Of a stretch of DNA of 64,000 nt, positions 1-64,000 are shown piece by piece (positions within the stretch are counted from its first letter, which is position 1; every line of letters begins with the position of its first letter). The DNA comes from a phage, in sequence record PZ168832.1. One strand, given 5' to 3'. Made by a program: the position numbers and the translations under genes. The notes below the pieces were generated by a model that had not been told where the DNA came from, did not search any database, and saw only the letters and a program-made list of their open reading frames with translations.

Positions 1-354
1 ATTATTAGAACTCATTGATGTAAAGATTTCTGCACCAGAACGGTTTTCACCAATCAGGTTAATAAAGCCGCCAGTTGAACGAGGCTGAACGAAAGTGAAA
101 CGTTGCATCCACGGAGTGCGGTTGGCACCTTTCCCTGTGAATCCTTGAATCTGAATATTCAGGCCTTCTTGCTCGTTCACACCGATGTAAGTGGTAATTG
201 TTGCGCCAGTCGTCGCTGCGGTCTTGCCGTCCATCGCTTCGCAATCGTAAACAGCGATTGAATCGGAAGTACGGACAGCGGCTTCAGTCGCTTCCATATA
301 CATGGTTCCGAGAATAGCAGTTGCGGCAAGCGCGATTCCAGTGATGCGTTTCAT
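1..354 (-). CDS. secreted hypothetical protein (3' end cut by window edge)
   Basis: Not in the ORF track because it runs off the edge. Minus-strand ATG at 352-354 follows an AGAGGAAA SD. N-terminus MKRITGIALAATAILGTMYMEATEAA looks like a Sec signal peptide. Frame stays open to base 1. Confidence 0.55.
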   Translation of the reverse strand, partial: MKRITGIALAATAILGTMYMEATEAAVRTSDSIAVYDCEAMDGKTAATTGATITTYIGVNEQEGLNIQIQGFTGKGANRTPWMQRFTFVQPRSTGGFINLIGENRSGAEIFTSMSSNN

Positions 355-419
355 TTTCGTTTCCTCTATGATTTCTGCTTCAATGATTAAAGTATACGCC
401 CATTGAAGCAGAAAGCAAA

Positions 420-1415
420 TTATTTATTAGCAATATAAGCAAATTTTTGATAGTTATTTGCTTTGATGAGTTTTTCAACTTCAACAAGGTCATGAGCTAC
501 GTCATCAAGCAAGATGTTGCGCCATGTAGCGAATCGGCCAACACTGAATACGTTCAAATCCATAGTCAGCTGGAGCAGTAAGGCGTGTCGCAAGTCTTTC
601 GGAATGTCGACAATCTTGCCATATTTCTGGTCGACCTTTTCAACTTCTTCAAGAGCAATGTCACTCCATGAGAGGCCAAAGGCTGTCAATACTTCGTCAA
701 CTTCTGCACGCAACTTAATGTCACGGTAACGAGTGATGCCGCCAGCGGCTTCAATTGCGGCTTCACTTACGCTAACCAAAGGAATTGTTTCAATGATCAA
801 TGTGTCGCCAGTGATTGATGCGCGGTAAGTTCTGACGGAGTAGTCAGGAAAGTAAATGGTTTGATACAGTTCACACTTGCGTTTAATCTTAAAGCGGTAA
901 ACACGAATGTTTGCCTTGTCGAATGAGAAATCAATCTTTTGATCAATCCCAGCAAGCTTCATTATGACTGGCAGCGGCGATGTGTTGATGATTGGCGTCT
1001 CGCTATAGCCGCAAAGAGTATCAACAGGAGTATTAAAGAATATGCGGTCACCCAGTTTGTCGACAAGCTGATCATAAAAGTCATCAGGCGCAATATAACG
1101 CGTTGCAGTTTTAAGCTTCATGATTGAACGGCTGCCAAACTGATTGGTGACCTTCATGGAATACATGTTGGCAAGGTTGATTGGGCAATGGTCGTGGTAG
1201 TAGTTGCCGCGAAAATACACAGCCTTGTCAACTGTCACTGCCTTAAAAGGGATTCCGGTAATACGGCTTACTTCTTCGCCGCGAAAGCGTAGCAGCGCCT
1301 TGTGCTGTGGCGCTCGCTCCCCTGCTTCGTACACAATAGAGTTCGGGAAGTGACACGCGGTAATAAGTCCTGCCAAACCGCCGCCGATAATCATTACAGG
1401 TTGTTTCATGTTCAT
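420..1415 (-). CDS. FAD/NAD(P)-binding oxidoreductase-like protein
   Basis: 331-aa ORF with N-terminal Rossmann fingerprint VMIIGGGLAGLITA (GxGxxG). AAGGA SD. The start could instead be Met3 (1409). Confidence 0.7.
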   Translation of the reverse strand: MNMKQPVMIIGGGLAGLITACHFPNSIVYEAGERAPQHKALLRFRGEEVSRITGIPFKAVTVDKAVYFRGNYYHDHCPINLANMYSMKVTNQFGSRSIMKLKTATRYIAPDDFYDQLVDKLGDRIFFNTPVDTLCGYSETPIINTSPLPVIMKLAGIDQKIDFSFDKANIRVYRFKIKRKCELYQTIYFPDYSVRTYRASITGDTLIIETIPLVSVSEAAIEAAGGITRYRDIKLRAEVDEVLTAFGLSWSDIALEEVEKVDQKYGKIVDIPKDLRHALLLQLTMDLNVFSVGRFATWRNILLDDVAHDLVEVEKLIKANNYQKFAYIANK

Positions 1416-1493
1416 TTGTCCTTTGTGGGTGATATGAGAAGTATAATAGCTAAATTATTTTACAGCAACAAGTCATTTCTATTTAGTACAGAC

Positions 1494-1521
1494 GAAAAAA
1501 GACCCACAACAAGTGTGGGTC
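1494..1521 (-). terminator. rho-independent terminator after the KAE-rich gene
   Basis: Minus-strand hairpin GACCCACA-CTTGT-TGTGGGTC followed by TTTTTT. Confidence 0.75.
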
Positions 1522-1549
1522 AATTACCGCTATATAACCGTCCTACAGG

Positions 1550-2389
1550 TTATTCCGCTTGATCACCGTCTTCGGCATTGTCGTTGGATTCAACATCGAC
1601 AAACTCGATGTGTCCCATCTCTTCCAGCTTGCTCAGGTAGGAGCGAACGGAAGCGCCAAACAGTTGATCTTTAACTTTCTCGCCCAGCTCATCGATAGAC
1701 TGTGCCACGCCAACTTCGCCTTCTTTGATCGCCGCCAGAACGCGTCCACGGGTGGAATGCTCTTGCGGCTGGCTCAGGCCATTGCCAGTGTAGATGAAGT
1801 GAGTGGCTTTTGCACGACGCTGACCGTTTGCCTTTTTAGCAGCCTTGCGCTCTGCGATAGCTTTGCGACGTTCTTCAGCTTCTTTCTTACGCTGTTCTTT
1901 CTGCTGTTCCGCAGCTTCTTTCGCCGCAATCTTAGCAGCTTCACGCTCTGCCTTGCGTTTCGCCTTGGCTTCTTCTTTGGCCTTCTCTTTTTCGGCCTTC
2001 GCTGCAGCACGGGCTTGATCACGCTCTGCTTTCTTAGCAGCAGCCTGCTCTGCTTTCAGGCGCTTGGCTTCTTCTTTAGCCTTTGCCTTTTCGATTTCTT
2101 TTGCTGCTTTAGCGGCTTCACGCTCTGCTTTCTTAGCAGCAGCCTTTTCTGCACGCTCTTTAGCTTTCTTAGCTGCTTCTTCAGCACGCTTCTGAGCCTT
2201 CTCATCAGCAGCCTGTTTGCGCTTCAGCGCGGCTTCTTCACGCTTGGCTTGTTTTTCCTGCTCACGCTTCTGGCGTTTTTCTTCGGCTTCTTTCTTTTTA
2301 GCCAGGCGTTTTTCTTCAGCCACGCGACGACGTTCTGCTGCGGCTGCTTGTTTTTCTTCTTTAGATAATACTTTGATTGCTTCGGCCAT
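1550..2389 (-). CDS. Lys/Ala/Glu-rich charged-helix protein with a globular C-terminal domain
   Basis: About 200 aa of K/A/E/R low complexity (AEEKRLAKKKEAEEKRQKREQEKQAKREEAALKRK...), then a non-repetitive C-terminus (...RVLAAIKEGEVGVAQSIDELGEKV...SYLSKLEEMGHIEF). AAGGA SD sits 8 nt before ATG 2389; the ORF track starts at GTG 2395. Confidence 0.65.
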   Translation of the reverse strand: MAEAIKVLSKEEKQAAAAERRRVAEEKRLAKKKEAEEKRQKREQEKQAKREEAALKRKQAADEKAQKRAEEAAKKAKERAEKAAAKKAEREAAKAAKEIEKAKAKEEAKRLKAEQAAAKKAERDQARAAAKAEKEKAKEEAKAKRKAEREAAKIAAKEAAEQQKEQRKKEAEERRKAIAERKAAKKANGQRRAKATHFIYTGNGLSQPQEHSTRGRVLAAIKEGEVGVAQSIDELGEKVKDQLFGASVRSYLSKLEEMGHIEFVDVESNDNAEDGDQAE

Positions 2390-2548
2390 ATTCACAGTCC
2401 TTAAATAAATTAGTTTATTTTATATTCCCCGTTTGGGATAACTTAATTATGCCTTCAGTCGCCGCCAGTAGCAACTAAAAACTATGGCGGCAATGCCACT
2501 TTAATTAAACTGATTTTCAGTTTTATTTTTCGTAAATTTACGTCAACA

Positions 2549-3733
2549 TTAACGCGCTTTCAAATCACGGTACACGGTCAGATTCTTCTTAGCACGGGTG
2601 ATAGCGGTGTACATCATCTTGGAGTACGGAACGCCGCGCAGGATTTCTTCCAGCACGCACACGTTGTCCCACTCGCTGCCTTGCGATTTGTGGACCGTGA
2701 TTACATAGCCATAGTCCATCCCGCCAACAGCGCGTTGAGCCTCTTTGCGCACTTCCTGATCAGTAGAGAAGGAAAGAGGATTAATCTTAACCTTTATATC
2801 TTTGCCATCGGTAAGCGAGCGCAAATTGACATACATGATTTCATTGGACTCGTCTTCGTCCCTTTCAAAGTCCGGCACTGGCTCATAGCTAATAACAATC
2901 CCTTGCTCGCCATTACAGAATCCTGGGCCGTGTTGGTTGAAGGTGCAAATAACCTTCTCGCCGATTCCTGGCATTGGCGTTATACGTCCGCTCACTTGCC
3001 GTAATAATGAATTCCATTTGTCTTTGGTGCTATTATAGGAGCAAATAATTTGATCATCTTCGCCCATGAATTTCTTCAATGCAGTAACGCGCGGCGATTC
3101 TGCCAACACTTTGACGTCATCATATTCACGCGGAGGAAGGCGGTTGCCTTGGCGCACGAAGAAGGAGGCGCGGATAATGTTGGACTCTTTCCCTTGCCGC
3201 ATGATTTCTGTTAACAGTACGTCAACGGCTTCTTCGGTAAAGTAGGCGGCGGCTTTTACCGGAGGGACTTGTCCAATGTCGCCTAATGCCAGGACAGGGA
3301 TGCGGTGATCAAGAAGGCGCTCTGTGTCCCACTCGCCAACCATCGACGCTTCATCGAGTACAACAAGGTGCGGCCTTTCATCCAGCTTTGACTTTCTCGA
3401 AAAGATTGGCTCATTGTCGTCATTTACGCCGCGCACGTTATAGATGAACTGGTGAAGGGTCTTAGCGCCACGACAGCCTTTTTGCTTTAATCGGCTTGCA
3501 GCCTTTCCGGTCGGCGCAATATAGATAGCGCCGTACTCACCGACACAGCGGCGCACAATCTCGCGAGCAATAGAGGTTTTACCAGTCCCTGCATAGCCAG
3601 CGATGAAAAACACGCGCTTCGTCGTTTTACCGTCCTGCAATCGCTTGTACCATGCAACGGCTTTCTCGATGGCGTCGATTTGTTGCGCGTTAAACTGAAT
3701 CACTGGCTCATCATTAAATTCTGGAATGTTCAT
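2549..3733 (-). CDS. Dda/RecD-like SF1 DNA helicase
   Basis: Walker A GYAGTGKTS, Walker B VVLDEASMV, C-terminal ITVHKSQGSEWDNV. GGAG SD. Confidence 0.85.
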   Translation of the reverse strand: MNIPEFNDEPVIQFNAQQIDAIEKAVAWYKRLQDGKTTKRVFFIAGYAGTGKTSIAREIVRRCVGEYGAIYIAPTGKAASRLKQKGCRGAKTLHQFIYNVRGVNDDNEPIFSRKSKLDERPHLVVLDEASMVGEWDTERLLDHRIPVLALGDIGQVPPVKAAAYFTEEAVDVLLTEIMRQGKESNIIRASFFVRQGNRLPPREYDDVKVLAESPRVTALKKFMGEDDQIICSYNSTKDKWNSLLRQVSGRITPMPGIGEKVICTFNQHGPGFCNGEQGIVISYEPVPDFERDEDESNEIMYVNLRSLTDGKDIKVKINPLSFSTDQEVRKEAQRAVGGMDYGYVITVHKSQGSEWDNVCVLEEILRGVPYSKMMYTAITRAKKNLTVYRDLKAR

Positions 3734-4059
3734 TATAACTCCACTACGCTTTCAAGGTCCAGATATACTGGAATAAAATGGCAATCTTCTTTTCGTTCAA
3801 ACATCTCACCATCAACATGGCTGAAGAAAACAGTTGTGTTTGGTATCTTCCATCCTTTCTCGTCGCGCACTAAGTACGCCATGGATTCAACAGGGATGTA
3901 CAGCGATACCGGATTCGCGGCAAAAATAAATTTGATTCTGTCTGGTTGACCCAGGAATCGCATGATTGTTAGGCTTGAATTCAATCTTGTATTAAGGAAG
4001 GACTCAACGATTCCGACGTGTGTTGCACGCTCGCGTTGCTTCGTCTCTTTTTCGTTCAT
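3733..4059 (-). CDS. hypothetical protein
   Basis: 108-aa ORF. Its stop overlaps the helicase start, suggesting coupled translation. Confidence 0.55.
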   Translation of the reverse strand: MNEKETKQRERATHVGIVESFLNTRLNSSLTIMRFLGQPDRIKFIFAANPVSLYIPVESMAYLVRDEKGWKIPNTTVFFSHVDGEMFERKEDCHFIPVYLDLESVVEL

Positions 4060-4162
4060 TTCAGGCGACCTTTGTTAGTGCGGAAATATTTTTTGATAGT
4101 ATAATTGCAGATATAGTATAAAGCAAAGTAAATCGAAATTGTGAACTAAATGGTAAATATTG

Positions 4163-4190
4163 TTGACTTTGTATCACTCAATATTATACT
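4163..4190 (+). promoter_or_regulatory. sigma70-like promoter for the rightward replication/early block
   Basis: TTGACT (4163-4168), 16 nt spacer, TATACT (4185-4190). Lies 30 nt upstream of ATG 4220 in a divergent intergenic region. Confidence 0.6.
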
Positions 4191-4219
4191 GCAGGTATTG
4201 ATTACCGAAGGAAAGAAAG

Positions 4220-5302
4220 ATGGCTAGTTTAAGAGAAGAAGCAAAAATAATTGAAGAGTTTTTAACAGAACTCCAAAGAGGCATCCCAGAAGATGAGCGC
4301 GTCATGACGGTGTTTGCTCCTGAAGCAACGGTACAGACCGACGAGCGCGGCAAGAAGATCAACAGCAGCTTCTGGCCTAAGCCTTGGAAGTTGGGCAAGC
4401 CGCTCATGCAGCACCAAAACGGCTATGCGTGCATCAGTTCAATGCGTAAGTCTCCCAACCCAAAGACGGGTGAGATGCGATACTGGCGTACAGAGTCGGC
4501 CTTTGGTCACGGTATGGCGATGATGGTCGACGACATCGGCCACGGTAAAGGGTCCAAAGGCGATTTAGATTTGGAATTCTTTTTCGAGCGACTGAAGCCG
4601 ACTGTCATTGTCGAGACGTCACCGAACAACCACCAGCTTTGGTACTTCTTTAAAGAGCCGATTGACCATCTTATTCAGTTCAAAGCATTCCTTGGGTCTT
4701 TCGTAAACATGGTACTCAAGAAGGGCGGCGACAATACGATTAAAGACGTGACGCGCGTGGGCCGTGTTCCTGGGTGCATCAACAACAAGCGTGTGACTCA
4801 CGACGGCCCCTATAAATATGTCGATGAGAACGGCGACCCGTTCCGCTGCCGACTTGTCCATGCAGACTACTCCTTGCGCTACACCATCGAAGACATCTGT
4901 CAGGCATTTGGCTTTCACGTCGTTATGTCGCAAAAGCGTGAGATTCAAATTGACGTCGATGAATACAAGTACGATGCTGTTTGGTATAAAATAGCCCAGC
5001 AGATTCTAGCGCGCAACAAAATGGGTGAAGGGTCTGATGGCGACGTCATCGAGAACATGTCAGGCAAGTGCCGCATAATCTGTCCTTGGGGTGAAGAACA
5101 CACCAACGGCGACCCGTATGGCGCTTATTTTCGCGGCCCCATCCCTGGTGCTGAACATGAATTCGTTTTCGGTTGCGCTCACGACTGTCACCGGAAAGGG
5201 GAAGGCAAGAAAGGTTGGACCGCTTTTGTTGAAGCAGTAGTCATGCCTTATATTGAGAATCAACTTGATATGATAAATCGTCGCGCAGGTGGCATAAAAT
5301 AG
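4220..5302 (+). CDS. archaeo-eukaryotic-primase (AEP) type primase-polymerase
   Basis: Motifs MMVDDIGHG (DxD), SPNNHQLWYFF and GRVPGCINNK match the AEP/prim-pol pattern. C-terminal Cys/His cluster CRIICPWGEEH...GCAHDCH. Confidence 0.7.
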   Translation: MASLREEAKIIEEFLTELQRGIPEDERVMTVFAPEATVQTDERGKKINSSFWPKPWKLGKPLMQHQNGYACISSMRKSPNPKTGEMRYWRTESAFGHGMAMMVDDIGHGKGSKGDLDLEFFFERLKPTVIVETSPNNHQLWYFFKEPIDHLIQFKAFLGSFVNMVLKKGGDNTIKDVTRVGRVPGCINNKRVTHDGPYKYVDENGDPFRCRLVHADYSLRYTIEDICQAFGFHVVMSQKREIQIDVDEYKYDAVWYKIAQQILARNKMGEGSDGDVIENMSGKCRIICPWGEEHTNGDPYGAYFRGPIPGAEHEFVFGCAHDCHRKGEGKKGWTAFVEAVVMPYIENQLDMINRRAGGIK

Positions 5303-5303
5303 T

Positions 5304-5331
5304 TTGCTTTTATTTTCATAGCAACTATAAT
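5304..5331 (+). promoter_or_regulatory. sigma70-like promoter
   Basis: TTGCTT, 16 nt spacer, TATAAT. Confidence 0.5.
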
Positions 5332-5360
5332 CATTTTATGAACTGAAGCAGAGGTGATTT

Positions 5361-5507
5361 ATGCAAAGCGAAGAATTGAACATCGAGGTTGAATGTCTGT
5401 TAAAGTCGTTAGAACATAAACCAGTAGAGCTTCCGACCCTTCAAGGAGTCATGGCTCACCATCAAGCGGCTGCGGCCAAACACTACTCTGAATTTGTTAA
5501 GGAATAA
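5361..5507 (+). CDS. hypothetical small protein (48 aa)
   Basis: Below the ORF-track cutoff. GAGGTG SD. MQSEELNIEVECLLKSLEH...; fills the gap before 5510. Confidence 0.45.
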   Translation: MQSEELNIEVECLLKSLEHKPVELPTLQGVMAHHQAAAAKHYSEFVKE

Positions 5508-5509
5508 AA

Positions 5510-5800
5510 ATGAACGAACCAAAAATGATGACCGTTGAAGAAGCGCAAAAGCTTCGTGTTGAAAACGAGCTTAAGCTTGTCAACCAGATTCTCCCCTTGT
5601 TTGCAGGCTACGCAGTGGAGGAAGTTGTTGGGGCAATCCTTAACGTATCCACACATGTCGCTATGAATCTTCAGGCCGAACGATTCAATACGCTGCTGAC
5701 TATTAAAAACCTTACGGTCAGTGCAACGTTCACCGTTGAGCCAGTCAATTTTGACGAAGCTGCAGCCGCGATTCAACAACAGCGAGATCAAGAGGTGTAG
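5510..5800 (+). CDS. hypothetical protein
   Basis: 96-aa ORF with AAGGAA SD. Confidence 0.55.
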   Translation: MNEPKMMTVEEAQKLRVENELKLVNQILPLFAGYAVEEVVGAILNVSTHVAMNLQAERFNTLLTIKNLTVSATFTVEPVNFDEAAAAIQQQRDQEV

Positions 5801-5801
5801 C

Positions 5802-6065
5802 ATGGGTGCTTTCCGTAACGAGTTCACCTGGAACGTTACCAGAAATCTCTCGACTTGTCCTAACTGTGCAAGCGATGTTATCAAGGTGCGGCAGCATCGC
5901 AACGCGGAGGAAGGTGCCTGGGAAGATGGCGACCTTGTAGAGTGCCAGTGCTGCTCTCATGAAGGCGTTGTGGAGCTTTACGCTGGCGAAGGTTGCCCAC
6001 CAGCAGAGCGCACAGCACGCGTTGAATGGGATGCAACAGACTCCATTGGTGATCCTCAACAGTAA
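5802..6065 (+). CDS. hypothetical Cys-rich (zinc-ribbon-like) protein
   Basis: Internal ATG of ORF 5721-6065 with AGAGGTG SD. CPNC...CQCC pairs. Confidence 0.55.
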   Translation: MGAFRNEFTWNVTRNLSTCPNCASDVIKVRQHRNAEEGAWEDGDLVECQCCSHEGVVELYAGEGCPPAERTARVEWDATDSIGDPQQ

Positions 6066-6083
6066 ATTTAGGTATAGATACTT

Positions 6084-6188
6084 ATGAAAGCCGTAAAGAA
6101 ATACACATTAATCATTTCCCTTGTCATCATCCTGGGGCTATTATATGTATTGGATATGGCATATTATTTGGCAGGGGTGAGTGGATGA
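6084..6188 (+). CDS. hypothetical small membrane protein (34 aa)
   Basis: MKAVKKYTLIISLVIILGLLYVLDMAYYLAGVSG. ATGA overlap with the next gene; weak SD. Confidence 0.4.
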   Translation: MKAVKKYTLIISLVIILGLLYVLDMAYYLAGVSG

Positions 6189-6475
6189 ATATTGTAATTC
6201 TTTATGGTGAAAATATCAGCGATGACGACATCGAAGTTGCCGTTGATGTTTACGGTATCGATGAGGTGAAACGTGTTGAAGAAATTAGTGGCGCAAATCT
6301 CAATGAGATTGTCAAAGAAGCTGGCTGCCCTTCGGAAGAGATTCTGGTGGTTACTAACGATGACCTGTCTTCTATGGATCATTTGCGCCGCATCTTCACC
6401 GATTGCCAATACCTTCATGCTGTTCAATCAGTAAACAAATTGAGAAAGGCATACGCCAACCAATTTCCTTGCTGA
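6185..6475 (+). CDS. hypothetical protein
   Basis: 96-aa ORF with GGGGTGAG SD. Confidence 0.55.
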   Translation: MNIVILYGENISDDDIEVAVDVYGIDEVKRVEEISGANLNEIVKEAGCPSEEILVVTNDDLSSMDHLRRIFTDCQYLHAVQSVNKLRKAYANQFPC

Positions 6476-6525
6476 TAGTTCACCAGTTATATTGCTTTAA
6501 ATTGAGTTTTACTATATTAATATAC

Positions 6526-6552
6526 AACGCCAGATTTCTGGCGTTTATTTAC
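6526..6552 (+). terminator. rho-independent terminator
   Basis: ACGCCAG-ATTT-CTGGCGT hairpin followed by TTATTTA. Confidence 0.6.
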
Positions 6553-6611
6553 CGCACCCTGAAAGGATATATCCATGCAACAATATAACAAAGCCGTATC
6601 AGGAGGATTAA

Positions 6612-8282
6612 ATGTCAATTGAACATGACAATCTTCCAGAGGATACAGGTGATGAATTTGGTGCAATCTTTGACGAAATTCAAGACGCTGGTGTTTCAGA
6701 AGAAATGCAAGCAGCAGAGCAGCAAGGCACCAGAGCTAAAATAAGCCTTCAGCACAAGGCTGTTGAGAAAGATGCAGAGCGCATGGAATGCTACGGTGAA
6801 GAAGACTTGGTTGAAAGGGCACGTTTGCTCGCCTCACTTCAGGTAATCAAGTTCCCTCACTATAAACCGACGAAAGATGATTTTGTTCTTCAGGCGGACC
6901 GGACGAGTGACATGAACCGTTATGCGGTTTTCGACGCGTTGTTTGATAAGGGAAGCGGCGTTGTTCCATTCCCTCACAAAGATACTTTTCGTGGGCGCTT
7001 AGTCGACCATCGCGGCGAAACATTCACCGACCGGACGTTGGAAGTCACAGAGATAGTTGCCGCTGTCGACGCAGCAGGCCTGTCCAACCCAAACTCACGG
7101 CAGGTCGCTCAATCCTATAAGGAATGGGCCATGCGTTATCAGCGCGACGACCTGATGGACTTCTTCTACAAGAAGCTGCCTGAATGGGACGGTACTGCGC
7201 GCATTGAGAAATACCTTATCGAGCTATTCCGACCGTTCGATACAGAGTTAAACCGACAAATCGGTGTGTATTTTTGGCTATCGCTCTATAACCGCCTGAC
7301 CAACCCTGGCTGTCAAGCGCCAATATCCATTGCGCTCATCGGCGGCCAGAACGCAGGGAAGAGTTATTTTAGTAAGCTGCTTTGCGAAGCTATTATGAAC
7401 GACCGCCACGCAACACCGATTCCGTTGAACTTGGCCGCGCAAAACTTCAACCCGTTCTTGCGAGCTATTACGGGTCGCTCAATTATCGCGAACGTTGGCG
7501 AGATGACAGGCTTTAAAAAGGCCGACATCGAAAACATGAAAGCATTCCTGACTAAGACGGAAGATGACCTGGACTTCAAATTTGAAGACACGCAGGTTAA
7601 ACCACGCCAGTGGATTGCGATCATGGACGGCAACGAATACGCAGGCATGCAGCGTGACGACACGGGCAACCGTCGTGTTTACCCTATCTTTGTTGGCCAA
7701 CTTGCTGACAAGGACGGGCAACCGAACTGGTCTAAAGACTTCCAAGCTGACCTTTCCACTTTGAAAGAAGATGTTTGGCAGCTTATGGCTGAGTGCGCTG
7801 CGTGGATGGAGAAGCACGGCGAAGCAGGTTACAACGCCTTTGTTGGTGAAACGTCTCGTATGCTTACTGAGTTCAGCAAGAATGAAATGGAACGCGCTCG
7901 CGGCGTTATCCGTGATGAGATGGTCGACAACGACCTTGTTGAAGTCGTCATTACTGCGCCTTATGACCGACATCACAGCGGACGCTGGCACATCACCAGT
8001 GGTGCAATCGCTATGGGATTCAGAGCTAAGTGCGGCAAGTCGCCTTTCTCACGTACCCTTGCGCCGCACATGTCGAAACTTGGATTTGAGCCTGCAACCT
8101 ATCGCAACCAGCGTGGTTACTTTACGCCGCTGATTAAGAATGAAGCAGGGGAATACATTTCTGACTTGATGACTATCTTGGCGTATCTTATCCGCGACGA
8201 GTCTGACCCTGAAGATATTGAATTCTTGAAGAAGGTTATTGAACGCAAACGTTCTTTAGGAAGAGATAAGGATGAATTCTGA
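6612..8282 (+). CDS. VirE/D5-type primase-associated P-loop NTPase (putative replicative helicase)
   Basis: 556 aa. Walker A LIGGQNAGKSYFSKLL. Sits downstream of the AEP primase. AGGAGG SD. Confidence 0.75.
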   Translation: MSIEHDNLPEDTGDEFGAIFDEIQDAGVSEEMQAAEQQGTRAKISLQHKAVEKDAERMECYGEEDLVERARLLASLQVIKFPHYKPTKDDFVLQADRTSDMNRYAVFDALFDKGSGVVPFPHKDTFRGRLVDHRGETFTDRTLEVTEIVAAVDAAGLSNPNSRQVAQSYKEWAMRYQRDDLMDFFYKKLPEWDGTARIEKYLIELFRPFDTELNRQIGVYFWLSLYNRLTNPGCQAPISIALIGGQNAGKSYFSKLLCEAIMNDRHATPIPLNLAAQNFNPFLRAITGRSIIANVGEMTGFKKADIENMKAFLTKTEDDLDFKFEDTQVKPRQWIAIMDGNEYAGMQRDDTGNRRVYPIFVGQLADKDGQPNWSKDFQADLSTLKEDVWQLMAECAAWMEKHGEAGYNAFVGETSRMLTEFSKNEMERARGVIRDEMVDNDLVEVVITAPYDRHHSGRWHITSGAIAMGFRAKCGKSPFSRTLAPHMSKLGFEPATYRNQRGYFTPLIKNEAGEYISDLMTILAYLIRDESDPEDIEFLKKVIERKRSLGRDKDEF

Positions 8283-8929
8283 TGAATAAAGCAATCAACA
8301 TCGCTAAATTCTTTCAAAATCTCGGTGAACTGAACAAAGAGAGTGACGTTCACGGAGAAGAAATGAACCGGATGATTTCAACCGTGTTGCGTGGTTTTGG
8401 GTACGATAAGGACTCCATCAACTGTAAGCGCACGAAGCTTGTCGATGAGACATACCTTTACTACGTTGAATTGCGCGTAGGGAAAGAGTTGATGATCATC
8501 GACCCTAAATTGGAAGGGGCGCACTGTTTTGGCGCTCACCCTCGTGCGAGTGAATTCAAGGGTCGCGGTCGCAACCGACTCCAGAAGCTTGATGATGCAG
8601 GCGACTTGAACATCTCGATGTTCCTCAAAGAGTTCCTTGCGCTGCCGAAGGTTGCATCCTCAACGGGCCGTGATGACCTGTGCAAGATTGGATTCAGAAC
8701 TAAAGATTTGCGCAATGCGCTACGCAAGAAGGGATTTGTACCTTCTTATGATAACGTCGCCGCGCTGATGGCTTCCATGGAGGAAGCTGAAGCAATGGAT
8801 AAAGTGCGCGGCTATTTCCTGAATACAGGCTACACAATGTATGAGTGGCACACCAAAGGATTGACTGTCGCCGACTTCATCTATTCATTAGAGCAGAAGT
8901 ATGTACGCAATATGCAGGCCACAGGATAA
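8282..8929 (+). CDS. hypothetical protein
   Basis: 215-aa ORF. TGATG overlap with the upstream stop. Confidence 0.6.
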   Translation: MNKAINIAKFFQNLGELNKESDVHGEEMNRMISTVLRGFGYDKDSINCKRTKLVDETYLYYVELRVGKELMIIDPKLEGAHCFGAHPRASEFKGRGRNRLQKLDDAGDLNISMFLKEFLALPKVASSTGRDDLCKIGFRTKDLRNALRKKGFVPSYDNVAALMASMEEAEAMDKVRGYFLNTGYTMYEWHTKGLTVADFIYSLEQKYVRNMQATG

Positions 8930-8968
8930 TTATCATCAAAATATTTGCTTTTCTGACGAGGTGATATT

Positions 8969-9193
8969 ATGATTAACTTAGACAGGATTGAGTTAGCACT
9001 TAGTACCTTAATCAAATATTACCAGTTTGCTTTTAAGGCTAGTTTGTTCGGCTTGTTCAATCCTCATCAAGCAGCAAAGGCGCGAAGCAATGCCAACCGC
9101 CTGCGCTGTACTGGTATAGTTATCCACGACCGGATATTGACAGAGGGTAGATTCAGCCATGAATACACAAGGGAGAATAACAAATCAACGTAG
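8969..9193 (+). CDS. hypothetical protein
   Basis: 74-aa ORF with GAGGTG SD. Confidence 0.4.
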   Translation: MINLDRIELALSTLIKYYQFAFKASLFGLFNPHQAAKARSNANRLRCTGIVIHDRILTEGRFSHEYTRENNKST

Positions 9194-9368
9194 GGCTTTA
9201 CAAGTCCTCATCCACTACCTGTCACGCCTTTATCCAACGGCGCACGAGCAGAATCCATCAACGGGTCACCTGTTTAAGCGCCGTAACCTTTCGTTAAAAA
9301 CATTTGCTTTAATCCAATATGACCGCTACCTGGACGGGCGCTACTGCGGCCCGAAGGATTCTCTATGA
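9159..9368 (+). CDS. hypothetical protein
   Basis: 69-aa ORF. Has an unusual 35-nt overlap with the preceding ORF. Confidence 0.4.
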   Translation: MNTQGRITNQRRALQVLIHYLSRLYPTAHEQNPSTGHLFKRRNLSLKTFALIQYDRYLDGRYCGPKDSL

Positions 9369-9643
9369 TTACTACATACAAAGTATTCTTTGTCAAGTGC
9401 ACATCATCTATTGATGACCAATTTACTGCTGGCAAGAATTATCCCGTGATTTCTGAGTCAAGGCTAGATATAATCTTGAACGATCATGAAATCTATGAGC
9501 CGATGCCAGCGACTGCGTTTGATGTTATCGGTCATGTTCGGATTAAGACGAATGTTGAAACGATGCATGACCCGTTGTTCAAGAAGCAAATCAAGAATGC
9601 CATGCAAGACTTTTGCGCGGCCATGTTTAAATATTATAAGTGA
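9365..9643 (+). CDS. hypothetical protein
   Basis: 92-aa ORF with GAAGGA SD and ATGA overlap. Confidence 0.55.
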   Translation: MITTYKVFFVKCTSSIDDQFTAGKNYPVISESRLDIILNDHEIYEPMPATAFDVIGHVRIKTNVETMHDPLFKKQIKNAMQDFCAAMFKYYK

Positions 9644-9650
9644 GTTGAAG

Positions 9651-9872
9651 ATGAGCAAGAAAACCCTTAAGGCTGGCGACCGTATCCGTTGGGTGTCAGG
9701 ACAGCATATGCGCGCAGGCACCATCCTTGAGCTGGATGAATACCTTACCGATTCGCGCGGTCGCAATCATTACCGTGTAAGAATCGATACAGTAAAAGAA
9801 GATGACAAGTCACTGGTTGGTGAAGTCGTCATCGTAACTCCACGTCAAATCAAGGCGGCTTGTGAAGCATGA
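9651..9872 (+). CDS. hypothetical protein
   Basis: Internal ATG of ORF 9486-9872 (MSKKTLKAGDRIRW...). Chosen to avoid overlap with 9365-9643. Confidence 0.5.
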   Translation: MSKKTLKAGDRIRWVSGQHMRAGTILELDEYLTDSRGRNHYRVRIDTVKEDDKSLVGEVVIVTPRQIKAACEA

Positions 9873-10024
9873 ATAAATATCAATTTAGCGATAATAAAAT
9901 CAGTAAGGCAGATGCAATCAAGCAGCTTCGCCGCGTACTTGAAGCCAGCGGCCATACGAAAGAGCGCGCACGCGTCCTGGCCAAAGAGCATTATAAACGT
10001 TTTGTGTCACAAATCAGAGGTTGA
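9869..10024 (+). CDS. hypothetical small protein (51 aa)
   Basis: Below the ORF-track cutoff. ATGA overlap. MNKYQFSDNKISKADAIKQLRRVLEASGH... Confidence 0.45.
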   Translation: MNKYQFSDNKISKADAIKQLRRVLEASGHTKERARVLAKEHYKRFVSQIRG

Positions 10025-10026
10025 CC

Positions 10027-10374
10027 ATGGCTCATGTTAAAGACGAAGTGTTGTATGGCGCAGAAATTAAGAAGCGCGTGCGTGAGATGGCTTCCGGTGG
10101 CACGCTGCTGCCGCCGCGCGTTCGATGCGACCATGTGATTGGCGTATCCGGCACGAAAGAGATGGGTGTGTTGGTAAAAGACATTCGCGTTGGCGATGTC
10201 ATGGTCATAGACCGACAAGCACGCGTCGTTATCCAGGTGCAACCGAACGATGATGAAGGCTGTGTTCTATTGAAGCTGAAGAAGCTTTCATCCAGCCCAG
10301 CGAAGGCCGTCATCAAGAAGGTGTGGCCCGAAGGATTACGCAAACTCATTCGTCGACCCGTGGAGAATGTATAA
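10027..10374 (+). CDS. hypothetical protein
   Basis: AGAGG SD before ATG 10027; the ORF track starts at TTG 10021. Confidence 0.55.
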   Translation: MAHVKDEVLYGAEIKKRVREMASGGTLLPPRVRCDHVIGVSGTKEMGVLVKDIRVGDVMVIDRQARVVIQVQPNDDEGCVLLKLKKLSSSPAKAVIKKVWPEGLRKLIRRPVENV

Positions 10375-10610
10375 TGGAAGATTATATCAACGCTATGTAT
10401 ATGGCATTCTATGTCGTGCAACTTCCCAATGGCGCGGTATTCTATGGCGAGTATACCTTTGACGTTCAATATGACGTTTCAGAGCGTACAGTGTTAACAA
10501 GGGAGTTAATCGCGGACCTTAAGGACGACATCAAACGCGTCGCGCGGCAGCAGTTCAATTTGGATGACACCGTCATCGTTCGAATTACCGGAATAACAGA
10601 GGTGCAGTGA
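10374..10610 (+). CDS. hypothetical protein
   Basis: Internal ATG (MEDYINAMY...) with GGAGAA SD. Abuts the upstream stop. Confidence 0.5.
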   Translation: MEDYINAMYMAFYVVQLPNGAVFYGEYTFDVQYDVSERTVLTRELIADLKDDIKRVARQQFNLDDTVIVRITGITEVQ

Positions 10611-10939
10611 TGACCCGTGATCAGATACTCGCCGCGCATGAGCGTGGATTGATAAAGGAAGTTTGGAAGAAGGCCAATGTCTTTGCTGATTCTTATTACT
10701 TCTTAAAGAAGTGCATAAAAGAAAATGCAAGAATGGGCAACACAGTATTGACTTTTAATCTTCTATCTTATGGCGAAAAGCTTAATGCAATATATGCTTG
10801 TCGACTAGCCAGCATGAAGTTCGATAGAGGAAACGACGGAGAGTTGACCATCTATCGATTCTCTCACCGGACGGGTGATACAAAGATAACAAGGACACGT
10901 GACCAGATAGAGATTGACCTACTCCACTATGTAAAATGA
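10607..10939 (+). CDS. hypothetical protein
   Basis: 110-aa ORF with AGAGGTG SD and GTGATG overlap. Confidence 0.55.
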   Translation: MMTRDQILAAHERGLIKEVWKKANVFADSYYFLKKCIKENARMGNTVLTFNLLSYGEKLNAIYACRLASMKFDRGNDGELTIYRFSHRTGDTKITRTRDQIEIDLLHYVK

Positions 10940-10946
10940 ATATCAA

Positions 10947-10972
10947 AAGGTGAGCTAAATGCTTGCCTTTTA
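10947..10972 (+). terminator. terminator half of the terminator-promoter cassette (copy 1)
   Basis: AAGGTGAGC-TAAAT-GCTTGCCTT hairpin (two G-U pairs) followed by TTATTTT. Confidence 0.6.
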
Positions 10973-10991
10973 TTTTATCAATACTTATACT
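10963..10991 (+). promoter_or_regulatory. promoter half of the cassette (copy 1)
   Basis: TTGCCT lies inside the descending terminator stem, then 17 nt spacer and TATACT. Confidence 0.55.
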
Positions 10992-11023
10992 ATTTTCATC
11001 AAGACAAACAAGTGAGGCGAATT

Positions 11024-11341
11024 ATGATTTACTTAGGCATCGACCAGGAACAAGACGAGCGTTTAGGAAGCGTGTTAAACGTAGACTTAAACACAGCTGT
11101 ACACATCAAGCCTTGGCCAGAGGACCACGGCGACGTAGTTGTACCCGTTGCGCCTTGGACGCGTTACGTGGCCATTGACAATGACGGCCTTGTACATTGT
11201 TATTCAGAAAAGCCGACCTACTTCGAAAAGTATCACCAATGGCTCATGACTGGTTGGGCATTGGTACGCTGTTGCGGCGAAGTCGGTCTGGATGGCTGGA
11301 GCTTCGAGGCTAGTGAATCGTGTGTCGAGGTGCGATTATGA
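11024..11341 (+). CDS. hypothetical protein (paralogue family with 14281-14772)
   Basis: GTGAGG SD. Core RYVAIDNDGLVHCYSEKPTYFEKYHQWL aligns with RFIARDSNGGIWLYESKPVWEERRGQWL. Confidence 0.55.
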   Translation: MIYLGIDQEQDERLGSVLNVDLNTAVHIKPWPEDHGDVVVPVAPWTRYVAIDNDGLVHCYSEKPTYFEKYHQWLMTGWALVRCCGEVGLDGWSFEASESCVEVRL

Positions 11342-11556
11342 ATGCCGCGCTGGGTAAGCTGTCTTTCAACAAGCGCAACGAGTTGCGTATGGTGTCGCGC
11401 TTTCAACAAACGCATTTATCACTAATCAAGATTGCAAACAAGGCCTACTCTCTAAATTGTCCTGAAGAAGAATGGAAAGAATTGAATGAGCGTCGTAAAC
11501 AATTACAAAAGGCTGCGTTTAAGCTGCAGCAATATGCCATGGAGTATGCAAAATGA
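11338..11556 (+). CDS. hypothetical protein
   Basis: Internal ATG (MNAALGKLSF...) with GAGGTG SD and ATGA overlap. Confidence 0.5.
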   Translation: MNAALGKLSFNKRNELRMVSRFQQTHLSLIKIANKAYSLNCPEEEWKELNERRKQLQKAAFKLQQYAMEYAK

Positions 11557-11936
11557 GAATGAAGCGTTGCCCTTACTGCCACGATGTAATGCACCTTCCA
11601 CACGAAGAGTTTGTGCAGCACATGACTAACTGTGATAAGAATCCTAAGAGCGAAAGCCAACTTGAAGAAAGAATGTTCTTGGTGTCATTCAAAGCTTCTG
11701 CTTATGAAGTGCAACGTTCTTACGGCGCACCAAGTACGATTTACTGCCCAACAACATTGAGAAGCGACATCGACTCAATTCAGCTTGCGGCCTGGATTAA
11801 CGTTAAGGAAGGAGTCACGCCGCACTTTATTGCGCGCCTCCAATCTCAGATTCTACAAATGAAGCGCGAATACAACCGTGACATAACTGAAGTGAAGGTG
11901 TTGTCTATCACGCCTATGAATAAGGAGTTGCCGTGA
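11553..11936 (+). CDS. hypothetical protein with an N-terminal Cys/His motif
   Basis: 127 aa. N-terminus CPYCHDVMHLPHEEFVQHMTNC. Confidence 0.55.
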   Translation: MRMKRCPYCHDVMHLPHEEFVQHMTNCDKNPKSESQLEERMFLVSFKASAYEVQRSYGAPSTIYCPTTLRSDIDSIQLAAWINVKEGVTPHFIARLQSQILQMKREYNRDITEVKVLSITPMNKELP

Positions 11937-12193
11937 ACAAGGGTCCGATGACGAAGTTGGCCGTTGCCGCGCGGAAGCTTCGACAAGCCGTTAATGGGTC
12001 GCGGCCCGTGGCGTTAACACTCGACGATGCAAAGGCACTGGTAGAGCTGCTCGACGAGCACAACCGACGCAAGAATCTGGAGAACACATTACGCTGGCGC
12101 GTTACTCCGAAAGGGCGGGAGAGCGAAAAGAAAGCTTACTTGCGGCGCAAACTAAGGTCGGTCGGCCTTCACGAAGAGGCGAAGAATATTTAA
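11933..12193 (+). CDS. hypothetical protein
   Basis: GTG start 5 nt after AAGGAG. GTGA overlap. Confidence 0.5.
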   Translation: MNKGPMTKLAVAARKLRQAVNGSRPVALTLDDAKALVELLDEHNRRKNLENTLRWRVTPKGRESEKKAYLRRKLRSVGLHEEAKNI

Positions 12194-12199
12194 TTCAAA

Positions 12200-12226
12200 A
12201 AGGTGAGCTAAATGCTTGCCTTTTTA
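12200..12226 (+). terminator. terminator half of the terminator-promoter cassette (copy 2)
   Basis: Identical AAGGTGAGC-TAAAT-GCTTGCCTT hairpin followed by TTTTATTT. Confidence 0.6.
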
Positions 12227-12243
12227 TTTGCCTGTATTATACT
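12216..12243 (+). promoter_or_regulatory. promoter half of the cassette (copy 2)
   Basis: TTGCCT, 16 nt spacer, TATACT. Confidence 0.55.
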
Positions 12244-12271
12244 TAGTTCATCAAGCAAAGGAGAAATGATT

Positions 12272-12574
12272 ATGAGTTACGACGAAAGGTTTGGCAGAAG
12301 CGGATTATTTCATGACGCTGTACACAAAGACAGCAAAGATGTTGTCTGCGCATTCAAGGTTGATTCTTACGGTACACTGAAACCTTTTAAGGTCGGCGAA
12401 ACATACAAGCTGTTTCACGGCTGGTTGACGCGTCGCAACAACTTGCCTGACGTGGAGGTGTGGTGGATAGAATACAAGGGTCAGGCTCATCGGTGCAAGG
12501 TTGTAGAGATGCACGGCGTCAAATACTATCAATCGATCATCAGCGGCTTTGTTTTTAAAGAGGGTGAGCTATGA
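12272..12574 (+). CDS. hypothetical protein
   Basis: AAAGGAG SD sits 8 nt before ATG 12272. The ORF-track start 12212 lies inside the terminator. Confidence 0.55.
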   Translation: MSYDERFGRSGLFHDAVHKDSKDVVCAFKVDSYGTLKPFKVGETYKLFHGWLTRRNNLPDVEVWWIEYKGQAHRCKVVEMHGVKYYQSIISGFVFKEGEL

Positions 12575-12876
12575 GTACAGAAGCGATGAAGAAAAAGATT
12601 TTGAACGCTTTGCAAGAAGGCGTGAACTGTGGTGCTATCAAAGAGTTTAATGAGGCGCAAGTCAGCGGAGAGAATGCAATAGGATTTAGTAATAATAAAG
12701 GCGGCATCGCCGCAATCCTTTTGTTAAACAACACCGATGATAAGTTTATACTTTACGTCGGAGGGTATGAGCTTGTTGTTGATGATTTATTCATCACTTG
12801 TGCCGACGGCCTTAACCCTATGTTGACATTTGAACGTTGCGGAATTCGTGTTGCAACGTTTGGAGGGAATTTATGA
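12571..12876 (+). CDS. hypothetical protein
   Basis: 101 aa with GAGGGTGAG SD and ATGA overlap. Confidence 0.55.
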   Translation: MSTEAMKKKILNALQEGVNCGAIKEFNEAQVSGENAIGFSNNKGGIAAILLLNNTDDKFILYVGGYELVVDDLFITCADGLNPMLTFERCGIRVATFGGNL

Positions 12877-13058
12877 GTACCGAAGTCCATAACGCTTCAG
12901 CACTGGTGAGCTTTTACCGCAACAAAGGCGTGTCACTCGTTAAAACGCCGCAAGGCATGCTGTTCTTTGGCACGCGCTTCCTTAAGGCTTCGGAGCGTGA
13001 AACGCTGTCCAAGTTTGACCAGAAAACATTGCACGCAGTTTGGAGAAGACAACAATGA
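12873..13058 (+). CDS. hypothetical protein
   Basis: Internal ATG (MSTEVHNAS...) with GGAGGG SD and ATGA overlap. Confidence 0.5.
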   Translation: MSTEVHNASALVSFYRNKGVSLVKTPQGMLFFGTRFLKASERETLSKFDQKTLHAVWRRQQ

Positions 13059-13291
13059 CATCCAATCTTAAAGCCCGTTTGTTATTCATCAAGCCGCATG
13101 TGCCTTATAAGATTAGTAAGCGCACCTGGCTTAACATTTACAACCGCAGCGGCGACCGTTGTTTGTACAAGGCAAAGCGACGCAAGAAGGTATATTTAAA
13201 GGCTGTGGTGTCGCATCCTGTTGATGCATTCCTCGTCGGCGAAAATGAATTATCAATCGGCTATCAAATTGAATTAGGAGTAAAGAAATGA
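13055..13291 (+). CDS. hypothetical protein
   Basis: Internal ATG (MTSNLKARL...) with GGAGAAG SD and ATGA overlap. Confidence 0.5.
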   Translation: MTSNLKARLLFIKPHVPYKISKRTWLNIYNRSGDRCLYKAKRRKKVYLKAVVSHPVDAFLVGENELSIGYQIELGVKK

Positions 13292-13614
13292 AAATCGAAC
13301 AACTCGAAGCATTATTGGAAATGGCTGTAAAGGCAGGCGCAATAAAAAGCTATCGCCGCGAGAAGTCTGACGATGCTGCGCACTTTTGTCGCAACTTCTA
13401 TATTGTCGGCAACCTTAACGACCACTACACCATCGAGTGGTATACTAATATGATGACGCTTAAGTCGCGCACCATGGAGCTTTGGTGCGATGACGTTTGT
13501 CTTTCTCATAGCCACCCGTGCTACGACGTTGCGCTTGGATTCTTTTACAAAAGCAACCAGCCAATCGCCCACATCGGAGAGAAGTACGACCACTTGAAGG
13601 AGAAGGTTGAATAA
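13288..13614 (+). CDS. hypothetical protein
   Basis: 108 aa with AGGAG SD. Confidence 0.55.
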   Translation: MKIEQLEALLEMAVKAGAIKSYRREKSDDAAHFCRNFYIVGNLNDHYTIEWYTNMMTLKSRTMELWCDDVCLSHSHPCYDVALGFFYKSNQPIAHIGEKYDHLKEKVE

Positions 13615-13955
13615 TGGAAGAGCAAGAAGGTCGTGAGCTAACGTTCGACGAGCAAATGAAAGAGCTTCAGCGCACATCGCCGCTGCGCGGTAAGATTGTT
13701 GACATCGAGGCGAGCGAATCCAATCTCACCCAGTGGCGGCTCAAGTGCACCAGCACAAGCAAGGATATGTTAAGCTTCAAAGTCGGTCATACTTATTTGC
13801 TTTATGAGGCAAAAGGACTTATTATTGATGGAAGGCAAATTGTCTTCACCGTCGTCAACGGCATGCGTTGGTTCGTGAAGCGTGATGTCGAGGGCCGTGA
13901 CATGTTTGTCGCAGGCTTTCTAGAAACAAGATTCCAATTGGAGAAGGTTAAATGA
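13614..13955 (+). CDS. hypothetical protein
   Basis: 113 aa with GAAGGAGAAGG SD. Confidence 0.55.
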   Translation: MEEQEGRELTFDEQMKELQRTSPLRGKIVDIEASESNLTQWRLKCTSTSKDMLSFKVGHTYLLYEAKGLIIDGRQIVFTVVNGMRWFVKRDVEGRDMFVAGFLETRFQLEKVK

Positions 13956-14284
13956 AATTGAAATGGTATGTGGACCCTGAGCCGACAGGCCAATACAGGT
14001 CATTCCAACGTCGCGGCTGGCCGACTTGTTACAGCGGCAATCCCGATAAAGAAGACTGCGAGCTGCTTGCCGCTATCGTAAGCCTCGACCATCACGGCTA
14101 TGAAGGCCACTACGCGAGAGCAACCAACCTTCGGCTCAAGGTGCGCATCCATTTCAAGGTCGCAGGCGAGGACCGCACCGGACTCTCCAAGGAAGAGTTC
14201 AGCAGCATCGCCGACGCAAAGGCGTGGCTCAAGGCTTTCTATAAGAACAACCCTAAATTCTATCCAACTAAGGATGCATCATGA
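13952..14284 (+). CDS. hypothetical protein
   Basis: 110 aa with GGAGAAGG SD. Confidence 0.55.
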   Translation: MKLKWYVDPEPTGQYRSFQRRGWPTCYSGNPDKEDCELLAAIVSLDHHGYEGHYARATNLRLKVRIHFKVAGEDRTGLSKEEFSSIADAKAWLKAFYKNNPKFYPTKDAS

Positions 14285-14772
14285 CTAATAAAACTCAGCG
14301 CATCAAGTTCGAAGGCAAAGAATACAAAATAGACGTTCGTGCAAGATTCATTGCGCGCGATTCCAATGGCGGCATTTGGTTGTATGAGTCAAAACCTGTA
14401 TGGGAAGAGCGGCGCGGCCAGTGGTTGTACGAGACTTGTGGTTCGGTTTGGTGCGAGCGCATCGACCAAGTGAAGACGTTGAAAAAGAACCGACCAGCAT
14501 CACGAGATTCTCTGCAAGAAGTCGAATCAATCAAAATCCAAGACCCAGCAACGTCGACCGATAAACAATACGCAGTCGGGCAACGTGACATCGAGCAACT
14601 CGACGAGGGTGGCTATTATACGCGCCACATCTATGCCATGACTCATGAAGGACTTTACAGCAAGTCAGACATCGCCGCTGAACTGGCTCACCGTGACTTG
14701 CAAATTGACCTTCTCAAGATAGAAGTGCAAAACTTACGCAACACCCTGTTAAATACTTGGAGCTTAAAATGA
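14281..14772 (+). CDS. hypothetical protein (paralogue family with 11024-11341)
   Basis: 163 aa with AAGGA SD. Shares the motif noted at 11024. Confidence 0.55.
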   Translation: MTNKTQRIKFEGKEYKIDVRARFIARDSNGGIWLYESKPVWEERRGQWLYETCGSVWCERIDQVKTLKKNRPASRDSLQEVESIKIQDPATSTDKQYAVGQRDIEQLDEGGYYTRHIYAMTHEGLYSKSDIAAELAHRDLQIDLLKIEVQNLRNTLLNTWSLK

Positions 14773-15194
14773 TACAACGTTACGACCTGACATATGATGT
14801 GGTATCAGAAGATTGCGCCATCACTCCCGTTCCAGAGAGTCATGAAGGACGTTTTGTTGAATATGAGGACTATGCTGCGCTGGAAGCGAAATATAGTGAA
14901 GCGCAACGCGAGTTGGTTGCATTACGCTCACAGGTCCGTGATGCGTCGGCGCTTGTTAAGCAGTTGCACGACGTCGTTGCTACTATAGGCGTGGATGATG
15001 ATGCACCGAAGGAGGAAGCGTGGACCGTGTGGCTTGGTGGAGATAATCCGGTGCCTGGGAAGATGGTTGAGTTTGAATTACTCAACGGTTATAAATCAAA
15101 AGCTGCCGTTCCTTCGGACAGTTTGACATGGGATAAAGTCACAAGCCCGACTGGTGCAAAGATTATTGCCTATCGGGTCGTTAAGGAGGGGTGA
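14769..15194 (+). CDS. hypothetical protein
   Basis: Internal ATG (MIQRYDLTYD...) with GGAG SD and ATGA overlap. Confidence 0.55.
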   Translation: MIQRYDLTYDVVSEDCAITPVPESHEGRFVEYEDYAALEAKYSEAQRELVALRSQVRDASALVKQLHDVVATIGVDDDAPKEEAWTVWLGGDNPVPGKMVEFELLNGYKSKAAVPSDSLTWDKVTSPTGAKIIAYRVVKEG

Positions 15195-15643
15195 TGGGTA
15201 AAAAGCTTATCGCCGCTGGTTGGGCCATCCCGAAGTGGGCTCATCGTGCGCACTACTTTGATGAAGGAGAAGTGCAAAGCCTTTGTGGTCGCGCAACTTA
15301 TTTCGGTGATGAGCGCGTCAGCGGCGATTACATCGACTCGCTTTTAGGCAAAGGTGATTGCAAGAAATGTCAGGATATATTAAGAGATATTCTTACGCAA
15401 AGAGGATTGCTTGAGCTTGATGAATCGGAGGAAGTAATTGAACTTAAGCTTGAAGCGAATTACCTTATTTATACGTTCAAGAACTATTACGCAACTAATA
15501 TGCGCTCAAAAATGAGCGAGGAAGTAATAGAAAAGGTGTTCACCTACAATCCGCTAAGGATGAATAAAACTAAATTGAAGAAGTTTAATATAATGTTAAG
15601 GAAAGAATTTAAAAGGCTTGGAGTGAAGAATTTTATATTTTAA
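15194..15643 (+). CDS. hypothetical protein
   Basis: AAGGAGGGG SD. Last gene of the rightward early block. Confidence 0.55.
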   Translation: MGKKLIAAGWAIPKWAHRAHYFDEGEVQSLCGRATYFGDERVSGDYIDSLLGKGDCKKCQDILRDILTQRGLLELDESEEVIELKLEANYLIYTFKNYYATNMRSKMSEEVIEKVFTYNPLRMNKTKLKKFNIMLRKEFKRLGVKNFIF

Positions 15644-15661
15644 TAGTGATTAATGTTAAGA

Positions 15662-15681
15662 GGGCCGATTGGCCCTTTTTG
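15662..15681 (+). terminator. rho-independent terminator ending the early block
   Basis: GGGCC-GATT-GGCCC followed by TTTTT. Confidence 0.75.
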
Positions 15682-15797
15682 TTTGCCTGTGGAATGTGAG
15701 GCTTTTGTGGTTATTTACGATTCAAGGCTGTAATTTAAGAGAGCGAAAATATTATAATAATTTATCAAGATTATTGCATATTGTGGCAATCAACGTT

Positions 15798-16500
15798 TAT
15801 ACGTATTTATGACAGTTTAATCCACTAAATAATACGGATAGAACAGTGAGGAAAATACAGCGGTGTATTTTAGTGTAAATATTGAATCAAAAATAAATAA
15901 TTATGGTGCTATTATATACGCAGATTGTTTGTAATTTATAGGATATTTTATCGTGGAGTATTGGCTAACGGTGCGTTAGCCGTGGGTCTTGGTGCTTGTG
16001 GTGTTGATGCTCAGAATTTTAATAATGTTTTAGTTTTAGTAATCGTAGTCAATGATGATACGTATAAGAAAATGAGAGTCACCCCTTCACAGGATATTGT
16101 ACCGTGGCCCTGTGGTGCGCCGCGCCTGGGATTGCTGGTATACACTGGTGCTATTTTGCCGCGAAGGCAGTCATTCATACGTATCATGACGTATCATTGG
16201 GCTATTGATTTATAAGGAAAAATACGCTGATACGGATGATACGGGTGCAAACATAATATATATAGAATTCCAGAAAATTAATTAACTCCATTTTGAATTA
16301 ATTTAAATTAATTTTTTTCTACATCCTCATACTTATACTAAACTTATATTTATACGTATCATCCGTAAGATATAAGTAAAAACAAAGACTTGCGGCAATA
16401 CGGATGATACGTCATGATACGCTTCAACCAGCCATCTGCGGCTAAGTCATTGATTTGCATAACAAGCGGCGAAAGGGATGGATTTCTTTTATACGTATCA
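15798..16500. repeat. iteron cluster A: CGTATCATCCGTA / ACGGATGATACG units in both orientations around an AT-rich core (about 16250-16350)
   Basis: Units read at 15798, 15832, 16052, 16178-16197, 16229-16243, 16352-16367, 16398-16422 and 16491. The core contains GAATTC...AAATTAATT...TTTTTTT. Confidence 0.8.
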
Positions 16501-16586
16501 AACAGTACACCACGCACCACGGTCCGCAATCCACGCAGCATTATGATTTGTGTACATTTATAGCCATAATGAACATCAATCTGCAC

Positions 16587-16615
16587 TTGAATATAATGTC
16601 CATCCATTGTATAAT
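16587..16615 (+). promoter_or_regulatory. sigma70-like promoter upstream of terS
   Basis: TTGAAT (16587-16592), 17 nt spacer, TATAAT (16610-16615). Confidence 0.6.
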
Positions 16616-16650
16616 TCACACTATTAATTTGCACTATGGGATTTTGCACT

Positions 16651-17124
16651 ATGAGTCAAGACTATGTAGCGATGCCTGAAGACTTTGAAGACCCGCGATT
16701 TGCAGAGCACAATCAGGCTTTATTCGATGAGTTCATTGACCTTGTTATTCAGGGCCATGACATGCGCGCAGCTTTTGCACTAGTATTTGGAATGGAAGTT
16801 GCAACGGATAACTACACTGGACAGCGAATCCTTTGCGCGCAACGCAACCCATACTACAAAATGCGCTTCAAAAAGCGTATGGAAGAGATGCCACTCAAGG
16901 ATTTGTGGAGCGTAAAAGGTGCAATTCACAATTTGGTTAAGCTTGTGCGTGATCCAGAAGTCGCGGCGTCAGCCAAGCTTAATGCTATTCGCGAACTGAA
17001 TATCATCTACGGCATCACGATGATTGATGAAAACGGCAATAGTAAAATGGGCCGTTCCATGGACGATTTCTACAAGGATTTTGGAGAGGCAGCCAAAGAA
17101 GGCGAGCAATTCTCCCGCCACTAG
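16651..17124 (+). CDS. terS: terminase small subunit-like protein
   Basis: 157 aa. The segment PEVAASAKLNAIRELNIIYGI resembles the conserved helix of small terminases. N-terminal helical region. The ORF-track ATG 16636 lies inside the motif doublet and ATG 16651 is preferred. Assignment is by resemblance only. Confidence 0.5.
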   Translation: MSQDYVAMPEDFEDPRFAEHNQALFDEFIDLVIQGHDMRAAFALVFGMEVATDNYTGQRILCAQRNPYYKMRFKKRMEEMPLKDLWSVKGAIHNLVKLVRDPEVAASAKLNAIRELNIIYGITMIDENGNSKMGRSMDDFYKDFGEAAKEGEQFSRH

Positions 17125-17143
17125 CCAATTTGCACTATAAAAC

Positions 17144-17177
17144 GGCCCTAGAACACATCTTCTCCACTTCTAGGGCC
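17144..17177 (-). terminator. 10-bp perfect hairpin; likely terminator of the leftward island operon (and possibly of terS)
   Basis: GGCCCTAGAA-14 nt-TTCTAGGGCC. On the minus strand it is followed by GTTTTATAG. There is no U-run on the plus side. Confidence 0.55.
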
Positions 17178-17238
17178 GTCGGTAATACGACGGGGAAGGT
17201 TGCAACCGTAAACGCGTTAGAAAGTGTATTATTATAAG

Positions 17239-17502
17239 TCATCTTTTAGTCACCTTACGTAACAATTTACGACCTTCAGCCGTCCAATCGAACGACTCCA
17301 CCAGCAGATTCGCACTATAACCTAAGATGATGCGCCCTTTCTCGTTATCGACCCGCCAACAAGTCTCGAATAGCATTCGATTTGCACTATTAACTATCGC
17401 CGCAACGCGCGTAGGGTAAACGCAATTTGCACTATGGTCATAAAGGGATAAGGTGCGACCACTTCCGATGGACAACGTAGCGATGAGAATGAGCGTATTC
17501 AT
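17239..17502 (-). CDS. hypothetical protein with a signal-peptide-like N-terminus
   Basis: 87 aa with GGTGG SD. MNTLILIATLSIGSG.... Contains three in-frame copies of the reverse-complemented 12-mer (HSAN, NSAN, YSAN). Confidence 0.45.
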   Translation of the reverse strand: MNTLILIATLSIGSGRTLSLYDHSANCVYPTRVAAIVNSANRMLFETCWRVDNEKGRIILGYSANLLVESFDWTAEGRKLLRKVTKR

Positions 17503-17552
17503 AAGCCACCAATTTGCACTATGAAAAGCGACCCCGAAGGGCCGCCATTCGA

Positions 17553-18179
17553 TTAGATAATCTGGAAGGTGTAGGACTTGTTGCCGAACTCGAAGTTCAA
17601 GCGCCCAGCTTCCTTAAGCTTCATGCGGAAGCGAATATGTTTGCTATCCGGTAAGCCCAGCGCGGCGAACGCTACGCGGACCGATTTGAACTCTCCTACA
17701 CCCTCGACCATAACGCCGTTACGGGTAAGACGCTTTTGCGCCACTTCCTTATTATCCCAACTTTTTGCAATGCCTTCGCTATTCGAACGGCGATGGGAAG
17801 GAGTTCCGTTTTGCACTACGCAATTTGCACTATCGTTTAAACCGCTCTTAACGAAGGCTTCATACTCTTCGTCGGTCATCGCGTCGAGTTCTTCCTGCGT
17901 CGGCTCGGCCTTTTTAACGACCGCACGCGCCTTATGCGTTTTTACATCGCTGGACACTTCCTCGCGCGGCTTCGCGTCGGGGATGGGCGATTCGTTGGAC
18001 GGCTCATCGAGCGCGTTTAAGGACTCGATTAACGCGATTACGCGAGTCTCGGCGGTCCGGCGGTCCGAAAACTTCTTAATCGGTTTTGAGCCGGAATTTG
18101 CATTATAGAATGCAACGAGGTCGGCGGTCTTAGTTGCGATAACGTCGCCGCTAGTCGAGAAGCGATTTAAGCTAACCAT
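17553..18179 (-). CDS. hypothetical protein (possible DNA-binding protein of the island)
   Basis: 208 aa with AGGAG SD. Has a protein-like composition, an acidic/Pro-rich linker and a basic C-terminal domain (KRLTRNGV...SVRVAFAALGLPDSKHIRFRMKLK). Confidence 0.6.
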   Translation of the reverse strand: MVSLNRFSTSGDVIATKTADLVAFYNANSGSKPIKKFSDRRTAETRVIALIESLNALDEPSNESPIPDAKPREEVSSDVKTHKARAVVKKAEPTQEELDAMTDEEYEAFVKSGLNDSANCVVQNGTPSHRRSNSEGIAKSWDNKEVAQKRLTRNGVMVEGVGEFKSVRVAFAALGLPDSKHIRFRMKLKEAGRLNFEFGNKSYTFQII

Positions 18180-18259
18180 AATAAACTCCTATTTGTTAGG
18201 GCGCTAGGCGCGAAAGAATTTTATTAAAGCGCCGCGCACGACGCTCTAAAAATCCTCTC

Positions 18260-18544
18260 TTACGCTTCGACGAGGGAGAAGGTTTCAAATTCTTCTTCTC
18301 CCATAACGAGTAAAATATTCCCGATTTCGACCGCTTCGAAGAAGTATCCGTTAACGTTTACTTCGAATGATTCGCGGTCCGATTCCGGTAACGCCGCGTA
18401 AAGTTTAAAAGCCTCGGCGACCGTTACCCCACCCGCTTCAATAGTTTGATCTACGTTCGCGGCGTAGACTTCGGATAAATTTTGTTTTACGCCGTAGTTC
18501 TCGACGATAGCGTTACGGATAGAAGAAACGTTAAGAATAGCCAT
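18260..18544 (-). CDS. acidic small protein, island paralogue A1
   Basis: 94 aa with AGGAG SD. Paralogous to 19176-19466 (EVYAANVDQTIE / SVYLSNVDATIE; VNVNGYFFEAVEIG / VTINGFVYTITEIG). Confidence 0.6.
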   Translation of the reverse strand: MAILNVSSIRNAIVENYGVKQNLSEVYAANVDQTIEAGGVTVAEAFKLYAALPESDRESFEVNVNGYFFEAVEIGNILLVMGEEEFETFSLVEA

Positions 18545-18559
18545 TTTAAACTCCTAGTT

Positions 18560-18596
18560 GGGATAGGCGTTAACGACCTATTCGTTAACTCATCCC
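18560..18596 (-). other. conserved structured 5' leader (copy for A1)
   Basis: On the transcript: outer stem GGGAT/ATCCC and inner stem GTTAACGA/TCGTTAAC with loop ATAGG, just upstream of ACTAGGAG. Confidence 0.5.
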
Positions 18597-18612
18597 GTCC
18601 CGATATGAGTAC

Positions 18613-18640
18613 ATTATAATATAGTGTAGAAAAAAGTAAA
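18613..18640 (-). promoter_or_regulatory. island promoter P-L1
   Basis: TTTACT, 16 nt spacer containing TTTCTACACT, then TATAAT (minus strand). Confidence 0.6.
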
Positions 18641-18684
18641 GCACTTTTTCGATAAAAATGCGATAAATTATTTTATCTTTTTTC

Positions 18685-18712
18685 TTTACTTCTTCGTACA
18701 CTCGCGTATACT
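18685..18712 (+). promoter_or_regulatory. island promoter P-L2
   Basis: TTTACT, 16 nt spacer containing TTCGTACACT, then TATACT. Followed by GTTTATATCGAGACGGG, which is shared with the other copies. Confidence 0.6.
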
Positions 18713-18767
18713 TGTTTATATCGAGACGGGCGATGGCCTTTCTTCTACTAGCATCGGGAGCTTTATT

Positions 18768-19070
18768 ATGACTACTTTGATCTCTTCCATCCTTACTTAC
18801 GACGAAGACCGCTTAACCGTTCGCTCTCTTATCGCCGCCGTTAACGCGGAACTAGAATCTAGCGCCATTAAGGTCCGCGCGGTCGCCTTCATCGGCCTTT
18901 CCTTCGACGATATGAAGTACGCCGAACGTAGCGCCATCCGCTTCACGAAGACCGACGACGAAGCCGTTACCCTTATCGAGACGGTTACGCCGCGCGACGA
19001 AGCGTTAATTATCATCGAGTATATCGATATAGAAGGTGATAAAGCTTATAAATATTTTATCGCAAAATAA
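18768..19070 (+). CDS. acidic small protein, island gene B (possible distant paralogue of A1/A2)
   Basis: 100 aa with GGGAG SD. N-terminus MTTLISSI resembles MITLSAI and MAILNVSSI. Confidence 0.6.
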   Translation: MTTLISSILTYDEDRLTVRSLIAAVNAELESSAIKVRAVAFIGLSFDDMKYAERSAIRFTKTDDEAVTLIETVTPRDEALIIIEYIDIEGDKAYKYFIAK

Positions 19071-19081
19071 CGAAAAATTGC

Positions 19082-19110
19082 TTTACTTATTCGTACACTA
19101 AGACTATAAT
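19082..19110 (+). promoter_or_regulatory. island promoter P-L3
   Basis: TTTACT, 17 nt spacer containing TTCGTACACT, then TATAAT. Confidence 0.6.
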
Positions 19111-19121
19111 GTTTATATCGA

Positions 19122-19154
19122 GAGGGATGAGGAAGCGAATAGGTCGCTACCCTC
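19122..19154 (+). other. conserved structured 5' leader (copy for A2)
   Basis: Outer stem GAGGG/CCCTC and inner stem (A)GCGA/TCGC(T) with the same loop ATAGG, upstream of ACTAGGAG. Confidence 0.5.
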
Positions 19155-19175
19155 CCGACTAACTAGGAGAATATT

Positions 19176-19466
19176 ATGATTACTTTATCCGCTATCCGCG
19201 CCGCTCGCGTCGAAACTTCCGAAAACTCTAATGTATTTGGCGAAACCTTAGAGAGCGTTTATCTCTCTAACGTAGACGCGACTATCGAGTCTATTTATGA
19301 ACCGATCAACTTCCTCGACCTTTACAAGTATCGCGACGAGGACGTAGCATCCTACCGCGTAACGATTAACGGCTTCGTCTATACGATTACCGAAATCGGC
19401 GGCGAATATCTCGCGATCCCGCAACTCGGCGGAGAAGTGACTTATTTTAAAATCGTAAGCCTTTAA
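19176..19466 (+). CDS. acidic small protein, island paralogue A2
   Basis: 96 aa with AGGAG SD. Paralogue of 18260-18544. Confidence 0.6.
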   Translation: MITLSAIRAARVETSENSNVFGETLESVYLSNVDATIESIYEPINFLDLYKYRDEDVASYRVTINGFVYTITEIGGEYLAIPQLGGEVTYFKIVSL

Positions 19467-19477
19467 GGAGAAGAAAA

Positions 19478-19687
19478 ATGACTAATATGAATAACTCTCT
19501 TAACGCGCGCGCCCATCGTACCGCCGTCATCGATATGTTCCGCGAACTTAAGGAATTATGCGATAATATGAACGCGATGTTATCCATCGGCGGCTGGGGA
19601 TACGAAGAAGAGGTTAAATACGCGGTTATGCGTCGTAAGCGCGATAACGTCCTGGGACAAATTAAACGCGCCGGATTATTCCTTTAA
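19478..19687 (+). CDS. hypothetical small protein, island gene C
   Basis: 69 aa with AAGGAG SD. Confidence 0.55.
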   Translation: MTNMNNSLNARAHRTAVIDMFRELKELCDNMNAMLSIGGWGYEEEVKYAVMRRKRDNVLGQIKRAGLFL

Positions 19688-19713
19688 TTATAATTACCCA
19701 CCGTTACTAATAG

Positions 19714-19738
19714 GCCGCGCTTAGTCGCGGCTTTTCTT
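19714..19738 (+). terminator. rho-independent terminator of the rightward island operon
   Basis: GCCGCG-CTTAGT-CGCGGC followed by TTTTCTT. Confidence 0.7.
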
Positions 19739-19857
19739 CGTCCCTATTTCGATGCGCTTCTCCGCGAAAACTCCTTTATCCTTCCCTTCGTCGTCGCATA
19801 ATCTTCTTCGAGATGCTCCTTAGTTCGCATAACAGGTATTACGTTAAATGGAGAACA

Positions 19858-19931
19858 TCGCGTAAGTCCTTGTTTTATATAGACACCTATATCGGACCGT
19901 TAGGGCGGGTCGCGTAAGTCGTTGTTTTATA
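19858..19931 (+). repeat. two 22-bp direct repeats TCGCGTAAGTC(C/G)TTGTTTTATA
   Basis: Copies at 19858-19879 and 19910-19931, 52 bp apart, in non-coding DNA. Confidence 0.8.
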
Positions 19932-20056
19932 AAGGCGCAAAACTTTCCCTTCGTTCCGAACTAAAACGAGGAATATGCCGACCCTTCGTCCGAAAATAGT
20001 ACGCATGCGAAATTACATGCATCTAGAATAATCCCCACCGATATTATCCTACACGC

Positions 20057-20119
20057 AATCATTCGCTTTCGAATCATTATGCTTCATATTGTTATGCGTC
20101 AAATCATTCGCTTTCGAAT
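20057..20119 (+). repeat. two 18-bp direct repeats AATCATTCGCTTTCGAAT
   Basis: Copies at 20057-20074 and 20102-20119. Each contains the dyad ATTCG-CTTT-CGAAT. Confidence 0.8.
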
Positions 20120-20332
20120 TGTAACGCTGGAAACTGTAACGGCTATTGATTATTGCGTTCGTGTGGTTTTTATGGCATGGGTCTTTTGGTGCGTTTTGGT
20201 ACTTGATGGAATTTGCGGTACACTAATCAAAATACGACACATTTGGTCCACTAACTTTTCAAAGAAAAAGTCCCAGACAGTACCGTACTATTTTGTACCC
20301 ACAGTAAATTTGCAGTACACTCCTGCGCGGCA

Positions 20333-20361
20333 GGCAAAATAAAGGGCCGCCACAGCGACCC
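20333..20361 (-). terminator. rho-independent terminator ending the leftward accessory block
   Basis: Minus strand GGGTCGC-TGTG-GCGGCCC (one G-U pair) followed by TTTATTTTG. Confidence 0.6.
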
Positions 20362-20391
20362 ACGATTCACGGTTAAATCAACAAGCACCCA

Positions 20392-20772
20392 CTATTCACT
20401 CTTATGGGCATCACCAAAGCCATCCGCAATCTGGCTGATCAGCGATTCAATGGACACAGTTTTACCAATTGATCGAGCGGTAATAGCAAGCATATTATCA
20501 ATCAAACCATGATTGGATGCATATGATCCAGGTTTTGAATCATCTTCAGAACAACCAAAAAGCTGGTCGCGCAGACTTTCAAGAGAACGCTCAATATTTT
20601 CCAACTTCTCTTCTAAATCGGATTGGCGACGTAAAACCCACGTCAAGTCACGGTTGCCAACTTCCAATCCATCAGAATAGCAAGGTGGAGCGTCAATTTT
20701 GATGCTGGAACCAAAAGCAATGCCGCTGCCTTTAGTATATGTGTGACTCATAGAATCATTTTTATTTGACAT
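20392..20772 (-). CDS. hypothetical protein
   Basis: Internal ATG (MSNKNDSMSH...) with GAAGG SD. ORF-track start is 20838. Confidence 0.55.
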   Translation of the reverse strand: MSNKNDSMSHTYTKGSGIAFGSSIKIDAPPCYSDGLEVGNRDLTWVLRRQSDLEEKLENIERSLESLRDQLFGCSEDDSKPGSYASNHGLIDNMLAITARSIGKTVSIESLISQIADGFGDAHKSE

Positions 20773-20847
20773 ATCGTTACCTTCAATATTTGGGTGATTA
20801 ACAATAAGTATAATAAAGCCGCATAGCGCGGCATTCAAATCGATTTA

Positions 20848-21096
20848 TTAATTGTGACGATTGGATTCATCAATCGATACCAATTGTGCAGGGTCGCCGG
20901 ATACAGTTGCGCCGATGATGCCCATCTGAGAGAAAAATTCTGAATAAACTTCCTTCCAGTACTTACGCGCTGCTTTCTGGGCTTGTCCTTTGCGCTTGAA
21001 GCTTTTGCCTTGAAAGATGAAACGGTCTTTTGGCGCGGAATACTCCACCACACCTTCCAGCCATTGTAAGAATGCTACTGATTCATTTTGATTCAT
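20848..21096 (-). CDS. hypothetical protein
   Basis: 82 aa with TGAGGA SD. Confidence 0.5.
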   Translation of the reverse strand: MNQNESVAFLQWLEGVVEYSAPKDRFIFQGKSFKRKGQAQKAARKYWKEVYSEFFSQMGIIGATVSGDPAQLVSIDESNRHN

Positions 21097-21103
21097 ATAA
21101 TCC

Positions 21104-21505
21104 TCAATATTTTAATAAGAAAGCGCCCAACCAACTTTCCTCAATCTCGCGGCCAGTAGCCACACGGTCGGTCTTTGCTATGGGTCTGGATTCGCCGCAG
21201 GGTAATCCGTCTTGTAGCTGTGTACTATTGCCAATTCTCACCAAAACCTTTCCATCAGGGTCGATATAAGCGCGACAACCCATGATTTCGAGTCGCTGTA
21301 GACACTGGCGAATCGTTTTCAGCTTCTCACCGGACCGGATAGAGCGTGGTCGCGACCGCGACCGCTGACCGTTCTTATTCACTGTACGCTTGAAAACCGG
21401 AATATCATTGGTGCGTTGTGGCTTGGGTCGGTAGTAGGCTTCTTCACCAGGAGTTGCGCCTGGTGTCAGTTCGCGCTTAAGCGCCTTTTCGATATCGATG
21501 ATCAT
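21104..21505 (-). CDS. hypothetical basic protein
   Basis: 133 aa with an Arg/Ser-rich centre (GQRSRSRPRSIRSG). Confidence 0.55.
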   Translation of the reverse strand: MIIDIEKALKRELTPGATPGEEAYYRPKPQRTNDIPVFKRTVNKNGQRSRSRPRSIRSGEKLKTIRQCLQRLEIMGCRAYIDPDGKVLVRIGNSTQLQDGLPCGESRPIAKTDRVATGREIEESWLGAFLLKY

Positions 21506-21508
21506 AAT

Positions 21509-21607
21509 TCATGCCGCAGCAGCATGGATGATTGCGTAAACAATTCCAAACAGGGCGACAACACAAACAGTGCCCCAAAATGCAAAGCGTCGTGACTCTT
21601 TATCCAT
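21509..21607 (-). CDS. hypothetical single-pass membrane peptide (32 aa)
   Basis: Below the ORF cutoff. MDKESRRFAFWGTVCVVALFGIVYAIIHAAAA. Its start overlaps the upstream stop (ATGGATAA). Confidence 0.35.
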   Translation of the reverse strand: MDKESRRFAFWGTVCVVALFGIVYAIIHAAAA

Positions 21608-21809
21608 TGTCCACCGCCCCAATATCAGTTAAGAACTCGTGCAACGCGCCTTTCTTATTGAGTCTTTGCATAGTTTTGATATCATCAAGCGATATACTCT
21701 GATCACTTTGCTGTTTATCTATGCAGACAAGGCCGCCTTTCTTAGCCTTGATTGTCATGCCTTTGGCTTCAATACTTTTTACGAAATCGGACAATAATTT
21801 AATTTCCAT
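21600..21809 (-). CDS. hypothetical protein
   Basis: ATG 21809 follows a GTGAGGTG SD. The ORF track starts at GTG 21821. Confidence 0.5.
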   Translation of the reverse strand: MEIKLLSDFVKSIEAKGMTIKAKKGGLVCIDKQQSDQSISLDDIKTMQRLNKKGALHEFLTDIGAVDNG

Positions 21810-21852
21810 AATACACCTCACTTGTTAACGTATAATGAGTATAACTTAATAG

Positions 21853-21883
21853 CCCATAAAGTAAAGGCGCTTTTCAGCGCCTT
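21853..21883 (-). terminator. hairpin terminator after the tail-fibre gene
   Basis: AAGGCGC-TGAAAA-GCGCCTT followed by TACTTTAT on the minus strand. Confidence 0.5.
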
Positions 21884-21890
21884 GAGTGAA

Positions 21891-24248
21891 TTATTTCGCT
21901 GCTTTCAGCGCGGCTATCTCTGCCTTGAGTTCATCTATCTGATCCATCAATGCAAGAATAGCCTCGTGGTGCAGTGCTGCTGCTACACCTGGTGTGTTGA
22001 CAGATTTTATGTTATCCAACGTCGAACCGTCGCGCAGAGTAACAGGCGATGACTGTGTTTCAGATACTGCTTCAGGAAAGTCTTTCTCTACATCCTGGGC
22101 GATGAAGCCAAAACCGACGGAGCCATTAGTTTCCAGAGTCCATGCCACGCCTCTGATGTTGCGCATCTTGACAAGTGGATCAGTGATCCGCTCAATGTTA
22201 CTTTTAATACGTTCATCAGATATACTCCGCCACTCCTGACACCTTGCTATTCCATCGGAGCCAAAAAGATAAGAGGCCGCGCCGCCTGTCCCGCTGTAAA
22301 CGTTCAATTGCGCGCGGTCCAGCGTGGTCGTGCTACTCCTTATGCCTCCGAGAATCCAGCTTCCACTGTACCAGTCACCGCTGATTGAGTTTACAAAATT
22401 TCCTTCTGGAACGTTGGCATAGTTTTGAATCCTTATGGCGTTGTTTTCTGCAGCAGCAACGCCTACTGAATTAACTGGGGATGCAACAAGGTCTTTAGAC
22501 CGGATATATGCATCAACAACTATTGTCCCATCAGGGCGCAGAGTTCCAATCTGGGATGTGGAATTCGGCAACACCAATTTGCCATCTTGGTTAAATGCCC
22601 ACTCTTGCACCCCATTAGATATCACAGCACCTTGTTCAGACGTCAATCCATCAATTTTGCCGTATGCCTGCAAGAATGCTTGATACGCGATGTTCGTGCC
22701 AATCTTATATTCAGATTTTACACTACCGCCTCTGACAAGCATTCCGGCTGCAGGTTTTACTGCGTCGCCGTTAATCACACTCCAAGAAGTATTCGCGGCA
22801 ACAAATCCACCCGATGCACGAATCACCCAAACGCCAACAAAGTTGCGACCCATGATTTCGTCAGTTGCCGCTCCATAAATCGGGCTTGATCTGGATGCAT
22901 CAATATTTATTGTATTGAGACGCCCCTCTACTGCCCCGCTTCCAACAGGTATGGTGTCGCCAGCGCCTTGGGGGTACAAATCGTTGTTTGTGTAAAAAGC
23001 ACCTCGGACGGCTGTGCCAAAGATTTGCGCATAAGTGCCTGCCGATACACCAGCGGCTGAGCCTGTGATGTTTGGTGCAGCAGATTCAAATATTTGACCG
23101 TTCGCAGTGGAGTTGCCGCCATCACCGCGCCCGTAAAGCGCCCGTACAGAGCCTGTCTGAACACCGTTAAGGTCTGGGACACGGAATGTCGTTGTGCCGT
23201 TACCTGAAGAATATTTTGCACGTTTGAACTTATCCGCAAGCCAGTCGGCATCTGCGATGGGCGAAAGCATTTGCGCATACGCCCAAAGTTCAGGCCAGTC
23301 AGCACGGTTTAGCAATTGCCCGTCTGCAACGACTTCGTATGGCTGAATATATGATCTACTATTGCGAAGATGGAAATCGCCAACACCATAGTTCATGACG
23401 CCGTTCATACTTGGACCAACGGTGCCTGTGTTTACTAAGTTTTCAACCCAACGCTTAGTCGCGGCATCATAATCATTTACAGGGTCGCCAGCGAGCGGCG
23501 TTGATCCTTGTGGACGGATGTTTAGCCACGCCTGAGCATTATCTGCAGAGCCTGTGCCGCCCATTGAAGTTGGAACGATGCTCTGATCAGCAACAGGGCC
23601 GAATCCAAAAGCAGACTTCATCCCTTGGATGGTAGTTTGCCCTGTGCCGCCGTTGGCGACTGGGATGACAGATTTACTGTTGTATAATTGCGCCCATTGA
23701 CTCCAAACCCCATTTACCGCGTTGTAAGTCCTTTGGTATGTAACATTGTTGTAATATGTTGAGTATCTTTGGACGCAACTTTCTATTGATGGTCCAGTTT
23801 TTAGGACTTCAAGGACTCCTGCTTGTGAAACTGGGTAATTAAGAACAGTCTGAGCATCTGCATTGAAGTCTTGGAAATAATTTCCAAACCAAGAGCCTGT
23901 CAGAAAGTTGAGATTTATCCCAGAAGGAAGTTTGCCATAATTTCTTACAACCCCTGTTAAGGTCGCAGCAGTGTTACGAATAGAAAGCATGTCACCAGCA
24001 GACCATGCACGCGCTGCCGTACCTTCTTGTGCGCGCTGCACGGTCAGGACGTCTCCAACCACGGCTGTCACTGTGACAATTTCGAATTGGCGGCCTGTTG
24101 CAGCGTCGACGATTGTCGCCACTACACGCTCGTTCGCGCCCAAGGTCGGAAATCCCGACCCTGAGCGAATTGTGATTGTGGTGTCTGAAGTCGTCGTTGG
24201 TTGAGCCAGCGCGACCTCAAAGTTGTTTTTGAATATTAGCCTTGGCAT
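21891..24248 (-). CDS. tail fibre/tailspike with a C-terminal intramolecular chaperone (peptidase S74-like) domain
   Basis: 785 aa. The C-terminus SDERIKSNIERITDPLVKMRNIRGVAWTLETNGSVGFGFIAQDVEKDFPEAV, followed by a coiled-coil tail, matches the S74 auto-cleaving chaperone pattern seen in endosialidase and T5 L-shaped-fibre proteins. Confidence 0.85.
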   Translation of the reverse strand: MPRLIFKNNFEVALAQPTTTSDTTITIRSGSGFPTLGANERVVATIVDAATGRQFEIVTVTAVVGDVLTVQRAQEGTAARAWSAGDMLSIRNTAATLTGVVRNYGKLPSGINLNFLTGSWFGNYFQDFNADAQTVLNYPVSQAGVLEVLKTGPSIESCVQRYSTYYNNVTYQRTYNAVNGVWSQWAQLYNSKSVIPVANGGTGQTTIQGMKSAFGFGPVADQSIVPTSMGGTGSADNAQAWLNIRPQGSTPLAGDPVNDYDAATKRWVENLVNTGTVGPSMNGVMNYGVGDFHLRNSRSYIQPYEVVADGQLLNRADWPELWAYAQMLSPIADADWLADKFKRAKYSSGNGTTTFRVPDLNGVQTGSVRALYGRGDGGNSTANGQIFESAAPNITGSAAGVSAGTYAQIFGTAVRGAFYTNNDLYPQGAGDTIPVGSGAVEGRLNTINIDASRSSPIYGAATDEIMGRNFVGVWVIRASGGFVAANTSWSVINGDAVKPAAGMLVRGGSVKSEYKIGTNIAYQAFLQAYGKIDGLTSEQGAVISNGVQEWAFNQDGKLVLPNSTSQIGTLRPDGTIVVDAYIRSKDLVASPVNSVGVAAAENNAIRIQNYANVPEGNFVNSISGDWYSGSWILGGIRSSTTTLDRAQLNVYSGTGGAASYLFGSDGIARCQEWRSISDERIKSNIERITDPLVKMRNIRGVAWTLETNGSVGFGFIAQDVEKDFPEAVSETQSSPVTLRDGSTLDNIKSVNTPGVAAALHHEAILALMDQIDELKAEIAALKAAK

Positions 24249-24286
24249 TTTACGGTCCTCGTTTTGTCGACAACCGTATTATAACC

Positions 24287-24628
24287 TTAATTTCTTTTGA
24301 GAGGAATATGACGGTGGCTGCCATTATTTGGTTTAATAATGAGCATAAAAACGATTAGAAAGATGATGGCTGATATACTTAATTCAATCAGCGCGGCTTG
24401 AGATATGGATTGGTCTTCGTGATACTGCTTTTGCATTTCCGCTTTCTTCTGAGCGCAAACTTCAGGTGATATATAATCGCCTTTTGAGTTGCCATAATAA
24501 ATCTCGCCATTCTCAGAAATAAGTCTGCCGCAAATATCAGTTTCAGCCTTTGCGCTTGACATCATAATGACGGTGCCGATGATAGCGGCAATTGTCCAGA
24601 TTAGCAGTTGTGATAAAGTGTTGTTCAT
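24287..24628 (-). CDS. secreted/membrane-anchored hypothetical protein
   Basis: Internal ATG with AAGAGGT SD. Signal-like MNNTLSQLLIWTIAAIIGTVIMMSSAKA and a C-terminal TM segment LIELSISAIIFLIVFMLII. Confidence 0.5.
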   Translation of the reverse strand: MNNTLSQLLIWTIAAIIGTVIMMSSAKAETDICGRLISENGEIYYGNSKGDYISPEVCAQKKAEMQKQYHEDQSISQAALIELSISAIIFLIVFMLIIKPNNGSHRHIPLKRN

Positions 24629-24824
24629 GATGACCTCTTTAAATTCCCTTCCCACATCGGGAAGGGTGAATATTATTTTAAACGAAAGAATAGGCGCGTG
24701 CCACACAGAGAGTCCCAACGGCCTTCGCCGTCCCATATCGAACCAACGCCAGCAGTGATTGGGCCAGCAGAATTGGCGGCATTGGCCCAAGCGAGACGTT
24801 TCAACTTCCAACTGCACCAACGAT

Positions 24825-25058
24825 TCACAGTTCACCTCCAGATTGCAAAACAAGTCCCGCATAGAGGATTGCTAAAGCTAAAGGCGCACCACTTCCAGCT
24901 TCTCTATTCTCTTTGATTTGAAGAGTGTCCTTAAGGAATTGCAGCTGAACGTTGAATTCATTTTCAATTCCAAGCACTCCAGCTAATTCTTTTACAGAAT
25001 CTGCATATGCCTTGTCTAGCACTTCTTTTGGTACTGTTAAAGTCAATTCATTTGCCAT
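24825..25058 (-). CDS. hypothetical protein with a hydrophobic C-terminus
   Basis: Internal ATG (MANELTL...) with GGAGTGGAAAG SD. Confidence 0.4.
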   Translation of the reverse strand: MANELTLTVPKEVLDKAYADSVKELAGVLGIENEFNVQLQFLKDTLQIKENREAGSGAPLALAILYAGLVLQSGGEL

Positions 25059-25269
25059 TTTCTTTCCACTCCACAAATGTGCTGCCACTTGTTTCTCTAT
25101 TTAGCAGGTATCTGCCGCGCATTCCATGAAGGCTGAATTCAACCGTCGATGGATTAGATTTTGAAAGCCACATCGCTTGACCGTCGAATGGTCCGCCAAC
25201 GCATGTGTATTTGGCTTTTGGCTCACTCCTTTTGGGCCGTTTTGCCCGCTCTTTGATTGATAGTCTCAT
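25048..25269 (-). CDS. hypothetical protein
   Basis: 73 aa with AAGGTGAAG SD and TGATG overlap. Confidence 0.5.
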   Translation of the reverse strand: MRLSIKERAKRPKRSEPKAKYTCVGGPFDGQAMWLSKSNPSTVEFSLHGMRGRYLLNRETSGSTFVEWKENGK

Positions 25270-25484
25270 CAGTCTTCACCTTGAGATTCAAGACAAGTAA
25301 GAACAAGCCATGTCATCGGAAGAATCAAAACCAGAGAAATAAGGGACCAGATGGACCAGCACAAGATGACAGACTTGAATGTGTGAACGTCGCCAAACGC
25401 AGCAGTGAAACAAAATCCCATCACGAAAGCAAGCGCGGTGGAGTGGTTATCAATGGCTTTGATGGCACGGTCGATGAGTTTCAT
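25269..25484 (-). CDS. small multi-TM membrane protein (holin-like topology)
   Basis: 71 aa with GGAGGT SD. Two or three hydrophobic segments and an acidic C-terminus ESQGED. Confidence 0.5.
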   Translation of the reverse strand: MKLIDRAIKAIDNHSTALAFVMGFCFTAAFGDVHTFKSVILCWSIWSLISLVLILPMTWLVLTCLESQGED

Positions 25485-25573
25485 ATTACCTCCGGTTTTG
25501 AGTTAATATGATTATAACGCAGAGCTTCAGAAAGGCAAACTTTTTGTGAATTTATGCCGTCCATGGCAAATGA

Positions 25574-25804
25574 TTAGTGAGAAGACACGACTAATGTGCC
25601 GCTTCCTTTCGCGAAAATCTCAACACCTGGCGGGATTGTGACCGTGCCAACCACTGCGATTCCGATCAACTTGTCATCGGCTTTTTCTTCGAAACAGATC
25701 TCTGCGGCACCGCCGCGAACTTGAATAAGTGCGCCTGATACGTTTTCAGCAACAGAAAGAACGGAAGTGTAAGATGGAGTGAGTTGAATATTTACTAGGG
25801 CCAT
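25574..25804 (-). CDS. hypothetical protein
   Basis: 76 aa with AGGAG SD. Confidence 0.55.
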   Translation of the reverse strand: MALVNIQLTPSYTSVLSVAENVSGALIQVRGGAAEICFEEKADDKLIGIAVVGTVTIPPGVEIFAKGSGTLVVSSH

Positions 25805-25818
25805 GATTTACTCCTGAT

Positions 25819-25845
25819 AAAAAAATGGCCAGAAAGAATCTGGCC
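25819..25845 (-). terminator. terminator-like hairpin located inside the 5' leader of gene 25574-25804
   Basis: Minus strand GGCCAG-ATTCTTT-CTGGCC-A-TTTTTTT, between the predicted promoter (25886-25914) and the SD. Confidence 0.55.
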
Positions 25846-25885
25846 GAAAAGATCACCCTTTATCCACTACTAAGCTGGAATCATA

Positions 25886-25914
25886 ATTTTACTTGATATA
25901 GCTGTCGCAAGCAA
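25886..25914 (-). promoter_or_regulatory. sigma70-like promoter for the leftward accessory block
   Basis: Minus strand TTGCTT, 17 nt spacer, TAAAAT. Overlaps the terL promoter back-to-back. Confidence 0.5.
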
Positions 25915-25922
25915 ACTATAAT
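25893..25922 (+). promoter_or_regulatory. sigma70-like promoter for terL
   Basis: TTGATA, 18 nt spacer, TATAAT. The -10 element ends at 25922, directly abutting ATG 25923. Confidence 0.55.
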
Positions 25923-27383
25923 ATGAATAAAATATTAACACATAATTGGAAAGTCATGTACCAGTTGAATCCTGCTTTAAGAGAAGTCTGGAAGACGAAA
26001 GCGCGATACAAAGTAATATACGGCGGTCGTGCATCTTCCAAATCGCATGATGCCGCTGGTTTTGCTATTTATTTGGCGGCAAACTTTAAATTAAAATTCC
26101 TTTGCGTTCGACAATTCCAGAACAAGATTTCTGAATCAGTATATACGCTATTAAAAGACAAAATAGAAATTTCTGATTTCAAAGATGAGTTCAACTTGTT
26201 AAAGAACTCCATTGAACACAAAAGAACAAAATCTGAATTCTTATTTTACGGTATCGCACGCAACGTTGACGAAATCAAATCAACAGAAGGCGTTGATGTT
26301 CTTTGGCTTGAAGAAGCGCACGCACTTACTGAAGAGCAGTGGGACATCATTGAGCCGACAATTCGTAAGGAAGGGTCCGAAATATGGATCATATTTAACC
26401 CTGATGAAGAGGCTGATTTCGTCTACCAGAACTTTGTTATGCGACCGCCTAAAAATGCCATCGTTAAGAAGATTAACTGGCAGGACAATCCATTCTTGTC
26501 GCAAACAATGCTGGACGTTATCGCTGGCATGTATGAGCGCGACCCGAAAAAGGCAGAACACGTTTATGGCGGAGTACCGAAGACAGGCGGCGACAAGTCG
26601 GTCATCAACCGTGCATTCGTCAAGGCCGCACTAAACCTCCACAAACACCCTACGTTGGGATGGAGCTTGTCAGGGTCTAACCGTATAGGCTTTGACGTGG
26701 CAGACGACGGCGACGACTTAAACGCCACAGCATTTGTCACGGGCAACGTATTGCGCGGCATAAAGACATGGGAAGGTCTGGAAGATGAATTGCTTAAGTC
26801 CGCAAGCGGAGTTTGGAAAGATGCATTAACATTCGGCGCATCAATTACCTATGACGCCATCGGTGTTGGTGCATTTGCTGGTTCAAAATTTGATGAGCTT
26901 AATGAGTATGCAATCCATGAAAATCCAACATTCCCAAGAATCGAATTTAATGCGTTCAACGCGCAAGGTGCTGTTGATGATCCTGATGACGTCTTCCTTG
27001 AGTTACCACACGTTGAAATACTCAATAAAGACCATTTCGCAAACATAAAAGCGCAAAAATGGACTGAGATTGCCGAACGATTCAGGAAGACATATGAGTA
27101 TGCAACAGGGCAGGCCGTATACCCGACTGATGAGCTGATTTCCATCGACACAGACGGCATTCCAGAACTTGGGATTCCTGCTTGGTCTGCGGAAGAAATT
27201 GAGACATTTCTTTTTGAGATGTCAGCGCCGCGCAAAGACACGTCTGTGCTTGGTAAGTTTAAAGTTGAATCGAAAAAGGATATGGCAAAGCGTGGAGTCA
27301 AATCGCCTAACAAAGCGGACGCAGCAATCATGGCGTTGATGAAACCAATTGTTGCAGCATCCGGCTTCTTCTCTAACCTTTAA
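25923..27383 (+). CDS. terL: terminase large subunit
   Basis: Walker A-like YGGRASSKSHD and Walker B VLWLEEA, with a C-terminal nuclease-type region. Met12 (25956, GGAAAG SD) is the better-supported start because ATG 25923 has no SD and abuts the -10 element. Confidence 0.85.
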   Translation: MNKILTHNWKVMYQLNPALREVWKTKARYKVIYGGRASSKSHDAAGFAIYLAANFKLKFLCVRQFQNKISESVYTLLKDKIEISDFKDEFNLLKNSIEHKRTKSEFLFYGIARNVDEIKSTEGVDVLWLEEAHALTEEQWDIIEPTIRKEGSEIWIIFNPDEEADFVYQNFVMRPPKNAIVKKINWQDNPFLSQTMLDVIAGMYERDPKKAEHVYGGVPKTGGDKSVINRAFVKAALNLHKHPTLGWSLSGSNRIGFDVADDGDDLNATAFVTGNVLRGIKTWEGLEDELLKSASGVWKDALTFGASITYDAIGVGAFAGSKFDELNEYAIHENPTFPRIEFNAFNAQGAVDDPDDVFLELPHVEILNKDHFANIKAQKWTEIAERFRKTYEYATGQAVYPTDELISIDTDGIPELGIPAWSAEEIETFLFEMSAPRKDTSVLGKFKVESKKDMAKRGVKSPNKADAAIMALMKPIVAASGFFSNL

Positions 27384-27386
27384 CAA

Positions 27387-27626
27387 TTAAAGCATTCCGT
27401 GCTGAAGGTCGAGTTTTCTTGCGGCAAACGACCTGGCACGGAATCGCTTACCCGCCCTTACTGCCTGTCGAATCTTCTTTTGCAAACACTTACGATCAAA
27501 ATCGTTGCGGTCGACGGCTTCGAGTAAATCACGACGCAAAGCACCCAGTGTCGACTTTTCAGAGACTTCAACGCCCAGCGCCGCTGCAACGTCTTTCAAA
27601 ACATCGAGTTCGGTTAAAGTTCTCAT
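27387..27626 (-). CDS. hypothetical basic protein
   Basis: 79 aa with AAGGGGA SD. 4-nt overlap with the upstream gene. Confidence 0.5.
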   Translation of the reverse strand: MRTLTELDVLKDVAAALGVEVSEKSTLGALRRDLLEAVDRNDFDRKCLQKKIRQAVRAGKRFRARSFAARKLDLQHGML

Positions 27627-28039
27627 TTGATAATCCCCTTGATGTCTGATTCTGCCATAAAGATTGGAGTTCCGCCGCCAGGAACAATCGAGCGCGTGAC
27701 TTTATCAAACATATCGTTTTCTTCAACTTGAATACGATAGAATTTATTTTTGGATGAAGATGGGCACAATCCCATAAATTTGCCGATTCCGCGAACGCAT
27801 TCATCTTCAAAGTATACTGTTTCACCTTGAATGGAGTCGATGTTGTCTACTGGATAGACTTTGCGACCCAACAACCACTCATCCAAAGTAGCTTGCAAGA
27901 CGTTTCGCGCATCTAAAATCCACGGGTCAATAATAGCACCTTCATATCGCGCAGCAGTGGCTTTTGCCAGCTCTTCATATTCGCATACGTTTACCACTTC
28001 GCCTTGATGAAGGACGACAAATACAATTGTTGTGCTCAT
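27623..28039 (-). CDS. hypothetical protein
   Basis: 138 aa with AAGGAG SD. Confidence 0.55.
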   Translation of the reverse strand: MSTTIVFVVLHQGEVVNVCEYEELAKATAARYEGAIIDPWILDARNVLQATLDEWLLGRKVYPVDNIDSIQGETVYFEDECVRGIGKFMGLCPSSSKNKFYRIQVEENDMFDKVTRSIVPGGGTPIFMAESDIKGIIK

Positions 28040-28134
28040 TTCAATCTCCTTTCGTTTGGTTAACTAAAATATAACTCAAAATGATACAAAAGCAAAATAT
28101 TTTATGAACTATTTATGATTACTATACATATCAT

Positions 28135-28163
28135 TTGCTTACAAACACATGAATATTTATAAT
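28135..28163 (+). promoter_or_regulatory. sigma70-like promoter for the portal gene
   Basis: TTGCTT, 17 nt spacer, TATAAT. Confidence 0.6.
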
Positions 28164-28201
28164 ATAGATTGATTCCCTTTCACTGTCAGGTGGCGTTAAC
28201 A

Positions 28202-30577
28202 ATGAAAATTCTTGGCATAAAACTCTGGGAGAAGACGCAACCAGAAGCCGAACCAGCGGAGATGCCGCCAGGCGACCCATTGGCACCGTTTGAACGCCTT
28301 GAAAGGCGCGGCAGCGGTCAACGCTGGGAAAAGACTGAAAGCAATCGACCGACCTTTAAAACGGTTGATGACTTCCCTTTATATGAGCCTGATATTAATG
28401 GCGATGGTGTTGCAATCATAAAAGGTCGTTCAGTCGATTCCGCAACAGTATCCAAAAAGGTTATGGATAATGCCTTAAAGAACATCAGTTCAGAAGGGCA
28501 AGTCAACCCATACACAGTACCTATTCAACTTCAAAACTGGTATTTGTCACAGTCATTTATCGGCTATCAAGCTTGTGCCATCATCGCACAGCATTGGCTG
28601 GTGAACAAGGCTTGCTCTATGGTAGGCCGTGATGCAGTGCGTAAAGGTTGGGAAGTAAAATCAAGCTCTGAATCAGAATTGTCTGTGCAGGCCAGCGAAC
28701 GCTTAAAGCAAATTGATAAAGAATTTAATATCAAAGAGCACTTAGTTGAAGCCGAACGATTCAAAAATATTTTTGGTATCCGCGTCATCATATTTGATGT
28801 GCGTAGCGATGATCCAGAATACTACAGCAAACCTTTTAACATTGATGGTGTGACAAAGGGGTCTTATAAGGGAATCATTCAGGTTGACCCTTATTGGATG
28901 ATGCCATTTTTGACGTCTGAAAACACCGCCGACCCTGCATCACAGCACTTCTATGATCCAGAATACTGGGTGATCAGCGGACAACGTTATCATCGAAGCC
29001 ACCTGATCATTTTGCGAAACGATGAGCCAGCTGATATTCTCAAGCCGACTTATATTTACGGCGGCATCCCTCTGACTCAGCAGATTTATGAACGCATCTA
29101 TGCCGCTGAACGTACCGCTAACGAAGCGCCATTGCTGGCGATGTCCAAGCGTACAACCACGCTGCGGACCGACGTTGACAAGGCGATTGCCAATGAGCGG
29201 TCTTTTGCTGAACGTCTGATGATGTGGATTAAGTACCGCGACAACTATGCAGTCAAAGTGCTTGGTCAAAAAGAAGAGATGGACCAGTTCGACATCAACT
29301 TGTCAGACTTCGACAGCATCATCATGAACCAGTACCAGCTGGTGGCCGCAATCGCAAAAGTTCCGTCGACCAAACTTCTTGGGACTTCGCCAAAAGGCTT
29401 TAACGCCACTGGTGAATTTGAGATGGTCAGCTATCACGAAGAGTTGGAAACGTGCCAGCAGCATGACCTGACAAAAATTCTCGACCGCCATTACAAAATC
29501 CTTCTCAAATCAGAAGGGGTGGAAGTCGACGTTAAGGTTGCATGGGAACCAGTTGGCTCACTTACTGCTACTCAACTTGCAGAAATCAACGACAAGCGAG
29601 CTAACACTGGCAAAACTCTCATTGATGCTGGCGTCATTTCTCCTGATGAAGAGCGCGACCGCATCAAAGACGACAAAAACAGCGGCTACAACCGTCTGCC
29701 GGAAGACGCAGCAGAAGAAACCCCAGGGATGTCTCCAGAGAATATGGCATTGCTTGGCAAGTCTGCTGGTGAAGTCCTGCAAGGTAAGGCCGATATTGAA
29801 CAGGCGAAAGTTGATGTCGTTAAGATGGGCGGCCAGTTCTATAGCGAAACAGGTATTATGCCAGAGGGTGCCGCGCGTGGTGAGTTGGCGGAAAACCCTG
29901 ACAAAGCGCCTGTCGAAATCAACATGGACGATACCGATGATGAATCAAGCCATCAGGTTGATGTCCTAACGCAGTTGAAAGAAGGGCTGGAGGGTATTGC
30001 GGATTACTACCTGAAAGAAGGTCAGGATGTGGATTTTGACCCTCAAAAAGATTCACGGTCGGTGCAACCGTCTACCCTTCCAAGCGTTAAAGGACACGTC
30101 GTCAACTTACGCCACAACGTGGGTAAAATGGACGCAGCATCATTACCTAAGATGAAGTTGCACGGAATGATTCTTGGCATTGAGAATCCGCGAAACAGCA
30201 TTCGTAGAGGAAACAGCCTTGACGGTGAATGGGCCGTGAAGATGCCGCACCACTACGGATTCATCAAGGGCACCAAGGGCGCAGACGGTGATGAAGTCGA
30301 CTGCTTTGTGGGTCCAAATCTGAAGTCGCCGAAAGTCTTTATCGTGAACCAAAACGATAACTACTCTGGCGAGTTTGATGAACACAAGTGTATGCTTGGA
30401 TTCGATTCAGCAGAAGAAGCGAAAGAAGCTTATCAAGCATCATTTGGTAACGGTTGGAACGGATTCGACTCAATCCACGAATTAGATGTGAACTCATTCA
30501 AGGAGTGGTTGAAGGGTGATTGCTCTCAAGCATACGGAGCACTCAATAATCCTACTAATTCACCGAAGCAAGGTTGA
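28202..30577 (+). CDS. portal protein with a C-terminal inorganic-pyrophosphatase-like domain
   Basis: 791 aa from ATG 28202 (AGGTGG SD). Assigned as portal by size and by position after terL and before the Mu-F-like gene. The C-terminus HHYGFIKGTKGADGDEVDCFVGP resembles the family-I PPase core. Confidence 0.75.
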   Translation: MKILGIKLWEKTQPEAEPAEMPPGDPLAPFERLERRGSGQRWEKTESNRPTFKTVDDFPLYEPDINGDGVAIIKGRSVDSATVSKKVMDNALKNISSEGQVNPYTVPIQLQNWYLSQSFIGYQACAIIAQHWLVNKACSMVGRDAVRKGWEVKSSSESELSVQASERLKQIDKEFNIKEHLVEAERFKNIFGIRVIIFDVRSDDPEYYSKPFNIDGVTKGSYKGIIQVDPYWMMPFLTSENTADPASQHFYDPEYWVISGQRYHRSHLIILRNDEPADILKPTYIYGGIPLTQQIYERIYAAERTANEAPLLAMSKRTTTLRTDVDKAIANERSFAERLMMWIKYRDNYAVKVLGQKEEMDQFDINLSDFDSIIMNQYQLVAAIAKVPSTKLLGTSPKGFNATGEFEMVSYHEELETCQQHDLTKILDRHYKILLKSEGVEVDVKVAWEPVGSLTATQLAEINDKRANTGKTLIDAGVISPDEERDRIKDDKNSGYNRLPEDAAEETPGMSPENMALLGKSAGEVLQGKADIEQAKVDVVKMGGQFYSETGIMPEGAARGELAENPDKAPVEINMDDTDDESSHQVDVLTQLKEGLEGIADYYLKEGQDVDFDPQKDSRSVQPSTLPSVKGHVVNLRHNVGKMDAASLPKMKLHGMILGIENPRNSIRRGNSLDGEWAVKMPHHYGFIKGTKGADGDEVDCFVGPNLKSPKVFIVNQNDNYSGEFDEHKCMLGFDSAEEAKEAYQASFGNGWNGFDSIHELDVNSFKEWLKGDCSQAYGALNNPTNSPKQG

Positions 30578-30578
30578 T

Positions 30579-31430
30579 ATGGCTTTTAAAGCTTCGAAAA
30601 AACGTGAACGCCGCTCACCCGATAGAATCGGACGCGGCAGTCCGATAATCCCATCAAACGCTATTGCGATGGCCTACCGTCGTGAGATGAAAGGTCTTTG
30701 CTATGCGATGATTGATGACTATCAGGCAGGCATTTCAGAATGGCTTGACAAGAAGCAGGTGCAGAAGTTTTTTGCGCAAGACTCTGCTGATTCGACATTC
30801 CAGACCCTTATGAAACGGCTGCAACTGAAATGGGCAAAGGCGTTTGCACGTGTTGGGTCGAAGATTGCCGCTGATTTTATCAAATCGGTCGAAAAGGGTG
30901 CCACTTCTGCTACATTCGCAAGCCTTAAGTCCGCAGGCATAGAAGCGCCAAAGGCCACATATAACAAATTCGTTGAGAACACTCTTAGAACAAGCGAGAA
31001 GTTTAACACGACTCTAGTGACTAAGGTCGGCGAGGATATTCACAACAGGGTGTACGAAGCGGTGATGCTTTCGCTGACTTCGCCAGACCCAGCACAGCAA
31101 GGCGCATCCGGCATTCAGGCGGCATTAAGAAATGTCAAACACTTCTCTGCAAAACGCGTAGACCTTATCGCCAAAGACCAAACGAGCAAACTTTATTGCG
31201 TATTAAGTGATGAAAGGATGCGACAGAATGGCGTGGAGGAATTTGAGTGGGCGCATTCAGGAGCAGGCAAAGAGCCGCGAATATCACATGAGCACGTCGA
31301 CGGCATGAGATTCAAGCTTGATGACAAACGCTTATGGGAAGTAGGTGGAGAACTTAAGTTCAAAAAGGGTGACATCGGTCCTCCTGGATGGGCAATACAC
31401 TGCAAGTGCAGAAAAATACCAATTATCTGA
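30579..31430 (+). CDS. head morphogenesis protein (Mu F / SPP1 gp7 family)
   Basis: Internal ATG (MAFKASKKRE...). The C-terminal HEHVDGMRF...GPPGWAIHCKCRKIP matches the Mu-F signature. Confidence 0.8.
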   Translation: MAFKASKKRERRSPDRIGRGSPIIPSNAIAMAYRREMKGLCYAMIDDYQAGISEWLDKKQVQKFFAQDSADSTFQTLMKRLQLKWAKAFARVGSKIAADFIKSVEKGATSATFASLKSAGIEAPKATYNKFVENTLRTSEKFNTTLVTKVGEDIHNRVYEAVMLSLTSPDPAQQGASGIQAALRNVKHFSAKRVDLIAKDQTSKLYCVLSDERMRQNGVEEFEWAHSGAGKEPRISHEHVDGMRFKLDDKRLWEVGGELKFKKGDIGPPGWAIHCKCRKIPII

Positions 31431-31502
31431 ATTAAGATAGTTGTAAATAAGCGCAATTTAAACTGTGCAATTATTAATTTGATATGAACTAAAGAGGAAG
31501 TT

Positions 31503-31640
31503 ATGCAAAAGATTATTCAGTCACGTTATGTTAAAGTGCGAAATATTAATTGCAACTCTTTGCTTTCTTGGAAATGGGCTGTTTATGACTCAATGCTGAT
31601 TGGCGTTTTAGTTGCTGGAGTGCTTTTTAATATTCACTGA
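31503..31640 (+). CDS. hypothetical small membrane protein (45 aa)
   Basis: Below the ORF cutoff. AAAGAGGAAG SD. ...WKWAVYDSMLIGVLVAGVLFNIH. Confidence 0.4.
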   Translation: MQKIIQSRYVKVRNINCNSLLSWKWAVYDSMLIGVLVAGVLFNIH

Positions 31641-31672
31641 ATCGCCTGGCAATGGATTGCCGCAGGATTTCA

Positions 31673-31950
31673 CGCGTATAATGACGTATCATCCGTATCA
31701 AGTAAGTAGTTGTTTTCAAAAGAATCTTACGGATGATACGGATGATACGCGTTGCCGCGATACTTTATAGGAATTCAAATAAATTAATTTAAAATTATAT
31801 ATCTAATTTAATTTTATTTTTTTATAAACTCTTATATATGAAAAGTATCCGTATCATCCGTATCATCCGTAGCACACCAGTGATAGCGCGGCTTATACAC
31901 CGATACGGATAAAAATACGCCTCATTTTATCCGTATCATCCGTATCACAC
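31673..31950. repeat. iteron cluster B, colinear with cluster A
   Basis: ATGACGTATCATCCGTATCA (31681), TTACGGATGATACGGATGATACGCG (31728), AT-rich core 31765-31840 with GAATTC...AAATTAATTTAAA...TTTTTTT, GTATCCGTATCATCCGTATCATCCGTAG (31845), CGATACGGATAAAAATACG (31901), ATCCGTATCATCCGTATCAC (31929). Confidence 0.85.
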
Positions 31951-32004
31951 TAATTAAGGCGCGGCTATATCGGTTGTTATACATATTCAAACCATAATTA
32001 TTGT

Positions 32005-32033
32005 TTGCCTAAGTTTTTTTCATTAGATATAAT
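32005..32033 (+). promoter_or_regulatory. sigma70-like promoter for the scaffold-capsid operon
   Basis: TTGCCT, 17 nt spacer, TATAAT. Confidence 0.6.
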
Positions 32034-32062
32034 ACACAATACTTATTTGAGGGTGGATGCGA

Positions 32063-33475
32063 ATGCAAACGGCACGCGAAATTGACAAAAATGGATTCTT
32101 GACGATTGTGGGTTGTCCCATTTCGTCATTTGGCATTTTTGATTATTCTGCAGGTCAGGTTGGACTTGATGGTGATCCGAATCGCATCGTAAAAGTTTAT
32201 CGCCCAGAGTCAGCGGTGAAAGACCCCGAAGCGATAGATTCATTCAAAAATATCCCTTTCATCGACAATCACGAAATGCTTTCTGGATTCGAAGGTGATG
32301 AGGATAACACAGCACCCGAAGAGTATGGAGTTGATGGCGTTCTGACTGGCAATGTTTATTATGACAAGCCATGGATGCGCGGCGACCTTAAAGTGTTTAG
32401 CCGTCGTCTGAAGAAGGCCATTGATTCTGGAAAGGTTGACTTGTCTTTGGGCTATGACTGTGAATTCATCATACAGTCTGGAGAGTTTGACGGGCAGCCG
32501 TATGAAGTGGTGCAGACAACTCTTCGCGGCAACCACATTGCTCTCGTGGACGTTGGTCGAGTACCAGGTGCACGGGTGCTGGATGGTCGTTGCTTTGACC
32601 ATCTTTGTTTGACGACTGTAACACCATCCAACGAGGATTTAGACATGCCAAAACCGTTAAAAGGTAAAGCGCGTGATAATGCTGTTGAACAGCTGAAATC
32701 ACTGATCCCTGCGCTCGAACAATTTCTGAATGAAGAGAGTACTGAAGCTGCTCATCAGGACGAAGTTGAAGTGAAAGCAGAAGAGAAGGACTCAACCGAA
32801 AATCGTGAAGAAGTAATGGTTGATCCAGAAGTCAAGGCAGAAGCAGAAGAAACCCCAGAAGGTGAAGAGAAGTTTGAAGTTGAAACTGAATCTAACGCTG
32901 GCGGCGAACTTCCGCAATTGATCAGCCAAATCGAAGCACTTATTGCAAAACTGAAAGGTGGCGCGGTAGGTGATGAAGAAGAAGTTGAAGCCGAAGTCAA
33001 AGACGAAGAAGTTGAAGTCAAGGCTGAAGATGTATCACCTTGCGACAAAGCTGAAGATGTGGTTAGCGGCCTGCAAAACAGCAACGTAAAGGGGGCTTCG
33101 GTCGAAAAAGATGACAAACCGACAAAAGCGGCGAAAGCGTCGCCAGGTCCAGCAAAAGGGGAACACTCAATGGCATCTGATTCAGCAGTTGCTGCTTTCT
33201 ACGCTGATTCTGCTCGTAAGAATAGCCTCTACCAGCGCCTGTCTAAAGTTGTTGGTGCCTTTGATCATGCAACTATGGACTCCAAGTCCGTAGCGAAATA
33301 TGGCGCTAAAAAGTTAGGCTTGAAGTGCGTTGATGGTGCTGAGTTTGACGTGGTGGATAATTATCTGCGTGGCGTTGAACACGGTCAAAAACAGCGTGTA
33401 GTCGCAAAACAAAAGGCCGCTGCGGATTCTGCAGCAACTGACGAAGCATTTGAAGCTTGGTTGAAAGGGGAATAA
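32063..33475 (+). CDS. prohead scaffold / protease-like protein
   Basis: Lies immediately upstream of the capsid genes. Globular N-terminal half and a highly acidic repetitive centre (EEVEAEVKDEEVEVKAEDV). GAGGGTGG SD favours ATG 32063. Confidence 0.6.
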   Translation: MQTAREIDKNGFLTIVGCPISSFGIFDYSAGQVGLDGDPNRIVKVYRPESAVKDPEAIDSFKNIPFIDNHEMLSGFEGDEDNTAPEEYGVDGVLTGNVYYDKPWMRGDLKVFSRRLKKAIDSGKVDLSLGYDCEFIIQSGEFDGQPYEVVQTTLRGNHIALVDVGRVPGARVLDGRCFDHLCLTTVTPSNEDLDMPKPLKGKARDNAVEQLKSLIPALEQFLNEESTEAAHQDEVEVKAEEKDSTENREEVMVDPEVKAEAEETPEGEEKFEVETESNAGGELPQLISQIEALIAKLKGGAVGDEEEVEAEVKDEEVEVKAEDVSPCDKAEDVVSGLQNSNVKGASVEKDDKPTKAAKASPGPAKGEHSMASDSAVAAFYADSARKNSLYQRLSKVVGAFDHATMDSKSVAKYGAKKLGLKCVDGAEFDVVDNYLRGVEHGQKQRVVAKQKAAADSAATDEAFEAWLKGE

Positions 33476-33477
33476 AT

Positions 33478-34095
33478 ATGACTTTCCAAACTAGTGTAGG
33501 CCGTCAATATACAACTGGCTTTCCTGGCGACATCGTTCGCGACGGCCCACAGCGTGGGAAGCCAGGTCGAATTGCCAACGCCAACGAAGGCGCAAACGTA
33601 AACGCCATCAGCCGTGTGTTCGGTTTTAAGGCTGACGTATCCTTAATGGGTACTGGTCAAACCAAAACTTTGGGCGCGCAGGACTTTGAAGTTGAGCTGG
33701 GCGGCACCAACTACTACGGCATCCTCGGCAATAGCAAGCGTTACGCGCTGTATGGCAACTCTACTGGTCCTTTGGGCGCCAGCATGGTTCTGCCTCAATA
33801 TAGCGAAGGCGAGTTCTACGACATGTGCACGGGCCTCGTAGTTGAAGTATTCAACCCAAGCACCAGCCCGCAGACGCTTAACTATGGCGATTTGCTCGCT
33901 TATGTACCTAAAGGCATCTCCAGCACGGATAACCCGAACAACTTGCCTATTGGTGCAATTATCGCCTATACTGGCTCACTGCCAACTGGCATGGTTGCCA
34001 TTCCAGGCGGTATCGTGATTGACCCGACTGCTATTGCCCTTTCCGGCCCAAGCGTCCAGTCTTCCACTTATACCATTGTACAATTGACTCGTTAA
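33478..34095 (+). CDS. capsid-associated structural protein (decoration-like)
   Basis: 205 aa between the scaffold and major capsid genes. AAGGGGA SD. Confidence 0.55.
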   Translation: MTFQTSVGRQYTTGFPGDIVRDGPQRGKPGRIANANEGANVNAISRVFGFKADVSLMGTGQTKTLGAQDFEVELGGTNYYGILGNSKRYALYGNSTGPLGASMVLPQYSEGEFYDMCTGLVVEVFNPSTSPQTLNYGDLLAYVPKGISSTDNPNNLPIGAIIAYTGSLPTGMVAIPGGIVIDPTAIALSGPSVQSSTYTIVQLTR

Positions 34096-34109
34096 TAGGC
34101 AGGTGAATA

Positions 34110-35249
34110 ATGACTCGCATTAGCCAAACACACTCTCGCCTCCCAGCGAGCAAGGTGCGCCCTTTTGATATGCAATCCGTCACCGACGCGGCTGTTTCCC
34201 AGCTTGCTCGTATCGGTATTGTGTTTGATTCCGCGATTGTGCGTGATCAGATTGAGCACTTAAACCGTGCAGGCGCTTTCCGCGTAGGTGATGCCGCGTT
34301 TACTGCGCCGCAGACTACTCCGTCAATCCCGACCCCGTTGCAGTTCCTGCAGCAGTGGTTGCCTGGCTTCGTCAAAATCATGACAGCTGCTCGTAAAATC
34401 GACGAGCTGGTTGGTATTGATACCGTTGGTCAGTGGGAAGATGCAGAAATCGTTCAGGGCATCGTTGAACCAGCTGGCACCGCAGTTGAATATGGTGATT
34501 TCACCTCTATTCCTCTGGCAAGCTGGAACGTAAACTTTGAACGTCGCTCTATCGTTCGCGGTGAAATGGGCATGGCAGTTGGTATGCTGGAAGAAGGCCG
34601 CGCGTCTGCGATGCGTCTGAACTCCGCAGAAACCAAACGCCAGCAGGCTGCTGTATCTCTGGAAATCATGCGTAACGCAATCGGCTTCTATGGTTGGTAC
34701 AACGGGAACAACCGCACGTTCGGCTTCCTGAATGATCCAAACCTGCCAGCGGCGATGACTTCCACCACCACTTCCGGCTGGGCCACTGCGACTTTCCAAC
34801 AGGTGACTGCAGACATCCGTTTGATGGTTCGTCAAATTCGTGTGAACTCTCAGGACCAGATTGATCCAGAGAAGGTTGACATGACTCTTGCGCTGCCGAC
34901 TAACTCTATCGATTGGCTGTCCAACACCACTGACTTCGGTATTTCTGTACGTGACTGGATCACCCAGACTTATCCGAAGATGAAGATCAAGTCTGCACCG
35001 GAACTCAACGGCGCACTTGGCAGCGACCCGACTTTCTTGAACGTGGCATACCTGTACGCTGATCACATCGATTCCTCAATCGATGGTTCAAGCGATGATG
35101 GTTCCGTATTCAGTCAGCTGGTTCAAACCAAGTTCATGACTCTGGGCGTTGAAAAGCGTGCTAAGAGCTACGTTGAAGACTACGCAAACGCAACAGCAGG
35201 CGTTCTGCTCAAGCGTCCGTTCGCAGTCGTCCGTATGACTGGTATTTAA
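34110..35249 (+). CDS. major capsid protein
   Basis: 379 aa. Assigned by its position after the scaffold, strong codon regularity and an AGGTGA SD. Followed by a hairpin. Family assignment was not verified. Confidence 0.7.
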
Positions 35250-35276
35250 TTGCTGTGATTACACAGTAAAACACAT

Positions 35277-35302
35277 GGGGCGTGGTCGAAAGGCTTCGCC
35301 CC
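35277..35302 (+). terminator. hairpin after the capsid gene (partial terminator?)
   Basis: GGGGCG-14 nt-CGCCCC with no clear U-run. Confidence 0.35.
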
Positions 35303-35364
35303 ATATCAATAGACCTCAAGGGCTGTAGGGGCTTATCTGAGGCTTATATAAATAGGACTACAAA

Positions 35365-35829
35365 ATGCCAAAATACATCGTTTCAACTATGTCTATGTCA
35401 GTCAACTACACTTTCTATACGGAAGTGAAAGAAAACCCGAATGCAAAAGCTGGTTCAGGCGCTCTTCCAAATATTCGCAAACAGATTCTGATCAAGGGCG
35501 GTGCTGGTCTTACTTCGGCAACTTCCGGCTTTGGTGAAATGGCAAAAGGCGCTGATGGTGCACCTTTGTGGACTCCTGAAGGAATCGTCACCGTTGTAAG
35601 CGATGCTGATTTTGAACATTTAAAAGATCATCACGTATTCAAGCAGCACCTTGAAAAAGGTCTGGTTAAAGTGGTTAACCACGACATCGTTGGCAATCAT
35701 AAAGCTGTCGCTAAAGAAGTGCGCGGCATGTCAGATGACCCGTTCGCACCTATGACGCGTGAGACGGCTGACAAGCGCATCAAGGTTAAATTGAGCGGCG
35801 AACAAGAAGATGATTTGTTCCGCGTTTAA
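35365..35829 (+). CDS. hypothetical structural protein
   Basis: 154-aa ORF in the head module. Confidence 0.55.
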   Translation: MPKYIVSTMSMSVNYTFYTEVKENPNAKAGSGALPNIRKQILIKGGAGLTSATSGFGEMAKGADGAPLWTPEGIVTVVSDADFEHLKDHHVFKQHLEKGLVKVVNHDIVGNHKAVAKEVRGMSDDPFAPMTRETADKRIKVKLSGEQEDDLFRV

Positions 35830-35843
35830 ATAAGGTGAATGCC

Positions 35844-36299
35844 ATGTCATTAGATTACGAAAAGTTCAGAATAAAATTTCCACAGTTTGCTGATCAGGTA
35901 AAATTCCCTGACACAACGCTTCAAGTATTCTATGACATGGCATGTGAATTTATTGAATCACAAGACAGTCCTTGTCGTGTTTTAAATGGCAGTAAATTGG
36001 AGCTGGCATTGGAATATATGACGGCTCATCTTTTATGCATAGCCACAGACCAACAGGTGTCTGTGTCTTCTGGTGACGGAGTCGAACAAGGCGGCTTCGT
36101 GACTGGTGCAACAATCGGTGACATCACCGTGAATAAGGTAGCGCCGCCTGCAAGTGATGGTTGGGAATACTGGCTTTCAAGCACTCCTTATGGCATGGCG
36201 CTTTGGGCGCTTCTGCAAGCACTGGCTGTCGGCGGCTTGTCGTTTGGCGGTCTTCCAGAGCGCGAAGGATTTCGTAAAATTGGTGGGGTATTCTGGTGA
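35844..36299 (+). CDS. head-tail connector/adaptor-like protein
   Basis: The N-terminus YEKFRIKFPQFADQVKFPDTTLQVFYDMA resembles head-tail adaptor families. AAGGTG SD. Confidence 0.55.
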   Translation: MSLDYEKFRIKFPQFADQVKFPDTTLQVFYDMACEFIESQDSPCRVLNGSKLELALEYMTAHLLCIATDQQVSVSSGDGVEQGGFVTGATIGDITVNKVAPPASDGWEYWLSSTPYGMALWALLQALAVGGLSFGGLPEREGFRKIGGVFW

Positions 36300-36682
36300 G
36301 GATTCCTGGCGTAAACTTATATCGAGTTGCGACAAAGGTCATCGGTCGCCAACCGATTCAATATTACATGTACAAGGGGCGCACTCTTGATAAAATGCGC
36401 AACTACGTTACCACTTATGAAGAACCAATCACGCTACTTGCTTCGGTGCAGGCTGTTCTTCGAAATCAATACGTCGAGCTTGGATTGGAGCTTCAAAAGA
36501 ACTATGTCAAAATATGGGTAGACAAAGACATTGTTGACCTTGACCGCGACGCTTCCGGCGACTATTTTGTGTTTGGTGGGAAAACGTATAAAATGGAAGA
36601 TGAAACGACATGGTTTGACCAAGATGGTTGGACTACTTGCCTTGCCGTGGAAATAAAACAAAGCTTTCCAGTGTCTACTTGA
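36296..36682 (+). CDS. hypothetical neck protein
   Basis: 128 aa. GTG start overlapping the upstream stop. Confidence 0.5.
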   Translation: MRIPGVNLYRVATKVIGRQPIQYYMYKGRTLDKMRNYVTTYEEPITLLASVQAVLRNQYVELGLELQKNYVKIWVDKDIVDLDRDASGDYFVFGGKTYKMEDETTWFDQDGWTTCLAVEIKQSFPVST

Positions 36683-36689
36683 GGTGTAT

Positions 36690-37265
36690 ATGACAGATGT
36701 CGACCTGATTGACATGCTGGCAACGCGAATTGAAGAAGGTCTGGCGGCGTATAGTCGTGCAGACCTTTCTGCTGTTCCGGTCCAGAAAAAGTATCAACCG
36801 ACTCAACAGGGTATTCCGACTGGTGACCAAATTTGGTTTAACCTTTTATTCTCAGTTCCGTTTGGATGGTCCATGAGGAAAAGTGAATTTGTCAATGATG
36901 AGTCTCAATTTGTAAACGGAAAATTCAAAGATATTGAAGATCAAATATACGCTACACGTTTTCAAATCAGCGGCTTATTTCCAGAAGTTCCTGGCAATCC
37001 AGAAAAGCCTACTGCTAATGACGTATTGACTTATTTGGCAAGATTCATAACTCATAAAGCGAATTTGAGGGATTGGTTCAAAAAGCATCAGGCATCAGTA
37101 TATCGAATCGACATGAATAATAATGAAAAGTTTTATGATGACATGTCGCAATTTGAATCATTCCCTTCTTTTGATTTGGTAATACTTCACAGAAACGCAA
37201 TTTCAATTGATACTCCTGCTGTTGCAAGAGCTGTTAATAATGATTTGGGTGATATTCCGGTGTAA
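36690..37265 (+). CDS. hypothetical neck/tail-completion protein
   Basis: ORF 36684-37265; the first ATG is at 36690. Confidence 0.5.
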   Translation: MTDVDLIDMLATRIEEGLAAYSRADLSAVPVQKKYQPTQQGIPTGDQIWFNLLFSVPFGWSMRKSEFVNDESQFVNGKFKDIEDQIYATRFQISGLFPEVPGNPEKPTANDVLTYLARFITHKANLRDWFKKHQASVYRIDMNNNEKFYDDMSQFESFPSFDLVILHRNAISIDTPAVARAVNNDLGDIPV

Positions 37266-37266
37266 T

Positions 37267-37752
37267 ATGACAAAATCAAAAATGATAGAAAAACAGATTA
37301 AGGCGCTTCAGTCTATGAAGGGTCTTACTGTTGAGGCAGGATGGTTTGATTCTACCAGATACCCTTCAGAAACTGGTGGAGAAGGAATACTGGTGTCAGA
37401 AGTCGCGCGGCTTAACGAGTTTGGTCACATAGCCGTTTTGAACTTTGGACAAGGACCAGTCAGGGTAGAAGTGCCACCCAGACCATTCATGAGATATGCC
37501 TATGAATTATTCGTTAGTGAGCGCAGTGAAATAGAGAATAAAATTGCTAAAAAGATTTTTTCCGGTAAAATAGACGCTAGACAGGCATTGGGTCAAATTG
37601 GGCTTGCGATGGAAGCAAAGATTGTCGAATCAATTAAAAACGGACCGTGGCAACCAAATGCCAGATATACTGTACGTGTGAAGGGATTCGACAAGCCTTT
37701 GATTCACACTAGCCTCATGTGGCAATCTGTCAGCAGCCAAGTCATTAAATAA
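37267..37752 (+). CDS. HK97 gp10-like head-tail joining protein
   Basis: Internal ATG (MTKSKMIEKQ...). Motif EVPPRPFMRYA. Confidence 0.55.
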   Translation: MTKSKMIEKQIKALQSMKGLTVEAGWFDSTRYPSETGGEGILVSEVARLNEFGHIAVLNFGQGPVRVEVPPRPFMRYAYELFVSERSEIENKIAKKIFSGKIDARQALGQIGLAMEAKIVESIKNGPWQPNARYTVRVKGFDKPLIHTSLMWQSVSSQVIK

Positions 37753-37764
37753 GAGGACACCGAC

Positions 37765-39303
37765 GTGATCAGTCAATCTCGTTATATTAAAATTGTATCA
37801 GGGGTCGGAGCAGGCGCGGCTGTTGCAGTTCGCAAACTGTCGCTTCGCATCATGACTTCCAATACAGTTCTGCCGCCAGGCATTGTAGCAGAATTTTCAA
37901 CTGCTGATGCCGTTGGATCATATTTCGGTTTTTCTTCCGAAGAATACAAGCGTGCAGCACTGTATTTTGGATTCATCAGCAAGCAAATCAACTCGCCTGA
38001 TTCAATCAGTTTTTCTCGCGTTGTATCCACGGCGATTCCTGCAATGGTTATCGGCGATACTGAGCCTAAAACACTTGCTACTTTTCAGGCATTCACTGGC
38101 GCTATCTTAAGCATCACTTATGACGGCACAGACTACCTGACCGACGCAATCAACCTTTCAGCGGCAACAAGCCTTGCCAACGTAGCGGAACTTTTGGAAA
38201 CGGCAATCAACACCAAGTTTGCAGCAGAAGGTGGGACATCGGTGCCTGCACTTGCTGATGCAGAAGTGTATTGGAACGCCAACACCCAGCAGTTCACTTT
38301 GGAAGCCGCGCCGTCGACCGCTGGCGCTGGCAACCTTTCGATTAACGTTACAGGTCAACCGACAGACCCATCTCAGGCGCTTGGTTGGACGACTACTGGC
38401 ACCGTTACGGTCGATGGTCAGGGCGTAGCAAGTCCGGTAGAAGCCATCGCGGCATCTGTAGAGATTTCCAACAACTTTGGCTCATTCCTTTTCGCTGGAG
38501 CAGACCGAACGCTGGAAGAAATCACCGCTGTTGCAGCTTGGACTCACTCGCAGAACAATATGTACATGTATCTGTTCTCGACTGCATTCGCCAACATCGG
38601 CTCATACTATACCGCGCTGAAAGGTTACTCAGGCGTTGGCATGATGATCCGTGCAACCAACCTCGCGAATGATTACATCGACCAGGCACCTGCTGAAATT
38701 CTTGCGGCAACAAACTATAATACTGTAAACGCAACTCAAAACTACATGTATTATCAGTTTGACACGCGAAATGTTACTGTATCGACTGATTCACGCGCAG
38801 ATACTGCTGATCAAAACCGTGCAAACTATATCGGCGCTACTCAGCAAGCTGGTCAAACGCTCGCATTCTTCCAGCGTGGCGTTCTGATGGGCGGGTCTAC
38901 CGCAGCAGTTGACATGAACACTTATGCCAACGAGATGTGGCTTAAATCTGCTATCACTTCTCAATTGTTCAGCATGTTCTTGAATCTTGGTCGCGTGCCT
39001 GCAAACGAAGAAGGCAAAGCGACTGTACAAGCCATGATTCAAGTTGCTGTTGACAATGCGAAGGTTAACGGCACCATCTCTGTCGGTAAGGCGCTGACGG
39101 AAATCCAGAAACAGTACATCACGCAAACTTCCGGTGACAACACTGCTTGGCGGCAGGTTGAGACTATCGGCTATTGGTTGACTGTCGATTTTGACACTGA
39201 AACCACTTCCGATAACCGAACCGAATACTATGCAACATACACGCTAATCTACTCTAAAGATGATGCTGTGCGTCGCGTTGAAGGTCGTGACGTTCTTATT
39301 TAA
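37765..39303 (+). CDS. tail sheath protein
   Basis: 512 aa, immediately upstream of the tube gene. GTG start. Confidence 0.75.
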   Translation: MISQSRYIKIVSGVGAGAAVAVRKLSLRIMTSNTVLPPGIVAEFSTADAVGSYFGFSSEEYKRAALYFGFISKQINSPDSISFSRVVSTAIPAMVIGDTEPKTLATFQAFTGAILSITYDGTDYLTDAINLSAATSLANVAELLETAINTKFAAEGGTSVPALADAEVYWNANTQQFTLEAAPSTAGAGNLSINVTGQPTDPSQALGWTTTGTVTVDGQGVASPVEAIAASVEISNNFGSFLFAGADRTLEEITAVAAWTHSQNNMYMYLFSTAFANIGSYYTALKGYSGVGMMIRATNLANDYIDQAPAEILAATNYNTVNATQNYMYYQFDTRNVTVSTDSRADTADQNRANYIGATQQAGQTLAFFQRGVLMGGSTAAVDMNTYANEMWLKSAITSQLFSMFLNLGRVPANEEGKATVQAMIQVAVDNAKVNGTISVGKALTEIQKQYITQTSGDNTAWRQVETIGYWLTVDFDTETTSDNRTEYYATYTLIYSKDDAVRRVEGRDVLI

Positions 39304-39309
39304 ATAATT

Positions 39310-39327
39310 GCCGCCGTAACTGGCGGC
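39310..39327 (+). other. intercistronic hairpin between the sheath and tube genes
   Basis: GCCGCC-GTAACT-GGCGGC with no U-run. Confidence 0.4.
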
Positions 39328-39350
39328 CATCTCTCTGAGAGGAATCTGTA

Positions 39351-39818
39351 ATGATTAACGTTTCCGGTTTTGGCGCTTCGATTCGTTTGGTAGCATCAAA
39401 CACTTTTCCGAATGGTGTGACTCTTTCTGATTTTGCAGATGATGCTGATCCGATTGACGCGCCGGACCTGCAAATCTCTGAGGCCGCAATGGGCCTTAAC
39501 GGTGACCTAGTAGTATGGAACCGTGCAAACCCACTTGAAGTAGGTGTGAACATCATCCCTACTTCTGAAAGTGATGTCAACTTGGACGTTCTTGCAGCTG
39601 CAAACCGCGTAGGCAAGCGTAAGAACTCCGCAAAAGACGTGATCACACTTGTGCTGACTTATCCTTCTGGAATGGTTATCACGCTAAACAAAGGCACCTT
39701 GACAACTGGTTCAGTAATTCCTGGCATCCAGTCTCAAGGTCGTGTGAAAACACGTCAATATCGCTTCAAGTTTGAGAACGTAGTCAAAACTGGCGTGAGC
39801 AACCAAGAGATTTTATAA
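39351..39818 (+). CDS. tail tube protein
   Basis: 155 aa directly after the sheath gene. GAGAGGA SD. Confidence 0.7.
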   Translation: MINVSGFGASIRLVASNTFPNGVTLSDFADDADPIDAPDLQISEAAMGLNGDLVVWNRANPLEVGVNIIPTSESDVNLDVLAAANRVGKRKNSAKDVITLVLTYPSGMVITLNKGTLTTGSVIPGIQSQGRVKTRQYRFKFENVVKTGVSNQEIL

Positions 39819-40147
39819 TGTATCAAATACCACTTGACAGCGTACCTAACCAGAATATCAGCTTTAACGTTGACGGTGCATATTGGCAGTTGCACATTTT
39901 TGCCGCTATCGAGCATATGTGTGCCGACGTATATCGCAATGGTGAACTTTTGATTCAAGGGGTGCGCTGTTTTGGTGGTATCCCAATGGTGCCTTATAAG
40001 TATCTCATGATTGGGTACGGTAATTTCATTTTCGACAGCGTACCTGATTATGAAAGTTTTAACTCTGGCGGCTGTAATCTATATTACATGTCAGAATCTG
40101 AGTTGGCTGAATTCCAGGCCACTGCTGAAGCGGAGTTTGCAATTTGA
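39818..40147 (+). CDS. hypothetical tail protein
   Basis: 109 aa with TAATG overlap. Confidence 0.55.
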   Translation: MYQIPLDSVPNQNISFNVDGAYWQLHIFAAIEHMCADVYRNGELLIQGVRCFGGIPMVPYKYLMIGYGNFIFDSVPDYESFNSGGCNLYYMSESELAEFQATAEAEFAI

Positions 40148-40500
40148 CAACTCTAACCATTGAAGTGAACGAAAATAATGACCTTTTTCTACCTGATGGA
40201 AGAAACTTAAATATTCTTTCAGGAGAAAAAGCAATGGTGCAAGTAATCAAGGCCGCGCATCAGATGCGACTTGGTGAAGACTTGTACGATATAGAAAACG
40301 GGGTCGATTATTTGGGGACCGTTTTCAAGTCGCCCGTTGACGAAGACGGTGCGCGAAAGTCGATTGCAGATGCTATTCTGAAGAAAGCAGACGTTGCCGG
40401 AATCGACTCATTGACTGTCACCATCCAAAACGGTATCCTTGGATTCACTGCAGAAGTGGTGACTATTTATGGCGAACGTATAAAGGTGAGTAATCAATAA
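40144..40500 (+). CDS. hypothetical tail protein
   Basis: 118 aa. TTG start as given in the ORF track. Confidence 0.5.
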   Translation: MTTLTIEVNENNDLFLPDGRNLNILSGEKAMVQVIKAAHQMRLGEDLYDIENGVDYLGTVFKSPVDEDGARKSIADAILKKADVAGIDSLTVTIQNGILGFTAEVVTIYGERIKVSNQ

Positions 40501-40766
40501 TGGCACAAGTAATTCATTTTGCAAATGGCGTCATGAAATTTGGCGAAAAATTTGAAGACGCATCAGAGCTGTTTAATAAGAAGGTTGAGCCTGTTACAGA
40601 AATCAAAGAGCAGGTCGAAGAAAAGTCCGTTGAACAAAAACTCGATTTTGATTCCATGAGCGTTTCAGAATTGAAGTCTTATGCCAAAGAAAATGGCATC
40701 GACATCAAGGGTCTTTCTTATAAGGATGAAATTCTTGCTGCAGTTAAATCTGCATCTGCGGAGTAA
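40500..40766 (+). CDS. hypothetical protein with a HeH/SAP-like motif
   Basis: 88 aa. MSVSELKSYAKENGIDIKGLSYKDEILAAV. Confidence 0.5.
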   Translation: MAQVIHFANGVMKFGEKFEDASELFNKKVEPVTEIKEQVEEKSVEQKLDFDSMSVSELKSYAKENGIDIKGLSYKDEILAAVKSASAE

Positions 40767-40768
40767 AC

Positions 40769-41266
40769 ATGGTCAATATTAGTGGATTTGGCACAAGCAT
40801 TAGAATTGTCGCTCTTCAATCTTTTCCTGTTGGGCTGAATATCAGTTCTTTGTCTGATGACCAGGATTCGCTAATTATTGAGGAAGTTGAATCAGTAGGT
40901 TATCAACTTACTTACGACGGCGGCATTTGCATATACGACAAAGCCGCCGTCGTTCGCGTATCCATTGCGGTCATTCCAAACACTGAAGATGACATAAATC
41001 TTAAGCTTTTATTATCTGCCCGTAAAGGTGGATTCAAGTGGTTGCCAATTCAGGATGTGACATCAATGCTTATTACATATCCTGACGGTGGAAGGGTGGC
41101 ATTCTCTAACGGAACAATAATCAGCGGTCCGCTTGGTGACTCCATAGAGCAATCAGGCCGTCGCAAGACAAACCGATACACATTTGTGTTTGCCAGCTAC
41201 GGTGGCGCACAGAGCACGTCTCAAATTGCCAAGGGCGTGGTGCAAAGCATATTGGGGTCCATTTAA
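40769..41266 (+). CDS. tail tube paralogue
   Basis: MVNISGFGTSIRIVALQSFPVGLNISSLSDDQD aligns with MINVSGFGASIRLVASNTFPNGVTLSDFADDAD of 39351-39818. Confidence 0.6.
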   Translation: MVNISGFGTSIRIVALQSFPVGLNISSLSDDQDSLIIEEVESVGYQLTYDGGICIYDKAAVVRVSIAVIPNTEDDINLKLLLSARKGGFKWLPIQDVTSMLITYPDGGRVAFSNGTIISGPLGDSIEQSGRRKTNRYTFVFASYGGAQSTSQIAKGVVQSILGSI

Positions 41267-41799
41267 TGGCTATCGATTTACTGTCATATAGTCTATCAAA
41301 CAGAAGCTTCACGATAAAGAGCTTCAACCTTGGAGAAGTATCCACGCTTGGATGGGCCATAGTCAACGTCAAAATAAGACTCCAAGCGAAGATATTCAAA
41401 AACCAAAGGGAAGACGGCAGCTATATTGTCGATGGCAGAGTAAAGATGCCGCGAATACTCACTGTCACCGTGATAGCTCAGACGAAAAGCGCATCAGACG
41501 CAATAGCTAAGATGTTGCAAAACAGGTCGACTATATACACAATTAATTCCCGTGGTCTAATATTCGAACGTATGGTGCTGCAAAATAACAACTTCAGCCA
41601 GGACGCTGACAATATAACGTCTCAGCCCATACAATTGGTCTTCCATGAGATATTAACACAGCAGGATGTGTCTATTCAAACAGCGCAGGCAGGCGACTCA
41701 ACAGTAATAGAGCGCGGCATTGCATACATAAAAGAAACTTCTGCCAGCGTCACTGGCGTCGCTACAAAGGTGATGAATGGTATCAAGGGGATGTTCTGA
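41266..41799 (+). CDS. hypothetical tail protein
   Basis: 177-aa coupled ORF. Confidence 0.55.
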   Translation: MAIDLLSYSLSNRSFTIKSFNLGEVSTLGWAIVNVKIRLQAKIFKNQREDGSYIVDGRVKMPRILTVTVIAQTKSASDAIAKMLQNRSTIYTINSRGLIFERMVLQNNNFSQDADNITSQPIQLVFHEILTQQDVSIQTAQAGDSTVIERGIAYIKETSASVTGVATKVMNGIKGMF

Positions 41800-42359
41800 T
41801 GGACTTCGTTTCGATTCTGCTTTCTGGTCAATCTTTGACCATAACGAATGAGTCAACAGGTCTTCCTGTCTGGACAAGGCTTTCACCTGTTTCTGCAGAA
41901 ATAACATCCCCAGCAGAAACAACTCAATTCCCTCTTGCTGGTACAGCCATGCAGGTTGTCGAAGTATCAAGCACGTCATCAGTAAGCAATTTACAGGCGG
42001 CAAAGGTTGTAATGCCAGCCCATATGGCGTTAAACGTAATTTGCAATGACCAGTCTACAATTGAAAATATCATAAATTCATTTGATGATGACGAAGTCAC
42101 ATTTTCAATAACTTCTCGAAGCATCATTGCCAGTAAAATGTCGATGTCCGACGTTGAAATAACCCAGTCAGAAGAAAACTTGAATGGAGTCTCAATAGTA
42201 ATAACTTTCGAGCAAACGTCATTTAGCATTCAAGGAAGCTTCGACCCTAAACAATCTGCAGACGAATCATCAAATGGTGTTGCTATTAAAGAACCAGTCA
42301 GTTTGACTACAACTGTGAGTTCGTTATATAATAAAATAAAATCAACAGTAGGAATATAA
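41799..42359 (+). CDS. hypothetical tail protein
   Basis: 186-aa coupled ORF. Confidence 0.55.
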   Translation: MDFVSILLSGQSLTITNESTGLPVWTRLSPVSAEITSPAETTQFPLAGTAMQVVEVSSTSSVSNLQAAKVVMPAHMALNVICNDQSTIENIINSFDDDEVTFSITSRSIIASKMSMSDVEITQSEENLNGVSIVITFEQTSFSIQGSFDPKQSADESSNGVAIKEPVSLTTTVSSLYNKIKSTVGI

Positions 42360-42360
42360 A

Positions 42361-42777
42361 ATGAAGATCACCAACAAACAAACTGGTCGTACAGTAGAAA
42401 TTAAAATCAGCAAAATGACTGCGATGGAAGGCTGGAATATTCAGCGTCGCTTTGTCGAATTTGCAATGTCGAAGGACCCTGCGTTTCGTTCAGAGTATAC
42501 GATGGAAGTGTTGAGCTTCGCAAAAGTCGAGCTTGATGTTGGCCAAGAAATCCCATTAAGTACTGGTGCACTAATTGACAACCATCTTGGTGACTGGGAA
42601 AACCTTAAAGAAGTCTTCGAAGCAGTCCTCATGGAGAACGGTATAAACCCAGATACTCACGCCGAGCGTGAAGGCTACTGGGAACAAGCTGGCGGCGAAA
42701 TGGCTGCAGCATTCATCGGCGAATCGATGCGATTAATCGCGCCATTCCTCAGCGGCGAGACTCCAAACAAGGGGTAA
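42361..42777 (+). CDS. tail assembly chaperone-like protein (by position)
   Basis: 138 aa, immediately upstream of the tape measure gene. Confidence 0.5.
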   Translation: MKITNKQTGRTVEIKISKMTAMEGWNIQRRFVEFAMSKDPAFRSEYTMEVLSFAKVELDVGQEIPLSTGALIDNHLGDWENLKEVFEAVLMENGINPDTHAEREGYWEQAGGEMAAAFIGESMRLIAPFLSGETPNKG

Positions 42778-42780
42778 ACT

Positions 42781-44961
42781 GTGTCTGACTCATTAGAAAA
42801 ATTTGTGCTTCAATATACGGTGGACTTGAAAGAGTCCATCAATCGTCTTGAGCAATTGCAAGATAAGGTTGATCAGACAAACAAAAAGGCAAAATCCGCT
42901 GGCAAAGATTTCTCTGGAGCATTCAAAGATGTTTTTGGCGAGCTAAAGCCGCTTACTGGTGAGCTAGGGTCAATTGACGGAATACTTGCGCGGCTGACAT
43001 ATCGTTTTGCCGCGCTCGTCCCTGTTGTCGCAGGATTGGCAGTCGTCGTCAAATCCATCGTTGATGTTCGAAAAGAATACGAAGCGCAAAGAAAGCTTGG
43101 TTTTGAAGCCGGACTCTCTCCAATGGGTGTCGAACAACTACAACGACAGTTGAATGAAAGTTCAGGTGGCATCCTTGGCGCACAGGGGTCGCGAGACTTA
43201 ATCAGCAAAGCTTCTAATCTGGCATTCAATGCATACACCAACCCCGATGTGATGAACAAGGACAACTTGTTGTTGAACAAGATGGGGACAAGTCCTTTCA
43301 ACAGTAACGGCGGCATCAAAGACACGAATCAGCTGCTTGATGAAATTGGAACAAAGCTGAGAAGTGTGAATGAGCAAACCGCTCGTGCTATTGGTGCTCT
43401 GGCAGGTTTTACCGCCGATGAAGTCCGCGCCCTTCGCGAGCGCAACCAGTCTGTGAAAGAAAGCACACGCATAAGCGATGAGGAAACGGCAAAGCTGCAG
43501 CGCCAACAAGCTGCTCTTGAGACTATACGAAATAGTATGGGGCAAATTCAAGAAGATTGGCGGCGTATTGAGCTGGTTATCGGTGAAAACGTTATGCCTG
43601 CATTCTCGACGCTTGTCAGCAAAACCGCCGATACAGTCGAAGGATTCCAGATGATGTTCCAAAGAATGTCTGACGGATGGAGCGAATTTGTCGACAATTT
43701 CATCGCTGACTTGAAACACCCGTTTGATAAACAGGCGGCTGTTAACGAGCGTCACGAGCGTGCCGTTGATAGATGGATCACGCAGATGGCCGAAGGCGAT
43801 GTGAAACGCCAGAGGAACCAGGAGCAAAACGCAGCTGAACAACGTTCTGCGCAAGCACTTTTCACTCGCGATATAAACCTGTTTTCAAGCGCCGTTTCAA
43901 CATTTGCTGGCGTCATTGATGAGCGACAAGCATGGGCTGCATGGGCTGGTGAAATAGGACGAAGCGCAGGTCAATCTGCCATGCCTGGAACACCAGCACT
44001 AAGTACTGGCGCGACCGTAGGCAACAACTTGGGATCAGGCAATCCGACCGCTTACGACTCAATATATGAGGAAGCATCCAAGCGTTATGGAATCCCTGTT
44101 GCGATGATGAAGGCCGTAACAGAAGTCGAATCTGGATTCAACCCCAATGCCGTAAGCGGAGCAGGTGCGACCGGACTGATGCAAATCATGCCTTCCAACT
44201 TCAAGGGCCTTGGTATCACAGACGGCAACGACCCTAGACAAAACATTATGGGCGGCGCTCAACTGTTGAAAGAGTATTTAAACGCTGCCAACGGCGATTG
44301 GAATCTTGCGCTGACGATGTATCACGGCGGCTACGACCGCAGCGGCTGGGGCAAGAATACACGCGCTTATCCTGGAAAGGTCATGGCCGCTCTCGACCGA
44401 CAATCCAATGGTGAGTATGCCACGGCAGCGCCGCAAGGTGCACCAGTTACTCCAGTACTTAGCGGTAGCGGAGCGGAAGCACCAAAGGGCAGCTATGCAC
44501 CAGTACAAGGCCAATCGCGCCAAACGGTGCAATACAGGCAATTGCAAGAAGCCATTGCAGGATACCTGAACGTACCAGTTGAGCAGTTGATGCAGGGACA
44601 AGTAAACAAAGGTGATATTGACTTTGCTCAAACTTACCTTAAGCTTGGAACGCAAAGGGATTATATTAAAAATATGCAGCTGGCTTCAACTCCAGGTGTA
44701 AGACCGAACATTCAAGCCGAAGCGATGAAAAACGCTCGTCTTGCTGCATTCCAACTTGAAGCATTCCAGAAATATGGCGGCGACCTTTCCGCGAATAGTC
44801 GACCTGGTGGGCGTGATATTACTATGGGTCAGAAAAACGTTGTCATCAACGTAAACGGCGCTCAAGACCCACGCAGCACGGCGTTCGAAACGAAACGGGT
44901 GCTTGAACAAGATGATATCAACGACATAAACAACCTTACTGCTACACCTTTGAAGTGGTGA
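42781..44961 (+). CDS. tape measure protein with a lytic transglycosylase (SLT) domain
   Basis: 726 aa with a helical N-terminal half. SLT motif AVTEVESGFNPNAVSGAGATGLMQIMPSNF. Confidence 0.85.
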   Translation: MSDSLEKFVLQYTVDLKESINRLEQLQDKVDQTNKKAKSAGKDFSGAFKDVFGELKPLTGELGSIDGILARLTYRFAALVPVVAGLAVVVKSIVDVRKEYEAQRKLGFEAGLSPMGVEQLQRQLNESSGGILGAQGSRDLISKASNLAFNAYTNPDVMNKDNLLLNKMGTSPFNSNGGIKDTNQLLDEIGTKLRSVNEQTARAIGALAGFTADEVRALRERNQSVKESTRISDEETAKLQRQQAALETIRNSMGQIQEDWRRIELVIGENVMPAFSTLVSKTADTVEGFQMMFQRMSDGWSEFVDNFIADLKHPFDKQAAVNERHERAVDRWITQMAEGDVKRQRNQEQNAAEQRSAQALFTRDINLFSSAVSTFAGVIDERQAWAAWAGEIGRSAGQSAMPGTPALSTGATVGNNLGSGNPTAYDSIYEEASKRYGIPVAMMKAVTEVESGFNPNAVSGAGATGLMQIMPSNFKGLGITDGNDPRQNIMGGAQLLKEYLNAANGDWNLALTMYHGGYDRSGWGKNTRAYPGKVMAALDRQSNGEYATAAPQGAPVTPVLSGSGAEAPKGSYAPVQGQSRQTVQYRQLQEAIAGYLNVPVEQLMQGQVNKGDIDFAQTYLKLGTQRDYIKNMQLASTPGVRPNIQAEAMKNARLAAFQLEAFQKYGGDLSANSRPGGRDITMGQKNVVINVNGAQDPRSTAFETKRVLEQDDINDINNLTATPLKW

Positions 44962-44965
44962 TAAT

Positions 44966-45838
44966 TTGAAAAAGAGAATCCTTAAAGTCACCTTATCTAT
45001 GCCGGATGGCACAAGCCAAGTGCTTGATGAAGGATTGATGCTTAGATGCCGAATCAAAAAGGCAGCACTTTCCGTGCAAAATAAGGCCACAATCGAAGTC
45101 GCAGGATTGACAGGGTACTTGAGAGAGCACCTGCTTTCCAACTTCACCGCATTCAACAAACGTCTGCGTGATCAAGGCCAATTGGCGGCGAATTACGTCA
45201 ACGTAACAATTGAAGCTGGATATAGAGAAGGCAACGTTGTTAGCAGCAACTTAGTCTACAAGGGGCAAGTCACAACGGTCGAGATAACAGCGCCGCCGCC
45301 GAACATCGTCATACGCATCACTTGCTACACCAACCAGATAAACAGGACTAAGTTCATCACTCAAGCTGCACCGTCAAACCCAACATTCAAAGAGTTTGTG
45401 GAGTGGTCGGCAAAGCAAATGGATATTGATACTGTTATCTGCGATACTTCGATTAACAATCAGCGTCTTGTTAACCCAGGCCGCACAACATATGTTGCAG
45501 CCGCCTTGCTGCTTGAGATTCAGAACTATCAAAGGAACTCTATTGCGGCATATATCGATGATGATACGCTCATCGTCAAGGATAAAGACAAAATTCTGAA
45601 TCCAGAACAGATAACGGTGATTGAGGAATTTGTCGGAATACCGATGTGGAACGAGTGGGGCGCTGACTTCACTTGCATGTATAACGCGGATTTGAAGCTT
45701 GCCCAAGGTGTGAAATTCAAATCAGTCTTAAACCCAAGCTTGAACGACACCACATTCGTCATCATGCAACTTGAATATGATTTAGCAAGTCGTGATGACA
45801 TATTTACGGTGACGGGCGGCGTTGCACCATCGGCCTAA
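44966..45838 (+). CDS. baseplate hub/tail protein
   Basis: 290 aa. TTG start after GGTGA. Assigned by position after the tape measure. Confidence 0.55.
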   Translation: MKKRILKVTLSMPDGTSQVLDEGLMLRCRIKKAALSVQNKATIEVAGLTGYLREHLLSNFTAFNKRLRDQGQLAANYVNVTIEAGYREGNVVSSNLVYKGQVTTVEITAPPPNIVIRITCYTNQINRTKFITQAAPSNPTFKEFVEWSAKQMDIDTVICDTSINNQRLVNPGRTTYVAAALLLEIQNYQRNSIAAYIDDDTLIVKDKDKILNPEQITVIEEFVGIPMWNEWGADFTCMYNADLKLAQGVKFKSVLNPSLNDTTFVIMQLEYDLASRDDIFTVTGGVAPSA

Positions 45839-45840
45839 AT

Positions 45841-46362
45841 ATGAGAAAGAATAAAGTAATTGAGTTGTTTGGAGTTACTTATGAAATACATCAATTCAGC
45901 GCAATAGATGCGTTTGAAATGGTTGATGCGATAAGCATATTAACTCCACTTGAATTATTAAGTGAATGTCATGTTATTAAATATGACGGAACTAAAGTCA
46001 GGTTAAACTCTGAGAAGGCCATAAGTGAAGAAGTGAAAAGTGTGCCAAATCACTTGCCGCCAAACCTTGTATTGAAAGTTCTAATGGAAGCGGTAAAGAA
46101 GCACAATTTTGGATTCCTCAGTGATTGGAAAGGCACTAAGATTCCAAATAGATTCTTGGCTGACGTTCCGACCGTGGAGCCTAATTATCTTGAGCCGATG
46201 GTTGCAAGCCTAATAAACAATGGTCTTGCTTCGTTAAAAGAACTGGAAGAATATTATTCATTGCGTGATGCATTCGCCATGTTTGATGGACTAATAGCAA
46301 AATCACTTAATGAAGCCTACTCAAACGAAGCTGCCATTAAAGAATCAAAGTCAAATCGCTAA
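45841..46362 (+). CDS. hypothetical baseplate protein
   Basis: 173-aa ORF. Confidence 0.5.
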   Translation: MRKNKVIELFGVTYEIHQFSAIDAFEMVDAISILTPLELLSECHVIKYDGTKVRLNSEKAISEEVKSVPNHLPPNLVLKVLMEAVKKHNFGFLSDWKGTKIPNRFLADVPTVEPNYLEPMVASLINNGLASLKELEEYYSLRDAFAMFDGLIAKSLNEAYSNEAAIKESKSNR

Positions 46363-46366
46363 AATA

Positions 46367-46395
46367 TTGCTTATAGACTCCTTATAGATTATAAT
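46367..46395 (+). promoter_or_regulatory. internal sigma70-like promoter in the tail module
   Basis: TTGCTT, 17 nt spacer, TATAAT. Confidence 0.5.
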
Positions 46396-46419
46396 TTGTT
46401 GATCAGATATAAGGAGTCT

Positions 46420-47148
46420 ATGATGGCAGAAAAGTTAACCCAACTTACAAGCCCCAACCAAACTGACAAATCAAGTATGTTTGCCGCGCTGCAGGGAATG
46501 CTGGACCGTGGCAAGTATACCACTGACGGCATGATTCCTGCACAAGTAATATCTTATGACCGCAAACAGAATTTAGCAGTCATAAAGCCTGTTATTCATT
46601 TCGTAAGTCTTGATGATAGACCAGTGGAGCGTCAACCACTGGTGTCAATTCCTGTATTGGCAATCGGCGGCGGCGGCTTCGTAATCAACTTTCCTCTGAA
46701 AGAGGGTGATTTGGGCTGGATATTCGCTGGCGACCGCGAGTTGTCGACATTCCTTGAAGAATTGAAGCCGACCGCGCCTACCAATGGCCGCGCGAAAACT
46801 TTCGCTGATGGACTGTTCATACCGGATGTATTTCGAAAATACACCATAAGCGGAGAGGATGCAGGCTCAATGGTAATCCAGTCACTCAGCGGAGCTGTCC
46901 GCATCGCATTAAGTGATGACTCGATAAACATAACTGCATCGGCTGGAGTAAATGTGAAAACACCAATAACCACTATCGACCAACAATTGATAGTTAATGG
47001 AAAGGCAACGTTCAATGGTGGTATAGAAGGGAAAGAAGGAACGACGGCAACGCTTCCGACTGGCACAACAATCGGCGGCACAAATGTATCCACTCACGGT
47101 CACATAGGTAACGGACCTGGAAACAGAACTGGGGATATGATAGAATGA
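46420..47148 (+). CDS. baseplate central spike (gpV / gp138-like)
   Basis: OB-fold-like N-terminus AQVISYDRKQNLAVIKP...PLKEGDLGWIFAGDREL and a C-terminal apex STHGHIGNGPGNRTG. AAGGAG SD (start 46420 or 46423). Confidence 0.7.
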   Translation: MMAEKLTQLTSPNQTDKSSMFAALQGMLDRGKYTTDGMIPAQVISYDRKQNLAVIKPVIHFVSLDDRPVERQPLVSIPVLAIGGGGFVINFPLKEGDLGWIFAGDRELSTFLEELKPTAPTNGRAKTFADGLFIPDVFRKYTISGEDAGSMVIQSLSGAVRIALSDDSINITASAGVNVKTPITTIDQQLIVNGKATFNGGIEGKEGTTATLPTGTTIGGTNVSTHGHIGNGPGNRTGDMIE

Positions 47149-48416
47149 GTGCACAATATTCTTACATAGTAAGCACTGGTGTAATAACCATCGACACAGC
47201 CGATTTGCTGGCTGACGTTCAAAGTGAATGGATTGAGTCATTAGGGGTCGGGCTTGACGTTGATGCCTCGACACCGCAAGGCACCCTAATCGCGACAGAG
47301 ACTTTGGCAAGAACTTCAGTCATGAAGAATAACGCCGAGCTGGGAAGTCTCATCAACCCTAATTATTCATATGGCGTATACCTTGATGCCATCGCGGCGT
47401 TGCTTGGTATTGAGCGAACGAAAAACATCAGCACGATGTTGAAAGGCATTACCGCAGAAGGAACGCCGCTGTTGGAAATTCCTGCTGGAAGTTTGCTGAC
47501 GGATTCAAATGGCACATACTGGTATGTTTTGGAAGACGTTCAAATCACTTCGACTGGCAAGACAAGCAATATGACTCTTGCATCAAAAGAGTATGGCTCA
47601 TTTACTGTTGCACCTGATGAAGAGTTTACCGTGGTGCAAGGATATGACGTCATCGGATGGTCAAGAACGTATTCAACATCAGCAACGACGACCGTACCAG
47701 GTACGCAATACATGGGCGACGGAGCGTTAAAGGCCGCTCGCGTTAAGCGCCTTTACCAGCAGGGAATTGCATCGCTTGGTGCTATTCGCGCTCGCGCCAT
47801 GTCGGTCGACGGCGTGGAATCGGTGATGGTAGTGGAGAATGACACGGGATTGCCTGGAACGGTGCGCGGCATCACCTTTTCAACGCCTAACGGTGTCTGG
47901 GTGTGCGCAAGCGGAACGTTCGATAAGCAAGTTTTTGCTGAGACTATTTTCAAGGCAAAGATGGGCGGCCAACCGTGGGACTTTGGTGCTACCAACCAGG
48001 GTGATCCAGTCAACTCGCCTGATGGAATAGAAGTTGTCGACGAAGAATCGCAACTGTCTTATTTCGTAAAGTTCAACACTGCTGTCATATATGACTTGTA
48101 TGTCGACATTACTGTTGTAAGAGGCACCGCAACCGCCGATGCCGAATCTATTATTGCCGCTGTGTTGAATTACGGTAATGGAAATTTTAACGGCGAGCAA
48201 GGATATGCAGTGGGTCAATCTCAATCTTCTTTTGAGATTGCTTCATCAGTGTCTTGCGAGTATCCAGGTCTGTACATTAAAGATTGCAAAATTGCAGCAG
48301 TTAAAAGCGGACAGGCAGCGCCAAATTATCCATCCGATTACGGCAGCGAGTGGATTGCCAATCCTTGGGATAAGGCTAATACTATGCGCGGCTTCATCAA
48401 CGTTAAATTTGTGTGA
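47145..48416 (+). CDS. baseplate J-like wedge protein
   Basis: 423 aa. The N-terminus pattern ...DVDASTPQGTLIATETLARTS...YLDAIAALLGIER is typical of the gpJ/gp47 family. Confidence 0.7.
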   Translation: MSAQYSYIVSTGVITIDTADLLADVQSEWIESLGVGLDVDASTPQGTLIATETLARTSVMKNNAELGSLINPNYSYGVYLDAIAALLGIERTKNISTMLKGITAEGTPLLEIPAGSLLTDSNGTYWYVLEDVQITSTGKTSNMTLASKEYGSFTVAPDEEFTVVQGYDVIGWSRTYSTSATTTVPGTQYMGDGALKAARVKRLYQQGIASLGAIRARAMSVDGVESVMVVENDTGLPGTVRGITFSTPNGVWVCASGTFDKQVFAETIFKAKMGGQPWDFGATNQGDPVNSPDGIEVVDEESQLSYFVKFNTAVIYDLYVDITVVRGTATADAESIIAAVLNYGNGNFNGEQGYAVGQSQSSFEIASSVSCEYPGLYIKDCKIAAVKSGQAAPNYPSDYGSEWIANPWDKANTMRGFINVKFV

Positions 48417-48422
48417 GGAACT

Positions 48423-51161
48423 ATGCAAAAGTTTGACACAAACCTGTTGCAAAACCTTAAGTGGATGCAGAACAATGCGCCAAACATCACATCTTTGGTG
48501 CAAAAGAAAAGTGACTGGTATGAAAGATACCAAGATCAGTTTTGGACTGACTGGTACAATAACATTTTTAACATTGACACTTGTGATGCAATGGGCATTT
48601 ATATTTGGTGCGACATCCTTTGCATACCAAGAGACTTTGTGGACTTAAGCAACTATGAGCACAACTGGGCGTTTGGACCCACACGCGACAATTTCGAAGG
48701 GCCGGACAATATCGGCGGCAACTTCTTTGGTGCTGGCGGAAAGGTTGTGAAAAACATCGAAGAAGCCCGCATCCTTCTGAAGCTTCGTTATCTGACGCTT
48801 ACAAGTGATGGCCGCATAGAAAGCATCAACCGTATGCTTAAGTGGATTTTCAACCGTGGAGAAGATTGGGATTACTCTTCATCGCGCTACGCATATGTGA
48901 CAGATAATACTCAAGGCGCGGTGTCTTCTTCTGAAGCAACAAACGGCTCATTCCTTCTGTACGACTGGCAGGGGTCAACTGAGATTCAGCACGATTATAA
49001 ACAAGTTCTTTTGAGCCACGGCAACAACGCAGGACTTACCATAAGTGGGGTGGCAGGGACCGTTTCGCGAATGGCACACCCAGACTGGTATTCATGGGGT
49101 AATGGTTCCGGCGCTGGTATTGTCGGTGGCGACACCAGACAGTACGGCGGCCCTGATTACTATGGACAGTTGTGTGGCGATTACCCAGGTGAGGCAATAG
49201 AGAATTTTGCCAACGCAGTAAGGGTCGTCAAGACGGCTTCAAGCGGTGAGCCTGTGTATTCTTTGGCTAATAATCCAAGCGCACAGTCAATTGCCCTTCC
49301 TTCGCAGGCTGGCGTTAACGTTTGCTATAGCTTCTACATAAAGGTGCTTTCTGAAAACGTCGCTTCTGTTTCTGTTACAGAGAATAGTGATGCATCGAGC
49401 AATGGAAAGCTGTTTGACCCCGTCACCGGCCAGTTCAACTTGGACCCGTCATTGAGCTATTTCATCAAAGGCAAATTCGATGGAGTAAGAAGGGAATCAA
49501 ACCGTGGTGGCATAAAAGCAATTGGCGGCGATTGGTATCGAATCTGGATTGTAGAGCAGACGGCAACCGCTGCTTCTGGAGTAAGTACCAGCTTTTCAAT
49601 AGAGTTGAAGGCGACTGCCGCTGGATCAACTCAAACTCGTGAATTGCCTGAAGGGTCTGATGCACTTCTTTTTGGATACTCGATTTGCGTCTGCGACCCT
49701 GTTCAGAATCCAAATGGGCCTGAGCCTTATTTTTATGGAACGCAAAACCCTCCTTCTGACGGAACAGCAATACTGTCTGTAACGGCGGGAACGCTCAACA
49801 ACATCTCCTGTGCAAACGGACCGCTGACGACAAGAAACGGTGTGGTTGGCGAGTCATTCATGCAACCTGGCTCATCACTTGCATACTCTGGCTCAATCGG
49901 CGGCTACCCGTACCCAGGGAACGCCACATTGATTGCAGAGACTGACGGCATCAGACGCTCATGGAACGTTAGCAGGCTTGATGGAGTACCGCCGCCGCCG
50001 ACCGCTGACTATTACATGGAATACGTCATCGGACCTTATTTCGCCAACAACCTGTCAGACAACTTTAAGACGCTAGTTGGCGACAGGAATGAAGGATTCT
50101 TGCCAGCAAATGCCGGAATACGTTGGCAGCTTTACCAAGAAGTCGCAGACTTATCTGATATTGATTTGACCGTCAGCAACATAACAGACACGCGAGTAGG
50201 ATTCGAAACGGAAGGTGTCGCATGGATTAACACTGACGGCATCATCAGAGTTGGCGGCATAAACGAGTGGCCGTTGAACAACTTCAAAGGTGTTATACGA
50301 CAGCTTGAATCTTTGAAAGGTGTGAACCAAGTTATCGACGGCGCACTTGTCAACGACTATTCAATCTCAAAAGCATCAAGAGATGACTTTGGTCGTGAAA
50401 TCCCACGTGCCGCGATCACAAACTACTGGCGATACACACAGCCCAATGACGGCACATCTTTTGGAAATATCGTCAAGGACGGAGATAACACGGTAACGGC
50501 GACGCCAATCAGCGGTGTGCCCAACCAGTTCCCATCATTCAAGCTTTCCGCTACAATAGGGACTGTGCCAGCGTCCGGCTATGCACGTGCTGTACTTGCT
50601 ACTAAATACACTGGCAACCTGACTGGTCCTTTGTCATTTATCGCAATAGTTAAAAACAACACGGTAAACGGTCAAAAACTTTTCGTAACCGTACCGGATG
50701 GTATGGGCGGCTATATCCCTAAATTCTACAGCATAGGCGCAGGTGATTTGCAACGTATCGAAATTGACCTTGCCGCTGAGATTGTTGCAGGAACGACTTG
50801 GGATGGTTCGACAGGTGGAATCAGCATTGGTTTGATATCAGGGAAAGACTTGCCGACCGAAGTTGGTACGACTCTTGAACTTGATATTTTAAGCTTGATG
50901 CTTGTTTCTGGTAATACGATGAATGCTCTTGCGATTTCAACAAGCGAAGATTTTGCAAAGAAAACTGCAACTTCTATATACATCAAAAACCCAGGGTCAC
51001 TGGCGACTGGAGTTCAATTGATAGCTTCGAATGGGGATGTTGTAGCGACAGTAAACTTTCCAAGAAGTGCTGCTGGCGGTTATGTTTCAAGCATGAATAT
51101 AACTGACTTGACTGGTGATTGGGCATCGACCCTTTTATCAAAAATTAAATACATCGTGTAG
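48423..51161 (+). CDS. baseplate/tail-fibre-attachment protein with a long C-terminal extension
   Basis: 912 aa. The N-terminal approximately 120 aa (NLKWMQNNAPNITSLVQKKSDWYERYQDQFWTDWYNNIFNIDT) resembles gpI-like baseplate proteins. Confidence 0.65.
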   Translation: MQKFDTNLLQNLKWMQNNAPNITSLVQKKSDWYERYQDQFWTDWYNNIFNIDTCDAMGIYIWCDILCIPRDFVDLSNYEHNWAFGPTRDNFEGPDNIGGNFFGAGGKVVKNIEEARILLKLRYLTLTSDGRIESINRMLKWIFNRGEDWDYSSSRYAYVTDNTQGAVSSSEATNGSFLLYDWQGSTEIQHDYKQVLLSHGNNAGLTISGVAGTVSRMAHPDWYSWGNGSGAGIVGGDTRQYGGPDYYGQLCGDYPGEAIENFANAVRVVKTASSGEPVYSLANNPSAQSIALPSQAGVNVCYSFYIKVLSENVASVSVTENSDASSNGKLFDPVTGQFNLDPSLSYFIKGKFDGVRRESNRGGIKAIGGDWYRIWIVEQTATAASGVSTSFSIELKATAAGSTQTRELPEGSDALLFGYSICVCDPVQNPNGPEPYFYGTQNPPSDGTAILSVTAGTLNNISCANGPLTTRNGVVGESFMQPGSSLAYSGSIGGYPYPGNATLIAETDGIRRSWNVSRLDGVPPPPTADYYMEYVIGPYFANNLSDNFKTLVGDRNEGFLPANAGIRWQLYQEVADLSDIDLTVSNITDTRVGFETEGVAWINTDGIIRVGGINEWPLNNFKGVIRQLESLKGVNQVIDGALVNDYSISKASRDDFGREIPRAAITNYWRYTQPNDGTSFGNIVKDGDNTVTATPISGVPNQFPSFKLSATIGTVPASGYARAVLATKYTGNLTGPLSFIAIVKNNTVNGQKLFVTVPDGMGGYIPKFYSIGAGDLQRIEIDLAAEIVAGTTWDGSTGGISIGLISGKDLPTEVGTTLELDILSLMLVSGNTMNALAISTSEDFAKKTATSIYIKNPGSLATGVQLIASNGDVVATVNFPRSAAGGYVSSMNITDLTGDWASTLLSKIKYIV

Positions 51162-51171
51162 AGGAACGGCA

Positions 51172-52959
51172 ATGCCAACACTTATTAACAGACCTTTCGC
51201 GCAAAGCGGTGATGTATCCGTGGTGCCGGATGCAAGCCCAAGTGGTTATGTGAACTTCCAGCGCGGATACACCCCTGACTATGCGCTTGCTCTGGCGGCT
51301 GGAAACGTCTCCGCGAAAGCTGTTGAGCGCGAATCGATGAACTGGTTGTTGAATCTGATTACAGACAACCTTATGTTTATTCAAGATCATGGCGCTCAAC
51401 AATATTTCTCTTCTGACTTGAAGCCGGATGGATACCCGAAAAACGCCATCGTAGTAAGCAACTCTGGAACTCCTTCAGCGCCTGAATGGCGCATTTTCCA
51501 GAGCGTAGTTGACGGAAACACAAGCGCCGTCCCGGCCAACGGAGAAACGGAATCTTGGCAGGAATTAACACTGCCCAGCGAAGCGCGAAAATACATTCCT
51601 ATGCCTGCTGGCGGCGATGCGCAAAACCCGTATTTTGTTCGCGGATTGATTTCAAGTGTTGTTGACTTTGACAATATCACGACTTCCACAACTATCGTGA
51701 TTCAATCCGATGCCGTTGCCGCTCTGTGCTCTAACATACCGAATGCTGTTGGCGCAACGAAGGTTGCAGGTCGGCTGCAGGTATGCGCTTGGCAGGTCGA
51801 TGAACAAACCTTTGCCTTGCAGCAATATACATCAATGAATGGCTATTTGTTTACTCGCTCTTATACTTCTGGTGCTTGGAGTGCTTGGATTCAAAATGCC
51901 ACTGTTCAAGACGTTCAAATTGGAACGCCGAATCTTGCATCAGGTAAAGGAGCGCAAGACATAATCCTTACCGTCCCAGCAGGTTATTCATGGCCTCCGT
52001 CAGCAGGTAGTCGCCTGACAATCGTCAATGATGTGACGACTACCGGACCTGTCACTGTGACCATTGGTGTAAACAAAGTTGCCGTTCTTGGATTCGACGG
52101 CAGCGAGTTGCCAGCTGGCGCTATCGTAGGCCTGTTGCCATTCACCATCATCTATGACGGCACTGTTTGGCGTCTTCTTCAGGCATTCGGCGCGGCGCAA
52201 ATCGGCGTTGATGCTACGGAGCCGCAGCAGTTTGTTACCAAAAGGCAACTTGACGCGCTTGCCGCGAAGTTGATTACCATGGGTGACGTATTCGAAGTCG
52301 GTGAGACTCGATTCCTTACCAACGGGACCAACCCGAATACTAAACTGGGCGCTTACGGCCAGGTATGGACACGACTGCCTGATAACATGGTGATTCGCAC
52401 GTCCGGCGCTGCGCGAAACGGTCTTGATACAGGCGGAGCAGACTCTGTTACTCTCACCGCCGCCATGCTTCCTCTCCATAATCACAGCGTGAACATTACC
52501 ACGCGACAAAGTGGTCCATGGTCCAATACCACTGGAGACGCAGGCAACCATAACCACACAGGCGATACCAGTCAAAACGGCGCTCACGTGCACGGAATGG
52601 ACACGGCAGGCAACCACCATCATGACAGTAGCTGGGGTGAAGCGAATACGAACGATGCACGATACGGCGTTTATGATGGAACACACAACAACTTCGGAAG
52701 TCGAAAGGGCGGCGACTGGGACAACTACAAATACAACACTTCAACCAACGGCAACCACGTCCATAATATTCAGTCGTCTGGATCACACACCCATGGGTTG
52801 AATATAAATTACGCTGGCAATCACAGCCATAGCTATACCCTTCCCGCTCACACTCACGATGTGGTCGGTAACACTGGCAACGCAGGGCAGTCCGTTCCAA
52901 CGGCTGTTTCAACCCTGCCGCGATATGTCGTCTTGAACGGCTGGTACAGAAGCGCATAA
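51172..52959 (+). CDS. tail fibre protein with HxH repeats
   Basis: Internal ATG with AGAGGAA SD. The C-terminal GNHNHTGD, GAHVHGMD, GNHHHD, GNHVHNIQ, GSHTHGLN, GNHSHSY and AHTHDV are metal-binding HxH repeats as seen in T4-type fibres. Confidence 0.8.
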   Translation: MPTLINRPFAQSGDVSVVPDASPSGYVNFQRGYTPDYALALAAGNVSAKAVERESMNWLLNLITDNLMFIQDHGAQQYFSSDLKPDGYPKNAIVVSNSGTPSAPEWRIFQSVVDGNTSAVPANGETESWQELTLPSEARKYIPMPAGGDAQNPYFVRGLISSVVDFDNITTSTTIVIQSDAVAALCSNIPNAVGATKVAGRLQVCAWQVDEQTFALQQYTSMNGYLFTRSYTSGAWSAWIQNATVQDVQIGTPNLASGKGAQDIILTVPAGYSWPPSAGSRLTIVNDVTTTGPVTVTIGVNKVAVLGFDGSELPAGAIVGLLPFTIIYDGTVWRLLQAFGAAQIGVDATEPQQFVTKRQLDALAAKLITMGDVFEVGETRFLTNGTNPNTKLGAYGQVWTRLPDNMVIRTSGAARNGLDTGGADSVTLTAAMLPLHNHSVNITTRQSGPWSNTTGDAGNHNHTGDTSQNGAHVHGMDTAGNHHHDSSWGEANTNDARYGVYDGTHNNFGSRKGGDWDNYKYNTSTNGNHVHNIQSSGSHTHGLNINYAGNHSHSYTLPAHTHDVVGNTGNAGQSVPTAVSTLPRYVVLNGWYRSA

Positions 52960-52967
52960 GGTGATTT

Positions 52968-53612
52968 ATGATTAATGCAAACGTAATATCTAAAGGGACC
53001 GGATGCAGCATGGATGTCGCAGAGAAATGGGTGGACCCTTTCAAGCAGGCTTGTGAGCACTACGGAATCAAAAGCAAGAATGCCATCGCGGCATTCCTTG
53101 CAAACGTAGGAGTAGAGACAGGCAGCTTGAGAACATTTGTGGAAAATCTCAACTACTCTGCACAGGGTCTTGCCAACACGTGGCCTAGCCGTTACAGCGT
53201 CAGCGGTCGTTTCGGTGGCGCACCAAACTCCTTGGCGTTGTCGATTGCCCGTAAACCAATGGAAATCGCCAATAATACATATGCAAACCGAATGGGAAAT
53301 GGTTCGGTAGCATCTGGCGACGGTTGGAAGTACCGTGGCCGTGGTGCCATTCAGCTGACTGGAAAGGACAACTATGCAGAGTATTCAAAGCAATCAGGGT
53401 ATGACGCCTTGAATAACCCTGACATTTTGACTGAGCCGAAATACATCGCTGACAGCGCGGCGTGGTTCTTCAAGAACAGCGGTTGCATTCCACTTGCCGA
53501 TGCGGGTGCATTTGATTCGACCGTGAAGCGGATTAACGGGGCCGCGCCGAATACGGCTAACCATGGGGATTTGCGACGGAAGCGTTACAAGGATGCACTA
53601 GCAGTTATGTAA
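52968..53612 (+). CDS. endolysin, glycoside hydrolase family 19 (chitinase-like) type
   Basis: AAFLANVGVETGSLRTFVENLNYS...YANRMGNG...GWKYRGRGAIQLTGKDNY. Confidence 0.85.
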   Translation: MINANVISKGTGCSMDVAEKWVDPFKQACEHYGIKSKNAIAAFLANVGVETGSLRTFVENLNYSAQGLANTWPSRYSVSGRFGGAPNSLALSIARKPMEIANNTYANRMGNGSVASGDGWKYRGRGAIQLTGKDNYAEYSKQSGYDALNNPDILTEPKYIADSAAWFFKNSGCIPLADAGAFDSTVKRINGAAPNTANHGDLRRKRYKDALAVM

Positions 53613-53640
53613 GAAAAAGGCCCATATGGGCCTTTGTTTA
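53611..53640. terminator. bidirectional terminator between convergent genes
   Basis: AAAAA-GGCCCATATGGGCC-TTTGTTTATTT. Confidence 0.75.
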
Positions 53641-53868
53641 TTTCACGGCTTCAACCTGGACTGGCGGCGCGGAACTTGTATCAATGTCTGGCAAGTCGAA
53701 GTAATACCCCGCCATGCCAATCACGCCAACAATCGCGGCCCGTGCCACCTTGTTGCTAATTGACTCCCCAATAAGCTTTACCAACAGGGACAAGATTTGA
53801 GACGTCAAAGCCTTTTTCAGCCTTTTGTTTTCTTCCAAATCTTTCTGCATAACTACCACCCATGTCAA
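53638..53868 (-). CDS. hypothetical single-TM protein
   Basis: 76 aa. TM segment AAIVGVIGMAGYYF. Overlaps the upstream stop. Confidence 0.45.
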   Translation of the reverse strand: MTWVVVMQKDLEENKRLKKALTSQILSLLVKLIGESISNKVARAAIVGVIGMAGYYFDLPDIDTSSAPPVQVEAVK

Positions 53869-54407
53869 CGCACATCCTGTGTCTTAACATTACCTGAAGC
53901 ATCTCTTAAGGGCAGTGGATAGTAGGCCATTTGGTAGTCTGATACGCCTTCAACATGATAAAACACGATTACGTCTTTGCTGTTGATGAGCATGTTAACG
54001 ACATCTGATTTATCTTCTGGAGTGAGTATGAGTGCGCCGCCTGTCCTGCTGTCTACTGCAACAGGGTATGTCTTGTCGACAAGGCCGCTGTCCAATGTAT
54101 TATACCTGACAACGATTTCAGCGGCATCAACTTTTGCAATTGACATTCCGAACACAAACGACACGACTTGGCGACCGCGATCATTCATTACGCACATCTT
54201 TTCCTTATCAAACCTTTCCTTTATCACATCATATTTGTTCCAGCAAAATTCGAACGATTGGCCGTTGTTAAAATATCTCGTTAACACTTTGGCATTACTA
54301 TTTGGCGGCGTAAACATACTTTCAGCCGCTGCACTTTTGGTGAAGAACAAGACTGTCAGCATAGCCATGATGGTGATCAAAACAATCTTTAAAGTTTTCG
54401 ATTTCAT
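53865..54407 (-). CDS. secreted hypothetical protein
   Basis: 180 aa. Signal peptide MKSKTLKIVLITIMAMLTVLFFTKSAAA. AAGGTG SD. Confidence 0.55.
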   Translation of the reverse strand: MKSKTLKIVLITIMAMLTVLFFTKSAAAESMFTPPNSNAKVLTRYFNNGQSFEFCWNKYDVIKERFDKEKMCVMNDRGRQVVSFVFGMSIAKVDAAEIVVRYNTLDSGLVDKTYPVAVDSRTGGALILTPEDKSDVVNMLINSKDVIVFYHVEGVSDYQMAYYPLPLRDASGNVKTQDVR

Positions 54408-54438
54408 TATAATTCACCTTTTGATTACGAATATTAAT

Positions 54439-54466
54439 AGTATAGGCCGAAGGTTTTGAAAGTAAA
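54439..54466 (-). promoter_or_regulatory. possible sigma70-like promoter
   Basis: Minus strand TTTACT, 16 nt spacer, TATACT. Confidence 0.4.
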
Positions 54467-54482
54467 TAAGGCGAAAGGTAAA

Positions 54483-54509
54483 TAAAAGAAAAGCCGGAGA
54501 TTTCCGGCT
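54483..54509 (-). terminator. rho-independent terminator after the ligase gene
   Basis: Minus strand AGCCGGA-AATC-TCCGGCT followed by TTTCTTTTATTT. Confidence 0.7.
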
Positions 54510-54583
54510 TTATGTATACACTGTATATTAAATTCTATAAAACGACGCGATAGATTATCCGCACCAATTATTTATCTAGTGTC

Positions 54584-55546
54584 TTAAAAATACTCCATAT
54601 CGGTAATATCACGGAAGCATTTATACAAAGCAGAGCGCGGCACATCAACGATGCCAAAGTTAAAGAATTTATACGTTAGATATTTATCGCGATAGTTCTC
54701 GCGATTCTCCCAAAGCATTTTTCTCTCTGCCATAGGCATTGAACCAGCGGATACGCGGAAAGGAATCATTTCACCTTTTTCATCCACATATTTTGGATTG
54801 ACGACTACGAATGAGCCAAGGTGTCCTTTCGCAACTAAACCTTCAGCCTCTTTTGAACGCTTGGTGCGACCCAATTCGTCAATGAATGCTTCGTTGTTGT
54901 TCTCCATCATCTCAACGAAGTCTATGATCAATCCTTCTTCATCCGTCCACGGCTTGTCCTTCCACACATCACGTGACTTCGGCGTCGCGCGGCCATGCTT
55001 GTATTTGCCCGTCCAAGACTTGCCATACAAGCCTTCATATCCAAGCTGGTCTGCTTCGATTTGCATCGCCGCGTACTGTTCCATATTTTCGATGTTTCGA
55101 TATTCGAGAGCGCGAAGGAATGGGCGTCGACCATGGTTGATGAGATGTTGATTAACTTCAGCAACTCTGGCTCGATAGTTTGCATAACGCTTTTCAAAAG
55201 GCAGATCAGGGTCGCTGAAGTCATCAAACACCCACCATGTAAAGTTAGTTATTGCGTCAGTATTCATGCATGCAGTATAGGCCTGTTGCATTACGTTCTT
55301 ATCATTTGGATTGCCGTCGATTAGCTCTCCATCAAGTCCGTGAATTAGTTCACCCAAAAAGAGGAACTCTTTTTTGATTTGAACGTTGCGCAACGGCATG
55401 CCGGAAGTGCCCATTGGCAAGTTGTCATACGCCATTGCACGTATGCCATCGACCTTGAATGACAGTCCGCAAGGCAGCGGCACGTCTTCGCCGCGCTCGA
55501 TAATCTGCTTACGTTGGCAACCCTTCATTGGTTTTAATGCTGTCAT
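54584..55546 (-). CDS. ATP-dependent DNA ligase
   Basis: 320 aa. Adenylation motif I SFKVDGIRA (KxDG). Size matches T7-type ligases. Confidence 0.85.
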   Translation of the reverse strand: MTALKPMKGCQRKQIIERGEDVPLPCGLSFKVDGIRAMAYDNLPMGTSGMPLRNVQIKKEFLFLGELIHGLDGELIDGNPNDKNVMQQAYTACMNTDAITNFTWWVFDDFSDPDLPFEKRYANYRARVAEVNQHLINHGRRPFLRALEYRNIENMEQYAAMQIEADQLGYEGLYGKSWTGKYKHGRATPKSRDVWKDKPWTDEEGLIIDFVEMMENNNEAFIDELGRTKRSKEAEGLVAKGHLGSFVVVNPKYVDEKGEMIPFRVSAGSMPMAERKMLWENRENYRDKYLTYKFFNFGIVDVPRSALYKCFRDITDMEYF

Positions 55547-55548
55547 AA

Positions 55549-56172
55549 TTATTGTCCTGTAACTTCTCTGATCACACGGTCTTCAAGTTCCAGCTTCTTT
55601 ACCATTTTGCAGGAGTGCTCATAAGCTGGATCAGTCGATTTGATAAACGTGCCGTTGTACATGACACCTTTGCGGTCCTTGATGTCTTCGTAGGCCGCTT
55701 GCGCACAGTCGGATAATCGAAGGCCATAATCATGAGCTACGCCGGAAAGGTAATCGACTGCGGCCATGATAGTGACGTCAATATCCATGGCCTGATTCTT
55801 GGCAATAGCATCACCAAGTCGTCCAAGGGTCTTTGCCAGGCGAAGGATAAATGAATGAGGGTGAGCGCCCTTATCAGCGCAACCGCCGCCATTAATGTTT
55901 TCGATTTCAGTACCGTTTTGCGCTGCCAGGATGGCCAACACAACAAGGCAATCGCCGATGTCGTCCTTAATTGCCGCCTGCAAGTCACAGATGGCCTGCT
56001 CTGTATATCCAATTTCAGGGTCAAAGAACACAAGGTCATGGAGTTGATCAACGTGGTCGGTTAACTCCCCAAACTCGCTGATAAGCTTCGGATATTGGTC
56101 TTTAAGGTCGCAACCTTGGATGATGTTACGGTCAGAAGCCCACTGGCGAATGTTTGCATAAATCTGGTTCAT
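55549..56172 (-). CDS. MazG-like nucleotide pyrophosphohydrolase
   Basis: 207 aa. N-terminus IRQWASDRNI...KLISEFGELTDHV and a later acidic helix fit the all-alpha NTP-PPase pattern. Confidence 0.65.
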   Translation of the reverse strand: MNQIYANIRQWASDRNIIQGCDLKDQYPKLISEFGELTDHVDQLHDLVFFDPEIGYTEQAICDLQAAIKDDIGDCLVVLAILAAQNGTEIENINGGGCADKGAHPHSFILRLAKTLGRLGDAIAKNQAMDIDVTIMAAVDYLSGVAHDYGLRLSDCAQAAYEDIKDRKGVMYNGTFIKSTDPAYEHSCKMVKKLELEDRVIREVTGQ

Positions 56173-56687
56173 TTATTTTCCTTTGATGCATTTAATTGAT
56201 CGATTTTTATTTTAGCCTGATTATAAGTATCAATCAAGCTATTAACTTTCTCTTTTAATCGGTTTGTTTCTGCGGCGAACTGAACAAGAAATCTGACATC
56301 CTCTTCTGATAGTCCACAGTTTCCTTCTGGGATAGAGAGGCGTCCAGTGGTCGCAGAGTCGGGCACACTCCTGAGTAACTCACGGGAGCAGCTGAGTTGC
56401 TCGCGCAGCTTGATATTCCCAGACTTGTAACGAGCAATAGTGTCATCAGCAACCAGTTGCGCTTCCTGGCGACCCTTCTCATATGCCGATGCCGATTCAA
56501 CCTGTAAAGTTGCAATTTGCTCTTCGAGTGCATTTATCTTGTCCTTACGCTCATTAAGCGATGTCAGATATTGATTATCCTTGGCCAGTGATGCGTTGGT
56601 TTGCTGCAGGTCTTCAACGTATGATCCAGCGGCAAACGCACCAACAAGGGCCAGAATCTTCAGGAGCGGTACAATTCTTTCTATCAT
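56169..56687 (-). CDS. i-spanin (Rz-like)
   Basis: N-terminal TM segment IVPLLKILALVGAFAAGSYV followed by a long coiled coil. Contains an embedded lipoprotein ORF in the +1 frame. Confidence 0.7.
   Translation of the reverse strand: MIERIVPLLKILALVGAFAAGSYVEDLQQTNASLAKDNQYLTSLNERKDKINALEEQIATLQVESASAYEKGRQEAQLVADDTIARYKSGNIKLREQLSCSRELLRSVPDSATTGRLSIPEGNCGLSEEDVRFLVQFAAETNRLKEKVNSLIDTYNQAKIKIDQLNASKENK
56255..56482 (-). CDS. o-spanin (Rz1-like lipoprotein), fully embedded in the i-spanin gene
   Basis: MRRVARKRNWLLMTLLLVTSLGISSC has a lipobox-like LGISS-C, followed by a short Pro-containing mature peptide. Start at Met18 of ORF 56255-56533 (or Met30, 56446). Confidence 0.6.
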   Translation of the reverse strand: MRRVARKRNWLLMTLLLVTSLGISSCASNSAAPVSYSGVCPTLRPLDASLSQKETVDYQKRMSDFLFSSPQKQTD

Positions 56688-56744
56688 GATGCACCAGATA
56701 AATAAAAGGCCGCCAAACGGCAGCCTTGTTGATTTGATTGTCGA

Positions 56745-57605
56745 TTAAAACTCTTCTGCGTCGGTCGGAGTTTCATTGACAGGACCAGCGGCACCGCTTG
56801 CTTCTTCCTGCTTGCTGCGGTCGATGTTAACGTTACCGCCAACTACGTCGTTGTGGAATGCCTTGGCGACTTCGTACAGGCCTTTGTCCTGCACCAGACC
56901 TTCCAGCTCAAACTTCAGAACAGACCAGGTGTTGCCGTCTTTGGACTGGGATGCAGTACCCATGCGAACGATGTTCATAAAGGTCGGCGGCGTTTTCAGA
57001 CCCTGCGGAGTCTGAACTTTCTTCTGCTGCAGCGCGGTCATCAGCATGCGAGACGGCTTGATCATGGAAGAAGTCAGAGACAGCATTGCGCTACCAAATT
57101 CACCAGTTTCTTCGTTCAACAGAATCACAAAGTGGTTGCGTGTATCTGCGTAGTAAGGCGATTTCTTCTCGTGCACCTTGCCGTTTTCGTCTGGCACAAA
57201 CACCTTACCGTTGATCTCAACAGCGCGGCCTGCCGCGACTTCTGCATCAACGTGCTCTTTGGTGAATTCACCTTTAAAGCCTTTATCGTCGGACTCGCGA
57301 CCGCCCCAAAGAATGAAGGTGCGTTTGAATGCGCAAGGGATGATCTGCACGCCTTTCTTGCCGTCATACAACTCACCAGTAACGGTGTTGTAAAGCATGC
57401 CAGCTTTTGCGCCAGGAACGTGTTTTGGATCATCTTCGTCGACCATAGGAGACATCTTCTGCAGTACGACGATAAAAGGAATGGCATACGCATCGGCATC
57501 GGCACCTTCAAAACCAGCGCCAAAATCGGTCATGTCGACAAAATCAGCCATAGCGGACATCTGGGTGTTTTTCACTGCAACTTCGGTGGTTTCTTTCTTA
57601 GACAT
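56745..57605 (-). CDS. putative ssDNA-binding protein (gp2.5-like)
   Basis: 286 aa in the replication module. The acidic C-terminal tail ends in Phe (...ETPTDAEEF), as in T7 gp2.5 and bacterial SSB tails. Fold not verified. Confidence 0.45.
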   Translation of the reverse strand: MSKKETTEVAVKNTQMSAMADFVDMTDFGAGFEGADADAYAIPFIVVLQKMSPMVDEDDPKHVPGAKAGMLYNTVTGELYDGKKGVQIIPCAFKRTFILWGGRESDDKGFKGEFTKEHVDAEVAAGRAVEINGKVFVPDENGKVHEKKSPYYADTRNHFVILLNEETGEFGSAMLSLTSSMIKPSRMLMTALQQKKVQTPQGLKTPPTFMNIVRMGTASQSKDGNTWSVLKFELEGLVQDKGLYEVAKAFHNDVVGGNVNIDRSKQEEASGAAGPVNETPTDAEEF

Positions 57606-57664
57606 TTGATATTTTCCTATAGTATCAAGTTTCGTGGCAACCTGATTTCAAGATAAAGGTTAAA

Positions 57665-58222
57665 TTACTTTTTGCTTTTAGGCAAGGTTATTTTAGCTTC
57701 TTTGTATTCAAAAACGCTAATATCTTCACTAACTGGATTGCCCGCTTCCAGCTGTTCTTTTACAAACGACTTCAGTGTAGCAGAATGAACGCCTTGTTTC
57801 AACGTGGCTTCAACACCATCTTCACGCAGCGCGGCAACAATCTCTTGCGCCTGTTCGATTTCTTCGCGACCGAACTCAGCCGTGACGCTGGACTTGATCA
57901 AGCCGCCGTAACCGTTGTTGACAAGCCAATCGAAAACTTTTAATTCGTTTTCTTTCTTGATTGAAGCGTTCACCTTGGACTCGACCTTGATTTTGGTCTT
58001 GTCCTCAAGCTTGATTTCGGACACGCCAAGCTCATCCATAACGCCAGGAAGCAGAACAGTTTTGATTTCACTGATGCGCTGCTTTTGCATATCAGCTTCA
58101 TCTTCAAGCTTTGTCAAAACTTCTTGTCGTTCTGCCAGTTCAGACACTAAGCGCGCAAGGCGCTCTTGAATGCTCTCAGGAGCAACCTGCGGCAAATCAT
58201 CTTCCCAATTAATATTGCTCAT
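57665..58222 (-). CDS. hypothetical coiled-coil protein (Gp157/Gam-like by context)
   Basis: 185 aa with an N-terminal coiled coil. Sits next to the SNF2 helicase. Confidence 0.4.
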   Translation of the reverse strand: MSNINWEDDLPQVAPESIQERLARLVSELAERQEVLTKLEDEADMQKQRISEIKTVLLPGVMDELGVSEIKLEDKTKIKVESKVNASIKKENELKVFDWLVNNGYGGLIKSSVTAEFGREEIEQAQEIVAALREDGVEATLKQGVHSATLKSFVKEQLEAGNPVSEDISVFEYKEAKITLPKSKK

Positions 58223-58482
58223 ATTTTACCTTCTTGCATTAGCCCTTCAACACGGGTCATTTGATAACGTTCAGGCTTCCAAGCCGCCAAAGCCTTCTCA
58301 GCGCCTTTTAAGGTTTTATATGCCTTGATGCCAGGCATAATAACGGTATTCACCCCAGCACCGTTGCCATAATCAAACTCTTTAACAACGCGGAACATAC
58401 CGTCAATTTCTTTGACCAAAAGACGTTTGAAAGCGATTGCGCCAGTAGCTTCATTTTTGTAACGTTCAAGGATGCGTACCAT
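58219..58482 (-). CDS. hypothetical protein
   Basis: 87 aa with AGAGGA SD. Confidence 0.5.
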   Translation of the reverse strand: MVRILERYKNEATGAIAFKRLLVKEIDGMFRVVKEFDYGNGAGVNTVIMPGIKAYKTLKGAEKALAAWKPERYQMTRVEGLMQEGKI

Positions 58483-58556
58483 TTTGTGTTCCTCTGTTTC
58501 GTTTCGATGAAGTAATTATGACTCATCTTCCATGACAAGTCAAATTATTTTTGATA

Positions 58557-60080
58557 TTAATTCATCTTTTTGCCGTCGAGGATGTGATCAGCAAGCATAG
58601 ATTTCATGCTCAGTGAACGCTGAATTTCTTCGTCGATGGTATCAACGCCAATAAAATCAACATACAACACGCTTGATTTGGTGCCGATGCGGTGATTTCG
58701 GTCTTCGGATTGCTTGCGCAACTCGTTGTCATAGTTGCAAGAATAATAGATTGCCAAGTCGGCGGCTGTAAGCGTGATTCCGATGCCTGCCGCTGCAGCG
58801 TGACAAACAAGCACTTGCGTCCCACCGTTCTCGACTGTGTTCTTCTGGAAGTCATCAATCAAGAACTCACGCTGCTCTTTTGACGTCTCACCGTTATATA
58901 AACCAGTGACCACTCCTTCAGACTCAAGCCAATCCTTAATCTGGTTCATCTCTTCCTTAAAGATGGCCCAAACAATGAATTTGCGCTCTGGGTCGTCTTC
59001 CAGCACCCCTTCCACATAGTCCTTAAAGGCCGTGAATCGTGGGTTGTCTTCCATGTAGACCATCTCATCATACACCTTAACAAAGCCTGATGTAACCTGC
59101 TTCATCTTAGTGCGAGATGCGATCATCTCAAACTTAACGTTTTCTTCTTCGCCCTTGTATTCCATCAAATAGTTGTACTCATTCTTGAGTTCATCGTAGA
59201 CATCGCGTTGTTTAGGCGACAGCTCGAAGTCGATAAACTTATACACCTTCTCTGGAAGGTCAGGCAAGTATTCCGCTTTTGTCGCACGAAAATAGTGCGG
59301 TTCCATCAGCCGGATAAGCTTGTCAAGGTTTTTGTACATCGGTCGGCCAAACTGGTCTTTGCGCGGCACTTGCGGAATCCCATGGCCATTGCCGCCGATT
59401 TTCTTGAGAATGGCCTGCATCTCTGGGTCGTGCGCTTCAAGCAGCACCGTGAATTCAGAATTGAATGCACGGAACGATTTTGTGCCAAGCAAGCCAGCTT
59501 CAAGGAAGTGATACTGCATGTAAATATCAGCAGGCGAGCGCGGCAGCGGCGTACCGGAAAGGATTCGACGGGCCTTTGCCAGCCGTCCCAATTCCACAAC
59601 CTTGATGGAGCGTTTGGCTGTGTTATTTTTGATACGCGTCGATTCATCAATGATCATCAAACAGCGGTACTTCTTCAGGACGGACTCAATGTGTTGATAA
59701 CCGACTGGCGTATTCACCGTATCAATGTTGAATGAGAAGATGCGCGCAGGCACTTCACCTTCAGGGTAGTGATCAGCAAACATCTTCTCCCAAAGCGCCT
59801 TGCCCTTTTTAGTCTTCATCTTGTCATTGCCGCGCCAGTAATGCCCAATCCACTTGATGGAAAGGTGTTCTGGTGCTTCACGACGAATCCAGTTTGAGTG
59901 CACACCGTTAGGAGCGATGACAACCATGGCATCAAATGCGCCAGCGGCGAAGTGTTTTTCAAACTCTGCCAAAGCAGTCCAGGTTTTGCCAAGACCCTGC
60001 TCCATGAAATAAGCAAAGTATTTTCTGCGGCCTGCTTTATCAAGCGCCAATAATTGGTGGCGCATTCCTTGTGTTTTCAT
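58557..60080 (-). CDS. SNF2-family helicase/ATPase
   Basis: MEQGLGKT (motif I), MIIDESTRIKN (motif II, DExx), C-terminal helicase domain. Confidence 0.85.
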   Translation of the reverse strand: MKTQGMRHQLLALDKAGRRKYFAYFMEQGLGKTWTALAEFEKHFAAGAFDAMVVIAPNGVHSNWIRREAPEHLSIKWIGHYWRGNDKMKTKKGKALWEKMFADHYPEGEVPARIFSFNIDTVNTPVGYQHIESVLKKYRCLMIIDESTRIKNNTAKRSIKVVELGRLAKARRILSGTPLPRSPADIYMQYHFLEAGLLGTKSFRAFNSEFTVLLEAHDPEMQAILKKIGGNGHGIPQVPRKDQFGRPMYKNLDKLIRLMEPHYFRATKAEYLPDLPEKVYKFIDFELSPKQRDVYDELKNEYNYLMEYKGEEENVKFEMIASRTKMKQVTSGFVKVYDEMVYMEDNPRFTAFKDYVEGVLEDDPERKFIVWAIFKEEMNQIKDWLESEGVVTGLYNGETSKEQREFLIDDFQKNTVENGGTQVLVCHAAAAGIGITLTAADLAIYYSCNYDNELRKQSEDRNHRIGTKSSVLYVDFIGVDTIDEEIQRSLSMKSMLADHILDGKKMN

Positions 60081-60499
60081 GACAATTCCTCTAAATACTT
60101 GATGATGTGATGAATAGTTCCCTTCACGATTATCTCACGTTGAACGTCTGCAGTATTATAACGCTTTAATTCAATAGAAGGGTGGACTAAATAAAACATC
60201 TTCTCAGAATCAACCTTAAGCAAAACGAATGATGGGTATCGCCAATCATTCCACGAAGAAAGGAAGCTGCACTGTCCTTTCTCAAATGCATTTCTGAAAG
60301 GTGCAGTGGTTGCCCTTGCAGGCCACGATTCAAAGAACTTCATTTCAAGCCAAAAGCCGCGCCCTTTCCGGTTGGTGCCGATTACGTCCGGCACGCCATC
60401 ACCAGTCATTGACTCGATTCGTTGAAGCTTCAATACCGATTCTGAATGCTTCTTCAAAGGCACGAATATGTATTTCTGCTCACGGTTATTTGTTGCCAT
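60077..60499 (-). CDS. VRR-NUC domain nuclease
   Basis: GVPDVIG...GRGFWLEMKF (PD-(D/E)xK core). Confidence 0.8.
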   Translation of the reverse strand: MATNNREQKYIFVPLKKHSESVLKLQRIESMTGDGVPDVIGTNRKGRGFWLEMKFFESWPARATTAPFRNAFEKGQCSFLSSWNDWRYPSFVLLKVDSEKMFYLVHPSIELKRYNTADVQREIIVKGTIHHIIKYLEELS

Positions 60500-63383
60500 C
60501 TGGATACACCTGTTTGATCACGTCAACGATGAACATGTCAATGCCTTCAAGCTTACGACCTTTCATCAGGAAGAATGCGCCGTTCCCGACGTTTTCAGCA
60601 ATGTACTTCCCGTACTTCTGGAACTTCTCTGGACGAATCCTGAAGCGCATTGGCGAGTCGGTCGAGTCGTCTTTGCACATAAGGTCGATGAACTGAGTCT
60701 CAAGCTTGTTCCCGTACTGGTCAAACTCTGCGTAGCGGCCATCAGCTTGAAGACCCTTTTTAAGCTTTCCGTACTTTGTATAAATGCCGCGCTCAAGACG
60801 TTTGCGGATGCGTGTTGCTTCGTTCTCGTCTGCAAGCACTTTCTTTGTCAACTTGCCGATTACTATTGCGCGCTCGTCATCACCGACTTCCTTCATCTGG
60901 CGTATTGAAGCGCCGGACGTCACGCCAATAAGATAAGGGTCATTATACGCCCAGCCAAACTTTGTGTGCATCTCTGTAAGGTCGCCGTATTTGACTTCAG
61001 CATTGGCCAATGCATCCTTTTGCTTTTGCGTTAAGGTTCCGGCTTCACGTGCTTCGATATACTTCATCGCCTTCACCATTCCGTACCCTTTCGCGTTCAT
61101 GATGCCGCCGATTAGCTTTCCGTTCGCGATGGTCCAGTTCATTGAAGAGTGATCAGGGTCGATTGGCACATAATCCACGCCTTCCTTCGCAAGTTCACGT
61201 AATATCGCAATCGTCTGGTCTTCATCCTTGGCAGCGCGTAAGCAGGCAGCGGCAAATTCCAACGGGTAGTGTCGCTTAAGCCACAAGGTCCAGTAGGTCA
61301 CGACCGCGTATGACACGGAGTGTGATTTGTTAAAGCCCCATGACCCGAACGTAGCCATCGCTTGCCAAAGCTTTCTTGCATCCGCTTCCGGTACGCCGTT
61401 ATTGATTGCGCCTGCAACAAAGTCCTCGCCAAGCTTGTTAAAGTATTCTTCACCCTTACGGCCTGACATCGCCTTACGGACAGCGGACGTTTTCGCCCAG
61501 TCAAATGAACCAATCTCTTTAACCACGGCCATGATTTGCTCTTGGTAAAGAAACACGCCGTAAGTCTCTTTTAAGTACGGCTCAAGCTGCGGCACGTCGT
61601 ATTCAATCGGCGCACGCCCTGCCGCGCGTTCAATGTATTTCTGGGCCATACCGGATGACAACGGGCCAGGTCGACCCAAAGCCGTCAGGTTGTCGATTTT
61701 GTTAAAGTTATCGACGTGCACAAAGTTTGTTACTGAGCGTACAGCGTCGCCTTCAAACTGGAAGATGCCTGACATCTTGTTTTCGTTAAGAATGTCAAGG
61801 ACGCTTTGATCATCAAGCTTGATGCCGTAGAGCGTTTCAGCATCAATAACGCCTGTATCAGAAATAATGCCGAGAGTACGAAGGCCCAGCGCATCAAGCT
61901 TCAAAAGGTTAAGGTATTCGCTGTCAGGCTTATCGATTTGTGCAATCCCTTCTGCAGTTACAGTACAGTAATCAGAGATTGGGTCATTACACACAATGAT
62001 TCCCGCTGCGTGAACACCTGTGTGGGACGGGTGAATCTCAAGGTCACCCATGCAACGCGCGGCGTCAGGATATTTCGCCACGAACTCTTGGCCCGTGGTC
62101 GTTGTTGCAAAGGTATCCTCCAGGCCGTGACCATAACGGGCGTCACCGGATGAGTATTCAAGCAGTGCGTTTTTAATGTTGGCCGTTTCGTGGTATCCAA
62201 TGTTGAACTTCTTACCAACCTGCGCCATTACTGAGTTGGCCTTAAGCGTGTTGATGTTGCCAAGCTTTGCAACGTTCATTTCGCCGTATTTCTCTTTAAG
62301 GTAATCAAACACCATGTAGCGTTTGGTATCTTCAAAGTCGATGTCGATGTCAGGAAGGTCGGCGCGGCTTACGTCGATGAATCGGGCAAACAGCAGCTTA
62401 TACGGGATTGGGTCCACTTCCGTGATGCCGAGGCAATAGCAAACAAGTGAACCAGCCGATGAGCCGCGAGCAGGACCGACGAGCATTTTTGTTTTTGCGA
62501 ATCGTACAAGGTCCGCTACTACCAGAAAGTATGAGTCGAAATCTTTCAGCTGAATCTGGTGAATTTCTTCGTTGAAGCGGTCCTCATATTCCTGAGTCCA
62601 TTCTTTGATGTGACCTGCTTTGAGACGGTACTCCATCCCCTCACGCGCAAGCTTTACCATATCACCAGCAAGGTGAATAATCGGTGCCTTGCGTAATTTC
62701 AGGTCAAGTCCGACTATGCCGTTTGCTATGTCAACAGCATTGGCCGTTGCCTGATTCAGCTCATCTTCCGTCAAGATGCCTTTAAGCTGTTTGCGCAAGT
62801 CTTCCGCGTCAACGATGCAGTGCGGCTTGACCGTGTCGCGCACTTCCCAAGCATAAGCAAAGTCAACGTGCTCAGGTGAAGGCATGTGGTTGTATCCGGT
62901 TAAAACCAGCGGCCTTCCACCGCTACGATGAGCCAATGCCTGGCGCTTTGCCAAAAGGAACGATGATGGGTTGACGTCTATATAGTCGTAGTCCTCTGGC
63001 CGCAGCAACTCCACGGCACCGCCACAGAATTTAACGACGCCATCGAGCGCACCGAACTCTGCACGGGTAAGCCCACCGCGCTGCGTTGAAAGTGTTGTCG
63101 CGTTGTAAAAAGATTTTAAGTCAAGGGCCAATATCCAAGCCTTCGGTTTGAATCCCTTTTTAGGGTCCGCATCAGGGTCGATGATTGGAATCTCCATCCC
63201 AAACATAGGCTTAATATCATTTTTCTGGCATTCCTTTTCCCAGCGAACGTGACCCCATGTGTTGTTATCAACTAATGCCGCGACTTCGCAGCCCAACTCT
63301 TTGAGCCGTGCTATAATTTCAGGATGCCGTCCATAAACTTCTTTGAACGTGTAACCGCTGCAAACTCTCAATTGTGGAAACAT
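60486..63383 (-). CDS. dnaE: DNA polymerase III alpha subunit-like replicative polymerase
   Basis: 965 aa. N-terminal PHP-like region; DLPDIDIDFE and GSSAGSLVCYCLGIT palm motifs; KSHSVSYA. Confidence 0.9.
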   Translation of the reverse strand: MFPQLRVCSGYTFKEVYGRHPEIIARLKELGCEVAALVDNNTWGHVRWEKECQKNDIKPMFGMEIPIIDPDADPKKGFKPKAWILALDLKSFYNATTLSTQRGGLTRAEFGALDGVVKFCGGAVELLRPEDYDYIDVNPSSFLLAKRQALAHRSGGRPLVLTGYNHMPSPEHVDFAYAWEVRDTVKPHCIVDAEDLRKQLKGILTEDELNQATANAVDIANGIVGLDLKLRKAPIIHLAGDMVKLAREGMEYRLKAGHIKEWTQEYEDRFNEEIHQIQLKDFDSYFLVVADLVRFAKTKMLVGPARGSSAGSLVCYCLGITEVDPIPYKLLFARFIDVSRADLPDIDIDFEDTKRYMVFDYLKEKYGEMNVAKLGNINTLKANSVMAQVGKKFNIGYHETANIKNALLEYSSGDARYGHGLEDTFATTTTGQEFVAKYPDAARCMGDLEIHPSHTGVHAAGIIVCNDPISDYCTVTAEGIAQIDKPDSEYLNLLKLDALGLRTLGIISDTGVIDAETLYGIKLDDQSVLDILNENKMSGIFQFEGDAVRSVTNFVHVDNFNKIDNLTALGRPGPLSSGMAQKYIERAAGRAPIEYDVPQLEPYLKETYGVFLYQEQIMAVVKEIGSFDWAKTSAVRKAMSGRKGEEYFNKLGEDFVAGAINNGVPEADARKLWQAMATFGSWGFNKSHSVSYAVVTYWTLWLKRHYPLEFAAACLRAAKDEDQTIAILRELAKEGVDYVPIDPDHSSMNWTIANGKLIGGIMNAKGYGMVKAMKYIEAREAGTLTQKQKDALANAEVKYGDLTEMHTKFGWAYNDPYLIGVTSGASIRQMKEVGDDERAIVIGKLTKKVLADENEATRIRKRLERGIYTKYGKLKKGLQADGRYAEFDQYGNKLETQFIDLMCKDDSTDSPMRFRIRPEKFQKYGKYIAENVGNGAFFLMKGRKLEGIDMFIVDVIKQVYPDGNK

Positions 63384-63925
63384 TATTTACTCCAGATGTC
63401 ATATATGCCAATTTGTTGGCAGACTTTGTGCAGTAATATTACGTCGTCTAATGCACGGTGTTTCTGTTCATATTTTCCGAAATATAATTCATACAGCTCT
63501 TGAAGCTTAACTCTTCGGCCAAAAATAGGCAAGGTTTGCTCAACTGTACAAATGTTTATTTCTGGAAAATTAACATCATCAAGCGTAAGTCCTTCGCGCT
63601 GTAGTGCATAATCAAGAATGTTTTTATCGAACGCATGGTTGTGCGCGATAGTGGCATCCGTCTTCTTGAAGATTTCTTTTAGCTGCGGGACAAAATTGAT
63701 GAATGGTGGATTGCACTCAAGGTCTTCATTTGTTAATCCGGTAATCTTTGTGATAATTTCTTCAATCACGATTTCAGGATTAATTATGAATTCAAACGTT
63801 TCAAGAATCTCTTTGCCGTCTGTCAACAGACCTGCAAATTCAATAGGGCGCGGCTGCATCCCAAGCGGCGCTTTCGGGTGCACGGTCAATCCGGTTGTTT
63901 CGAAGTCATAAGGGAGAAATAACAC
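63383..63925 (-). CDS. DnaQ-like 3'-5' exonuclease
   Basis: ExoI YDFETTGL, ExoII AHNHAFD, ExoIII HRALDD. GTG start after AGGAGG. Confidence 0.85.
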   Translation of the reverse strand: MLFLPYDFETTGLTVHPKAPLGMQPRPIEFAGLLTDGKEILETFEFIINPEIVIEEIITKITGLTNEDLECNPPFINFVPQLKEIFKKTDATIAHNHAFDKNILDYALQREGLTLDDVNFPEINICTVEQTLPIFGRRVKLQELYELYFGKYEQKHRALDDVILLHKVCQQIGIYDIWSK

Positions 63926-63936
63926 ATTAGCCTCCT

Positions 63937-63963
63937 ACAAAAAGGCCGCCCATTAGGACGGCC
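63937..63963 (-). terminator. rho-independent terminator of the gene upstream (outside the window)
   Basis: Minus strand GGCCG-10 nt-CGGCC followed by TTTTTG. Confidence 0.55.
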
Positions 63964-64000
63964 ACAGATTCACGATTTGTTATACAGTGTACGGAGTACC

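What the first reader, a model, noticed from the sequence alone, without database searches (positions are those of the whole stretch)
17140..19740. Self-contained, compositionally distinct gene island with a triplicated private promoter and paralogous acidic mini-proteins, wedged between terS and terL
**Composition:** From about 17.14 to 19.74 kb the DNA looks different by eye. CpG-containing codons (GCG, ACG, TCG, CCG, CGC, CGT) dominate here, whereas the flanking phage modules are visibly poorer in CpG.

**Private promoter:** The region uses its own promoter type, seen nowhere else in the window: TTTACT, a 16/17-nt spacer carrying a conserved TTCGTACACT (TTTCTACACT in one copy), then TATAAT or TATACT. 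It appears three times: 18613-18640 (minus), 18685-18712 (plus) and 19082-19110 (plus). The other promoters I found are of TTGC(T/C)T-N17-TATAAT type.

**Boundaries:** Hairpin terminators at 17144-17177 and 19714-19738 bound the island.

**Genes:** There are six small ORFs.
- 18260-18544 and 19176-19466 are clear paralogues (EVYAANVDQTIE / SVYLSNVDATIE; VNVNGYFFEAVEIG / VTINGFVYTITEIG).
- 18768-19070 is probably a third, divergent member.
- All three are about 95-100 aa and acidic.

**Inference only:** This looks like a horizontally acquired accessory module, possibly anti-defence or DNA-mimic-type inhibitors, or superinfection exclusion. The module has its own regulator-binding spacer element, and the 208-aa protein is a candidate regulator.
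Basis: partly seen in the sequence, partly recalled or inferred. Interest (0 to 1): 0.7.

Follow-up and report, generated by a model that had tools for sequence, protein, structure and literature searches.

The report
Phage terminal early module lacking CA/TG
The flagged segment is the early-gene end of a coliphage's terminal repeat, and its DNA has been almost stripped of the CA/TG dinucleotide, a trait shared by related phages that may explain why they resist nearly all tested restriction enzymes.

Summary
The window is a Wifcevirus (E. coli myophage). The "island" is the right-hand two-thirds of its ~3.9-kb direct terminal repeat (window ~16290-20186).

**Composition.** GC content is normal. 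The anomaly is avoidance of the CA:TG step (o/e 0.3, z about -12), replaced by CG (2.1) and TA. It holds in all codon phases, at codon junctions and in non-coding DNA.

**Not a foreign relic.** The same signature, promoter family and layout (a conserved 208-aa protein plus fast-evolving acidic ~95-aa proteins) occur 100-200 bp from a genome end in Kylevirus and Myosmarvirus. Unrelated alleles in the same slot carry the signature too. It is therefore position-dependent selection.

The three promoters are real: sigma-70 type, with TTGACA rewritten as TTTACT. The 94/96-aa paralogy holds. The 100-aa "third member" does not.

**Restriction sites.** The repeat has at most one site each for EcoKI, EcoAI-type, EcoRI, EcoRV and EcoCFT_II (CACAG), but 5-10 bidirectional EcoP1I sites. 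This matches published BASEL phenotypes.

**Best reading.** A T5-like pre-early anti-defence module on "stealth" DNA. Function is inferred, not shown.

The parts
16290..20186 (.). Direct terminal repeat (DTR) of the phage genome, present once in this window
   Evidence: Both ends of SP13 (OP352608, 72,384 bp) map to window 16290-16301 and 20186. Mansfield's PhageTerm DTR of 1-3673 equals the same interval.
16651..17124 (+). Small terminase subunit gene (an alternative upstream ATG lies at 16636)
   Evidence: phmmer against PDB 7uxe 'Small terminase', E=7e-34. Matches phrog_4783. Composition is normal at 15.3 CA+TG per 100 nt.
16613..18106 (+). Array of ~11 same-strand copies of AATTTGCACTAT (five exact), unique to the DTR
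   Evidence: The same motif, ATT(T/C)GCACTA, occurs 8 times on one strand at the equivalent place in phage Kyle. Function is unknown.
17142..17179 (.). 13-bp-stem hairpin after terS, with a T-run on the minus-strand side (terminator of the leftward unit)
   Evidence: dG -21 to -22 kcal/mol, z -5 to -5.7. Annotated as a terminator in WFC.
17239..17502 (-). 87-aa basic ORF, composition only mildly shifted
   Evidence: It is 97% identical in WFC. It contains three motif copies read as Ser-Ala-Asn.
17529..17550 (-). Intrinsic-terminator-like hairpin after the 208-aa gene
   Evidence: dG -18 kcal/mol, z -5, followed by UUUUC. Annotated as a terminator in WFC.
17553..18179 (-). 208-aa conserved two-domain protein, a probable DNA-binding protein
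18260..18544 (-). 94-aa acidic protein (pI 4.05, net charge -12) in a hypervariable slot
   Evidence: Paralogue of the 96-aa protein. In WFC the slot holds an unrelated 104-aa acidic protein at 29% identity, while the flanks are 96-99% identical.
18569..18589 (-). Leader hairpin GTTAACG-AAUAGGU-CGTTAAC in the 5' UTR of the 94-aa gene
   Evidence: The loop is invariant and the stem covaries with the 96-aa leader and with the SMP leader.
18613..18640 (-). Sigma-70-type promoter TTTACT-N16-TATAAT driving the leftward unit (94 aa, then 208 aa)
   Evidence: Matches 10 of 12 consensus positions. Aligned with the other two copies.
18685..18712 (+). Sigma-70-type promoter TTTACT-N16-TATACT driving the 100-aa gene
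18768..19070 (+). 100-aa acidic protein (pI 4.58, net charge -6), unrelated to the 94/96-aa pair
   Evidence: Present in all 29 Wifcevirus records at 82-94% identity.
19082..19110 (+). Sigma-70-type promoter TTTACT-N17-TATAAT driving the 96-aa gene (and the 69-aa gene)
19131..19151 (+). Leader hairpin GGAAGCG-AAUAGGU-CGCTACC in the 5' UTR of the 96-aa gene
   Evidence: Other Wifceviruses have the perfect stem GGTAGCG/CGCTACC.
19176..19466 (+). 96-aa acidic protein (pI 4.23, net charge -8), fast-evolving
   Evidence: Identity is 61-97% among relatives. AlphaFold pLDDT is 71. The best non-self structural hit is the 94-aa acidic protein of phage Kyle (Foldseek E=0.011, TM 0.52).
19478..19687 (+). 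69-aa basic protein, present in only some Wifceviruses
   Evidence: Matches phrog_10377 'transcriptional regulator', E=1e-37. Absent from most of the other Wifcevirus records: about 230 bp of the query, the length of this gene, is missing from the match in most of them.
19712..19733 (+). Intrinsic terminator of the rightward unit
   Evidence: dG -12.7 kcal/mol, T-rich tail.
19740..20186 (.). Non-coding, repeat-rich end of the DTR. It is still CA/TG-poor up to ~20000, then normal to TG-rich for the last ~190 bp before the genome terminus.
   Evidence: 25-mers at 19858 and 19910, and repeats at 20057-20137. Dinucleotide counts per 100 nt.
17250..20000 (.). Zone of CA:TG-step avoidance (core 17900-19990)

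Best explanation
**What it is.** The segment is the immediate-early ("pre-early"-like) host-takeover and anti-defence module of a Wifcevirus. It occupies the ~2.5 kb of the ~3.9-kb direct terminal repeat that lies next to a physical genome end.

**How it is organised.** Three strong host-type (sigma-70) promoters of one family drive two divergent units, each closed by a hairpin terminator. Each promoter has an A/T-rich upstream tract. The units encode fast-evolving acidic ~95-aa proteins, which are candidate inhibitors of host nucleases or defence systems. They also encode a conserved two-domain DNA-binding protein of 208 aa.

**The DNA itself.** It is under strong, position-dependent selection against the CA:TG dinucleotide step. 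Synonymous and codon-junction choices, amino-acid content and even the -35 hexamer are bent to this rule: TTGACA becomes TTTACT.

**Inferred mechanism.** As in phage T5, this terminal DNA is exposed in the cell before its products protect the rest of the genome, so it must itself be a poor nuclease target. Removing CA:TG erases about half of all possible 5-7-bp recognition sequences. These include the CA-containing type III sites of enterobacteria (CACAG, CAGAG, CAGCAG).

**Shown versus inferred.**
- Shown: location, composition, conservation across three genera, promoters, paralogy, and the restriction-site distribution.
- Inferred: expression timing, order of DNA entry, anti-defence activity of the proteins, and the selective agent behind CA:TG avoidance.
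For: **1. Location.**
- The DTR spans window 16290-20186.
- The island ends ~190 bp from the right terminus.
- Kyle has the same layout: exact DTR 1-3603, island 1756-3506.
- MyoSmar also has it: PhageTerm DTR 1-3559, island ~200-1950, with a promoter at ~247-275 reading inward (PMC6753285).

**2. Selection at the DNA level.**
- CA/TG is depleted in all three codon phases.
- In a synonymous-codon permutation test, junction CA/TG counts were 17 against 61.2 +/- 5.7 (window), 13 against 40.8 (Kyle) and 7 against 56.2 (SMP). None of 2000 permutations was as low. Control genes deviate the other way.
- Codons ACA and CCA are never used. His, Gln, Cys and Trp are nearly absent.
- Non-coding DNA is depleted too.

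**3. Position, not ancestry.**
- In WFC the 94-aa slot holds an unrelated 104-aa acidic gene, and the 96-aa gene is 61% identical. Both remain at 2-3 CA+TG per 100 nt, against 15 in the flanks.
- The acidic genes of the three genera are not sequence-homologous.
- Pbunavirus and Carpasinavirus relatives lack the island.

**4. Promoter family.** It is conserved in the three genera and seen only in the island within the stretches examined.

**5. Match to published phenotypes.**
- BASEL reports that Bas98-101 resist EcoKI, EcoCFT_I, EcoRI (38 sites counted on both strands), EcoRV and EcoCFT_II (92 sites). They are very sensitive to EcoP1_I (89 sites), and this was left unexplained (PMC11990801).
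- I deduced that EcoCFT_II recognises CACAG. It is the only 5-mer with 92 copies in Bas99 and 81 in T7.
- The DTR-equivalents of the window and seven relatives contain 0-1 CACAG (about 5 expected), no EcoRI site, 0-1 EcoRV, 0-1 EcoKI and no EcoAI-type site. They contain 5-10 AGACC sites in both orientations.
- StyLTI and EcoP15I sites occur once each, against 6.0 and 3.8 expected.

**6. Precedent.** T5-like phages resist RM, CRISPR and Ssp systems provided that sites are absent from the first-step-transfer DNA in the DTR. That region is also organised as two inverse units plus a repeat-rich non-coding border (PMC10644984).
Against: - No expression, injection or protein-function data exist for these phages.
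- Which end enters first is unknown. Whether entry pauses, as it does in T5, is also unknown.
- None of the six proteins matches T5 A1, A2 or Dmp, Ocr, ArdA or any other known anti-defence family.
- The zero counts for the rare 6-13-bp sites are individually not significant: EcoRI is expected at ~1, EcoRV at 0.2-0.3 and EcoKI at 0.3-0.4. Only the type III contrast carries weight.
- One EcoKI site does occur in the DTR of Bas99 and of Bas101.
- Tequintaviruses resist EcoPI despite having sites in their first-step-transfer DNA. A site in the exposed DNA therefore need not cause sensitivity.
- Removing one dinucleotide step blocks only about half of possible sites. Palindromes built from CG and TA (TCGA, CGCG, TTAA) are actually 2-3 times enriched. 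General restriction avoidance is therefore an incomplete rationale for so costly a constraint.
- The leading regions of T5 and T7 show no comparable CA/TG depletion.
Confidence: 0.55

Rival explanations
1. One reading: a horizontally acquired accessory island whose odd composition is the signature of a foreign donor genome.
For: The composition is strikingly atypical. The acidic genes have no homologues outside the genus by sequence.
Against: - The island is present in 29 of 29 Wifceviruses and lies inside the DTR.
- GC content is unchanged.
- The signature grades into a core gene (208 aa) that has normal composition in Pbunavirus.
- The same signature lies on non-homologous genes in Kylevirus and Myosmarvirus, and on a replaced allele in WFC.
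- Codon-junction avoidance is far beyond what codon usage gives.
- No tRNA gene was found in 14000-22000, and no mobility gene appears in the family searches of the island ORFs or in the ManiWeber (Bas99) annotation of the region.
Confidence: 0.04
2. CA:TG avoidance is self-immunity. An early phage function attacks or marks DNA at short CA/TG-containing motifs. It could be a nuclease that destroys host DNA, as A1 does in T5, or an uncharacterised DNA modification that blocks host enzymes. The early region must stay intact and transcribable while that function acts, so it has lost the motif.
For: - The depletion is at the level of a bare dinucleotide step, which is broader than any one restriction site.
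- It is confined to the early module.
- These phages resist RM although no genome-protection mechanism is known for them (PMC11990801).
- For T5 it is an open question how its DNA escapes its own A1 nuclease (preprint 10.64898/2026.04.02.716235).
- The only restricting enzyme, EcoP1I, has a site (AGACC) without CA or TG.
Against: - No nuclease or modification gene was recognised in the island or in the curated ManiWeber (Bas99) annotation.
- The rest of the genome is rich in CA/TG (o/e 1.17) and would need another protection.
- EcoRI and EcoRV sites also lack CA/TG, yet these enzymes do not restrict the phage. A CA/TG-targeted modification would therefore not explain that resistance.
Confidence: 0.13
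3. The constraint serves a physical or cis-acting role of the genome terminus rather than defence. Candidates are DNA mechanics during ejection, terminal-repeat duplication or terminase cutting, avoidance of spurious sigma-70 promoters (TTGACA, TGn) and start codons (ATG, GTG, TTG) in a very highly expressed region, and avoidance of host primase (CTG) sites.
For: - In three genera the island always sits 100-200 bp from a physical end.
- CA:TG is the most flexible step in DNA (general knowledge).
- All three bacterial start codons and both sigma-70 upstream elements contain TG or CA.
- The island's own promoters were rewritten to avoid them.
- CTG and CAG together occur only 5 times in 2.1 kb.
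Against: - Other DTR phages that I checked (T5, T7) show no such depletion.
- The left third of the same DTR is normal.
- TA steps, which are equally flexible, are enriched.
- No known packaging or ejection mechanism needs a dinucleotide-free tract.
- This view does not predict the pattern of RM phenotypes.
Confidence: 0.15
4. The signature is a local mutational bias, for example from a special replication or repair mode of the terminal repeat, and is not selected.
For: It is confined to part of the terminal repeat, which is copied by a special mechanism in DTR phages (general knowledge).
Against: - It would need two different context-specific transitions: CA/TG to CG and CA/TG to TA.
- GC content is unchanged.
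- Functional CA/TG dinucleotides are retained: ATG codons, the TTTGCACTAT motif and the promoter spacer TACACT.
- Amino-acid usage is bent.
- The left third of the DTR is unaffected.
Confidence: 0.04

Closest known systems
First-step-transfer (pre-early) region of phage T5/BF23 (Tequintavirus) in the long direct terminal repeat
   Same: - It lies in the DTR.
- It has two inversely oriented host-promoter units of small, mostly unknown proteins.
- It has a non-coding, repeat-rich border.
- The phage is broadly resistant to RM systems unless their sites lie in this region (PMC10644984).
- The in-silico site distribution here fits the same rule.
- T5's first-step-transfer DNA has a mildly raised CpG o/e of 1.3-1.6, against 0.5-0.9 next door.
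   Different: - It is 2.5-3.9 kb rather than ~10 kb.
- The phage is a myovirus of the Pbunavirus-like lineage.
- None of the six proteins matched a family annotated as A1, A2 or Dmp; they were not compared with the T5 proteins directly.
- Two-step injection is not demonstrated.
- T5 has no CA/TG depletion (o/e 0.7-1.1).
- T5-likes resist EcoPI even with sites in the first-step-transfer DNA, whereas Wifceviruses are EcoP1_I-sensitive.
T7 class I (early) region with promoters A1-A3 and Ocr (gp0.3)
   Same: It sits at the leading genome end. Strong host promoters read inward. The first product is a small, very acidic anti-restriction protein (annotation; general knowledge).
   Different: - There is no sequence or fold similarity to Ocr.
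- The T7 leading end has normal CA/TG content.
- The T7 DTR is 160 bp and non-coding.
Restriction-site avoidance in phage genomes (for example Rusinov et al. 2018, cited in PMC8594841)
   Same: Selection removes nuclease target sequences from phage DNA. Here it removes CACAG, CAGAG, CAGCAG, CCWGG and TGCA.
   Different: Known avoidance concerns specific 4-8-bp sites genome-wide. Here a bare dinucleotide step is avoided, only in ~2.5 kb. Amino-acid composition and the promoter hexamers are bent to the same rule, and CG/TA palindromes are enriched.
Dinucleotide suppression in eukaryotic viruses (CpG and UpA avoidance, ZAP sensing; PMC2390760, PMC10747524, titles and abstracts listed)
   Same: Selection acts at the dinucleotide level, independently of the protein sequence.
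   Different: It involves the opposite dinucleotides, acts at the RNA level across the whole genome, and belongs to a different domain of life. No dinucleotide sensor is known in bacteria.
DNA-mimic anti-restriction proteins (Ocr, ArdA, Arn)
   Same: The proteins are small (88-104 aa), strongly acidic (net -6 to -18), probably early-expressed and fast-evolving.
   Different: - They have no Pfam, PHROG or PADLOC match.
- The predicted alpha/beta fold with a C-terminal beta-meander resembles no known mimic.
[quoted passage not shown]

Membership tests
T5-type pre-early (first-step-transfer) module | Encoded within a long direct terminal repeat | tested here: met
   The DTR spans window 16290-20186. 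This follows from both ends of SP13 and from Mansfield's PhageTerm annotation. Kyle and MyoSmar show the same.
T5-type pre-early (first-step-transfer) module | Host sigma-70 promoters driving inversely oriented units of small genes, bounded by terminators | tested here: met
   Three promoters match 9-10 of 12 consensus positions and are divergent at 18613-18712. Terminator hairpins lie at 17142-17179, 17529-17550 and 19712-19733. These are consensus matches only; activity was not measured.
T5-type pre-early (first-step-transfer) module | RM sensitivity depends on sites lying in this region | tested here: met
   Correlative only. There are 0-1 sites for the five RM systems the phages resist. 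There are 5-10 bidirectional sites for EcoP1_I, the only system that restricts them. This holds in the window, Bas98-101, Mansfield, WFC and SP13.
T5-type pre-early (first-step-transfer) module | Two-step DNA transfer with an injection stop signal | not testable with these tools
   A non-coding, repeat-rich stretch lies at 19740-20186, but DNA entry can only be measured experimentally.
T5-type pre-early (first-step-transfer) module | Homologues of A1, A2 and Dmp | tested here: not met
   Pfam, PHROGs and NCBIfam give only phrog_4730 (unknown function) and phrog_10377. No phosphatase or A2-type match was found. The T5 A1, A2 and Dmp sequences were not compared with the island proteins directly. 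The module therefore works like the T5 region but is not a member by descent.
DNA-mimic anti-restriction proteins (Ocr/ArdA/Arn) | Small, strongly acidic protein | tested here: met
   pI 4.05-4.58 and net charge -6 to -12.
DNA-mimic anti-restriction proteins (Ocr/ArdA/Arn) | Sequence or fold similarity to a known mimic | tested here: not met
DNA-mimic anti-restriction proteins (Ocr/ArdA/Arn) | Surface charge pattern imitating B-DNA, and binding to RM enzymes | not testable with these tools
   The model confidence is only moderate (pLDDT 71). Binding needs biochemistry.
Horizontally acquired genomic island | Patchy presence among close relatives | tested here: not met
   All 29 Wifcevirus records carry it.
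Horizontally acquired genomic island | Donor-like composition (GC shift), and mobility genes or a tRNA gene at the borders | tested here: not met
   GC is 0.46 against 0.464 elsewhere. No tRNA gene was found. No integrase or transposase appears in the family searches of the island ORFs or in the ManiWeber (Bas99) annotation of the region. The anomaly is dinucleotide-specific and is conserved across genera.
Paralogous gene family (94 aa, 96 aa, 100 aa) | Significant pairwise or profile similarity | tested here: inconclusive
   The 94/96-aa pair is met (E=2e-7). The 100-aa protein is not met, and its fold was not predicted.

The most novel reading that the evidence does not exclude
Enterobacterial relatives of Pbunavirus (Wifcevirus, Kylevirus, Myosmarvirus) carry "stealth DNA" at the genome end that is exposed first.

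Selection has removed an entire dinucleotide step (CA:TG) from the pre-early module. Codon pairs, amino-acid content and promoter hexamers have all been rewritten to fit. As a result this DNA escapes whole classes of short-motif nucleases, notably CA-containing type III restriction systems, until its acidic proteins and DNA-binding protein shield the rest of the genome.

This would explain the unexplained BASEL phenotype of resistance to every tested system except EcoP1_I. It would also define a new, generalised form of restriction evasion.
Probability: 0.4. Interest if true: 0.85.

Novelty: new variant of a known kind. Interest (0 to 1): 0.75.

Why it matters
**1. A sequence-based answer to an open puzzle.** The BASEL study flagged that Wifceviruses shrug off five RM systems without any known genome protection, yet are killed by EcoP1_I. 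The site distribution in the terminal repeat offers a concrete explanation. It can be tested directly by adding sites to, or removing them from, a 3.9-kb repeat.

**2. An apparently undescribed selection regime.** Six full-text literature searches did not turn up region-specific avoidance of a bare dinucleotide step in a phage. Here it is strong enough to exclude His, Gln, Cys and Trp from proteins and to rewrite the -35 hexamer. It may point to a selective agent not yet recognised in Enterobacterales, or to a phage activity directed at CA/TG-containing DNA.

**3. Candidate anti-defence factors.** The analysis nominates fast-evolving acidic proteins and a very widespread two-domain DNA-binding family of unknown function (829 clusters at 50% identity).

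**4. Practical value.** Wifceviruses and their Pbunavirus relatives are of interest for phage therapy. The CA/TG-free design rule and the very strong CA/TG-free promoters could be used in phage engineering.

Tried and rejected
- **Foreign origin (horizontal transfer).** Rejected. See the rival explanations.
- **Codon or tRNA-level explanation** (translation optimisation, or avoiding tRNAs hit by anticodon nucleases). Rejected because depletion is as strong at codon junctions and in non-coding DNA, and is symmetric on both strands whatever the gene orientation.
- **RNA-level explanation** (for example avoiding MazF ACA sites). Rejected for the same reasons.
- **General avoidance of restriction palindromes.** Rejected. 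TCGA, CGCG, GCGC and TTAA are 1.6-3.3 times enriched in the core.
- **The 100-aa protein as a third paralogue.** No BLASTP or hhalign signal.
- **A regulator operator in the promoter spacer.** The spacer is not conserved in Kyle or SMP.
- **Known protein families.** Pfam, PHROGs, NCBIfam, PADLOC and PDB sequence searches of the six proteins gave nothing informative beyond two PHROGs.
- **Rfam.** No family was matched in 16000-20600.
- **Literature.** Six full-text searches found no description of this composition, nor of these genes' functions.
- **T5 and T7 leading regions.** Checked for the same signature. It is absent, apart from a mild CpG excess in the T5 first-step-transfer DNA.
- **Pbunavirus PA19 and Xylella phage MATE2.** No island was found in the stretches examined: the first 7.9 kb of PA19 and 8.8 kb of MATE2. 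Only a short, weakly similar stretch at L013 8001-8500 turned up.

Full report
**Identity and context**

Megablast of 17100-19800 finds 29 phage records at 92-97% identity. All are Wifcevirus myophages of E. coli or Shigella, such as WFC, WFH, ECML-117, FEC19, Mansfield and BASEL Bas98-101.

In Mansfield, PhageTerm places a direct terminal repeat (DTR) at 1-3673. Records that carry both repeat copies (SP13) map their two ends to window 16290 and 20186. So the window holds one copy of a ~3.9-kb DTR, and the finding lies wholly inside it.

The gene just upstream (16651-17124) is the small terminase (PDB 7uxe, E=7e-34). The large terminase is at 25923-27383 (Pfam Terminase_3), 6.2 kb further on. 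Small minus-strand genes and a tail-fibre gene (21891-24248) lie between.

**Checking the observation**

*Composition.* CpG o/e is 2.0-2.2 across ~17750-20000, against a window mean of 1.14 (sd 0.22). No other stretch of the 64 kb exceeds +2 sd.

The real anomaly is a deficit of CA and TG:
- Their o/e is about 0.3, against 1.17 elsewhere, z about -12.
- It is compensated by CG (2.1) and TA (1.22 against 0.67).
- GC content is unchanged at 0.46.
- In the core 17900-19990 there are 86 CA+TG where 259 are expected.
- The left edge is a gradient through the 208-aa gene. The right edge is sharp near 20000.

*Promoters, hairpins and ORFs.* The three promoters, the hairpins and the six ORFs are as described. 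The 94-aa and 96-aa proteins are paralogues (E=2e-7). The 100-aa protein is unrelated to both by BLASTP and by profile comparison. All three are acidic (pI 4.05-4.58).

**The composition is selected at the DNA level**

I pooled 11 island genes from three genera (1195 codons).
- CA and TG are depleted in every codon phase.
- At codon junctions CA falls to 2.4% and TG to 2.3%, against 8.9% and 15.3% in a control gene.
- NNC|G junctions rise to 24% and NNT|A junctions to 12%.
- Codons ACA and CCA are never used, and CTG, TTG, GTG, TCA and GCA are rare.

I then permuted synonymous codons within each gene, which keeps both the protein and the codon usage.

| Gene set | Junction CA/TG observed | Permuted mean +/- sd |
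|---|---|---|
| Window 94, 100, 96 and 69 aa | 17 | 61.2 +/- 5.7 |
| Window 208 aa | 20 | 35.1 +/- 4.2 |
| Kyle | 13 | 40.8 +/- 4.2 |
| SMP | 7 | 56.2 +/- 5.4 |

For the window acidic-gene set, Kyle and SMP, none of 2000 permutations was as low; for the 208-aa gene the fraction was 0.0005. Control genes deviate in the opposite direction.

The acidic proteins almost lack His, Gln, Cys and Trp, the amino acids whose codons contain CA or TG. Non-coding DNA up to 20000 is depleted as well. The depletion is symmetric on both strands whatever the gene orientation. This excludes codon-level, tRNA-level and mRNA-level explanations.

**It is tied to position, not ancestry**

- *The 208-aa protein is a core gene of the Pbunavirus-like group.* It occurs in 356 phage records from Pseudomonas, Serratia, Pantoea, Xanthomonas, Burkholderia and Xylella phages. 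It has 829 clusters at 50% identity in the public protein library.
- *Pantoea phage Kyle (Kylevirus)* has an exact DTR of 1-3603. It carries the same signature at 1756-3506, covering its 189-aa homologue and two acidic genes.
- *Serratia phages SMP and MyoSmar (Myosmarvirus)* have a PhageTerm DTR of 1-3559 (PMC6753285). They carry the signature at ~200-1950 of MyoSmar. In the homologous SMP region it is even more extreme: CG 2.5, CA 0.13, TG 0.10.
- *In all three genera* the zone begins 100-200 bp from a physical genome end.
- *The acidic genes of the three genera are not sequence-homologous*. However, the best structural hit of the 96-aa model outside its own genus is Kyle's 94-aa acidic protein (Foldseek E=0.011, TM 0.52).
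- *Within Wifcevirus, WFC differs in the acidic genes.* It keeps terS, the 87-aa ORF and the 208-aa gene at 96-99% identity. The 94-aa slot holds an unrelated 104-aa acidic protein (29% identity), and the 96-aa gene is only 61% identical. Both are still at 2-3 CA+TG per 100 nt, against 15 in the flanks.
- *Pbunavirus PA19 and Xylella phage MATE2 lack the island* in the stretches examined.

A donor-genome relic is therefore excluded. These are hypervariable gene slots under a constraint that comes from where they lie.

**Promoters and leaders**

The promoter family is an A/T-rich upstream tract, then (G)CTTTACTT, N16-17, TATAAT and GT. It recurs four times in Kyle, once before each island gene, and once or twice in SMP/MyoSmar.

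TTTACT is the sigma-70 consensus TTGACA with exactly the G of TG and the A of CA replaced. The "private" promoter type is thus the host consensus rewritten under the CA/TG rule.

The Wifcevirus spacer TTCGTACACT is not conserved in the other genera. An operator role is therefore unsupported. The similarity among the three copies reflects duplication of promoter plus leader plus gene.

**Proteins**

None of the six proteins has a Pfam, NCBIfam or PADLOC match. PHROGs gives phrog_4730 (unknown function) for the 208-aa protein and phrog_10377 ("transcriptional regulator") for the 69-aa protein.

*208-aa family.* The model, built from a 62-sequence alignment, has pLDDT 85. It shows:
- disordered linkers;
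- a C-terminal alpha+beta domain with weak similarity to the DNA-binding domain of I-HmuI.

A DNA-binding role is likely but weakly supported.

**Link to published phenotypes**

[quoted passage not shown] They are very sensitive to EcoP1_I, although its sites are as numerous as those of EcoCFT_II (PMC11990801).

The EcoCFT_II site is not given in the text. I deduced it as CACAG. It is the only 5-mer with 92 copies in Bas99 and 81 in T7, the tabulated counts. My AGACC, EcoRI and EcoRV counts reproduce the table exactly.

Site counts in the DTR of the window:

| System (site) | Window total | In the DTR | Expected in the DTR |
|---|---|---|---|
| EcoCFT_II (CACAG) | 87 | 0 | 5.3 |
| EcoRI | 19 | 0 | ~1.2 |
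| EcoRV | 5 | 0 | ~0.3 |
| EcoKI | 7 | 0 | ~0.4 |
| EcoAI-type | 3 | 0 | ~0.2 |
| StyLTI (CAGAG) | 98 | 1 | 6.0 |
| EcoP15I (CAGCAG) | 62 | 1 | 3.8 |
| EcoP1I (AGACC) | 78 | 5, both orientations | 4.7 |

The same pattern holds in Bas98-101, Mansfield, WFC and SP13: CACAG 0-1 and AGACC 5-10.

Type III enzymes need two inversely oriented sites. This is what the T5 rule predicts. T5-like phages resist RM, CRISPR and Ssp systems provided the sites are absent from the first-step-transfer DNA in the DTR (PMC10644984).

Caveats:
- The zeros for the rare long sites are not significant on their own.
- One EcoKI site occurs in the DTR of Bas99 and of Bas101.
- Tequintaviruses tolerate EcoPI sites in their first-step-transfer DNA.

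**Mechanism proposed**

The terminal ~2.5 kb is a pre-early module transcribed by host RNA polymerase. Its products (acidic proteins and a DNA-binding protein) neutralise host nucleases or otherwise shield the incoming genome.

Because this DNA is exposed before any product exists, it is selected to be a poor target. Removing CA:TG eliminates 45% of 5-mers, 53% of 6-mers and 60% of 7-mers as possible sites. That includes the CA-containing type III motifs common in enterobacteria.

Why this particular step is avoided remains open. Whether the agent is host restriction, a CA/TG-directed activity of the phage itself, or a physical role of the terminus also remains open. T5 and T7 do not share the signature. 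CG/TA palindromes are enriched, so plain restriction avoidance is not a complete account.

**Novelty**

A DTR-borne early module is a known kind (T5, SPO1). No description of the region-specific avoidance of a dinucleotide step, or of its fit to an unexplained restriction phenotype, turned up in six full-text searches.

Noticed in passing
window 16613-18106 (+), with variants at 20213 and 20310; L003 (Kyle) record 800-1475: About 11 same-strand copies of AATTTGCACTAT, five of them exact, occur only in the left two-thirds of the DTR. They run from the terS start codon into the 208-aa gene. The motif ATT(T/C)GCACTA is repeated 8 times at the equivalent place in phage Kyle but is not seen in SMP. 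In minus-strand genes it is always read as Ser-Ala-Asn. It may be an array of binding sites for TerS or for the 208-aa protein, or a phage-specific promoter.
   Followed up: partly
window 18569-18589 (-) and 19131-19151 (+); L006 (SMP) ~4011-4031 (-): The 5' leaders of the acidic genes carry a hairpin with an invariant loop AAUAGGU and three different perfect 7-bp stems: GTTAACG/CGTTAAC, GGTAGCG/CGCTACC and TCGGGCG/CGCCCGG. Wobble-preserving variants also occur. The hairpin is conserved between Wifcevirus and Myosmarvirus and has no Rfam match. It is a candidate cis-regulatory RNA element.
   Followed up: partly
L002 (WFC) 1970-2284 compared with window 18260-18544: The slot of the 94-aa gene holds an unrelated 104-aa acidic protein in the WFC clade, while the flanking genes are 96-99% identical. 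This is a cassette-like hypervariable position typical of genes in a host-phage arms race.
   Followed up: partly
L009 (phage T5) 1-10219: The first-step-transfer terminal repeat of T5 has CpG o/e of 1.3-1.6, whereas the adjacent early region has 0.5-0.9. The switch falls at the DTR border. CA/TG is about normal.
   Followed up: no
window 19478-19687: The 69-aa gene (phrog_10377, 'transcriptional regulator') is an insertion/deletion polymorphism. It is present in SP13 and F13 but absent from Mansfield, Bas98-101 and WFC; the ECML-117 and FEC19 records also annotate a 'transcriptional regulator' under the match, although ECML-117 covers only 88% of the query.
   Followed up: no
window 19858-19882 and 19910-19934; 20057-20137: Direct repeats lie in the non-coding DTR end: TCGCGTAAGTC(C/G)TTGTTTTATA(T/A)AG twice, and AATCATTCGCTTTCGAAT-type units two or three times. 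The last ~190 bp before the terminus switch to TG-rich sequence. They may be terminase-cutting or ejection-related signals, comparable with the repeat-rich border of the T5 first-step-transfer region.
   Followed up: no
window ~15250-16500: A low-GC stretch (0.35-0.39) with strongly positive GC skew and TA-rich repeats (ATACGTATCA three times, ATACGGATGATACG twice) straddles the left DTR boundary at 16290.
   Followed up: no
Bas99 (L010+L011) and T7 (L012) genomes: The recognition sequence of the type III system EcoCFT_II is not given in the BASEL texts held. It can be deduced as CACAG from the published per-genome site counts: it is the only 5-mer with 92 copies in Bas99 and 81 in T7.
   Followed up: yes
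L003 (Kyle) 4415-4566: Two tandem 76-nt units at 71% identity lie just outside the Kyle island, near the DTR boundary.
   Followed up: no
L013 (Xylella phage MATE2) 8001-8500: A single 500-bp stretch has CG o/e 1.88 and TG o/e 0.39 next to the primase-helicase gene. It may be a small island of the same kind in a Carpasinavirus.
   Followed up: no

What the first reader, a model, noticed from the sequence alone, without database searches (positions are those of the whole stretch)
18545..19175. Conserved two-stem 5' leader with compensatory changes upstream of the paralogous island genes
The leaders of 18260-18544 (minus strand, 18545-18612) and 19176-19466 (19111-19175) align from the -10 element to the SD: ...ATATCG(G/A)GA(C/G)GGGATGAG..CGAATAGGTCG....CCC..ACTAGGAG.
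- **Inner hairpin:** both copies keep the core CGA-ATAGG-TCG. The stem is extended by different but still complementary bases: GTTAACGA/TCGTTAAC in one copy and AGCGA/TCGCT in the other.
- **Outer stem:** it differs in sequence but is preserved as a pairing: GGGAT/ATCCC versus GAGGG/CCCTC.

This pattern looks like covariation. It argues for a functional RNA structure, or a protein-binding palindrome, placed directly before the ribosome-binding site. The third promoter copy (18713-18767) shares only the first approximately 17 nt (GTTTATATCGAGACGGG). This could be a cis-regulatory leader, for example protein- or ligand-responsive, or a processing site. I do not recognise the class.
Basis: seen in the sequence. 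Interest (0 to 1): 0.55.

Follow-up and report, generated by a model that had tools for sequence, protein, structure and literature searches.

The report
Hairpin leader of phage early promoters
Two of three duplicated early promoters in the terminal repeat of an E. coli phage are followed by a conserved RNA hairpin before the ribosome-binding site; the promoter and leader resemble the classic T7 A1 promoter, the hairpin is probably a real RNA structure, and its function is untested.

Summary

**Context.** The window is a Wifcevirus, an E. coli myophage. Region 18545-19175 lies in the middle of its ~3.9 kb direct terminal repeat (16290-20186). It holds three copies of one strong sigma70 early promoter: P_A, P_C and P_B.

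**Inner hairpin: supported.** Leaders A and B share an 8-bp hairpin with loop AUAGG. Across about 65 genomes (11 distinct hairpins):
- three stem positions carry double (compensatory) changes;
- G.U and A.A intermediates are seen;
- 93% of cells are paired (0/500 shuffles reach the covariation score).

This points to a selected sense-strand RNA helix.

**Outer stem: not supported.** Shuffled or swapped flanks pair just as well, because the 5' flank is G-rich and the 3' flank C-rich.

**New findings.**
- The transcript start AUCGAGAGGGA, plus GCGAAUAG and UCCCAA, match the phage T7 A1 early-promoter leader, which folds into the same nested 5' hairpin.
- The promoter-leader cassette is far more conserved than the genes it drives. 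Those genes are swapped at its 3' edge, as with PeSL cassettes of T4-like phages.

**Negatives.** No Rfam match, no terminator, no SD masking.

**Reading.** Most likely a 5'-proximal stabilising hairpin of immediate-early mRNAs. A trans-factor operator remains possible.

The parts
16290..20186 (.). Direct terminal repeat (DTR) of the phage genome, which contains the whole finding
   Evidence: The Mansfield record annotates DTR 1-3673 (PhageTerm). Its ends map to window 16290 and 20186.
18613..18640 (-). Promoter P_A (TTTACT-16-TATAAT)
   Evidence: Consensus scan scores 10/12. One of three copies of the 20-nt promoter core.
18545..18604 (-). Leader A, the 5' UTR of gene A. Predicted +1 is the A at 18604, or 2 nt upstream.
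   Evidence: Sequence; fold -17.3 kcal/mol, z -1.9. The transcription start site (TSS) is inferred from the distance to the -10 element and from identity with the mapped T7 A1 start.
18569..18589 (-). Inner hairpin A: GUUAACGA-AUAGG-UCGUUAAC
   Evidence: covariation.
18551..18557 (-). SD of gene A (CUAGGAG), left unpaired
18260..18544 (-). Gene A (94 aa, acidic, function unknown), paralogue of gene B. This slot is replaced in other phages.
18685..18712 (+). Promoter P_C (TTTACT-16-TATACT), divergent from P_A
18720..18767 (+). Leader C. It shares AUCGAGACGGG with leaders A and B, then carries its own small hairpin (GAGA.GGGC-GAUG-GCCU.UCUU).
18768..19070 (+). Gene C (100 aa, unrelated to A and B)
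19082..19110 (+). Promoter P_B (TTTACT-17-TATAAT)
19117..19175 (+). Leader B, the 5' UTR of gene B. It begins AUCGAGAGGGA, identical to T7 A1 positions +1 to +11.
19131..19151 (+). Inner hairpin B: GGAAGCGA-AUAGG-UCGCUACC. The window's copy has an A.A mismatch; most relatives have GGUAGCGA.
19163..19169 (+). SD of gene B (CUAGGAG)
19176..19466 (+). Gene B (96 aa, acidic). It is present in every Wifcevirus examined.
19478..19687 (+). 69-aa gene (phrog_10377 'transcriptional regulator'), present in only some relatives
19712..19733 (+). Intrinsic terminator that ends the P_C/P_B transcription unit
   Evidence: annotated at the same place in WFC and Mansfield.

Best explanation
The finding covers the 5' untranslated leaders of immediate-early mRNAs. 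These are made by host sigma70 RNA polymerase from three duplicated promoter-leader cassettes (P_A, P_C, P_B) in the direct terminal repeat of a Wifcevirus.

**The cassette.** It runs from about -45 to the SD and resembles the T7 A1 early promoter. The transcript starts AUCGAGAGGG. The G-rich start is folded back onto a C-rich segment downstream.

**The hairpin.** Copies A and B also enclose an 8-bp hairpin with loop AUAGG. This inner hairpin is a selected sense-strand RNA structure. It sits 12-15 nt upstream of an unpaired SD.

**Inferred mechanism.** The compact 5'-proximal structure hinders 5'-end-dependent decay by RppH and RNase E. This would give the first phage messages a long, gene-independent life.

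**Evolutionary role.** The whole cassette is a portable expression unit. Its conserved sequence also serves as the homology at which early genes are swapped between phages.

**Shown:** the promoters, the sequence relationship to T7 A1, pairing and covariation of the inner helix, cassette conservation, and gene swapping at the cassette edge.

**Inferred:** the transcription start site, folding in vivo, and the stabilising function.
For: **Identity and setting**
- Wifcevirus, 92-97% identity to 29 phage records.
- The DTR maps to window 16290-20186.
- Three promoter copies against 0.01 expected, each with good hexamers.

**Inner helix**
- 11 distinct variants from about 65 genomes, 93.2% paired.
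- Pairs p4 (A-U/G.U/G-C), p6 (U-A/A.A/A-U) and p7 (U-A/G-C/C-G) change on both sides.
- Covariation score 0.305 against 0.111+-0.034 in shuffles (0/500); further pair types reached in 21/500.
- The G.U states fit only the sense RNA.

**Conservation** (nucleotide diversity, pi)
- Module B: inner stem-loop 0.013, promoter 0.043, upstream 0.21, third codon positions 0.21.
- Module A: promoter 0.002, 5' flank 0.000, stem-loop 0.019.

**T7 A1**
- The annotated start at 498 gives AUCGAGAGGGACACGGCGAAUAGCCAUCCCAAUCGA.
- A pattern taken from leader B hits T7 exactly at that start, among 20 hits in all of IMG/VR.
- Local alignment of +1 to +50 scores 24 against 12+-2.2 in shuffles (2/2000).
- The T7 A1 RNA folds from +2 into the same nested hairpin, z -4.25.
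- T7-like variants mostly keep its pairs through C-G/U-G/U-A and G.U changes, with C.A mismatches in two phages.

**Related leaders**
- More distant relatives (36-39% aa identity) have a sigma70 promoter, a hairpin at +3 and an unstructured spacer before the SD of the orthologous gene. Their sequences are unrelated to this leader.

**Mosaic**
- Leader A precedes three different genes, and the junction lies at the SD/ATG.

**Established knowledge**
- 5' secondary structure stabilises E. coli mRNAs because RppH and RNase E need single-stranded 5' ends (PMC3997798).
Against: - Predicted single-stranded 5' tails are 3 nt in A and C but 4-8 nt in B, against 1 nt in T7 A1. That may be long enough for RppH and RNase E access.
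- Fold z-scores are modest: -1.1 to -3.1 for A/B and about 0 for C.
- The loop AUAGG is almost invariant, with one variant among about 130 copies. A mere stabiliser does not require that.
- Other sigma70-like promoters in the window have short unstructured leaders.
- Three low-frequency variants break a stem pair, and the window's own B copy is one of them.
- Compensatory changes in a palindrome can also arise by template switching, without selection.
- No TSS mapping, half-life or structure-probing data exist.
Confidence: 0.4

Rival explanations
1. The hairpin is an RNA operator. Its loop AUAGG and the GAUGAG internal loop would be recognised by a phage or host RNA-binding protein. That protein would switch the immediate-early messages off or on after the first minute of infection, through translational repression, targeted cleavage or antitermination.
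For: - The pattern of covarying stem, near-invariant loop and conserved 5' internal loop is typical of protein-binding hairpins.
- The stem-loop is the least variable part of the region.
- The hairpin lies 12-15 nt from the SD.
- Leaders A and B, heading two divergent operons, share it. Leader C does not.
Against: - No candidate binder was found. Proteins A and B are strongly acidic and have no recognisable fold.
- The 69-aa 'regulator' is absent from many phages that keep the leader.
- The loop does not look like lambda or P22 boxB (from memory), and there is no boxA in the leaders.
- The homologous loop varies in T7-like phages: GAAUA, GAGUA, UAAGA.
- With so few variable sites, loop invariance is not statistically distinguishable from stem variability.
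Confidence: 0.2
2. There is no dedicated RNA function. The conserved +1 to +27 stretch would be a DNA-level part of a very strong promoter (an initial transcribed region that aids promoter escape), inherited together with the T7-A1-like promoter. Under this reading the hairpin is an incidental quasi-palindrome. Cassette uniformity reflects promoter selection plus frequent recombination or gene conversion at these repeats.
For: - The first 10-11 transcribed nt are shared by all three copies and by T7 A1.
- CGAAUAG lies at +17 to +27 in both T7 and this phage, although it sits in a different pairing register in each.
- The outer stem is explained by base composition alone.
- The cassettes are recombination junctions.
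Against: - Three stem positions show double changes that keep pairing, with G.U and A.A intermediates later compensated.
- The G.U state is maintained in at least seven genomes in two different gene contexts.
- Positions beyond about +20 lie outside the usual RNA polymerase open-complex footprint (established knowledge).
Confidence: 0.2
3. The two-helix hairpin is an RNase III (or other endonuclease) processing site, like those of T7 early mRNA or the lambda N leader. Cleavage there would create a new 5' end and set translation efficiency.
For: - Two helices separated by an asymmetric internal loop, placed in an early-mRNA leader.
- T7 early RNAs are known RNase III substrates (established knowledge).
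Against: - The stacked helix is only 8 + 4-7 bp, well short of the roughly 20 bp of classical sites.
- The outer helix is not specifically conserved.
Confidence: 0.07
4. The inverted repeat is a DNA operator for a dimeric repressor that blocks elongation just downstream of the promoter.
For: An 8-bp inverted repeat with a 5-bp spacer lies at +16 to +36 of two promoters.
Against: - The half-sites differ between A and B at 2 of 8 positions, and at a third position in other lineages.
- Asymmetric G.T-type states persist.
- The centre is not symmetric.
- P_C lacks the repeat.
Confidence: 0.05

Closest known systems
Phage T7 A1 early promoter and the 5' leader of its transcript
   Same: - A strong sigma70 promoter near the genome end.
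- The transcript begins AUCGAGAGGGA, identical for 11 nt to leader B.
- GCGAAUAG and UCCCAA follow in the same order.
- The RNA folds into a nested 5' hairpin in which GGGA pairs with UCCC around a small central hairpin.
   Different: - Unrelated phage family: Autographiviridae versus Lindbergviridae.
- The T7 central stem is 3 bp (loop GAAUA); here it is 8 bp (loop AUAGG), in a pairing register shifted by 2 nt.
- The T7 leader runs about 400 nt to an RNase III site. Here the SD follows within 15 nt.
- Upstream promoter sequence is not significantly similar.
- Homology versus convergence is undecided.
PeSL cassettes (promoter-early stem-loops) of T4-like phages (PMC2839356, PMC4122927)
   Same: - A repeated unit of about 100 nt: AT-rich region, sigma70 early promoter, stem-loop with G-run/C-run pairing, then SD and start codon.
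- The units flank small orphan genes in a plastic region.
- Replacement and deletion junctions between close relatives fall at the cassettes.
   Different: - Different phage lineage.
- Only three copies, all in the terminal repeat.
- The stem-loop is in the transcribed leader and has no U-run, so it is unlikely to act as the terminator described for PeSLs.
- Mini-circles were not tested.
5'-terminal stabilising stem-loops of E. coli mRNAs (ompA, papA; reviewed in PMC3997798)
   Same: A hairpin close to the 5' end of an mRNA, upstream of an accessible RBS.
   Different: - Predicted unpaired tail of 3-8 nt.
- No half-life data.
- The loop sequence is conserved here.
Phage RNA operators and processing hairpins in early leaders (lambda nut boxB, lambda N-leader and T7 RNase III sites)
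   Same: A small hairpin in the leader of the first phage transcripts.
   Different: - The loop is not GNRA-like and there is no boxA.
- The helix is too short for a classical RNase III site.
- No Rfam family matches.

Membership tests
T7 A1-type early promoter/leader | sigma70 -35 and -10 hexamers at 16-17 nt spacing | tested here: met
   TTTACT-16/17-TATAAT or TATACT at all three copies.
T7 A1-type early promoter/leader | Transcript begins AUCGAGAGGG | tested here: met
   - B: 11/11 identical to T7 +1 to +11.
- C: AUCGAGACGGG.
- A: AUCGGGACGGG.
- The start site itself is inferred, not mapped.
T7 A1-type early promoter/leader | 5' nested hairpin that pairs the G-rich start with a downstream (U)CCC | tested here: met
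   Predicted for T7 A1 (z -4.25) and for leaders A, B and C. The pairing is compositional rather than position-specific.
T7 A1-type early promoter/leader | Significant similarity of the upstream promoter DNA | tested here: not met
   The -60 to -1 alignment is no better than shuffles for B, and only marginal for A.
PeSL cassette | Repeated AT-rich region + sigma70 early promoter + stem-loop + SD/ATG | tested here: met
   definition taken from PMC2839356.
PeSL cassette | Flanks orphan genes, and coincides with insertion, deletion or replacement junctions between close relatives | tested here: met
   - The gene-A slot is replaced exactly at the edge of leader A.
- Three different genes follow leader A.
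- F13 carries an extra B cassette fused to a gene-C-like fragment.
PeSL cassette | The stem-loop acts as terminator or attenuator of upstream transcription | tested here: not met
   No U-run follows the hairpin, and the terminator scan finds nothing in the leaders. Activity was not assayed.
PeSL cassette | Member of the T4-like myoviruses; forms mini-circles | tested here: not met
   Taxonomy is Lindbergviridae, genus Wifcevirus. Mini-circle formation is not testable here.
5'-terminal stabiliser stem-loop (ompA type) | The helix starts within a very few nt of the 5' end | tested here: inconclusive
   Leading nt with P(unpaired) > 0.5: A 3, C 3, B 4-8, T7 A1 1. The TSS is predicted only.
5'-terminal stabiliser stem-loop (ompA type) | Lengthens mRNA half-life in an RNase E/RppH-dependent way | not testable with these tools
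   Needs rifampicin-chase experiments.
Riboswitch or any curated RNA family (Rfam 15) | Match to a covariance model | tested here: not met
   No hit in 18545-19175, even at E <= 10.
RNase III processing site (T7 R-type) | About two turns of stacked helix with an internal loop | tested here: not met
   8 bp plus 4-7 bp. Cleavage was not assayed.
lambda-type nut site | boxB (5-bp stem, GNRA-like pentaloop) preceded by boxA | tested here: not met
   The loop is AUAGG, and there is no boxA-like sequence in the leaders.
Intrinsic terminator/attenuator | GC-rich hairpin followed by a U-run | tested here: not met
   The hairpin is followed by CCCAACUAGGAG or CGACUAACUAGGAG.
SD-sequestering translational control element | The leader pairs with the SD or AUG | tested here: not met
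   SD-AUG accessibility is 0.32-0.63 and no different from constructs with shuffled upstream sequence.

The most novel reading that the evidence does not exclude
The AUAGG-loop hairpin, together with the GAUGAG internal loop, is a sequence-specific RNA operator for a still unknown host or phage factor. That factor would time the expression or shut-off of the immediate-early genes. The hairpin would be an elaborated form of an element already present in the T7 A1 leader. On this reading it is a previously unrecognised class of early-leader RNA motif shared by unrelated coliphages.
Probability: 0.12. Interest if true: 0.6.

Novelty: new variant of a known kind. Interest (0 to 1): 0.35.

Why it matters
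- Wifceviruses are little studied and are reported to replicate unusually fast (PMC11990801). This result pins down their immediate-early transcription units and the exact cassette that drives them.
- The cassette is a compact, portable unit of strong promoter, leader and SD. Nature re-uses it in front of different genes, which makes it of practical interest as an expression part.
- It is also a marker for finding early genes, possibly host-takeover or anti-defence genes.
- The match to the T7 A1 leader suggests one of two things: horizontal spread of early promoter-leader modules between unrelated coliphages, or a shared constraint on the first 40 nt of very strong E. coli promoters. Either can be tested directly.
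- The result is not a new regulatory principle.

Tried and rejected
1. **Rfam scan** at E <= 10: nothing in the region.
2. **Outer-stem covariation:** rejected by flank shuffling and flank swapping.
3. **'Insulator' idea** (the hairpin keeps the SD open): SD accessibility is no better than with shuffled upstream sequence.
4. **General habit of 5' hairpins in this phage:** other sigma70-like promoters in the window have short unstructured leaders.
5. **Wider distribution of the leader:**
   - An IMG/VR scan with the hairpin motif found only Wifcevirus plus chance hits in coding DNA.
   - A stem-free pattern in JGI metagenomes gave one chance hit.
   - A degenerate promoter + ITS pattern was too loose. 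Only T7-like phages and a few isolated promoter-like sites (L096, L097, L101, L139) looked real.
6. **boxA/nut:** nothing beyond chance.
7. **Regulator candidates:** Pfam gave nothing significant, and PHROGs matched only three neighbouring genes (phrog_10377 'transcriptional regulator' for the 69-aa protein; phrog_4730 and phrog_4783, function unknown), nothing for A, B, C or the 87-aa ORF. The 69-aa protein has no solved relative.
8. **Structure of protein B:** pLDDT 70, no fold match.
9. **Literature:** nothing on Wifcevirus promoters or on a role for the T7 A1 leader hairpin.
10. **Covariance-model search:** considered but not run. MAFFT misaligned the 3' arm, and the T7 stem is 5 bp shorter, so the test would not have been fair.
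Full report
**What the window is.** Region 17500-19800 matches 29 phage records at 92-97% identity. All are Wifcevirus, E. coli/Shigella myophages of about 68 kb now placed in Lindbergviridae. The Mansfield record annotates a PhageTerm-predicted direct terminal repeat at 1-3673. Its ends map to window 16290 and 20186. The finding (18545-19175) therefore lies in the middle of the terminal repeat. By analogy with T7, T5 and SPO1 (established knowledge), I infer that this region carries the first genes expressed.

**Checking the observation.** The sequence is as described.
- Three near-identical sigma70 promoters are present. The 20-nt core GCTTTACTTNTTCGTACACT occurs three times against 0.01 expected.
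  - P_A: minus strand, -35 at 18640-18635, -10 at 18618-18613.
  - P_C: 18685-18712.
  - P_B: 19082-19110.
- All three were also picked up by the consensus scan.
- The shared stretch continues to about +10 (TATATCGAGACGGG).
- Leaders A and B go on to share GGGAUGAG, CGAAUAGGUCG and ACUAGGAG. Leader C diverges after +11.
- Genes A and B are paralogues (34% identity, E 2e-7). Gene C is unrelated.

**The inner hairpin is a selected helix.** I collected the region from 22 GenBank and IMG/VR genomes. Logan, ENA and NCBI assemblies brought the sample to about 65 genomes, about 130 A/B leader copies and 28 unique leaders. Numbering stem pairs p1-p8 outward from the loop:
- Most B copies have a perfect 8-bp stem, GGUAGCGA/UCGCUACC. 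A copies have GUUAACGA/UCGUUAAC.
- p4 is A-U in A, G-C in B, and G.U in a sub-lineage of A found in at least seven genomes.
- p7 is U-A in A, G-C in B, and C-G in a divergent A copy (L191).
- p6 is U-A in most B copies and A.A in the window, kaset and L191. It is A-U in L196/L197, where the 3' arm has changed.
- Two singletons break a pair: Bas98 (C.A) and L207 (A.C).

On the 11 distinct hairpins, 93.2% of cells pair and three pairs change on both sides. Six further pair types are seen (21/500 shuffles reach that). The covariation score is 0.305 against 0.111+-0.034 (0/500). Every slid register collapses to 18-53% pairing (the smaller set is). For the A-versus-B comparison alone, I estimate the chance that two substitutions per arm fall on partner positions and restore pairing at about 1/252 (my calculation). 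The G.U states make sense only for the sense-strand RNA. Caveats:
- The sequences are closely related.
- The tool's shuffle control ignores phylogeny.
- Template-switch mutation in palindromes can mimic compensation.

**The outer stem is not covariation.** In the alignment, GGGAUGAG is homologous in A and B, and GGGA pairs with UCCC in both. The 5' flank is almost invariant (pi 0.000-0.024). The 3' flank is the most variable part of the leader (pi 0.084 in B, 0.17 in A). Keeping the inner hairpin and shuffling each flank gives as much extra folding energy as the native order (fraction at or below observed: 0.09-0.69). The 3' flanks of A and B can be exchanged without loss. What is preserved is composition: a G-rich start and a C-rich segment after the hairpin.

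**Relationship to T7 A1.**
- Leader B begins AUCGAGAGGGA. I recalled this as the start of the T7 A1 transcript. The T7 record (A1 start annotated at 498) confirms AUCGAGAGGGACACGGCGAAUAGCCAUCCCAAUCGAC.
- T7 shares +1 to +11 and GCGAAUAG with B, and AUCCCAA with the window's A copy, all in the same order.
- A pattern derived only from leader B (ATCGAGAGGG-N1-14-CGAATAG) has 20 hits in all of IMG/VR. Five loci are Wifcevirus, one is T7 exactly at the A1 start, and the rest lie in unrelated, mostly coding contexts.
- Local alignment of +1 to +50 scores 24 against 12.0+-2.2 for shuffles (2/2000). The upstream promoter DNA is not significantly similar. T7 A2 and A3 serve as negative controls.
- The T7 A1 RNA folds from +2 as UCGA-GA-GGGA-CAC-GGC-GAAUA-GCC-A-UCCC-AA-UCGA (z -4.25). 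This is the same nested plan.
- T7-like phages mostly keep these pairs through C-G, U-G and U-A states and G.U changes, with some C.A mismatches. Their loop varies.
- BLAST finds no intermediates between the two groups.
- A few other putative phage promoters also start AUCGAGAGGG. One is in a promoter array at the end of a 99-kb contig, where the start pairs with CCGCCUCUCCCGA (L101).
- Whether this is shared ancestry or convergence cannot be decided here.

**The cassette, not the gene, is the conserved unit.**
- Along module B, diversity is 0.21 upstream, 0.043 in the promoter, 0.024 at +1 to +15 and 0.013 in the stem-loop. It is 0.026 at SD-AUG and 0.12/0.09/0.21 at codon positions 1/2/3.
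- Protein B falls to 61% identity in WFC while its leader stays about 97% identical.
- Between the window and WFC, the gene-A slot (18250-18545) is replaced by unrelated sequence. Identity returns to 98-100% exactly at leader A. The WFC gene is not detectably related to A (E 0.3).
- In ECML-117, Ro157lw, Eco4M-7 and RCIP0319 the same leader sits directly before the 208-aa gene. F13 has an extra B cassette joined to a gene-C-like fragment just before the ATG.
- This matches the behaviour described for PeSL cassettes of T4-like phages (PMC2839356). The difference is that the stem-loop here is transcribed and has no U-run.

**What the element is not.**
- It matches no Rfam family.
- It is not an intrinsic terminator.
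- It does not mask the SD. Accessibility is 0.32-0.63, the same as with shuffled upstream sequence.
- It is not a nut site.
- Its helix is too short for a classical RNase III site.
- It is not a general feature of this phage's promoters.
- No RNA-binding candidate was found among the neighbouring proteins.
- Nothing about these leaders appears in the literature searched.

**Most likely mechanism.** The orthologous early gene of more distant relatives (36-39% aa identity) is also preceded by a sigma70 promoter, a hairpin at +3 and an unstructured spacer, with unrelated sequences. Leader C keeps a hairpin on the G-rich start in three different forms. One form has the same stem but a completely different loop in two phages. 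Together with T7 A1, this points to a structural role for a 5'-proximal hairpin in the first transcripts. The established explanation is protection from RppH and RNase E, both of which need single-stranded 5' ends (PMC3997798). Three points count against it:
- The predicted 5' tails are 3 nt (A, C) to 4-8 nt (B), against 1 nt in T7 A1.
- Fold z-scores are modest.
- The AUAGG loop is nearly invariant, which a pure stabiliser does not need.

I therefore give the stabiliser reading 0.4. The rivals are a trans-factor RNA operator (0.2), a DNA-level promoter element with an incidental hairpin (0.2), a processing site (0.07) and a DNA operator (0.05).

**Verdict.** This is a real, conserved leader with one well-supported RNA helix. 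It is embedded in T7-A1-like immediate-early promoter cassettes that also act as mosaic junctions. It is a new variant of known kinds of element, of moderate interest, and its function is open to simple experiments.

Noticed in passing
window 16626-18108 (+ strand); also 58978: A 14-nt motif, AATTTGCACTATGG, occurs seven times on the + strand only, all inside the terminal repeat. Some copies lie within minus-strand ORFs. At up to 2 mismatches there are 8 hits in the window against 0.73 expected. It could be a phage-specific promoter or a packaging or replication repeat.
   Followed up: partly
window 18591-18583 (-) and 19128-19163 (+): The 5' arm of the hairpin contains a mini-ORF: AUG-AGU-UAA in leader A and AUG-AGG-UAG in most B leaders. 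The two covarying 5'-arm positions keep a stop codon. In the window's B copy the U-to-A change turns UAG into AAG and extends the ORF to 11 codons plus a stop. The AUG is absent in kaset-type leaders (GGAGAG), so the ORF is probably incidental.
   Followed up: no
window 19137 (leader B): The window's own B hairpin carries an A.A mismatch (GGAAGCGA). This costs about 5-6 kcal/mol relative to the majority form. A lineage (L196/L197) with the same 5' arm has a changed 3' arm (UCGCCUUCC) that restores pairing.
   Followed up: yes
L039 (phage F13) 1883-2290: F13 has two B cassettes. The first is fused, just before the ATG position, to a fragment resembling the middle of gene C. This looks like a recombination scar at the cassette edge.
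   Followed up: partly
window 19478-19687: A 69-aa gene (phrog_10377, 'transcriptional regulator', E 1e-37) follows gene B in some phages. It is missing from WFC, WFH, Mansfield and others, where the terminator follows B directly.
   Followed up: partly
window 16054-16500: An AT-rich stretch with several perfect inverted repeats of ACGTATCAT-type units (for example 16180-16197 / 16404-16421) spans the left boundary of the terminal repeat at 16290.
   Followed up: no
L030 3990-4000, L031 90-120, L028 3960-3990: More distant relatives share a conserved, A-rich, unstructured spacer (GGAACCCAGAAAGAACCUAGAAAGGAG) between their 5' hairpin and the start of the 208-aa gene homologue.
   Followed up: no
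L101 1-900: A 99-kb IMG/VR contig starts with an array of four TTGACT-type promoters. The first has the T7-A1-like start ATCGAGAGGGCGG, which pairs with CCGCCTCTCCCGA.
   Followed up: partly
window 18260-18544 and 19176-19466: Proteins A and B are small and strongly acidic (B has a net charge of about -8). They are found only in Wifcevirus, have no Pfam or PHROG match, and B has no PDB fold match (AF2 pLDDT 70). They sit where T7 has its DNA-mimic gene 0.3, but nothing here shows a similar function.
   Followed up: partly
window 58508 (-): Another sigma70-like promoter (TTGACT-17-CATAAT) has a predicted transcript that also begins AUCGA. Its leader is short and unstructured.
   Followed up: no
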